Source: Lacrimispora algidixylanolytica
Lineage (GTDB): Bacteria; Bacillota; Clostridia; Lachnospirales; Lachnospiraceae
Reading direction: 5' to 3'
Assembly: GCF_003609635.1 (NCBI RefSeq)
Contig: NZ_MCIA01000030.1
Coordinates: forward strand, 166,984-190,983
DNA: 24,000 bases
Below are positions 1 to 24,000 of the stretch, piece after piece. The notes under the pieces are model-generated. The model made no database searches, was not told where the DNA came from, and saw only the letters and a program-made list of their open reading frames with translations. The translations under genes were made by a program, and so were the position numbers. Positions within the stretch are counted from its first letter, which is position 1, and each line of letters opens with the position of its first letter.

Positions 1-1238
1 TTATCAATATGAATCCAAAACTTTAAGACCACGGCTCCAGCATTTGCCATGTGATCTTCCATCTCATTAATCTCCTGATACGCCTGCTTCCACTGATTCT
101 CACTGCAAAAGCCCTCAATCCGCTCCACCAGAACACGACCGTACCAGGTGCGGTCAAAGATTGCGATATGACCAGACCTTGGAACATTGTTCCAGAACCG
201 CCAAAGGTAATGATGAACCCGTTCCATATCATTAGGAGCAGATGTGGGATATACTTTATACCCCCTTGGGTCCAGATGACTGGTAAGCCGTCTGATGGCG
301 CCACCTTTTCCAGCTGCATCCCAGCCCTCAAAACCAATGATTGCCGGGATTTTCAACCGGTATATCTGGCTGTGAAGCTGCTCTAAACGCTCCTGTAAAA
401 CATCAATTTCTCTTTTATATTCTTCCTTTGTCAAGGTCTTTGTTAGGTCAACTCCAGACAGAACTCCATTTTGGTACTCTTTTGTGCGGATTGGAACTTC
501 TTTTTCCTTTCTTTCCCCCCGGGATAAGCAAAGGTGATACGCCTCTTCCAATCGGTCTGCCACATGGGTCATGATTTTCACTGCTGCATAATCCTTATCC
601 ATTGCTTCTATGATGGTCCAAGGAGCAAAGTCCGTATCTGTCTTTTCAAGCATTTCTTCACAAATACTTAGAAACTTGTCATATTCTTTATTTCTTCGCC
701 AGTCATCTGAAGAAACTCTCCAACTGGTATCCTTTGAGGCATCCAGTTTTTTTAACCGGCTCTTTTGCTCCTTTTGAGAAATGTAGAGAAACAGTTTTAT
801 AATGACCATGCCATCATCCGTAAGCTGTCGTTCAAAGGACTGGATGTCCTTATATGCTCCCGCCATGTCACACTCTTTTATCTTTCCGTCAAAACGCTCC
901 ATGGTCACCTGACGATACCAGCTTCTGTCAAAGAGGGCGATTCTGCCTTGAGCCGGTAGCTTTGTCCAAAAACGCCATAGAAACGGGCGCATCCGCTCTT
1001 CCTTGGTTGATTTATCATTGGCATACACATCAAATCCCCTTGGATCAAGTGCCTGTATCAGATGATTAATCTGGGTCCCTTTTCCAGATGCTCCCATGCC
1101 TTCAAATACAATTGATACTGGAATCTTCGCATCCTTAAGCTTACGCTGCAGCTCTCCAAGACGTAGTGTTTGTTCCTTGATTTTTTCTTTATAATCACCT
1201 TGATCAATTTTTTTCAATAAATCGATTTTCTCTAGCAT
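1..1238 (-). CDS. Polyphosphate kinase 2 (PPK2) family protein with two tandem PPK2 domains (polyphosphate:AMP/NMP phosphotransferase type); C-terminus lies beyond the left window edge
   Basis: Absent from the supplied ORF track because no stop codon falls inside the window. Hand translation of the minus strand from ATG 1238..1236 stays open down to position 3 (412 codons): MLEKIDLLKKIDQGDYKEK... Two copies of the PPK2 P-loop and lid motifs are present: FEGMGASGKG...FDRSWY and FEGWDAAGKGG...FDRTWY. RBS GAGGAGGG lies 7 nt upstream. Confidence 0.85.
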   Translation of the reverse strand, partial: MLEKIDLLKKIDQGDYKEKIKEQTLRLGELQRKLKDAKIPVSIVFEGMGASGKGTQINHLIQALDPRGFDVYANDKSTKEERMRPFLWRFWTKLPAQGRIALFDRSWYRQVTMERFDGKIKECDMAGAYKDIQSFERQLTDDGMVIIKLFLYISQKEQKSRLKKLDASKDTSWRVSSDDWRRNKEYDKFLSICEEMLEKTDTDFAPWTIIEAMDKDYAAVKIMTHVADRLEEAYHLCLSRGERKEKEVPIRTKEYQNGVLSGVDLTKTLTKEEYKREIDVLQERLEQLHSQIYRLKIPAIIGFEGWDAAGKGGAIRRLTSHLDPRGYKVYPTSAPNDMERVHHYLWRFWNNVPRSGHIAIFDRTWYGRVLVERIEGFCSENQWKQAYQEINEMEDHMANAGAVVLKFWIHID

Positions 1239-1264
1239 AAACGGTCCCTCCTCTAATTAAGCTG

Positions 1265-2386
1265 TTATGCCTTCAGATGGGAAAATACGTTTGCCACCTC
1301 TGGCATAACCTGGCTGATCTTTATCATCTGTGGACATTCTTCTTCACAACGGTGGCATGCCATACAACTCTCAGCATTGATCGATATGTTGCGATACCCT
1401 TCCACTGCTTCCTCTTCTTTGTGGGCAGCCGTCATATTATAAAGGGTAAATATATCTGGAATCGGAAGTCCAAATGGACAAGGAAGGCAGTAACGACAAC
1501 CGGTGCATCCCACTAGGGCCATGGAATCATACACTTCCTTTGCCTTTTTATAGATTTCTTTTTCCTCTTTGGTTACCATATGAATATGGCTTCTGTCTCC
1601 ATATAGAAGGTTTTCTTCCAACTGAGTCTCATCACTCATACCACTTAATAACAAGCTGACCTCTGGCTGATCCCATATAAAGTCCAGGGCATATTCCACA
1701 CAGGATTTATCTTCTTTAAATAACTCTTTTACATGAGCGGCAGGAGTGGCTAGCTTTCCACCCAAAAGCGGCTCCATTACTACTACGGCAAGCCCCTTAG
1801 AAGCTGCCTCTTTTAAGCCTTTTTCACCTGCCTGATGAGTAAGGTCCACGTAGTTATACTGGATTTGGCAAAAATCCCATCCATCATAATAATCTAGGAT
1901 ATCCTGAAACACGTCATATGAATCATGGAAGGAAAAACCAAGATATTTAATCTTTCCTTGTTCCCTTGCTTTTTCCATTTTCTTTACGAGATCAAATTTT
2001 TTCACCGTATCTTCAAACCGGTCCCTGCTAAGTGCATGAAGAAGATAAAAATCAATATGGTCAGTTTGCAGCTTTTCTAACTGCTCTTCTAAAATAAGCT
2101 CAAAATCCTCTTCCTTTTCAAGCTTCCAGACCGGACACTTGGTGGCTAGATATGTCTTTTCCCGGTAGCCATCTAAAAGTGCGTTTCCTACGATCCGCTC
2201 ACTTTCTCCTTGATGATAAGGATACGCTGTGTCTATGTAATTTACTCCTTCATCAATGGCATGACGGATCATCTTAATTGCACGTTCTTCATCCACCTGA
2301 TTGTTATCGAGTACGGGAAGTCTCATGGCTCCAAACCCTAGTGCTGATACTTTTAAACCTGTTTTTCCAAATTCACGATACTGCAT
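1265..2386 (-). CDS. Aldo/keto reductase with C-terminal 4Fe-4S ferredoxin-type cysteine clusters
   Basis: 373-aa ORF. AKR N-terminus MQYREFGKTGLKVSALGFGAMRLP and DTAYPYHQGESE. C-terminal CTGCRYCLPCP and CMACHRCEEECP cysteine motifs. RBS GCGGAGG upstream. Confidence 0.9.
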   Translation of the reverse strand: MQYREFGKTGLKVSALGFGAMRLPVLDNNQVDEERAIKMIRHAIDEGVNYIDTAYPYHQGESERIVGNALLDGYREKTYLATKCPVWKLEKEEDFELILEEQLEKLQTDHIDFYLLHALSRDRFEDTVKKFDLVKKMEKAREQGKIKYLGFSFHDSYDVFQDILDYYDGWDFCQIQYNYVDLTHQAGEKGLKEAASKGLAVVVMEPLLGGKLATPAAHVKELFKEDKSCVEYALDFIWDQPEVSLLLSGMSDETQLEENLLYGDRSHIHMVTKEEKEIYKKAKEVYDSMALVGCTGCRYCLPCPFGLPIPDIFTLYNMTAAHKEEEAVEGYRNISINAESCMACHRCEEECPQMIKISQVMPEVANVFSHLKA

Positions 2387-2459
2387 AATAAAACCTCCGC
2401 ATGTGTATTTAATAAAACAATTGTATCACAATCAGCCACACATAAAAATAGTTTTTATC

Positions 2460-2625
2460 TTAGGGCGTGTCTGAAAACTGCTTGTTTCAAGATGTACGTT
2501 ACTCTTTGTGGGAGATTTGTTCCAGATGAAGGCGGCGTAGTGGGCTACGCCAACTGAATTTGGAGCAAATATACTGCGAAGTGGGACGTGCAGATTGGAG
2601 CGATGAGTTTTCAGACACACCCTAA
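2460..2625. repeat. 166-bp long imperfect palindrome (nested inverted repeats); MITE-like element or long-hairpin RNA
   Basis: Terminal arms TTAGGGCGTGTCTGAAAAC (2460-2478) and GTTTTCAGACACACCCTAA (2607-2625) match 18/19. Inner arms ATTTGTTCCAGA (2515-2526) and TTTGGAGCAAAT (2560-2571). Apex hairpin GGCGTAG-TGGG-CTACGCC (2534-2551). All share the symmetry centre 2542.5. Confidence 0.6.
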
Positions 2626-2671
2626 AAAAGAAAGACAGGAAACACAGCTTTTTTGCTCTGCTTCCTGTCTT
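2624..2671 (-). terminator. Rho-independent terminator downstream of aspartate kinase
   Basis: 10-bp perfect stem AAGACAGGAA (2632-2641) / TTCCTGTCTT (2662-2671). On the minus strand it is followed by TTCTTTTTT. It starts 5 nt after the stop at 2676. Confidence 0.7.
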
Positions 2672-2675
2672 ATTC

Positions 2676-3995
2676 TTATACTTCTGTCATAATAAAGATA
2701 TCGTAAATAGCCTTAATTGCTTCCTCAAAGTCTGCATTCTTAACGCCGATTATTATGTTTAGTTCACTGGAACCCTGATCAATCATCTTAACGTTCACTC
2801 TGGAATGAGCCAGTGCTGAGAAGATTCTTCCGGCAGTCCCTCTGGTCGCCTTCATTCCCCGCCCTACTACGGCTACTAAGGCTAGGTCTGATTCCATCTC
2901 AATGAAATCCGGTTCCACGGCCCGATGGATTCCTGCGATTACGGACTGCTCAAACTCTTCAAATTCCGATTGATGGACAAAGATCGTCATGGTATCAATG
3001 CCTGATGGCATGTGTTCAAAAGATACACCGTATCGTTCGAATACCTCTAACACCTTTCTCCCAAAGCCCACTTCCGCATTCATCATGGCTTTTTCAATGT
3101 TAATGGAGCAAAAACCTTTTTTTCCTGCGATTCCTGTAATGGTATAATTGGGTTTTTTGCAGGTGCTTTCTACAATTACGGTTCCTTTATCTTCTGGACA
3201 ATTGGTATTTCTGATATTAATAGGAATGCCTTCTTTTCTTACGGGGAAGATGGCATCCTCATGAAGCACACTTGCACCCATATAGGCCAGTTCCCTTAGT
3301 TCTCTGTATGTAATGGTTTCAATGACTTCAGGATTTTTGATAATCCTTGGATCTGCTACCAAAAAGCCCGACACATCGGTCCAATTTTCATACATGTCAG
3401 CATGAATGGCCTTTGCAACAATAGAACCTGTTATATCAGAACCACCTCTGGAAAAGGTTTTAATGGTTCCATCTTTTTTCGCTCCATAAAAGCCTGGTAT
3501 TACGGCTTTTTCCACATGCTCCAGGCGATCCCCCAGCTCTTTGTCTGTAAGGTCCGCTAAAAAGCTTCCGTCTGTATCAAAGAAGATCACTTCAGCCGCG
3601 TCTATAAATTCGTAGCCCAGATACTCTGCCATTACCATTCCGTTTAAATATTCACCTCTAGAAGCCGCATAATCCTTTCCGGCCTGTTTGAGGAAATTCT
3701 CTTCAATGGTGGAAAATTCAAAATCCAGATTTAGGTTTAAACTAAGACCGTCAATGATTTCATCGTAACGTTCTCTGATTTTCTCTAATATCTTTTTATA
3801 GCTTTTTCCTTGAGTTGCTGCCTCATAACACTGATACAGCATATCAGTCACTTTTTCGTCCTTGTCACTACGCTTTCCAGGTGCGGAAGGGACCACATAC
3901 CGCCTGCTTTTGTCTCCCCGAATGATATCTCCAACCTTTTTAAACTGCTTTGCGCTGGCCAAAGAGCTGCCTCCGAATTTTACAACTTTTTTCAT
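2676..3995 (-). CDS. Aspartate kinase (monofunctional, about 440-aa class with C-terminal ACT domains)
   Basis: 439-aa ORF. N-terminus MKKVVKFGGSSLASAKQFKKV matches the amino-acid-kinase KFGGSS motif. Also SRGGSDITGS. The regulatory C-terminus looks ACT-like (LALVAVVGRGM...VNVKMIDQGSSELNIIIGV). Confidence 0.92.
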   Translation of the reverse strand: MKKVVKFGGSSLASAKQFKKVGDIIRGDKSRRYVVPSAPGKRSDKDEKVTDMLYQCYEAATQGKSYKKILEKIRERYDEIIDGLSLNLNLDFEFSTIEENFLKQAGKDYAASRGEYLNGMVMAEYLGYEFIDAAEVIFFDTDGSFLADLTDKELGDRLEHVEKAVIPGFYGAKKDGTIKTFSRGGSDITGSIVAKAIHADMYENWTDVSGFLVADPRIIKNPEVIETITYRELRELAYMGASVLHEDAIFPVRKEGIPINIRNTNCPEDKGTVIVESTCKKPNYTITGIAGKKGFCSINIEKAMMNAEVGFGRKVLEVFERYGVSFEHMPSGIDTMTIFVHQSEFEEFEQSVIAGIHRAVEPDFIEMESDLALVAVVGRGMKATRGTAGRIFSALAHSRVNVKMIDQGSSELNIIIGVKNADFEEAIKAIYDIFIMTEV

Positions 3996-4043
3996 AGCGT
4001 CTCTCTCCTTTGATACAGGTTATTATGTGGATATTTAACGGAA

Positions 4044-4072
4044 ATAATATCCCAATTACTTTCTGATGTCAA
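4044..4072 (-). promoter_or_regulatory. Sigma-A type promoter for aspartate kinase
   Basis: Minus strand TTGACA (4072..4067), 17-nt spacer, TATTAT (4049..4044). Predicted leader is only about 40 nt. Confidence 0.5.
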
Positions 4073-4141
4073 GCATTTTTCAAATAGATTGCATATTTTT
4101 CCATTTTTATGAATAAATAATCTATCTGATTCCCTGGGTTT

Positions 4142-4729
4142 TTAAATTAGAGTTTCCATTTCTAAGTTTACTTTTTCTTCGCAGGAACGCATGGCAAGTA
4201 TGGTTTTCTCAAATAAATCATCAAGGGTCCAGTCAAGAGCTTCCGCCCCCTTTGCGATTACATCTCTGGAACATCCGGCTGCAAATTTCTTGTCCTTAAA
4301 CTTTTTCTTCAGGCTTGAAATCTCCATATCCAACACGCTTTTTGATGGACGCATTCTGGCTGCTGCACCGATGAGTCCGGTGAGTTCATCTGCTGCAAAT
4401 AAAATCTTTTCCATGGTGTGTTCTGGTTTCACGTCTACGCAGATTCCATATCCATGGCTTACAATGGCCCGCACCAGCTCTTCTTCTGCTCCAATTTCAG
4501 CTAAGAGCTCAGGAGCCTTTTTACAGTGTTCCTCTGGGAATTCTTCAAAATCAACATCATGGAGAAGCCCAGCTAGTCCCCAGAATTCTACCTCATCTAG
4601 ATATCCCATTTCATCTGCGTACCACTTCATGACCCCTTCTACGGTCAGACCGTGAAGCAGATGGAAGGGTTCTTTATTATATTTCATAAGCAGTTTTAAT
4701 GCTTCCAGTCTGGTAACTGTTGTTTTCAT
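4142..4729 (-). CDS. HD-domain metal-dependent phosphohydrolase
   Basis: HD motif in WGLAGLLHDVDFEEFPEEH. I prefer the start at ATG 4729 (MKTTVTRLEALKLL...) because AAGGAGAGG lies 7 nt upstream. The ORF-track start at 4774 would give an ATGA overlap with the upstream gene and cannot be excluded. Confidence 0.85.
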   Translation of the reverse strand: MKTTVTRLEALKLLMKYNKEPFHLLHGLTVEGVMKWYADEMGYLDEVEFWGLAGLLHDVDFEEFPEEHCKKAPELLAEIGAEEELVRAIVSHGYGICVDVKPEHTMEKILFAADELTGLIGAAARMRPSKSVLDMEISSLKKKFKDKKFAAGCSRDVIAKGAEALDWTLDDLFEKTILAMRSCEEKVNLEMETLI

Positions 4730-4770
4730 CCTATTCCTCTCCTTCTCATAACGTTCAGATGATTCTTTCA

Positions 4771-5214
4771 TCATATTACATTTATACCGCTTTCACCTGT
4801 TACTTGAATTCCATGTTTCTCTAAAAGCTCCGCTGTCATACCGCTTCCTTCTATTTTTGAACCGGAAAAAGTGCCATCATAAATAACTCCATGTCCACAA
4901 GACGGACTGCGCTCCTTTAATATGGCACGTTTGCAGCCGTATAGCTTGCCGATTTTTAATGTTTCATTCGCACCCTCTTTAAAAAAGCTTGTCACGTCCT
5001 GCCCTTGCTGATTCATTACCAAGCCATCCCTTTGCCTCTCTGCCGGTTCTCTTGGAGTCATAAGACCTCCTAGCTGCTCCGGGCAGACTGGAATCAAATT
5101 ATAATGCTCCATCAGGGATAACACTTCTTCCCTTTTGCCATTTCCACCGTCATAGCGGCAATTCACCCCCAAAAGGCAAGCACTTACCAGTATGTTTTCT
5201 CTTTTCTCTTCCAC
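4771..5214 (-). CDS. DUF523 family protein (TudS-like 4Fe-4S thiouracil desulfidase family)
   Basis: Conserved ILVSACLLGVNCRYDGG and ERSPSCGHG cysteine motifs. I prefer the GTG start at 5214, preceded by AGGAGG at 7 nt. The ORF-track N-terminal extension to 5268 runs into the clpP terminator. Confidence 0.8.
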   Translation of the reverse strand: MEEKRENILVSACLLGVNCRYDGGNGKREEVLSLMEHYNLIPVCPEQLGGLMTPREPAERQRDGLVMNQQGQDVTSFFKEGANETLKIGKLYGCKRAILKERSPSCGHGVIYDGTFSGSKIEGSGMTAELLEKHGIQVTGESGINVI

Positions 5215-5245
5215 CTTAGAGCCTCCTTTCATAAATCCTACTCTA

Positions 5246-5293
5246 ACAAAAAAAAGAAAGAGGTTCAATCCCCTTTTTTAAGATTGAACCTCT
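5246..5293 (-). terminator. Rho-independent terminator downstream of clpP
   Basis: 12-bp perfect stem AGAGGTTCAATC (5259-5270) / GATTGAACCTCT (5282-5293). The minus strand then reads TTCTTTTTTTT. Confidence 0.75.
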
Positions 5294-5303
5294 GATTGCT
5301 TCT

Positions 5304-5888
5304 TTATTTTCGTTCTACGATTTCATCAATGATTCCGTAGGCCTTGGCTTCCTGCGCTGTCATATAATGATCACGGTCCGTATCCCGTTCTATTTCTTCT
5401 GTGGTATGCCCAGTATTTTCAGCCATGATTCGGTTTAGTTTGTATTTATCCATTTCAAGCTTTTTCGTGAATATAGATATATCTGAGGCTTTTCCCCCAA
5501 TACTTTGAACCGCTACCTGATGGATCATGATTTCAGCATTTGGCAGGGCAAATCGTTTTCCCTTTGTTCCACCAGCCAAAAGAAATGCTCCAAAGCTTGC
5601 TGCAAAACCAAGACAAATGGTGGAAACGTCACATTTAATATGTCTCATAGTATCGTAAATAGCAAATCCTGCCGTGACAGAGCCGCCTGGACAATTAATG
5701 TAAAACGAGATATCCTTTGACGGGTCCTCAGCCTCTAAAAACAGAAGTTGTGCCACGATCAGCCTTGCAGATTCATCACTTACTTCTTCTCCAAGAAAGA
5801 TGATCCGCTCTTTTAACAAACGGGAAAAGATATCGTAGCTCCGCTCTCCTGCCGATGTCTTCTCAATGACATAAGGTACAAAACTCAT
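5304..5888 (-). CDS. clpP: ATP-dependent Clp protease proteolytic subunit (orphan paralogue, not next to clpX or tig)
   Basis: [33 protein letters not shown] aligns with canonical ClpP. Ser-His-Asp triad context is present: [22 protein letters not shown]. Start ATG 5888 has AAGGAGGTG 6 nt upstream. The ORF-track start at 5897 is a GTG inside that RBS. Confidence 0.92.
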
Positions 5889-6286
5889 GCGGCGCACCTC
5901 CTTTCATCTGCCTGCCTGGAGATAATTTCCATTCTTCTTAACTCTTTACAGATTCCATTTTCTCTGTACGTCTTTGGCGTACAACCAAAGGCCTGTTTAA
6001 ACGCCAAAGTAAATGCCTGCTGGGACTGATAAGATGCCTCAAAGGCAATGTCAGAGATGGAATATGTTTCCTCCTCCACAAGCTTTCTTGCTGCCTCTGA
6101 AAGCCTTCGTTCCTTAATATAGCGATGTAGCGTGCATCCAGTCATTTCAAAAAACATACGATTTAAATGAAACTTGGAATATCCGGCATGAGTTGCAATT
6201 GTTTCCAGATCCAGTCTTTCCTCTAAAGACATCTTTGCTTCTATATATTCAGTCACATCTTTGATTGCACTTTTCTTCTCAACCAT
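5885..6286 (-). CDS. Small AraC-family transcription factor, DNA-binding domain only (MarA/SoxS/Rob-like, about 133 aa)
   Basis: Two HTH units: [18 protein letters not shown] and [32 protein letters not shown]. Start ATG 6286 has AAGGAGGTGG upstream; the ORF-track extension to 6406 lacks an RBS. The stop overlaps the clpP ATG (ATGA, 5885-5888). Confidence 0.85.
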
Positions 6287-6475
6287 GTTCCACCTCCTTA
6301 ATATGATTTTGATTATATCAGTTCTTATCTTCATTGTCTTAATAAAAAATGCGGTTATTTTCGAGGTTTTTCCATAAAATAGAGGAATCTGCACAATTTG
6401 TACCACCTCATACAGATAAAATAATTCAAGAGGGCTATAATATCAGTAAATCCTACTATTTTGGTAGAAAAAACA

Positions 6476-6504
6476 ATGACATTTCCCTTAAAATATAGTA
6501 TACT
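6476..6504 (+). promoter_or_regulatory. Candidate sigma-A promoter for the flavodiiron gene
   Basis: ATGACA (6476-6481), 17-nt spacer, TATACT (6499-6504), about 45 nt upstream of ATG 6550. Confidence 0.4.
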
Positions 6505-6549
6505 TTTAATTGATAAGATAGTTCGAACGAAAGAAAGGAAGGCTGCAAC

Positions 6550-7749
6550 ATGTATTGTGTAAAAAAAATCAACGACGATTTATACTGGGTCGGGGGAAGT
6601 GACCGCCGTCTGGCTCTGTTCGAGAACGCTTACCCGATTCCGAGAGGAATTTCCTATAATTCTTATGTCATGCTAGACGAGAAGACTGTACTGTTTGATA
6701 CCGTTGACCGGGCGATTACTGGACAATTTTTGGAAAATGTGGAAGCTGTGCTTGATGGACGGAACCTAGATTATATTATTGTCAATCATATGGAGCCGGA
6801 TCACTGTGCTACCTTAGGAGAGATCGTAAGAAGGTATCCGGATGTACAGGTCGTATGCAATGCAAAAACAGTTCCCATAATTAACCAGTTTTACGAATTT
6901 GGTGTTGATTCCAGAGCAATCATTGTAAAAGAAGGAGATACCTTAAGTACCGGTAAGCACAACTTTACCTTCTATCTGGCTCCTATGGTCCACTGGCCGG
7001 AAGTTATGGTCACTTATGATACTACGGATAAGGTCCTTTTTTCAGCCGATGCCTTTGGTACCTTTGGCGCTATGAATGGAAATATATTTGCTGACGAATT
7101 GAATTTTGAGCGGGACTGGCTTGATGATTCCAGAAGATATTATTCCAATATTGTGGGCAAATACGGCCCATCTACCATGACACTATTAAAGAAACTTGCG
7201 ACACTTGATATTCAACTTCTCTGCCCGCTTCACGGCCCTGTATGGCGATCAGATATTAACTGGTACGTGGATAAGTACCTTTTGTGGAGCAGTTATGAGC
7301 CGGAAGAAAAATCCGTTATGATCGCTTATGGTTCTATCTACGGCAACACAGAGAATGCTGCCAATATACTGGCCTGCCGCTTAGCAGATCAGGGTGTCAA
7401 AAACGTGGTAGTCTATGATGTAGCTGTTACACATCCGTCCGTGCTGATATCAGAAGCATTCCGGTGCAGCCATCTGGTATTTGCTTCCGCGACTTACAAC
7501 AGCGGTATCTTTAGCAGCATGGAACACCTGCTTATGGATATGAAATCCCATAATGTACAAAACCGTACAGTTGCTCTCATGGAGAATGGTACCTGGGGAA
7601 TTACAGCAGGTAAAAAGATGGCTGAAATCATTTCACAGATGAAAAACATGACCATACTTGATGATATGATTACCATTAAGTCTTCTGTAAAAGAAGATCA
7701 GCTTACAGAAATCAATGCTATGGCTGAAGCTATCGTAAAAACTTTATAA
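6550..7749 (+). CDS. fprA: FprA-family A-type flavoprotein (flavodiiron protein; O2/NO reductase)
   Basis: 399 aa. Metallo-beta-lactamase-like diiron motif VNHMEPDHCATL. C-terminal flavodoxin-like domain VMIAYGSIYGNTENAANILA. RBS AAGGAAGG lies 7 nt upstream. This is the only plus-strand gene in the window. Confidence 0.92.
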   Translation: MYCVKKINDDLYWVGGSDRRLALFENAYPIPRGISYNSYVMLDEKTVLFDTVDRAITGQFLENVEAVLDGRNLDYIIVNHMEPDHCATLGEIVRRYPDVQVVCNAKTVPIINQFYEFGVDSRAIIVKEGDTLSTGKHNFTFYLAPMVHWPEVMVTYDTTDKVLFSADAFGTFGAMNGNIFADELNFERDWLDDSRRYYSNIVGKYGPSTMTLLKKLATLDIQLLCPLHGPVWRSDINWYVDKYLLWSSYEPEEKSVMIAYGSIYGNTENAANILACRLADQGVKNVVVYDVAVTHPSVLISEAFRCSHLVFASATYNSGIFSSMEHLLMDMKSHNVQNRTVALMENGTWGITAGKKMAEIISQMKNMTILDDMITIKSSVKEDQLTEINAMAEAIVKTL

Positions 7750-7763
7750 TATCAGGTCAATGT

Positions 7764-7816
7764 AAAACCCCTCCCGGGATACAGCGTATCAGCTGAACCT
7801 GGGAGGGGTTTTTTAT
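7764..7816. terminator. Bidirectional rho-independent terminator shared by fprA (+) and agrB (-)
   Basis: 12-bp perfect stem AAAACCCCTCCC (7764-7775) / GGGAGGGGTTTT (7801-7812), with a T-run on the plus side and TTTTACA on the minus side. The agrB stop codon (7813-7815) abuts the right arm. Confidence 0.75.
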
Positions 7817-8394
7817 GAATTGGATTCTATTATCACAGGATTTATTATCTTTTGCAGTACCAGTAAAAATGCAGCGGCGCAAATTGCCCATCTTATTAAA
7901 CCTCCTACATAAACCAATTGGATGGCATCAAATATCATACTACCGATATTTGCCAGGATTAGGATCTCTCTTGCTTTTTTCCTATAGAATTCTTTCTCTT
8001 TCTCATCCAGTCTCTTATTCTCATTATCAGCCGGACTCATAACATAAATAATTACGTCAGATAAGGCCAATAATCCCCACAACAAGAACTGATTTATTGT
8101 AAAATGAGATAATAAAAGGATTATAAAAATATAACAGCAGGAAAACAGATAACATCCTGTTTTGGTCTTTGCATGATATCCCCCTGCATTTCTTCTTAAT
8201 GGTATCAAAACACTTCCAATTAGAATTAATTCCGGCACCCTTTGCAAACAGACTGCAATCCATAAATATGAAATACAATGAATGATTTTCAGAATCAGAC
8301 ACTCCATTCCAAATTTATAAATTTCAGCATCTTCTTCTGCAATAATATGATAATAGATTAGTCTTCTGGTAAAGGATTCTTCCCATGGTATCAT
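7813..8394 (-). CDS. agrB: AgrB-family membrane endopeptidase (processes the AgrD autoinducer precursor)
   Basis: 193-aa polytopic membrane protein with the AgrB signature LIPLRRNAGGYHAKTKTGCYLFS. His and Cys are 7 residues apart, as for catalytic H77/C84 of S. aureus AgrB. The N-terminal EIYKFGMECLILK region is typical of clostridial AgrB. Confidence 0.85.
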   Translation of the reverse strand: MIPWEESFTRRLIYYHIIAEEDAEIYKFGMECLILKIIHCISYLWIAVCLQRVPELILIGSVLIPLRRNAGGYHAKTKTGCYLFSCCYIFIILLLSHFTINQFLLWGLLALSDVIIYVMSPADNENKRLDEKEKEFYRKKAREILILANIGSMIFDAIQLVYVGGLIRWAICAAAFLLVLQKIINPVIIESNS

Positions 8395-8407
8395 ACGGTA
8401 CTTCGCC

Positions 8408-8554
8408 TTAGAATTTTCTTAATTTCTTTGCATTTTCAGGTAATTTTGGCTGGTATCCAATGAAAAAGCAGGAACTGTTTGCTTCTGTTTTAGCGGAACC
8501 CAAGATGATTTTTGATGCAATTTCCAGTGATAATTTCTTTAATTCATGTTTCAT
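8408..8554 (-). CDS. agrD: AgrD-like autoinducing-peptide precursor (48 aa), absent from the supplied ORF track
   Basis: Hand translation gives MKHELKKLSLEIASKIILGSAKTEANSSCFFIGYQPKLPENAKKLRKF. GGAGG (8567..8563) lies 8 nt upstream of ATG 8554. It has an amphipathic leader, a single Cys followed by four hydrophobic residues (CFFIG), then a YQPKLPE charged tail. It ends 13 nt before agrB. Confidence 0.7.
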   Translation of the reverse strand: MKHELKKLSLEIASKIILGSAKTEANSSCFFIGYQPKLPENAKKLRKF

Positions 8555-8607
8555 TTTAAATGCCTCCATTCTTTTTATTGTTATTAAAAATATATGATTC
8601 GTTCCTT

Positions 8608-8659
8608 GTATTATTCTGATTTACATACAATCTTAAGAATTGGAGCATATATCTTAAAC
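8608..8659 (-). promoter_or_regulatory. Candidate LytTR (AgrA-type) direct repeats plus promoter in front of agrD
   Basis: Minus-strand 9-mers GTTTAAGAT (8659..8651) and TCTTAAGAT (8638..8630) share the core TTAAGAT at exactly 21-bp spacing. The proximal repeat overlaps a -35 TTAAGA (8636..8631); a 17-nt spacer then leads to -10 TAATAC (8613..8608). Confidence 0.4.
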
Positions 8660-9310
8660 TTCCATTACCTTTAGATTTGGTGAAACAATTAGATGTGCTT
8701 CTGTCTGATTCTGGACATCTTCTAGAGTGAATCCTGGAGCAATTTCCTTTAACACAAGTCCCTTATTGGGAACTACATCTATGACTGCCATATCGGTCAC
8801 TATGGTCTTTGCTACTTTTGTGGCGGTCAAGGGAAGTCTGCATCTTCTAAGTATCTTTGGTGCTCCGTTTTTACTTACGTGCTCCATGGCTAAAATCACC
8901 TTTTTTGCTCCCACGACCAGATCCATGGCTCCACCCATACCAGGTACTTTTTTACCCGGAATCATCCAGTTGGCAACGTTTCCCTCTTCATCCACTTCCA
9001 AAGCTCCTAATACCGTAACATCTACGTGTCCGCCCCGTATAAGACTAAAGGAGAATGCGCTGTCAAAGTAACTGGCTCCTTTTACCGTAGTCACATAATT
9101 TCCACCTGCGTCAATACAGTTTAAAGATTCTTCCTCCTGGCTGGCATTGGGTCCCACGCCCATGATTCCATTTTCTGCTTCTAGCATGACATGAACATCT
9201 TCTGGTATGTAGTTAGCCACCATGGTTGGCATACCAATGCCAAGATTGACAACATCACCATCTTTTAATTCCTTTGCGATTCTTTTTGCAATCAATTCTC
9301 TCTTATCCAT
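8654..9310 (-). CDS. ctfB: Acetate/3-oxoacid CoA-transferase subunit B
   Basis: 218 aa. MDKRELIAKRIAKELKDGDVVNLGIGMPT. Catalytic-glutamate ENG motif within LEAENGIMG. Confidence 0.92.
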   Translation of the reverse strand: MDKRELIAKRIAKELKDGDVVNLGIGMPTMVANYIPEDVHVMLEAENGIMGVGPNASQEEESLNCIDAGGNYVTTVKGASYFDSAFSFSLIRGGHVDVTVLGALEVDEEGNVANWMIPGKKVPGMGGAMDLVVGAKKVILAMEHVSKNGAPKILRRCRLPLTATKVAKTIVTDMAVIDVVPNKGLVLKEIAPGFTLEDVQNQTEAHLIVSPNLKVMEV

Positions 9311-9313
9311 ATT

Positions 9314-9970
9314 TTAACCCACCTTTACTATGGCATTAACTAAGACTCCAGGAACATTTACATGATTTGGTTCAATTTCTCCAATTGGTACAATCTCATT
9401 AACCTCAGCAATCACATAGTCCGCAGCCGTTGCCATGACAATATTAAAATTACGGGAAGAACCTCTGATGATCAAGTTACCGGCTTCGTCTGCTTTGTCT
9501 GCCTTAATGAAGGCTACATTTGCTTTTAAAGGCATCTCAAGAAGGTATTCCTTTCCCTGGATTTCAAGTTTTTCCTTGCCTTCTTCCACAATCGTACCAA
9601 GACCAACCGGGGTTAATACCCCTCCAAGACCAGCTCCACCAGAACGTATCTTCTCCGCTAAAGTGCCCTGTGGGAAAAGCTTAACCTCTGCTTCCCCTGA
9701 CATCATAAGTCTTCCGGTTTCTGGATTAGAGCCAATATAGGATGCGAAGATACGTTTGACTCTTCCACTTTTTACAAGCTGAAATATGGATAGATCTTTG
9801 GTACCGGTATCATTTGATATAACGGTTAGGTCTTTGGCTGAATTTGTTTCTAATAACGCATTTACCAGATGCTCCGGGTGACCTCCTGCTAAAAAGCCAC
9901 CTACCATGATTGCATCTCCATCTTTTACTTTTTCTACTGCTTCTTTGGCTGATAACAATTTACTTTTCAT
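9314..9970 (-). CDS. ctfA: Acetate/3-oxoacid CoA-transferase subunit A
   Basis: 218 aa. AKEAVEKVKDGDAIMVGGFLAGGHPEHL is typical of subunit A. It sits 3 nt upstream of subunit B. Confidence 0.92.
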   Translation of the reverse strand: MKSKLLSAKEAVEKVKDGDAIMVGGFLAGGHPEHLVNALLETNSAKDLTVISNDTGTKDLSIFQLVKSGRVKRIFASYIGSNPETGRLMMSGEAEVKLFPQGTLAEKIRSGGAGLGGVLTPVGLGTIVEEGKEKLEIQGKEYLLEMPLKANVAFIKADKADEAGNLIIRGSSRNFNIVMATAADYVIAEVNEIVPIGEIEPNHVNVPGVLVNAIVKVG

Positions 9971-9973
9971 GTC

Positions 9974-10735
9974 TTAGTTCTCCTTTCTATCCTTTAAGTA
10001 ATCATACATTACACTTGCATACGGAAGGGTTAAATCGGCAATGAAATGCCTTCCCTCCACGTAGGATTTAACGGGTAAATCAGCGACTGGCGCGTTGACG
10101 TGAGGAATTAAGTTTAATCTGGCAGGTCCTGACCAGGCCCCTTTTACAGTAATATCTTCCAGGTGATAAGAAACAAGCTGGGCAATGGCAGGGTTTCCGT
10201 CAACATCAGGAATTAATTTCAGATTTACCTGCTTTTTTGCTATGGTTTTTGCTATTTCAGTCTTATCAAGTGTGTTGTATTTAAAGGGCATCGTACCCGT
10301 TGCCACCAAAACGTTATTGTAAATTAACCTGCCGGTCAATGTTTCGGTCTCATCCACCCTCAGTGTAGGGTGGCCCCATTTTTTAGGGAATCCCCAGATT
10401 TCACGGCCTGCTAATATGGCAGGAGCATTATCTAGATACATCTGAGCAACAAAGTTGCACGCTTCTCCATGATAGGTACAGGGAATGACGATCCCGCTTT
10501 CTTCATATGAGCCTAAGCCTGAGGAATCAGGCATTTTAATCCATTCATATGTAACCGTATTGCTTCCGTCTGGCTCTAATGGTTCTGGAACCGCCTCACG
10601 GATTGCGGCTGGATCTGATTTGTAGGTGACAGTAAAAAATTCCCGGTTAATGAAACGGCACGGCGGGCGACCATAGCTGGCACTTGCCGCTGGCATTGAT
10701 TGTAAGGATAAAACATCTTCTGACGTCATAATCAT
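9974..10735 (-). CDS. adc: Acetoacetate decarboxylase
   Basis: Aligns by eye along its whole length with C. acetobutylicum Adc. Matches include GRPPCRF (Arg29 region), GSYEESG (Glu61 region), FPKKWG (catalytic Lys115/116), LKLIPDVDG and YDYLK at the C-terminus. An alternative start at ATG 10729 has better RBS spacing. Confidence 0.9.
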   Translation of the reverse strand: MIMTSEDVLSLQSMPAASASYGRPPCRFINREFFTVTYKSDPAAIREAVPEPLEPDGSNTVTYEWIKMPDSSGLGSYEESGIVIPCTYHGEACNFVAQMYLDNAPAILAGREIWGFPKKWGHPTLRVDETETLTGRLIYNNVLVATGTMPFKYNTLDKTEIAKTIAKKQVNLKLIPDVDGNPAIAQLVSYHLEDITVKGAWSGPARLNLIPHVNAPVADLPVKSYVEGRHFIADLTLPYASVMYDYLKDRKEN

Positions 10736-10759
10736 TTTCCTTTCCCTAAATGAAATCGT

Positions 10760-11944
10760 TTATATGTTAGCGTTTTCAACCAGCATCGCAATGCCCATGC
10801 CTCCGCCGATACATAAGGCAGCAACACCGTAATGTGCGGATCTACGTGTCATTTCATGAATTAAGGTAACCAGTACCCGGGCACCACTTGCCCCTAATGG
10901 ATGCCCTATGGCAATTGCACCGCCATTGACATTTATCTTTGATGAATCGATCCCAAGCTCCCTTGTGGCGGCCACTGCCTGTGCCGCAAAGGCTTCATTT
11001 AATTCAAAAAGATCAATATCATTCACCGATAATCCCTGTTTTTTCAGTAGAGTCGAAACTGCTTTTACGGGGCCCATTCCCATATAAGCAGGATCAACGC
11101 CGACAAGGGAATAGCCCTTGATGAAAGCCGCTGGCTTTAAGCCATGCTCCCTACATGCTTCCTCTGACGCTACTATCATTGCTGCCGCACCATCGCTGAT
11201 AGGGGAAGCATTTCCTGCCGTAACGGTTCCATCCTGTTTGAATACGGTTCTTAAGGTGGAAAGCTTTTCCTTAGACGTATCTGCTCTTACGTGTTCATCC
11301 TCTGTGAAGTGAATTTCTTCTTTTTTCTTTTTGATGATTACAGGAACAATCTGTCCGTCAAAAACCTTATTTTTCTGAGCTTCTGCTGCCCTTCTATTAC
11401 TTTCATAAGAAAATTCATCCTGTTCTTGTCTGGTTACTTTATACTTTTCAGCCACATTTTCCGCAGTAAGTCCCATATGGTAATCATTGATGGCACAGGT
11501 TAGGCCATCACCAATCAGACTATCCACCAGCTCACTGTTTCCAAGTTTGTAGCCTTTTCTTGCATTTCGCAAAAGGTAAGGCGCATTTGTCATACTTTCC
11601 ATACCTCCAGCTAACATAATGCTCCCATCTTCCGCTAAAATGGAATTGTAAGCAAGTGCAACTGCATGAAGGCCTGAGCCACAGAGCGTGTTTAATGTTG
11701 CCGCTGGTACCTCAACTGGTATTCCTGCTTTTATTGCCGCCTGTCTTGCTGGGTTCTGACCATTGCCAGCCTGGAGGACATTTCCCAAATAAACACTATC
11801 AATGAAAGAACTATCTAAATTACTTTGAAGAAGACATGCTTTTATAACGGTTGAACCTAATTCCATGGCACTTACGGGAGAAAGAGTGCCGTTAAAGGTT
11901 CCTACGGCTGTTCTTAAAGGACTTACTAAAGCTACTTTTTTCAT
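10760..11944 (-). CDS. thlA: Acetyl-CoA C-acetyltransferase (thiolase II)
   Basis: 394 aa. Active-site contexts are LNTLCGSGLHAV (nucleophilic Cys), NEAFAAQ, GHPLGASGAR (His) and CIGGGMG (second Cys). Confidence 0.93.
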   Translation of the reverse strand: MKKVALVSPLRTAVGTFNGTLSPVSAMELGSTVIKACLLQSNLDSSFIDSVYLGNVLQAGNGQNPARQAAIKAGIPVEVPAATLNTLCGSGLHAVALAYNSILAEDGSIMLAGGMESMTNAPYLLRNARKGYKLGNSELVDSLIGDGLTCAINDYHMGLTAENVAEKYKVTRQEQDEFSYESNRRAAEAQKNKVFDGQIVPVIIKKKKEEIHFTEDEHVRADTSKEKLSTLRTVFKQDGTVTAGNASPISDGAAAMIVASEEACREHGLKPAAFIKGYSLVGVDPAYMGMGPVKAVSTLLKKQGLSVNDIDLFELNEAFAAQAVAATRELGIDSSKINVNGGAIAIGHPLGASGARVLVTLIHEMTRRSAHYGVAALCIGGGMGIAMLVENANI

Positions 11945-12972
11945 AAATATTCATTCCTTTCATTTATTCGTTTGTCGGTTACCAATCAGAAATTATGATT
12001 TCAAATGTGAGACACGGTTTTATTCATGCGCTGCGTTATGTAGGGTGATTTTTCAAATTTTGAAGGTGCCTGTGGTGGTATCTTTTTGATTGATTCGTCA
12101 TATTATTAGCTCCTTTCTTCTTTCATTTGTATCACAAGGGTATTTTGCTACTCTTATTCTGGTATTTCAATACTGGTTACATAACTTACAGTTTTTGTAG
12201 TATGAGTAACAGAAAAAGGAGCCAATACAAGATTAGCTCCCGAAACTTTTGATTCTGAGTTCTTAACAAAGAATTTGAAACATATATTAAAATTCAGCCT
12301 TCTTTTTTTTAATTCAAAAAGATAACAAGAATAATTATGGCTAAACTATGGTTCAAAGAATTACTCTATTTTAAAAATTTATTGTTATCTTTTTAAGTCA
12401 ACGTCTTGTAAACAACTAGGTCGATACTCTACTTAAAAATATTTAAATATTTAAGATTATATAAGTTAGCAAGAAAAAGAAAAGGAACTTTTATAACATG
12501 CTTTTTTAGTTATTAAACCAATCATTTTAAATACTTTAGGAATAAGAGAAACAAGTTTTGTCCGTTAAACTCTGTCCTTTCATCAAAACTTATTGGTTAA
12601 AAACTGTATTATAAGAATTATTGGCATCAAAACATATGCCATTTTACTTATCATTTAAAATAATTTAATAACAACATTCATATCTTTCGGAAAGGTAGGA
12701 ACCATTGAACGTATCAAATTTAGAGAGATTAATCCATAGAATAACAGAAGTAACAACCGTAGCAGATGTGGGTTTTCATAAAATTGAAAAAGGATATCTA
12801 AATCCTATTTATAAGACATAGACCGAAGTCTTAGGAATGGAACGGTGGTGGAGCAATTGGAGTACAGGTCGAAAGGGCCAGTCGTTATAGAGATTGTTAC
12901 GGATGGCAGTGAACCTGCACCCAATGGAGATCGCTTAAAGGCATTACAAAAACACGATTAAAATATATAGAG

Positions 12973-14283
12973 CTATAAATTAAATATAATTTTACAACTA
13001 AATTTTTTATTTGCTTCTTCTAAAACCATGCTTCCATTATATTTTTTTATAATATTTTCAACATTTAATAAACCGATTCCATGGTTTTTCCCTTTTCTAG
13101 AAACCGGTTTGCCAAAATTCCATTTTTCTATTGGCATGGTACAATTACTAATATTGATGACGATAAATTCATTGTATTTGTCCAGTTTCATGTCAATGTA
13201 TCTGTGATTGGGAACTAGGTCACAGGCTTCGATTGCGTTGTCAAGAAGATTACCAAACACGGTGGTTACTTCAATGGGTTCCATAAAGCCTAGATCTACA
13301 ATACCAATATCCAAGTTAAAACAAATGGAATGAAGACTGGCAATCCTTTTTTTATCATTTAATAACACGTTTAATATTGGATTGTTTGTATAATCCTCCA
13401 AACACAGAGGTACCAACATCTGACCGATTTCCTTTGCATAAGTCTTTGCCATATCATCTTTATTGGCCTCATACAGATTCTCTATCATCTTTAAATGCTT
13501 GTTTACATCATGGAGGATTTTAACGGATTCATTATACTTTTCTCCTTGTTCCTCATAAAATTCATATTGTAGGATGGACTGTTGCTCTAATAGCTTAAGT
13601 TTAATCTTAAGCTGGCTGTTTTCTTCCACGAACCGGGCAAAGTAAGAAAAATAAAGGTCAGCAATTAATATGCAGCCCATGTTAATTAAAATTAGGATAT
13701 GATCAGTCTGACTGTTCACTTTAGAAATAACAAGTAAAATGACTGCCAGATTGGCTATGCTATATAAAATAACAAACAGTTCTATCAGACATTGTGACTT
13801 ATTAAAGGTCCGGTTTAAATCGTCTCTCCAAAGCTTAGCAATGATCTGATAATAGGAAATCAGCACAAACAATTTGGAAAAGGTGATTTCCATACTTTCA
13901 GACACGATTGGATCAACATGAAGTATTTGAAATCGCCATAGGATATAATCTAACAGCTCAACACCAACTGCCTCACATATGGATAAAATTAATATGAGTA
14001 CCGTGATATCAGCAAGCCTATGTATCACTTTTTTATTCATATGATTAAATAAAGTGATGTTCACAAGGCAAGGCAGAATAATCCAGCTTGCTATATTAAT
14101 CACTGGATTATTGAATAAATTAAGAAATACAATTATAATAGGAACTGCTGCTTCTGTAAAGAAATATAGGTATGGATTATGATAGGCCCGCTCATTTCTT
14201 TCTTCCATAAACTGGAATACAATGACGCCGTTAACAAGACATGAAATGATGGAGCCAGATATAAATATAATATAATTTTCCAT
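12973..14283 (-). CDS. AgrC-type (HPK10 family) membrane sensor histidine kinase
   Basis: 436 aa. The N-terminal ~200 aa is polytopic and hydrophobic. H-box ILHDVNKHL. N-box FGNLLDNAIEA. G-box GKNHGIGLLNVENI (GHKL ATPase). It starts 8 nt after the LytTR regulator. Confidence 0.85.
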   Translation of the reverse strand: MENYIIFISGSIISCLVNGVIVFQFMEERNERAYHNPYLYFFTEAAVPIIIVFLNLFNNPVINIASWIILPCLVNITLFNHMNKKVIHRLADITVLILILSICEAVGVELLDYILWRFQILHVDPIVSESMEITFSKLFVLISYYQIIAKLWRDDLNRTFNKSQCLIELFVILYSIANLAVILLVISKVNSQTDHILILINMGCILIADLYFSYFARFVEENSQLKIKLKLLEQQSILQYEFYEEQGEKYNESVKILHDVNKHLKMIENLYEANKDDMAKTYAKEIGQMLVPLCLEDYTNNPILNVLLNDKKRIASLHSICFNLDIGIVDLGFMEPIEVTTVFGNLLDNAIEACDLVPNHRYIDMKLDKYNEFIVINISNCTMPIEKWNFGKPVSRKGKNHGIGLLNVENIIKKYNGSMVLEEANKKFSCKIIFNL

Positions 14284-14291
14284 CTTCTCTC

Positions 14292-15035
14292 CTAAATAGC
14301 ACTTTGTATAAATGTATTTAATTTTTTTCTAAAATCAGCTGATTTTTTTTGTGAAACAGGAATTATATCGTTGTTATTTAAAAACACCTCATAGCCTTTA
14401 ATTTTTTTAACATGTCTTAAATTGATCAAAAAACACTGATGGCATGCTTCAAAGTTATGCATCTGCATTTTCTCTGCCAAATCTTTCATTTTATCTTTAA
14501 AGAAATATTCTTCATTTTCCAATTTTATTTTTATTTTTCGATTAAAGTATTCAAAATAATAGATATCTTTCACTTCAAAATCCTTAATTCTGTTTTCCAG
14601 TTCCCCATCTTGGGTAATTTCTAGTATCTCAAATTTGATTGTTTCATCTTTTTCATGTTCTTCTAGTATGCATTGTAAAATTTCATCAAGCTGTCGATCC
14701 ATCTTATCTTTTGTAATTGGTTTTACTAAATATGCAAATGCGTGCACACGATTGACTGCTTGTTTACAATATTGTTTATAACTGGTGGTGTAAATAACTT
14801 TAGAATTTCGACTGGTTTCCCGAATGATTTTTCCTACCTGGATCCCATTCATTCCGCCTAAGCCGATATCAAGAAATAACAATTCAAAAACCTCTCTGGT
14901 TTCAAGCAACTCTTCTCCTGATTGAAACCGTTTTAACTGATAGGGCATCTCTTTTGGACTCATGTAATCTTTAATCAAAGCTTCAATCTTTGCAGCATCA
15001 CTTTTGTCATCGTCACAAATAGCAATAGAAAGCAT
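14292..15035 (-). CDS. LytTR-family response regulator (AgrA-like)
   Basis: 247 aa. Receiver domain MLSIAICDDD...LLFLDIGLGGMNG. C-terminal LytTR domain FEACHQCFLINLRHVKKIKGYEVFLNNNDIIPVSQKK. Confidence 0.9.
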   Translation of the reverse strand: MLSIAICDDDKSDAAKIEALIKDYMSPKEMPYQLKRFQSGEELLETREVFELLFLDIGLGGMNGIQVGKIIRETSRNSKVIYTTSYKQYCKQAVNRVHAFAYLVKPITKDKMDRQLDEILQCILEEHEKDETIKFEILEITQDGELENRIKDFEVKDIYYFEYFNRKIKIKLENEEYFFKDKMKDLAEKMQMHNFEACHQCFLINLRHVKKIKGYEVFLNNNDIIPVSQKKSADFRKKLNTFIQSAI

Positions 15036-15309
15036 TCATATCCTCCTGTCATCTACTTAAAGTTCATGGTTATGCCAAAATTCATGTCAAACTCTTCTGC
15101 ACACTGTCAGCCTTTGATTGATACAGGCAGAACTGCTGTCTATTTCATTTTTATGATTCTAAATCTATACTATCATCATCTGAATAAAAATCTCCAATAT
15201 GTAAAAATCAACCATTTGCACGTAATTATTAATGGTAATACTGAAACCTGCATTGTATTTTTTTCCTATATTATTTCCTTTGTATCGAATCCGATGGTGT
15301 TTGAAAGAC

Positions 15310-16065
15310 TCAAAAACCTTTTACTTCAACTCCCTTTACTGCCAACTCTTCTCTTATTCTCTTTACAAAAGAAAGTGCATTGGCACCATCTCCATGAACG
15401 CAGACCGAATCCGCCGTTATTGATAAATCGGTTCCATCAATCGCCTTTACTCTTCCTTCCCTTGCCATGCGTACGACTTGCATCACAGCCTTTTCTTTCT
15501 CTTCAATTACTGCCCCCTTATTGATTCTTGAAACCAAAGTTCCATCCTTTTCATAAGCTCTGTCTGCAAATACTTCGCTGGCATAGGAAAGCTTACATTC
15601 CATTGCTGCCCGGAGCATCTCACTTCCACTTAAAGCCAAAAGCACCAGACTAGGATCCACATCATGGATTGCCTGGCAGATGGCCTCTGCCAGTCTATAA
15701 TCAGTTGCAGCCATGTTATACAAGGCTCCATGCGGCTTTACATGGTGAAGACGTATGGAGGCACTGTCGCAAAATGCCTTTAATGCTCCGATTTGATAGG
15801 TTACGCAGGCCTTAACTTCTTTTGGAGATAGATTCATATTCCTTCTTCCAAATCCACTAAGATCTGGAAAACCGGGATGAGCCCCTGGCCTTACCCCATG
15901 TACCTTACAAAGAGCTACGGTACGCTCCATAATCAGAGGATCCCCTGCATGAAATCCGCAGGCAATATTTGCCGATGTAATAAGTGGTATGATTTCTTCA
16001 TCCACTCCCATCTTGTATGCCCCAAAGCTTTCTCCTAAATCACAGTTTAAGTCAATGGTTGCCAT
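15310..16065 (-). CDS. pxpA: 5-oxoprolinase subunit A (LamB/YcsF family)
   Basis: 251 aa. IDLNCDLGESFGAYKMG and NIACGFHAGDP motifs. Confidence 0.9.
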   Translation of the reverse strand: MATIDLNCDLGESFGAYKMGVDEEIIPLITSANIACGFHAGDPLIMERTVALCKVHGVRPGAHPGFPDLSGFGRRNMNLSPKEVKACVTYQIGALKAFCDSASIRLHHVKPHGALYNMAATDYRLAEAICQAIHDVDPSLVLLALSGSEMLRAAMECKLSYASEVFADRAYEKDGTLVSRINKGAVIEEKEKAVMQVVRMAREGRVKAIDGTDLSITADSVCVHGDGANALSFVKRIREELAVKGVEVKGF

Positions 16066-16091
16066 ATATAATCTCCTTTCCCTAGAACCCC

Positions 16092-16898
16092 TTAGCTATA
16101 CTTTAAGATCGTGTTTTTAACATCTGTAATAAACATATGGCCGGGAGCGTGGGTCATTGCAAACGATGGCCGGCTGTTCATCAAGACAGCTTGAGGGGTA
16201 ACCCCACACGGCCAAAACACTGGCACTTCCCCCTCTTTTATGGTCACTGGATCCCCGTAATCCGGCTCTTTAATATTTTCTATCCCAATGAATTCTGGAT
16301 ACCCTATATGGATTGGAGCACCGTGTACCTTTGGCATAGCAGCAGTTACTGCAACTGCCATTGGGACTTTACTATGGGGGATCGGTCTCATGCTTACCAC
16401 CATAGTTCCAGAAAAGACTCCTGCTGAAATACAAGGAATGTTTGTGTTGTACATCGGGACATTAACACCTTCCTCAATCTGCCTCACGGGTATGTCTGCC
16501 TCTAAAAGCTCGGCTTCAAAAGAAAAGCTGCATCCGATCAGAAAACTTATGAGCCTGCCTTTTGTTTTCTGGTATTCCTCAAACCGGGAGGATATATTCG
16601 TTGATTCTCCAGTACAGATTCCATTTTCATAGATTCGGTATCTGGGAATGTCTTTTGTAATATCACTGCCTTTAGCGGTCTGAGGAAAGGATCTAGAACC
16701 TGCATCCGATACCTCCAGTAAGGGACAAGCTCTGGGATTTCGTTGGCAGAACAACAGTAAATCCCAAGAAAGTTCTTCTGGTAGAATCACTAAGTTACCC
16801 TGAGCGTAACCGTTACACATTCCGGTAGTCGGACCGTCTATGATCCCGTTTCGTATGAGTTCTCTTACCTGACTTGGCTTACTTTCTGCATAATCCAT
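16092..16898 (-). CDS. DUF1445 putative hydro-lyase (D-glutamate cyclase family; B. subtilis YcsI-like)
   Basis: 268 aa. GMCNGYAQGNLVILPEELSWDLLLFCQRNPRACPLLEV matches the DUF1445 N-terminal signature as I recall it. Confidence 0.8.
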   Translation of the reverse strand: MDYAESKPSQVRELIRNGIIDGPTTGMCNGYAQGNLVILPEELSWDLLLFCQRNPRACPLLEVSDAGSRSFPQTAKGSDITKDIPRYRIYENGICTGESTNISSRFEEYQKTKGRLISFLIGCSFSFEAELLEADIPVRQIEEGVNVPMYNTNIPCISAGVFSGTMVVSMRPIPHSKVPMAVAVTAAMPKVHGAPIHIGYPEFIGIENIKEPDYGDPVTIKEGEVPVFWPCGVTPQAVLMNSRPSFAMTHAPGHMFITDVKNTILKYS

Positions 16899-16937
16899 AA
16901 TTGCCTCCTTTTCTCTTTCCCTTTATTCTGTTGATGA

Positions 16938-17966
16938 TCATTCATCCATTACATCCATGAGCCGTTTCCTAAAATCTTTAAGCTTTTTATCTTCTTTTCG
17001 ATAAATCCCAACTGCCTCCTTAGGTGTTATAAACTGAAACGTGACCCATTCTCCAGGCCGTAACTGGGCCAATGACGGTATGTCTGTGGAGATAACCGTT
17101 CCAATCTTCGCATATCCTCCCGTGGCTTGATGATCCGCCATCATTACCATAGGAAGTCCAGAAGCTGAAATTTGTATGGAACCTTCCACAATTCCATCTG
17201 ATATAATATCAGCTCCTTCTTTTAAACCAATGAGAGGTCCTTCCAGCTTGCATGCCATGCGGTCGCAGCTCATAGATAGTTGATAAGGATTACGAAGAAA
17301 GGTTTTTAATCCTTCCTCTGTAAATGCCTCAGCCTGAGGCCCTTCTACTACTCGTAACAAGACATAACCATGAAGACCATAATAACGGCTGGGTGTGGAC
17401 GGCCTTCTAAGGAAAGACTTATCTTCTCCTAAAGCAAACTTATCTTCTCTCCCTTTTACTATCTCCACAAAAACCTTGACTTGCTCCGTTGTTTTTCCTG
17501 TGGGCAAACAGTCTCCCTGCTTTAAAGCCCTTCCCTTAAACCCTCCCAGTCTGCATTTTAGATTGGTGGAACGGCTTCCCATCACAGCGGGAACCGATAT
17601 TCCCCCATGCACAGCCAGATAAGTCCTAAGACCAGTTGGTGCCAAGGAAAGGGTAAGGACATCTCCCTCCTGCGCGCAAACGGGAGCATACATTGGGATA
17701 GGTTCTCCATTCAGCAGCGGTCGCATATCTGCGCCGGTCAAAGAAAACACTTCAGGAGAGGTGAAACGAATCTCTCCTCCCCTTAAAGTAAATTCCACCA
17801 CTGCTTCCTTGCAATTCTCATCAAAATTTCCAGCCAGTAGATTGGATAGCTTCATGGAGTACTTATCACAGGCTCCACTTTTTTGAAACCCCTGGCTTTG
17901 ATACCCTTCTCTTCCTAGATCTTGTATGGTGGACAATGCTCCGGGTTGTATCATCTCTAATCCCAT
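16938..17966 (-). CDS. pxpC: 5-oxoprolinase subunit C (KipA / allophanate hydrolase subunit 2 family)
   Basis: 342 aa. IQPGALSTIQDLGREGYQ and ATGGYAKIGTVISTDIPSLAQLRPGEWVTF motifs. It starts 1 nt after the pxpB stop. Confidence 0.9.
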   Translation of the reverse strand: MGLEMIQPGALSTIQDLGREGYQSQGFQKSGACDKYSMKLSNLLAGNFDENCKEAVVEFTLRGGEIRFTSPEVFSLTGADMRPLLNGEPIPMYAPVCAQEGDVLTLSLAPTGLRTYLAVHGGISVPAVMGSRSTNLKCRLGGFKGRALKQGDCLPTGKTTEQVKVFVEIVKGREDKFALGEDKSFLRRPSTPSRYYGLHGYVLLRVVEGPQAEAFTEEGLKTFLRNPYQLSMSCDRMACKLEGPLIGLKEGADIISDGIVEGSIQISASGLPMVMMADHQATGGYAKIGTVISTDIPSLAQLRPGEWVTFQFITPKEAVGIYRKEDKKLKDFRKRLMDVMDE

Positions 17967-17967
17967 G

Positions 17968-18657
17968 CTACCACCTCATTTCTGGTGTCTGGCTAATTTC
18001 ATCAAATTCCTTTTGACTTATGGGAACAAATCGAATGGAGTCCCCTGCTTGATATCGCCCTTTTTCTCCCATCTGAGGATCAAAAAGCCGAAGAGGAGTC
18101 CGTCCGATCAGCTGCCAGCCACCGGGAGACTCCATCGGGTAAATTCCAGTCTGTTCTCCTCCAATTCCAACGGATCCAGCTGGAATTTTCGTTCTTGGTA
18201 ATGAAAGTCGAGGGGTTATGATCCGTTCATCCATTCCTCCAAGGTAAGGAAATCCTGGAAGGAACCCAAGCATATAGATGCGGTAATCCCGGCCTGAATG
18301 AATCTCAATGACTTCTTCTTCCTTTAAACCCGAATGCTCTGCCACAAAGGAGAGATCCTTCCCATGGATTCCTCCATAGCAAACGGGGATTCGAACCAAT
18401 GTTCCCGTCTCCTTTTTGCTCTCCCCGCTTGTTTTACAGATATTGATGAGAAACTGGGATACTTCATCGAAATCTATGACCAATGGATCATAATAAACCA
18501 AAAGAGATGCAAAGGCAGGAACTGTTTCTAAAATCCCTTCTCTGGAAGTGGAACGCACTTTCTCGTTTAGTTCCATGACCTTTCGGTTGATTGATTCGCT
18601 GATAGAATCTCCAAGCTCTGCCAACACAGCGCGGTCTCCAACTGCTTTGAGTCTCAT
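17968..18657 (-). CDS. pxpB: 5-oxoprolinase subunit B (KipI / allophanate hydrolase subunit 1 family)
   Basis: 229 aa. MRLKAVGDRAVLAELGD and MLGFLPGFPYLGGMD motifs. ATGA overlap with the upstream DUF4392 gene. Confidence 0.9.
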   Translation of the reverse strand: MRLKAVGDRAVLAELGDSISESINRKVMELNEKVRSTSREGILETVPAFASLLVYYDPLVIDFDEVSQFLINICKTSGESKKETGTLVRIPVCYGGIHGKDLSFVAEHSGLKEEEVIEIHSGRDYRIYMLGFLPGFPYLGGMDERIITPRLSLPRTKIPAGSVGIGGEQTGIYPMESPGGWQLIGRTPLRLFDPQMGEKGRYQAGDSIRFVPISQKEFDEISQTPEMRW

Positions 18658-19736
18658 GACGATTCTCTCCTTTCCCCAAAGAATCCCTTTGCAATCACTG
18701 GGGCAAACCAGTGTTCCGAGTTACAGGAATAACGGACGGCGTAGGCGGTGCACTGGCGCATCAGACTAACGATTCCTGTATTCATCTTCGTATTAAAGCC
18801 GTCAATTCCCGGCAATAAAGAACCTGTCATGTCCACAAGACCGCTTCGTGAGGCGACTCGCATAACCTCTGCCTCCATCTCCTCTCTGTGAAGAATCTCC
18901 ATATCCCGTTTTAAATAAGCAATTGCAGCCATCAAAGCGTAGCAACCCCAATCCGAACAGGTCGCCGTAATAATATAATCGGTGCTGCTTGCGGAAAGAA
19001 TCCCACCTTTGCAACCGCAGGTGCACTCTCCTGGCCCGGTAAATGGTACATATTTCGTAATATGATCGGCAATGGCACCCATGCCGATCTCATTACCCAA
19101 ATCGCCAATGGCAATGCTTAACACACCTGCTGCCCGAAGCATCCCCCACAACACATCACTTTTTGCTTCCAGTTCTGTTACATTTAACCCTGCAGCATTG
19201 TGATAAACTCCAAGTTCGTTCGCTCCCGGTGCTTCCACGGAGATAACGGCTGACGGCATGAATTCCTTCATCAGTAGGTTTCCGTCTTTTTCTGCTTGTT
19301 TTAGATCCTTTGGAAAAGCTACCACTCCCATGCTGTAAGGCAGATTTCTTACTTCCTTTAAATCCTCATATATATGAAGGCCTACCACTCCGGCACACCT
19401 TTTTACCGGTTCTACGCAATCCTCCGGACAAAGTATGACAGGCTTCCCGCCAAATGCCAGGACTAGAGATCTTGCAAAAAGAATGGAGCTAACCATACCA
19501 TCCATTTCCGGCTGCTTATGGGGAAGGAGAACAAATCCAGTGAGGATATAAACCAGATCATCTTTCTTTACAGTGTTACAAAGGCTTTCTGCCGCACTCA
19601 TGGAAAGAGGCTCTCCCATCTTTTCCCGGCTTCCGGCATAGAGGATCCTACAGACACCATACCCCCTGGGATCCAGATTCATTAAGGCATCCAGATTCTC
19701 GCCTACGTTTCTTTTTTCCAGCTCTGCTCTTTCCAT
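18654..19736 (-). CDS. DUF4392 (glutamate-cyclase-associated domain) protein
   Basis: LTGFVLL...PEMDGMVSS and AIGDLGNEIGMG resemble the DUF4392 signatures. I prefer the start at ATG 19736 (MERAELEK...), which has GGGAGGGG upstream. The ORF-track start at 19778 is a TTG without an RBS. Confidence 0.7.
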   Translation of the reverse strand: MERAELEKRNVGENLDALMNLDPRGYGVCRILYAGSREKMGEPLSMSAAESLCNTVKKDDLVYILTGFVLLPHKQPEMDGMVSSILFARSLVLAFGGKPVILCPEDCVEPVKRCAGVVGLHIYEDLKEVRNLPYSMGVVAFPKDLKQAEKDGNLLMKEFMPSAVISVEAPGANELGVYHNAAGLNVTELEAKSDVLWGMLRAAGVLSIAIGDLGNEIGMGAIADHITKYVPFTGPGECTCGCKGGILSASSTDYIITATCSDWGCYALMAAIAYLKRDMEILHREEMEAEVMRVASRSGLVDMTGSLLPGIDGFNTKMNTGIVSLMRQCTAYAVRYSCNSEHWFAPVIAKGFFGERRESS

Positions 19737-19774
19737 AATCCCCTCCCATATCGCACTACTCTGCGTCATATGAA

Positions 19775-20632
19775 TCAATCAAACAGGCTTTTCTTTCCTG
19801 TATAAGCAAGGTATTCTGAGATAACTTCATCCTGGATTAACAATAAGTTCTTTGGATCTTTCCCCCCTACAGGCTTCCCATCAATCTGGTTTGCATGGAG
19901 GCAAAAATTAGATGATGAAGTCACAATAATCTCATCTGCATCCATAAGCTCTGATAAGGTAAATGGGCGCTCTATGACTGGAATGCCAAGTCGGTAGCAA
20001 GCTGATATCATATGAGTCTTTGAAATTCCCCGAAGGATCATAGTGTCATTGGGGTGGGAATAAAAAATTCCATCCTTTAAAATAGAGACATTGCTATGGG
20101 CACATTCTGTCACAATTTCCCCACGGTGGAATATTGTTTCCTCTGCTCCTGCTTCCTTGGCTTTTTGAGAGGCCATAACAGATGGAATCAGATTTAAGGT
20201 CTTTATATTGCAGTGGTAGAATCTTGTGTCCTCTCTGGTGATTAATGAAACGGGAACCTCTGGATCTTTTAACCGATTTGGCCGTATCATGACCCATAAC
20301 TTTCCCAACATATCATCTGCAAACGTATGGTTTCTGGTGCCAGCTCCTCTGGTCACCTGCCAATAAACGAAATGAGTCTCCCCCTCCACCATGGAAAGAA
20401 GCCTTGTTAAAAGTTCTCCAAACTCCTCTTTTTCCATGGGAATCTTAATATCCAGAGCCTTTGCACTGGAATAAAAGCGGTCCAAATGGTCCTGTAAAAG
20501 ATAGACCTTATGGTTTCCTCCTACCGTGGCATCATAAACACCGTCTCCAAAGAAATGGACCCTGTCGTTAAATGGTATGGTTAATTCATCTGGAGTCCCT
20601 ATCGTTCCATCATAGTAAGCAAGTTCTTTCAT
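19775..20632 (-). CDS. dat: D-amino-acid (D-alanine) aminotransferase, fold-type IV PLP enzyme
   Basis: Aligns by eye with Bacillus Dat. Matches include FFGDGVYD, the catalytic Lys context CNIKTLNLI, and ECAHSNVSILKDGIFYSHPNDTMILRGISK. Start ATG 20632 (MKELAYYDG) gives an ATGA overlap with the upstream gene. The track extension to 20701 lies inside that gene. Confidence 0.85.
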   Translation of the reverse strand: MKELAYYDGTIGTPDELTIPFNDRVHFFGDGVYDATVGGNHKVYLLQDHLDRFYSSAKALDIKIPMEKEEFGELLTRLLSMVEGETHFVYWQVTRGAGTRNHTFADDMLGKLWVMIRPNRLKDPEVPVSLITREDTRFYHCNIKTLNLIPSVMASQKAKEAGAEETIFHRGEIVTECAHSNVSILKDGIFYSHPNDTMILRGISKTHMISACYRLGIPVIERPFTLSELMDADEIIVTSSSNFCLHANQIDGKPVGGKDPKNLLLIQDEVISEYLAYTGKKSLFD

Positions 20633-21288
20633 TCTTTCACCTTCTTTTCCGTAATGACACCAAATCTTAATCTTACGTAATCCTCGATTAATTCCACGCA
20701 TTGTTTTAGTCCCAGGCGCTGGGTATTAAGGCACAAGTCATAGTTTTGTGGATTCTTCCACTGTCTACCGGTATGGTAGAGATAGTAGGCGTTTCTGTAT
20801 TTATCTAGTTGATCCACATATTTTCCTGCCTGAGTCCTAGATATCCCCTGACGTTCCATCTCCCGTTCTAATCTAAAATCATAGGGAGCATCGAGAAAAA
20901 CCGATACCACATTTGGCTCATCCTTTAATATAAAGTCAGCTGCTCTGCCAATACACACATAGGATTCCTGTTCTAACAACTCCTTTAATACCTTAGCCTG
21001 ATAATTGAACAAGTTTTGATCCGATAAGAAATTTCCGCTCTCCGGTGGTATGACTTCTCCATTATACACCCTTTTAGAAGCCCGATATAAGAGTGTTTTT
21101 CTTGTTATTTCATCTGCCTCTGCAAATATGGTTTCGTTGATTCCACTGTCCTCGGAAGCAAGCTGCAAAAGCTTTCGGTCATAAAGGTCGATGCCATAAA
21201 AAAAGGCCAGTTCTTTTCCGATTAAACTTCCTCCGCTTCCGCAGGTACGGGTTATGGCCAGTGCAAAATGTCTGCTGCCATCCTTCAT
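20629..21288 (-). CDS. Cytidylate-kinase-like family protein (degenerate P-loop, function unknown)
   Basis: 219 aa. AITRTCGSGGSLIGKELAFFYGIDLYDRKLL is typical of the Cytidylate_kin2-type family, which lacks the Walker-A lysine. Confidence 0.75.
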   Translation of the reverse strand: MKDGSRHFALAITRTCGSGGSLIGKELAFFYGIDLYDRKLLQLASEDSGINETIFAEADEITRKTLLYRASKRVYNGEVIPPESGNFLSDQNLFNYQAKVLKELLEQESYVCIGRAADFILKDEPNVVSVFLDAPYDFRLEREMERQGISRTQAGKYVDQLDKYRNAYYLYHTGRQWKNPQNYDLCLNTQRLGLKQCVELIEDYVRLRFGVITEKKVKE

Positions 21289-21299
21289 CTTTTTTCCTC

Positions 21300-21998
21300 C
21301 TATTGGCCCAGATATGCTTTTTTCACACGCACATCCTTTAATAGCTCACCTGCATTTCCCTCCATGGAAATCTTGCCTGTTTCCATGACATAGGCGCGGT
21401 TTGAAATAGATAATGCCATCTTAGCGTTTTGTTCCACAAGCAGTATGGTGATTCCATTTTGATTCACTTCTTTTATAATGGAGAATATCTCTTTTACCAG
21501 TAGAGGTGACAATCCCATAGAAGGCTCATCCATTAAGATCATCTTTGGCTTTGCCATCAATGCCCGGCCAACGGCAAGCATTTGCTGCTCTCCTCCGGAT
21601 AAGGTGCCGGCAAGCTGTCTTTTTCTTTCTTTGAGTCTGGAAAACCGATTATAAACATCCTCCATAGTGGCTGACATATCCTTTTGATCCGCAAATGCTC
21701 CCATTTCCAAATTCTCTTCCACTGTCATCTGAGGAAATATATGTCTGCCCTCAGGTACATGGGCAAGCTTTAATCGAATGATTTTGCTGGGTTCGGTTTT
21801 CCTAAGGTCGGTTTGCTCAAAGCGAATCTCTCCTTCATCGGCCTTTTTAAGCCCTGAAATCGTTCTTAAGATTGTGGTTTTCCCGGCACCATTGGCACCG
21901 ATTAACGATACAATTTCACCACGATTCACCTTTAGAGAAACGTTATGAATGGCATGAATGGCTCCGTAGGATACGGACAAGTTGCTAATCTCAAGCAT
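21300..21998 (-). CDS. livF: Branched-chain-amino-acid-type ABC transporter ATP-binding protein LivF
   Basis: Walker A GANGAGKTT, signature LSGGEQQ, Walker B ILMDEPS. Start ATG 21998 (MLEISNLSV) has GAGGAGGTG 7 nt upstream. 8-nt overlap with livG. Confidence 0.9.
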   Translation of the reverse strand: MLEISNLSVSYGAIHAIHNVSLKVNRGEIVSLIGANGAGKTTILRTISGLKKADEGEIRFEQTDLRKTEPSKIIRLKLAHVPEGRHIFPQMTVEENLEMGAFADQKDMSATMEDVYNRFSRLKERKRQLAGTLSGGEQQMLAVGRALMAKPKMILMDEPSMGLSPLLVKEIFSIIKEVNQNGITILLVEQNAKMALSISNRAYVMETGKISMEGNAGELLKDVRVKKAYLGQ

Positions 21999-22797
21999 CT
22001 TCTTCCACCTCCTCATCCTCTTTTCCAAGATATGCTTCTATGACTCTCTGGTTGTTTGCAATTTCCTTTGGAGTGCCAAACGCTATGGTCGTTCCAAAAT
22101 CCAACACTTTAATCCGTTCGCAAATCTTCATGACAAGACTCATATCATGCTCAATGAGAAGAACGGAGATCTTAAACTCTTTTCGAATATAGTTGATAAT
22201 ATCTAATAGCTCCTCCGTCTCCGTAGGATTCATGCCTGCTGCCGGTTCATCAAGTAAAAGAAGCTTCATATCTGTTGCCAGTGCCCTGGCAATTTCCAGC
22301 CTTCTTTGTTCTCCGTAAGGAAGATTTCCTGCTTTTAACTCCTCCTTGCCTTCTAAGTGAACCACCTTTAAAAGCTCCTTTGCCCGCTCTGTCAATAATG
22401 CCTCTTGTTTCCAATACTTTGGAGTGCGAAAAACAGCATGAAAGAAGCCATAGGAAAGTCTGGAATTCATGGCGGCTTTTATATTATCAATTACCGACAT
22501 TTTCTTGAATAACCGGATATTTTGAAATGTTCTTGCAATTCCCGCTTCAACAATCTGGTAGGTGTTCTTTCCATTCATTCGCTGGCCATTTAGGTAAAAA
22601 GAGCCTTCGGTTGGTTTGTATACCCCAGTAATTAAATTAAATACTGTGGTTTTCCCAGCTCCGTTTGGCCCAATAAGACCGATTAACTCAGATTCTCCAA
22701 TTTCCAGATCAAAGCTGTCTACTGCTTTTAATCCACCAAACTGAATCCCAAGATTTTGAACCATTAACACCGGGGGCTTTTTTGCCGCTTCTTTCAT
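21991..22797 (-). CDS. livG: Branched-chain-amino-acid-type ABC transporter ATP-binding protein LivG
   Basis: 268 aa. Walker A GPNGAGKTT, LPYGEQRRLEIARAL signature, LLLDEPAAG. Confidence 0.9.
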   Translation of the reverse strand: MKEAAKKPPVLMVQNLGIQFGGLKAVDSFDLEIGESELIGLIGPNGAGKTTVFNLITGVYKPTEGSFYLNGQRMNGKNTYQIVEAGIARTFQNIRLFKKMSVIDNIKAAMNSRLSYGFFHAVFRTPKYWKQEALLTERAKELLKVVHLEGKEELKAGNLPYGEQRRLEIARALATDMKLLLLDEPAAGMNPTETEELLDIINYIRKEFKISVLLIEHDMSLVMKICERIKVLDFGTTIAFGTPKEIANNQRVIEAYLGKEDEEVEEDA

Positions 22798-22799
22798 TG

Positions 22800-23819
22800 T
22801 TACACACCTCCTTTTGTTTTCTCATTCCTGGAATCCTTTTTGCCACCTTCTTGCCTTGTAAGCTTTTTTATCAGGCGAGTGAGGGAAAACTCCCAGTTTC
22901 CAAAAATCCCTCCTGGTCGAAAGATCATTACCATTACTAGGATTATGGAATATACCAGCATCCGGTATTTGGAGAACTGACGGGTCATTTCCGGCAGAGA
23001 GGATAAGAATGCAGCTCCAAGAATAGAGCCGGTTAAAGATCCAGTTCCTCCGATGATAACTTCAGAAAGCAGTTCCGCAGAATACATAAAGTTAAAGTTC
23101 GTTGGGATCATGGCGGTCATATAATGAGCGTAAATTCCACCTCCCACTCCTGCAAAAAAAGCAGCCACGGTAAAGGTCATTACTTTATAATATGTCACAT
23201 TAATTCCAGAGGCCGCTGCTGCGATGTAATCCTCCCGTATGGCCTTTACGGTCCTTCCAAACCGGCTTCTCACATACATGTACATGACTGCGACGCAAGC
23301 AGCCATGATCCAATAACACCAGTAGAAATCTGACAATTTTAATATCCCACTCATGGTCTTTCCTCCCCCGGTAATAGGGAAGTTGCAAAAACAGACCCTT
23401 ATAATTTCAGCAAATGCCACGGTAACAATGGCTAAGTAATCTCCTTTTAAGCGAAGAGCCGGTATGCCAACCATAACTCCTGTGATTCCAGCCATAGCCC
23501 CTCCAGCCATTAAGGCCGTGAGAAACAAAAAGAAATCCGGCAGCCCCTTTCCAGCCAAAGCACTGGATACAATGGCAGAGGTATATGCTCCCACAGATAC
23601 AAAACCTGCATGCCCCAGGGAGAATTCACCCATAAACCCTACCACAAGATTTAAAGATGCTACCATTATAATTGTATAACAAGCTGTCGTGCATATTCCC
23701 TTTATGTACTGAGTGGATGGCCCAAATACCTTGGTTTCAAAGAGAAGGACGAATAAAAGAAATACAGCTATCACGCCCAGGATGTTAATCAAATAAGAAA
23801 TCTTATACTTTTTTTCCAT
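22800..23819 (-). CDS. livM: Branched-chain-amino-acid-type ABC transporter permease LivM
   Basis: 339-aa polytopic membrane protein. GEFSLGHAGFVSVGAYTSA is typical of LivM. It sits directly upstream of livG. Confidence 0.88.
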   Translation of the reverse strand: MEKKYKISYLINILGVIAVFLLFVLLFETKVFGPSTQYIKGICTTACYTIIMVASLNLVVGFMGEFSLGHAGFVSVGAYTSAIVSSALAGKGLPDFFLFLTALMAGGAMAGITGVMVGIPALRLKGDYLAIVTVAFAEIIRVCFCNFPITGGGKTMSGILKLSDFYWCYWIMAACVAVMYMYVRSRFGRTVKAIREDYIAAAASGINVTYYKVMTFTVAAFFAGVGGGIYAHYMTAMIPTNFNFMYSAELLSEVIIGGTGSLTGSILGAAFLSSLPEMTRQFSKYRMLVYSIILVMVMIFRPGGIFGNWEFSLTRLIKKLTRQEGGKKDSRNEKTKGGV

Positions 23820-23830
23820 GTTCCACCTCT

Positions 23831-24000
23831 CTACACCTTCTCGCCCACATTCTTACCAAGAATGCCAGACGGTTTCACCAAAAGGATGACAATTAAGATG
23901 GCATAGGTGATAGCCTCATACCAGCCTGGAGCAAACAGCTTTACAAAGATCTCAATGAGCCCTACTAAGATTCCTCCAAGCATAGCTCCAGGTATAATTC
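23831..24000 (-). CDS. livH: Branched-chain-amino-acid-type ABC transporter permease LivH, C-terminal fragment (N-terminus beyond the right window edge)
   Basis: Absent from the ORF track. The minus strand ends ...VKPSGILGKNVGEKV-TAG (stop 23831-23833), the typical LivH C-terminus. The frame stays open to position 24000. Confidence 0.8.
   Translation of the reverse strand, partial: IIPGAMLGGILVGLIEIFVKLFAPGWYEAITYAILIVILLVKPSGILGKNVGEKV

Follow-up and report, generated by a model that had tools for sequence, protein, structure and literature searches.

The agr system of Staphylococcus aureus (agrBDCA, P2/P3, RNAIII) has two direct repeats just upstream of its autoinduced promoter (PMC4227749). 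In Clostridium acetobutylicum, agrBDCA is accompanied by a lanM-like effector, CA_C0082, that is under Agr control (PMC10301443), and a clostridial agr system has also been described in C. autoethanogenum (PMC8748961). In Gram-negative bacteria, quorum sensing switches fermentation to neutral products and thereby avoids acidification, as with the acetoin genes of Vibrio cholerae (PMC5142617) and in butanediol fermenters (PMC4340222). Among the solventogenic clostridia, whose loci for acetone formation we compare with ours below, C. acetobutylicum has adhE1-ctfA-ctfB with a convergent adc, with thlA elsewhere, and C. beijerinckii has ald-ctfA-ctfB-adc. Clostridial agr loci are often non-canonical.

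We analyzed 24 kb of the genome of Lacrimispora algidixylanolytica ("the window"; all coordinates are window positions). On the minus strand, the gene order is a LytTR regulator, an AgrC-like kinase, a 1-kb gap, thl, adc, ctfA, ctfB, agrD, agrB, and a strong terminator (Table 1). We consider it likely, although not settled, that this is an agr-type quorum-sensing locus in which the self-activated operon has taken up the acetone pathway as cargo. Cell density would then probably switch on signal production and acid-consuming acetone formation together; this function is inferred, as we have no transcript, acetone, or peptide data.

The locus shares with S. aureus agr the four homologous component types, a LytTR-type regulator, repeats before the (here predicted) autoinduced promoter, and an autoinduced transcript that carries the signal-synthesis genes, which gives positive feedback. 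Unlike S. aureus agr, its order is regulator-kinase and then agrD and agrB; the regulator and kinase lie outside the autoinduced unit, with a hairpin between; four genes for metabolic enzymes are inserted; an RNAIII-like RNA is lacking (all Rfam families stay below their gathering scores in the window); and the peptide core is invariant among loci of this type, whereas the S. aureus core is hypervariable. The clostridial agr systems with linked effectors (C. acetobutylicum and C. autoethanogenum) are similar in that agr affects fermentation physiology in an anaerobic Firmicute and has a neighboring effector gene, but their effector is found downstream of an intact agr operon and does not amount to an enzyme pathway, whereas in our locus the signal-synthesis operon encloses all three steps of a pathway. 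The sol and adc loci share the enzyme families and the chemistry (re-assimilation of acids into acetone). However, no aldehyde or alcohol dehydrogenase gene is present anywhere in the 24-kb window, thl is included, the order thl-adc-ctfA-ctfB is that of Paenibacillus, and control by an agr peptide is predicted instead of control by Spo0A, pH, or RRNPP systems (PMC7376267). The Gram-negative switches resemble our proposal in logic (a density signal diverts carbon from acids to a neutral product, which protects the population), but the signal chemistry and regulators are unrelated, the pathway is different, and the genes are not embedded in the signaling locus.

All eight proteins can be assigned from their sequences, and their catalytic motifs are intact. 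Profile matches confirmed the gene order and coordinates given in a preliminary description of this DNA. The regulator has an acidic pocket (DDD 8-10), a phospho-acceptor (FLDI with D56), and K105. Its score with the NCBIfam AgrA equivalog model is only 40.6 bits (cutoff 400), so we call it AgrA-like and reject it as an AgrA ortholog. The kinase has about six hydrophobic segments within residues 1-214, followed by an H-box (HDVNKH 258-263), an N-box (NLLDNA 345-350), and a G-box (HGIGL 401-405), and a homolog that is 66% identical (P0021) is named AgrC by one source. A polytopic HPK10-type kinase (HATPase_c_5) together with a REC-LytTR regulator is the agr type of pairing, and the two genes are 8 nt apart at all loci.

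Among the enzymes, Thl has C88, N316, H348, and C378, which include the Cys/His/Cys triad of biosynthetic thiolases (C88, H348, C378). Adc aligns end to end with 3BGT and 3BH2, and its PKK (117-119) lies opposite the YPKK of the C. acetobutylicum enzyme, so by sequence it has the active-site Lys-Lys pair of a true acetoacetate decarboxylase. CtfA and CtfB exceed the cutoffs of TIGR02429 and TIGR02428, as a two-subunit family I CoA-transferase should, and EAENG (44-48) in CtfB contains the catalytic Glu motif; substrate preference is not part of these matches. For AgrD, the profile match spans 8408-8569, and the likely start is the ATG at 8554 behind GGAGG, which gives a precursor of the same length as all of its orthologs. 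The precursor has the expected amphipathic leader, a Cys plus four residues, and a charged follower (...NSS-CFFIG-YQPKLPENAKKLRKF), and NSSCFFIGYQPKLP is the same in 18 of 19 loci. In AgrB, GGYHAKTKTGC (71-81) places His74 and Cys81 at the +7 spacing of H77/C84 in S. aureus AgrB.

Table 1. Features of the agr-acetone locus and its surroundings in the window
Feature	Coordinates	Strand	Evidence or comment
Strong intrinsic terminator closing the thl...agrB unit	7764..7812	-	-31.5 kcal/mol, z -5.5
agrB, membrane peptidase/cyclase, 193 aa	7813..8394	-	PF04647, 1.7e-34
agrD, 48-aa precursor, predicted signal core C-F-F-I-G	8408..8554	-	TIGR04223, 4e-11, 42.7 bits (cutoff 19)
ctfB-agrD spacer, weak -10-like AATAAT at 8610-8615	8555..8653	-	fold z -1.6
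ctfB, CoA-transferase subunit B, 218 aa	8654..9310	-	TIGR02428, 316 bits
ctfA, CoA-transferase subunit A, 218 aa	9314..9970	-	PF01144; TIGR02429, 224 bits
adc, acetoacetate decarboxylase, 253 aa	9974..10735	-	NF002614, 335 bits (cutoff 150)
thl, acetyl-CoA C-acetyltransferase, 394 aa	10760..11944	-	TIGR01930, 481 bits
21-codon small ORF with strong ribosome-binding site in the 191-nt thl leader	12036..12101	-	GAAAGGAG...ATG context
Core promoter: TTGAAA (-35), 17 nt, CAAAAT (-10)	12142..12170	-	predicted start near 12135; position conserved in all loci
Proximal LytTR-type box CTGTAAGTTATG, centered near -50	12180..12191	-	second direct repeat
Distal LytTR-type box CTGTTACTCATA	12201..12212	-	first of two direct repeats, 21 bp apart
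Terminator-like hairpin, 10-bp stem and U-run	12217..12241	-	z -3.1
3' remnant (pseudogene fragment) of a thiamine-diphosphate-dependent enzyme gene, convergent with the kinase gene	12815..12961	+	similarity to an ORF of L001
AgrC-like sensor histidine kinase, 436 aa	12973..14283	-	PF14501 HATPase_c_5
AgrA-like response regulator (REC + LytTR), 247 aa	14292..15035	-	PF00072, PF04397

Each locus has a single conserved promoter just past the kinase terminator, with two CTGTAAnTTAT direct repeats 20-21 bp apart, then TTGAAA, 17 nt, and the -10. This is by sequence the layout of a LytTR/AgrA site, although there are no binding data, and a pair of LytTR direct repeats upstream of the agrD/agrB promoter is what an agr locus should have. 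The module is found in all 19 loci and also upstream of agrD in three loci without acetone cargo (L081, L082, and L086), and the position of the distal box is conserved in all 19 loci plus L085, L086, L081, and L082. Two distant loci (L083 and L084) have the same layout with a different repeat, TTCGTGC. By these sequence features, thl in the window is preceded by the same promoter as agrD in contiguous agr loci. The box pair (29 bits) is the only strong one in the 24-kb window; shuffled windows average 0.47 pairs at 12 bits or more. The distal box is degenerate (11.8 bits, versus 17.4 for the proximal box), and because the weight matrix was built from these same sites, only the absence of strong pairs elsewhere is independent evidence. 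Since no strong pair precedes agrD (in the ctfB-agrD spacer) or the regulator gene in the window, the predicted feedback loop must pass through the enzyme genes.

The spacers of thl-adc-ctfA-ctfB-agrD-agrB are 24, 3, 3, 99, and 13 nt (with agrD from the ATG at 8554), and we found no internal terminator within this unit. In particular, the 99-nt ctfB-agrD spacer contains no terminator or significant structure, and on both its length and its lack of a hairpin the preliminary description was right. Most other Lacrimispora-type loci have TATAAT at the -10 position of this spacer and CTGTAA at -35, both of which are degenerate in the window. A good TATAAT stands before agrD in many Lacrimispora loci, so agrDB may be independently expressed as well. 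The terminator after agrB is indeed strong (0 of 200 shuffles were as stable) and is shared with a convergent flavodiiron gene, but it had been described as the only one, and there is a second hairpin with a U-run at 12217-12241. The latter aligns with a hairpin directly after the kinase gene in L019, L021, L029, and L028, so we interpret it as the displaced, terminator-like end of the regulator-kinase unit, which would split that unit from the operon.

The 1-kb gap was said to be non-coding. It contains no intact gene, but it is not a plain spacer: it holds the enzyme remnant, about 630 nt of AT-rich sequence, the hairpin, the conserved promoter (12142-12212), and the leader. The last 29 codons of the remnant are 93% identical to an ORF of about 474 amino acids in the sister genome L001, which matches PF00205 and PF02775. 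The remnant is missing from most relatives, in which the corresponding gap is 185-237 nt, and the AT-rich part is not conserved outside of the window locus and L001. The gap is a recent, lineage-specific, decayed insertion into an ancestral spacer of about 230 nt. The peptide encoded by the small ORF in the leader is not conserved. The same GAAAGGAG...ATG context precedes agrD in L009, L010, L020, and L028 and directly precedes thl in L013-type loci, so the small ORF is probably a relic of the ancestral agrD slot. The agrD-thl spacers of variant loci (157-333 nt) have hairpins, and attenuators or a second promoter might be present in them.

Twenty-one loci from at least five genera (Lacrimispora, Lachnotalea, Anaerocolumna, Anaerosacchariphilus, and other clostridia) have conserved the eight-gene module, in differing chromosomal neighborhoods. 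Besides the window locus, it is found in L001, L011, L013, L016, L018, L019, L022-L026, L029, L031, and L085; in L009, L010, L012, L020, L028, and L087 the arrangement is agrD-(thl)-adc-ctfAB-agrB. The enzyme genes of L028 and L087 sit between agrD and agrB, and the spacers range from about -10 to 43 nt (43/4/2/15 nt in L028, which lacks thl, and about 37/30/19/-11/28 nt in L087, from gene coordinates). The kinase tree groups the loci with cargo into a single clade, whose outgroups (L088, L081, L082, L083, and L084) are contiguous or cargo-free. Because more distant homologs are contiguous (regulator-kinase-agrD-agrB) and without enzymes, we infer that the enzymes were inserted once, between agrD and agrB, with agrD later moved beside agrB in Lacrimispora.

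In the window, the enzymes do lie between the sensing and signal-producing halves, as the preliminary description had it (regulator-kinase / promoter / thl-adc-ctfAB-agrD-agrB rather than contiguous agrBDCA), but the ancestral insertion was into the space from agrD to agrB. The synteny comparison that it proposed upholds the split arrangement across the 21 loci, and what would have refuted it, close relatives with agrDB beside the regulator-kinase pair and thl elsewhere, was not seen among relatives. A single operon of thl-adc-ctfAB is not in itself unusual, because Paenibacillus has one; there it occurs without agr. Its central inference was that peptide signaling makes up a single regulatory, and probably also transcriptional, unit with the acetone branch, and all of the computational tests that we ran support this.

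In the mechanism that we propose, AgrB would process AgrD to a cyclic peptide with the ring CFFIG. (Rearrangement to a homodetic cyclopeptide is possible if the mature peptide lacks an N-terminal tail; PMC8251862.) At high density, the peptide would activate the kinase, and the phosphorylated regulator would bind the two boxes at 12180-12212. One transcript would then both raise signal synthesis, which is a positive feedback, and make Thl, CtfAB, and Adc, which would convert acetyl-CoA and external acetate (or butyrate) to neutral acetone and CO2. The likely payoff would be the density-triggered use of fermentation acids before they do harm, at the price of the ATP from acetate formation. Weighing against this explanation, data on transcripts, peptides, binding, and metabolites are lacking for all of these organisms, and we found no report in the literature of acetone as a Lacrimispora product. 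Neither part depends strictly on the other: L086 has the agr system without the cargo, and Paenibacillus has the cassette without agr.

The cassette might instead have landed in the agr locus by chance, as a neutral insertion, and been kept there by linkage alone, with its expression controlled by signals such as pH, acids, or Spo0A, as solvent genes are in solventogenic clostridia. This fits with the occurrence of each part alone (the cassette in Paenibacillus; the agr locus in L082-L084, L086, and L088) and with signs that the locus is prone to insertions (the thiamine-enzyme remnant in the window and L001, and IS110 in L011). However, the association persists over about 35-40% divergence of the kinase, at least five genera, and several chromosomal contexts, and it has outlasted internal rearrangement (agrD has moved, and thl is present in some loci and missing from others). 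Also, we see no promoter that belongs to the cassette alone: thl relies on the agr promoter and, in L013-type loci, even the former ribosome-binding site of agrD. We consider chance linkage unlikely, and we would say the same of a quorum-controlled operon that serves not acetone formation and de-acidification but, for example, the uptake and cleavage of acetoacetate or other 3-oxoacids by CtfAB and Thl (as AtoDA-AtoB does in E. coli), or the production of CO2 or acetone per se. In favor of the latter, CtfA reaches 272 bits with the acetate CoA-transferase alpha model, short of its cutoff (315), CtfB matches the generic family of 3-oxoacid CoA-transferases, and L028 has no thl. But the decarboxylase is always present, with its lysine pair aligned to that of the C. 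acetobutylicum enzyme; it would waste the substrate of an Ato-like catabolic route, and decarboxylation renders the acetone route effectively one-way.

It is somewhat less probable still that the kinase and regulator sense something other than the adjacent peptide and that agrDB, as an orphan, makes the signal for some other receptor, like the agrBD of C. perfringens, which acts through VirSR. Direct evidence of pairing is absent, and the predicted core is invariant while the kinase sensor domains are only about 62% identical. Yet the outgroup loci have homologous parts in contiguous regulator-kinase-agrD-agrB order, with the box promoter predicted to drive agrD; the divergences of AgrB, the regulator, and the kinase are correlated (Spearman 0.62-0.83); and the kinase P0091 (44%) and the AgrB P0156 (46%) are probably on one contig, because both are listed with a longest contig of 7,385 bases. 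Only the position of the enzymes between agrD and agrB in variant loci suggests that they make or modify the signal, for instance by acyl/CoA chemistry on the peptide. This is very improbable: all four are close homologs of ordinary metabolic enzymes, and because L081, L086, and L088 encode the same CFFIG core without acetone cargo, the enzymes are not needed for the peptide.

We return to the reading of the locus as an autoinduced agr operon with acetone cargo. We found no published description of this arrangement; although agr as such is known, the variant with embedded acetone genes is new. A bolder and doubtful extension is that the acetone cassette is an obligate part of autoinduction, that the peptide is a signal shared across genera, and that this agr family serves as a platform with a slot for cargo. 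Lacrimispora, Anaerocolumna, Anaerosacchariphilus, Ca. Galacturonibacter, and other clostridia share an identical CFFIG core, and Lachnotalea has nearly the same one (CFFLG), which raises the question of metabolic coordination across species. If this were true, mixed anaerobic communities could trigger collective acid removal by one signal, and genomes such as L021, which has kept the receptor, boxes, and enzymes but lost agrDB, would listen and respond while bearing no cost of signal production. The slot after agrD would hold acetone genes in loci like that of the window, genes for a secreted protein and DUF4885 in L081, and a radical-SAM enzyme gene in L084.

How anaerobes control the switch from acids to solvents has long been asked, and the links drawn to quorum sensing have up to now been only loose and in trans. 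At this locus, the predicted wiring is legible in the sequence: a single promoter with boxes for the regulator, a single peptide, and a single short pathway, all of them conserved in several genera. A natural peptide-inducible promoter with an acetone cassette may be of use for engineering anaerobes. Because L. algidixylanolytica was isolated from chilled meat in vacuum packs, the gas and volatiles that it produces may be of practical interest. The locus offers a compact and testable case of density-controlled central metabolism in the Lachnospiraceae, a group in which few signaling systems have been studied.

The eight genes of the minus-strand locus encode a REC-LytTR response regulator (RR), a polytopic HATPase_c_5 histidine kinase (HK), a thiolase (Thl), an acetoacetate decarboxylase (ADC), CoA-transferase subunits A and B (CtfA and CtfB), an AgrD precursor, and AgrB. 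Catalytic or signalling motifs are intact in all eight proteins (see table). The start of agrD is most likely the ATG behind a GGAGG, because this start yields a protein of 48 amino acids, the length of all orthologues. The regulator scored 40.6 bits against the AgrA equivalog model (the cutoff is 400), and its only matches among solved structures were generic receiver or LytTR domains; no sequence relative of the kinase was found among solved structures. The locus is an agr-type system by its component content and its promoter layout. Canonical agr loci are contiguous (agrBDCA); this locus does not satisfy that criterion, nor does its regulator qualify as an AgrA equivalog. The locus is not a clostridial sol operon either, since it lacks an aldehyde or alcohol dehydrogenase. 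The flanking genes in the window have unrelated housekeeping functions, and Rfam and tRNA scans of the window found nothing. The same locus in L001, a sister Lacrimispora MAG, is 92-99% identical. A kinase homologue named as Lacrimispora algidixylanolytica covers 81% of the query and matches it at 100% identity.

Features of the locus and motifs of its proteins (window coordinates; boxes are the LytTR-type direct repeats upstream of thl)
Feature	Position	Strand	Detail
Locus	7813-15035	-	RR, HK, gap, thl, adc, ctfA, ctfB, agrD, agrB
Regulator			D56 and K105 present
Kinase			H-box HDVNKH, N and G boxes present
Thiolase			C88/H348/C378 present
ADC	9974-10735	-	PKK motif, aligned to YPKK of the C. 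acetobutylicum enzyme
CtfB			ENG glutamate present
AgrB			H74/C81 present
agrD start codon	8554	-	ATG
Terminator after agrB	7764-7812		-31.5 kcal/mol, z -5.5
-10-like element upstream of agrD	8610-8615		AATAAT
Thiamine-enzyme remnant	12815-12961	+	recognisable codons at 12872-12958
Hairpin in gap	12217-12241		10 bp, followed by a U-run
Distal box	12201-12212	-	CTGTTACTCATA, directly downstream of the gap hairpin
Proximal box	12180-12191	-	CTGTAAGTTATG, 21 bp after the distal box
-35	12165-12170	-	TTGAAA, then a 17-nt spacer
-10	12142-12147	-	CAAAAT
21-codon leader ORF	12036-12101	-	MTNQSKRYHHRHLQNLKNHPT, strong ribosome-binding site

ADC served as the query in a search of one genome per species, and all of the window's proteins were mapped onto the matches with their 10-kb flanks. 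This synteny check, which the preliminary description had suggested, found the exact order of the window in about a dozen genomes of Lacrimispora and its relatives; searching with the kinase added Lachnotalea glycerini. Anaerocolumna jejuensis, several MAGs, and Clostridium sp. E02 share a variant order, RR-HK-agrD-thl-adc-ctfA-ctfB-agrB. The Anaerosacchariphilus locus lacks thl and reads RR-HK-agrD-adc-ctfA-ctfB-agrB; its spacers are 43, 4, 2, and 15 nt long. The ctfB-agrB spacer of Anaerocolumna-type loci (430-560 nt) is filled by a tandem array, which in one homologous locus (L010, 12170-12436; also in L009) consists of 6.4 copies of a 42-nt unit with 86% matches.

All 19 loci of this first scan share a promoter module: two CTGTAAnTTAT-like direct repeats 20-21 bp apart, TTGAAA, 17 nt, and a -10 element. 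In all 19, the module comes right after the kinase hairpin, and it is also found in another homologous locus, L085. In window-type loci the gene behind it is thl, and in variant loci it is agrD. In three loci that lack the acetone-pathway genes, or cargo (L081, L082, and L086), the module is upstream of agrD as well. Two more distant loci (L083 and L084) have the same layout with TTCGTGC as the repeat, a difference that co-evolution of the site and its regulator would predict. Judged from sequence and without binding data, the promoter before thl in the window is the agr autoinduction promoter. The period of LytTR sites (a 9-bp repeat plus a 12-bp spacer) fits as well, and so does the LytTR consensus, [TA][AC][CA]GTTN[AG][TG], which TAAGTTATG matches at 8 of 9 positions. 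When we scanned the 24-kb window with a weight matrix for the boxes, the pair at the thl promoter was the only one (29 bits), with no pair upstream of the RR gene or agrD; shuffled windows averaged 0.47 pairs scoring at least 12 bits. As the matrix was built from the boxes, this is circular for the thl promoter, and only the absence of other sites is independent evidence. A scan for CTGTAA pairs at a fixed spacing of 21 bp missed most loci, because the spacing is 20 bp in many of them; anchoring on the -35 element recovered these. Matches of the fixed-spacing scan inside adc and ctfB were conserved coding matches and were discounted.

The strong terminator reported after agrB is present, and the ctfB-agrD spacer, as reported, has no terminator hairpin or other significant structure (z -1.6). 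The terminator after agrB is not the only such element, however, as a hairpin with a U-run lies within the kinase-thl gap. It aligns with the hairpin immediately 3' of the kinase stop codon in four homologous loci (L019, L021, L028, and L029), so we identify it as the RR-HK terminator, displaced by an insertion. The gap had been described as 1 kb of non-coding sequence; it contains no intact gene, but it does hold a remnant of a thiamine-enzyme gene, along with the hairpin and the promoter. In most relatives the kinase-thl distance is just 185-237 nt. In L001 it is 2483 nt and holds, on the opposite strand, an ORF of about 474 amino acids for an N-terminally truncated thiamine-diphosphate enzyme. 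The window keeps just the last 29 codons of it, along with AT-rich sequence that is common only to the window and L001. On this comparison, the 1-kb gap is a recent accident. Insertion of the decaying gene (PF00205/PF02775, acetolactate-synthase-like superfamily) separated the kinase gene from its terminator. We rejected this enzyme gene as a part of the system: it is found only in the window and L001, is truncated even in L001, and is missing from other loci. In Lacrimispora sp. AGF001 (L011), an IS110-family transposase gene (405 amino acids) lies between the promoter and thl, which are about 1.6 kb apart; the enzymes of this strain may therefore have escaped quorum control.

Downstream of the promoter, the thl leader is 191 nt. 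It contains a ribosome-binding context, GAAAGGAG...ATG, which serves agrD in the variant loci and serves thl directly in L013-type loci; in the window it heads a non-conserved ORF of 21 codons. This ORF is probably a relic of an ancestral agrD slot, although a role as a leader peptide is not excluded. We also considered it as a second AgrD-like peptide, but its lack of conservation and the absence of both a Cys/Ser ring and a follower motif led us to reject this. The short ORFs that L019 and L021 carry at this place are different ones. In most of the other Lacrimispora-type loci, a perfect TATAAT precedes agrD by about 55 nt and a single CTGTAA occupies the -35 position; the window's counterparts are AATAAT and CTTAAG. 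Because these elements are good in other loci and degenerate here, a basal internal promoter is plausible in the genus and weak-looking in the window. For induced expression of agrDB, the source genome most likely relies on transcription that reads through from the thl promoter.

The ADC query can find only loci that contain ADC, so agr-side searches and inspection of neighbourhoods were added to remove this bias. Kinase homologues at 41-54% identity sit in contiguous loci: RR-HK-agrD-agrB (L082, L083, and L084) or HK-agrD-agrB (L088). In L081, RR-HK-agrD is followed by a secreted protein and DUF4885. In a neighbour-joining tree of the kinases, the cargo-bearing loci form one clade and all of these loci fall outside it. 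The locus of Ca. Galacturonibacter (L086) is contiguous and has no enzymes, yet it is nested inside the cargo clade, which would most simply be explained by secondary loss. The simplest history consistent with these sequences would be that an RR-HK-agrD-agrB locus gained adc-ctfAB, alone or together with thl, in the interval between agrD and agrB, that this arrangement persisted as genera diverged and in varied chromosomal surroundings, and that agrD was relocated beside agrB in Lacrimispora and in Lachnotalea. Relocation is supported by the agrD-type ribosome-binding context that persists in the window's leader. The earlier picture of enzymes embedded between the sensing and signal-producing halves thus describes the window's order, but not the simplest ancestral insertion.

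L081 (9436-11690) has the same agr promoter and an AgrD with a CFFIG core and then, in place of AgrB, a 296-aa protein that looks secreted and a DUF4885 protein. It has no agrB within 8 kb; the two genes may represent another cargo, or the signal precursor may be processed in trans. In L084 (10746-12137), a radical-SAM/SPASM enzyme gene directly follows agrB and the AgrD core is CICIG, which hints at further peptide modification or another type of cargo. Paenibacillus spp. have thl-adc-ctfA-ctfB, with neither agr parts nor boxes in the flanks. In a comparison with L002-L008, the window's ADC is 82-85% identical to ADCs of the Paenibacillus polymyxa group versus 75-79% to other Lacrimispora ADCs, a pattern absent from Thl, CtfA, and CtfB; it could reflect gene-level exchange or uneven constraint. 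GC content is 30-33% in the agr sensing genes and gap (12500-13500 and 14000-15000) versus 43-46% in the enzyme genes (9500-11500). This fits a different origin of the cargo, and membrane-protein composition possibly contributes.

Of the 19 first-scan loci, 18 share an identical AgrD stretch, NSSCFFIGYQPKLP, and the other (L020) has a single S-to-A change. The CFFIG core is also found in the cargo-free L081, L086, and L088; in Lachnotalea the core is CFFLG, and in loci that are more distant it is CLLFG or CICIG. The structure of the peptide is inferred: by analogy to characterised AgrDs, the ring is predicted to be C-F-F-I-G, and a mature peptide without an N-terminal tail may, as has been demonstrated in other clostridia (PMC8251862), rearrange into a homodetic cyclopeptide. 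Unlike staphylococcal agr, with its specificity groups, the core here is invariant, so covariation with the sensor domain of the kinase is uninformative. We infer that the invariant core allows cross-species signalling. Because the core does not vary across species, Lacrimispora MAG 40-1_86 (L021, 12082-12241), which retains RR, HK, the box promoter, and thl-adc-ctfAB and lacks both agrD and agrB, could respond to its neighbours' signal without making any.

Our literature searches (agr with acetone genes, Lacrimispora with acetone, and CFFIG) found no description of pathway genes within an agr signal operon, in agreement with the preliminary description, which knew of no agr locus with a catabolic or solvent operon embedded between its sensing and signal-producing halves; neither the CFFIG peptide nor acetone formation by Lacrimispora was found described. 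Effectors encoded next to agr and under its control have been described, for example the lanM-like CA_C0082 (PMC10301443), and solvent formation is known to be influenced by quorum sensing (PMC7376267, PMC8748961). The architecture is well supported and directly testable, and is not a new principle.

In the mechanism we propose, RR and HK would be transcribed from their own upstream promoter and, at quorum, the phosphorylated regulator would activate the box promoter, giving a transcript that encodes Thl, Adc, CtfAB, AgrD, and AgrB. Gene identities, order, and promoter homology are observed across loci; binding and co-transcription are inferred from them. The enzymes would convert acetyl-CoA and acetate to acetone and CO2, which is the established biochemistry of these families, and so remove acid at the cost of ATP, with acetone output itself an inference. 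The embedded agrDB would supply positive feedback. The logic would parallel that of Gram-negative bacteria in which quorum sensing controls a switch to neutral products (PMC5142617, PMC4340222).

Follow-up and report, generated by a model that had tools for sequence, protein, structure and literature searches.

The ATP-dependent 5-oxoprolinase PxpABC is encoded by clustered LamB/YcsF, KipI and KipA genes in B. subtilis (ycsF-kipI-kipA), E. coli (ybgJKL), C. difficile (kipOTIA) and C. glutamicum (pxpTABC), and the same cluster occurs in the Lacrimispora algidixylanolytica locus described here. An uptake system accompanies the pxp genes, a feature shared with C. glutamicum and C. difficile, although the transporter here is a five-component Liv-type ABC system rather than an NRAMP/APC carrier. 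Compared with the known PxpABC loci, the block studied here always adds genes for a DUF4392 and a DUF1445 protein, and usually one for a Dat-type transaminase. The C. difficile and C. glutamicum loci have no DUF1445 gene, whereas the B. subtilis pxp/kip operon contains one (ycsI/pxpI), located inside it as originally predicted, and lacks both DUF4392 and dat.

DUF1445 and DUF4392 are best known from the mammalian mitochondrial D-glutamate cyclase (DGLUCY, C14orf159 or 9030617O03Rik). In this fusion protein DUF1445 is N-terminal and DUF4392 C-terminal (PMC5339696, PMC5132392), and it acts as a D-glutamate cyclase (PMC5339696). The original prediction was correct about the fusion but had the domain order reversed. 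Both Pfam domains of DGLUCY (PF07286 and PF14336) are matched over their full length here, and the metal-ligand residues of the family of its C-terminal domain are kept in the DUF4392 protein. However, DGLUCY is one polypeptide, while the locus encodes two proteins and a long form of DUF4392. The bacterial pair is also co-encoded with an ATP-dependent oxoprolinase, a link that DGLUCY does not have in mammals; any cyclase activity of the bacterial pair is suggested here by sequence.

Established routes for D-glutamate catabolism, namely MurI racemase, D-amino-acid dehydrogenase and DgcN/DgcA N-acetylation-racemisation, have the same presumed purpose of bringing its carbon and nitrogen into central metabolism, and share no protein family with this locus apart from Dat. 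In a curated catalogue of genes for D-amino acids from 2025, no prokaryotic D-glutamate cyclase is listed. Our literature search found no experimental paper on the function of bacterial DUF1445/DUF4392 proteins, in agreement with the earlier view that their bacterial role is experimentally unsettled.

Gene order and extent of the operon

We analyzed a 24,000-nucleotide stretch of the L. algidixylanolytica genome (NZ_MCIA01000030.1:166984-190983; the window). All six minus-strand genes predicted at 15310-20632 are present as closely packed open reading frames with strong Pfam and NCBIfam matches, and the junctions are as tight as expected: a 4-nt ATGA overlap for DUF4392/pxpB and gaps of 1 nt (pxpB/pxpC), 39 nt (pxpC/DUF1445) and 26 nt (DUF1445/pxpA). 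The dat/DUF4392 gap is 38 nt, provided that DUF4392 starts at the ATG at 19736, which is preceded by GGGAGG. Translation of the operon's genes is coupled, and inside the unit neither promoter nor terminator signals rose above background. An AT-rich gap of 274 nt lies 3' of pxpA.

Features of the operon within the window
Feature	Position	Strand	Family and models
pxpA	15310-16065	-	LamB/YcsF 5-oxoprolinase subunit; final gene of the unit
DUF1445 / UPF0317 'putative hydro-lyase'	16092-16898	-	PF07286, NF003969
pxpC (KipA-type 5-oxoprolinase subunit)	16938-17966	-	CT_A_B, TIGR00724
pxpB (KipI-type 5-oxoprolinase subunit)	17968-18657	-	CT_C_D, TIGR00370
DUF4392 (GLUCM-like_C), long form	18654-19736	-	PF14336
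dat (fold IV Dat-type D-amino-acid transaminase)	19775-20632	-	PF01063
Cytidylate_kin2-like putative kinase	20629-21288	-	PF13189
livF-type ABC ATPase	21300-21998	-	ABC_tran, LivF model
livG-type ABC ATPase	21991-22797	-	ABC_tran + BCA_ABC_TP_C, LivG model
livM-type ABC permease	22800-23819	-	PF02653

The original prediction of a six-gene unit starting at 20632 was too short. Because the ATG of dat overlaps the stop of the upstream Cytidylate_kin2-like gene (ATGA), the unit continues beyond dat. Gaps of at most 11 nt (2 nt for livG/livM) join that gene to livF, livG and livM, and livH and a Peripla_BP_6 binding-protein gene lie still further upstream, beyond the window end, as seen in contigs that extend past this edge (L001, L002 and L004). 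The unit therefore comprises 12 genes, including an ABC importer. For livF, the tabulated ATG has GGAGG before it; the longest open reading frame begins at 22028.

The importer is a full Liv-type (HAAT) set consisting of two BPD_transp_2 permeases (PF02653, 126 bits for LivM), LivG with its BCA_ABC_TP_C tail (LivG model, 308 bits), LivF (ABC_tran, 123 bits; LivF model, 279 bits) and the Peripla_BP_6 protein, whose nearest solved relatives bind branched-chain or aromatic amino acids. The kinase-like protein (PF13189, 170 bits) matches the 'putative kinase' of PDB 3hdt (E 7e-38). Its gene is accessory, being found in 53/69 loci and missing from several relatives (e.g. L004).

Family assignments and active-site residues

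Pfam and NCBIfam matches agree with the predicted families of all six proteins. PxpA (PF03746, 353 bits) scores 367-368 bits against NF003814 (cutoff 226), and PxpB (CT_C_D, 265 bits) scores 223 bits against TIGR00370 (cutoff 146). PxpC (CT_A_B, 275 bits) exceeds the TIGR00724 cutoff (271 versus 230 bits) and falls under that of the stricter PxpC equivalog NF045499 (228 versus 500 bits). The genes for the KipI- and KipA-type subunits adjoin, as in PxpABC 5-oxoprolinase.

The DUF1445 protein covers the whole of PF07286 (D-Glu_cyclase; positions 1-143 of 143, 229 bits) and exceeds the cutoff of NF003969 (382 versus 324 bits). It matches PDB 2pif and 3db9 at E about 1e-81 (5e-81 for 3db9), the latter being a homologue of the N-terminal domain of human D-glutamate cyclase (PMC5132392), and is thus homologous, judging by its sequence, to that domain of the mammalian enzyme. 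The DUF4392 protein likewise covers all of PF14336 (positions 1-291 of 291, 273 bits). It is homologous over its catalytic half (E 1e-17) to TON_0340 from Thermococcus onnurineus (PDB 4dwz), which has been described as a phosphatase with weak, Mn-dependent activity. Residues E77, D79, E168, D212, E216 and D312, invariant across 25 diverse homologues, align with all six acidic ligands of TON_0340 (E59, D61, E115, D157, E161 and D246), and we predict a two-metal acidic site. However, TON_0340 is a 268-aa stand-alone protein in which the first two ligand regions lie closer together in the sequence and the CxCxC motif is absent, whereas the long-form subfamily carries an insertion of ~34 aa and a CxCxC motif (at about 19011-19025 here). 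Because of this long form, the bacterial DUF4392 proteins need not have the mammalian activity. More distant DUF4392 proteins in Proteobacteria occur in other contexts without pxp genes, and distant members also pair with other PLP enzymes.

Dat (PF01063, Aminotran_4, 131 bits) has TIGR01121 (D-amino-acid transaminase) as its best NCBIfam model, at 214 bits, which falls short of the 277-bit cutoff; scores against the BCAT and ADCL models are much lower still. Alignment to Bacillus DAAT (PDB 3daa; phmmer, E 1e-49) shows that the catalytic Lys145, Glu177 and the alpha-carboxylate trap Tyr31/Arg98/His100 are all identical. The protein shares its fold IV and these residues with the Dat of the Bacillus Dat + Alr (alanine racemase) route between D-alanine and D-glutamate. 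It differs in scoring under the equivalog cutoff and in being encoded within an oxoprolinase operon instead of among cell-wall genes. The window operon itself has no alr, although relatives co-encode a true alanine racemase (TIGR00492, 382 bits versus a cutoff of 168).

Conservation across species and architectures

Of 68 species-level genome loci, 65 have an intact core of five genes with unchanged order (DUF4392-pxpB-pxpC-DUF1445-pxpA), at 59-98% identity, and the core is complete in 43 of the 46 metagenome contigs. It occurs in four architectures with unrelated flanks. Since its order is kept while the flanks differ, the linkage is far beyond chance, and confinement to one lineage, named beforehand as a possible refutation, is not what we see: the gene set recurs across hundreds of species, among them gut and soil Clostridia. 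DUF1445 and DUF4392 are the best-conserved core proteins (median identity 72-73%, compared to 50-65% for PxpA, PxpB and PxpC). In the window they are encoded separately, with pxpB and pxpC between them; in Clostridium the two genes are adjacent and still separate.

Directly upstream of DUF4392, dat is found in 66/77 and 56/68 loci of two locus sets, and the two genes adjoin in three different architectures. Two of these three also include alanine racemase: alr directly follows pxpA in 38/44 metagenome loci, and in the Clostridium sensu stricto architecture (e.g. C. beijerinckii and C. tyrobutyricum) it lies inside the block, together with genes for BCCP and biotin carboxylase. Together with the Dat active-site residues, this strengthens the proposed link to D-amino acids. 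Because about 11/80 genome loci hold the five-gene core alone, Dat and the importer are accessory to the core.

In relatives, the block has AsnC/Lrp-type regulators and a variety of amino-acid importers at its flanks. DUF1445 is also embedded in pxp operons without DUF4392 and dat in Bacillus, Lactiplantibacillus, Klebsiella and Paracoccus. In the last three of these genera, as in Clostridium, the KipI/KipA genes stand beside BCCP and biotin carboxylase genes, like a split urea carboxylase.

Possible routes for 5-oxoproline and D-glutamate

We estimate an even chance (about 0.5) that the conserved operon handles 5-oxoproline (pyroglutamate, the lactam of glutamate), including its D-enantiomer, and feeds it into central metabolism. 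The Liv-type importer would take up pyroglutamate and/or D-glutamate, and the five-protein core would interconvert 5-oxoproline and glutamate. Within the core, PxpABC would provide ATP-driven ring opening, an activity known for the family rather than for these proteins, and DUF1445 and DUF4392, the halves of the animal cyclase, may by homology and context supply the chemistry linking D-glutamate to 5-oxo-D-proline. Dat would then move the amino group of D-glutamate to pyruvate, giving 2-oxoglutarate and D-alanine, which the racemase co-encoded in related operons could convert to L-alanine. The joint presence of Dat, Alr, oxoprolinase and cyclase homologues points to the D-glutamate/5-oxo-D-proline node and so supports the original prediction in part. 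Since Dat and Alr are also the classical biosynthetic route to D-glutamate, flux may run either way. The sequences show the gene content and order, the coupling of the genes, their conservation and the retention of catalytic residues; it is the substrates, the direction and any physical coupling of the proteins that we infer in this scheme.

At the uncatalyzed equilibrium the lactam is favored about 29:1 (Keq [Glu]/[5-OP] about 0.035; PMC13274462), so an ATP-independent opening of 5-oxo-D-proline would be strained. The original prediction of a dedicated route for both pyroglutamate enantiomers is sustained in part. Its D-amino-acid link holds up through the Dat residues and alr, while its ATP-free step from 5-oxo-D-proline to D-glutamate runs against this equilibrium. 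Given the 29:1 ratio, we consider it more probable than not that D-lactam opening is coupled to the PxpB/PxpC ATP step instead of being the cyclase reaction simply reversed. Together with DUF1445 in pxp operons without DUF4392 or dat, which would suit a connection to the Pxp proteins better than a separate D-route running alongside them, this makes coupling of the DUF1445 and DUF4392 proteins to PxpBC no less likely than a pair of parallel routes. Tentatively, and as a possibility we regard as doubtful, the five core proteins might form one stereo-divergent, ATP-driven lactam-opening machine in which PxpB/PxpC would be a shared activator, PxpA would serve the L-lactam and DUF1445/DUF4392 the D-lactam. 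The activating module would be ATP-dependent, and biotin-dependent in Clostridium. If this were true, bacteria could open 5-oxo-D-proline against the equilibrium, and the D-glutamate cyclase of animals would represent this catalytic pair in fused form, severed from its activator and hence running downhill in reverse.

Two independent routes side by side, the arrangement originally predicted, seem unlikely to us. PxpABC and ATP would serve 5-oxo-L-proline, DUF1445/DUF4392 would run the cyclase reaction backwards on 5-oxo-D-proline without ATP or contact with the Pxp proteins, and Dat would remove D-glutamate. The mammalian cyclase needs no ATP and could in principle run in reverse, D-glutamate could be drawn off by Dat (and, in relatives, by Alr), the importer could concentrate the lactam, and an ATP-independent 5-oxoprolinase is known in Alcaligenes. 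However, the lactam would have to exceed D-glutamate about 29-fold when cell walls need D-glutamate, and neither the invariant interleaving of the five genes nor DUF1445 in pxp operons without DUF4392 and dat would be explained. The opposite flux, mammal-like disposal in which Dat funnels D-amino nitrogen into D-glutamate and the cyclase yields 5-oxo-D-proline for excretion, is thermodynamically downhill and corresponds to what happens physiologically in the mouse heart. Nevertheless, it would drain D-glutamate needed for the wall and gives no reason for the obligatory link with an ATP-dependent oxoprolinase and with an importer, and we consider it highly improbable.

Because architecture B (dat-core-alr) has no adjacent transporter and ~11/80 loci lack Dat and the importer, uptake-based catabolism cannot be the whole story. 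Architecture B also has no regulator nearby, which would suit a role in D-glutamate homeostasis and metabolite repair: Alr and Dat, a known D-glutamate biosynthesis pathway in Bacillus, would supply peptidoglycan, and the core would recycle dead-end lactams that form spontaneously from L- and D-glutamate pools, PxpABC being a recognized repair enzyme for 5-oxoproline. We consider such a role distinctly unlikely: the window operon and 57/69 relatives with enough upstream sequence are joined to ABC importer genes, and in Clostridium the block gains importers and an AsnC/Lrp regulator, as is typical of catabolic operons. Still less do we expect another substrate, such as a six-membered or substituted lactam or a D-amino acid, with the Pxp-like proteins as a general ATP-/biotin-dependent lactamase and DUF1445/DUF4392 acting on its product. 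LamB/YcsF is a lactam-utilization family, KipI/KipA genes accompany BCCP and biotin carboxylase in the four genera named above, PxpC and Dat fall under their equivalog cutoffs, and distant DUF4392 proteins have other PLP partners. On the other hand, PxpA exceeds the cutoff of the NCBIfam PxpA subfamily model and PxpB that of the PxpB equivalog, no activity other than D-glutamate cyclization has ever been demonstrated for a DUF1445 + DUF4392 protein, and the closest solved relatives of Dat are D-Ala/D-Glu transaminases.

Structures have been solved for both DUF1445 (UPF0317) and DUF4392, two families that are widespread in bacteria and whose present names are copied from one mouse study. By setting them among Dat, Alr and an ATP-dependent oxoprolinase, this operon and its three sister architectures offer a precise, cheap test of their bacterial role. 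If handling of 5-oxo-D-proline by the operon were confirmed, a new route would join the short list of bacterial D-glutamate pathways, and ycsI-type genes in pxp operons would be accounted for. It would also tie microbial metabolism to 5-oxo-D-proline, which humans make from microbial D-glutamate and excrete. Abundant gut genera carrying this gene set include Faecalibacterium, Gemmiger, Subdoligranulum, Lacrimispora and Clostridium.

Gene content and extent of the operon

Ten closely packed genes occupy the minus strand of the window from 15310 to 23819, as identified from ORFs with Pfam and NCBIfam. The original prediction described six of them, from dat to pxpA, and the ORFs, family matches and junctions confirm their identity, order and spacing. 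DUF4392 and pxpB share a 4-nt ATGA overlap, and the gaps that follow are 1 nt (pxpB/pxpC), 39 nt (pxpC/DUF1445) and 26 nt (DUF1445/pxpA). The dat and DUF4392 genes are 38 nt apart, taking the most plausible DUF4392 start (ATG at 19736, with GGGAGG before it).

Genes of the operon within the window
Gene	Position	Strand	Family match
livM	22800-23819	-	BPD_transp_2
livG	21991-22797	-	ABC_tran with BCA_ABC_TP_C tail
livF	21300-21998	-	ABC_tran
Cytidylate_kin2-like gene	20629-21288	-	PF13189
dat (fold IV transaminase)	19775-20632	-	best NCBIfam model D-amino-acid transaminase, 214 bits (cutoff 277)
DUF4392 / GLUCM-like_C	18654-19736	-	273 bits across whole Pfam model
pxpB	17968-18657	-	TIGR00370, 223 bits (cutoff 146)
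pxpC	16938-17966	-	TIGR00724, 271 bits (cutoff 230)
DUF1445 / D-Glu_cyclase	16092-16898	-	NF003969, 382 bits (cutoff 324)
pxpA	15310-16065	-	NF003814, 368 bits (cutoff 226)

The operon does not begin at dat, as had been proposed. A second ATGA overlap joins the dat start (20632) to the stop codon of the Cytidylate_kin2-like gene, which lies 11 nt from livF, and livF, livG and livM overlap one another or are 2 nt apart. On contigs encoding an identical livM protein, livH and a gene for a Peripla_BP_6 binding protein (SBP) are found upstream of livM. The full unit is therefore larger, a 12-gene uptake-plus-conversion operon with the order SBP-livH-livM-livG-livF-kinase-like-dat-DUF4392-pxpB-pxpC-DUF1445-pxpA. 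Matches to consensus promoters and terminators inside the operon were at shuffle level (14 against 16.6 expected, and 8 against 9.2), and an Rfam scan of the window and of L014, the extended locus of a near relative, detected no riboswitch or leader for the operon. Among public DNA, that of Lacrimispora (Lachnospiraceae) is closest, with 98% identity for the DUF4392 protein.

The Cytidylate_kin2-like gene, which matches PDB 3hdt ("putative kinase"), follows the Liv-type ABC importer genes and is translationally coupled to the last of them. In another relative's locus (L011) there are two such genes (8476-9126 and 18234-18839), one of them an additional copy that closes an unrelated polar-amino-acid ABC operon. 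These contexts suggest a transporter-associated role. The gene is dispensable, since it is absent from L004, L019, L032, L033, L042 and L079.

A 274-nt AT-rich spacer 3' of pxpA is followed by a LytTR regulator and a histidine kinase. This pair was considered as regulator of the operon and rejected; because only the nearest relatives (L014-L017, L019, L032 and L042) have it next to the operon, and because it is part of an agr-like set, it was left out of the unit. The agr-like quorum-sensing set (window 7813-15035) comprises AgrB (7813-8394), an AgrC-like kinase (12973-14283) and the LytTR regulator (14292-15035), and it encloses a cluster of thiolase, acetoacetate decarboxylase and CoA-transferase A/B genes (8654-11944). 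G+C content is ~30% at 12000-15000, compared to ~43% around it. It should also be noted that L014 carries a fluoride riboswitch outside the window (RF01734, 38.7 bits; 3198-3270, minus strand), preceding a CLC-type channel gene that is itself upstream of the operon's binding-protein gene.

Conservation and alternative arrangements

A scan of one genome per species returned 557 species with a DUF4392 relative bearing the motif GDLGNE[ILM]G[ML], and the 80 closest loci (59-98% identity) were annotated with the window's proteins. Downstream sequence was sufficient in 68 loci, and in 65 of these pxpB-pxpC-DUF1445-pxpA lies directly 3' of DUF4392 in unchanged order. All three exceptions are single-gene lesions in otherwise intact operons: only a C-terminal remnant of DUF1445 is left in the human-gut isolate genome MGYG-HGUT-00145 (L027, ~12785-12898), and pxpC is deleted in one MAG (L044, ~11772-11879) and frameshifted in another (L043, 4306-5258). 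The dat gene lies directly 5' of the core in 66 of 77 loci, a Liv-type importer is present in 57/69 and the kinase-like gene in 53/69, while approximately 11 loci have the core without dat and importer. Dat and the importer are thus frequent accessories to an invariant five-gene core. These counts rule out chance clustering of the operon genes and, as the flanking genes vary between lineages, the block behaves as a module. Median identities are 72% for DUF1445 and 73% for DUF4392, compared to 65% for PxpA, 60% for PxpB and 50% for PxpC. DUF1445 and DUF4392 are the best conserved proteins of the core; they are under selection and are not passengers.

One of the cores lacking dat and importer (L039) has an M18 (aspartyl/glutamyl) aminopeptidase gene directly upstream (8044-9360). 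L048, L057 and L181, like L039 high-G+C loci with the core and neither dat nor importer, have an ORF of equal size (~438 aa) in the corresponding place.

Profile searches reached loci of Clostridium sensu stricto with a different arrangement. C. beijerinckii and C. tyrobutyricum share the order AsnC/Lrp regulator, dat, DUF4392, DUF1445, pxpA, alanine racemase (alr), pxpB, pxpC, BCCP and biotin carboxylase; the racemase scores above the alr equivalog cutoff (382 bits vs 168). The block is preceded by a Liv-type importer in C. beijerinckii and by a MetQ-type importer with a GlcD-like FAD oxidase in C. tyrobutyricum. A metagenome scan seeded with the Clostridium proteins gave 80 closest loci, many from assemblies labelled human gut, in which a third form, dat-DUF4392-pxpB-pxpC-DUF1445-pxpA-alr, is common. 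Of the metagenome loci, 43 of 46 have the complete core, 56 of 68 have dat next to it, and in 38 of 44 alr directly follows pxpA. Two loci of this third form were inspected for an adjacent transporter and had none, their neighbours being unrelated genes. Over four arrangements, the recurrent set is the five-gene core, usually with Dat and often with Alr, and with variable importers and regulators. Single protein clusters have thousands of member sequences, and the operon type is widespread and abundant in gut metagenomes.

DUF1445, DUF4392 and Dat proteins and their distant relatives

The Dat protein aligns with Bacillus D-amino-acid transaminase (E 1e-49), with identity at the catalytic Lys145 and Glu177 and at all three residues of the carboxylate trap (Tyr31/Arg98/His100); branched-chain transaminases are far poorer matches. 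The DUF1445 protein matches the structural-genomics entries 2pif and 3db9 (E 1e-81), and PMC5132392 gives the latter as homologous to the N-terminal domain of human C14orf159. The DUF4392 protein matches Thermococcus onnurineus TON_0340 across its catalytic half. Six residues (E77, D79, E168, D212, E216 and D312) are invariant among 25 diverse long-form DUF4392 homologues (27-49% identity) and correspond exactly to the metal ligands of TON_0340 (E59, D61, E115, D157, E161 and D246), which predicts a metal site here. A weak Mn-dependent phosphatase activity was reported for TON_0340, with a true substrate said to be small (PMC5132392). Compared to this solved short form, the long form is extended by ~34 residues between the first and second ligand regions. 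A further difference is a CxCxC insertion (C238, C240, C242; window ~19011-19025) that is nearly invariant down to 27% identity and is lacking in TON_0340. This long-form feature could serve as an additional metal or redox site.

More distant members of both DUF families were sampled solely via plasmid records. DUF1445 occurs on 260 of these. In four of six sampled contexts (Klebsiella, Lactiplantibacillus, Bacillus badius and Paracoccus) it has pxpA and KipI/KipA genes on one or both sides, along with an NRAMP transporter; three of the four also have BCCP and biotin carboxylase, and none has DUF4392 or dat. In the remaining two contexts DUF1445 stands alone. Distant DUF4392 proteins (24-33% identity; "glutamate cyclase domain-containing" in NCBI) are found in other amino-acid-like clusters, and no pxp gene was found in any of those examined on plasmid records. 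Therefore, DUF1445 has a general tie to Pxp, whereas the tie of DUF4392 to Pxp is a specific feature of the Clostridia clade. On S. meliloti pRM41A, 3.6 kb separate DUF1445 and DUF4392.

Neighbours of the distant DUF4392 genes encode a decarboxylase of the Asp/Glu racemase family ("arylmalonate decarboxylase"), SelA-like or class V PLP enzymes and Thr/Ser dehydratase. The proteobacterial examples are L096 (6153-8038), L097, L105 and L106 (1512-7047); in L097 and L105 a SelA-like gene is flanked by two DUF4392 genes. These uncharacterised, amino-acid-type clusters might reveal the general chemistry of the DUF4392 family.

A possible route for both enantiomers of pyroglutamate

PxpABC (KipOIA) is the bacterial ATP-dependent 5-oxoprolinase and can sustain growth of C. 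difficile and C. glutamicum on pyroglutamate. The B. subtilis pxp operon includes ycsI (now pxpI) without an assigned role, and published accounts agree with the original prediction on this point. The central idea of that prediction, that the operon handles the D- as well as the L-enantiomer, is one we accept because four independent context signals converge on a single metabolite pair. The oxoprolinase would act on 5-oxoproline (5-OP), the Dat-type enzyme would couple D-Glu/2-oxoglutarate with D-Ala/pyruvate, and the alanine racemase would interconvert D-Ala and L-Ala. The fourth signal is the presence of homologues of both halves of an enzyme interconverting D-Glu and 5-oxo-D-proline, for which we know of none but the DGLUCY pair. 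In mouse DGLUCY (9030617O03Rik), DUF1445 is followed by DUF4392; the enzyme converts D-Glu to 5-oxo-D-proline, and D-Glu accumulates in the hearts of knock-out mice (PMC5339696).

The proposed ATP-free reversal of the cyclase fares less well. A passage of PMC13274462, citing Nishimura 1999, gives an equilibrium [L-Glu]/[5-OP] of ~0.035, and by symmetry the D-Glu/5-oxo-D-proline pair should have the same. With a 29:1 equilibrium against it, reversal is strained, since D-Glu has to be kept available for the cell wall. This strain points the same way as the invariant five-gene block and as the DUF1445 genes that other phyla have in their pxp operons: a D-branch coupled to the energy-dependent PxpB/PxpC step is no less likely than two parallel routes. 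Flux through the both-enantiomer system could serve to catabolise lactam or D-Glu after import, or it could maintain homeostasis of the D-Glu pool and repair it. We retain both directions, as the dat-core-alr form had no adjacent transporter where inspected and Dat and Alr are also a biosynthetic pair.

A literature search on bacterial D-glutamate cyclase, DUF1445, DUF4392, ycsI/pxpI and 5-oxo-D-proline found no experimental bacterial study. A 2025 curated catalogue of D-amino-acid genes has MurI, Dat, dehydrogenases and DgcN and no prokaryotic D-Glu cyclase (PMC12363236), and the sole prior notice found is a 2024 preprint table with six "split" gut homologues of GLUCM_HUMAN, uncommented (PMC11580864). 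What we describe is a Pxp operon extended by a putative split D-glutamate-cyclase pair, judged by homology, and a D-amino-acid module. The operon makes the bacterial function of the two DUF families accessible to a simple in vitro experiment.

KipI/KipA (PxpB/PxpC-like) genes with BCCP and biotin carboxylase either next in line or fused to them were seen in Clostridium, Klebsiella, Lactiplantibacillus and Paracoccus (L098, 12950-16503; L099, 12815-16333; L094, 7790-11118; L095, 3480-6990; L103, 6762-10055). We found no published function for this combination with PxpA and DUF1445, which resembles a split urea carboxylase, suggesting a similar, biotin-dependent lactam system.
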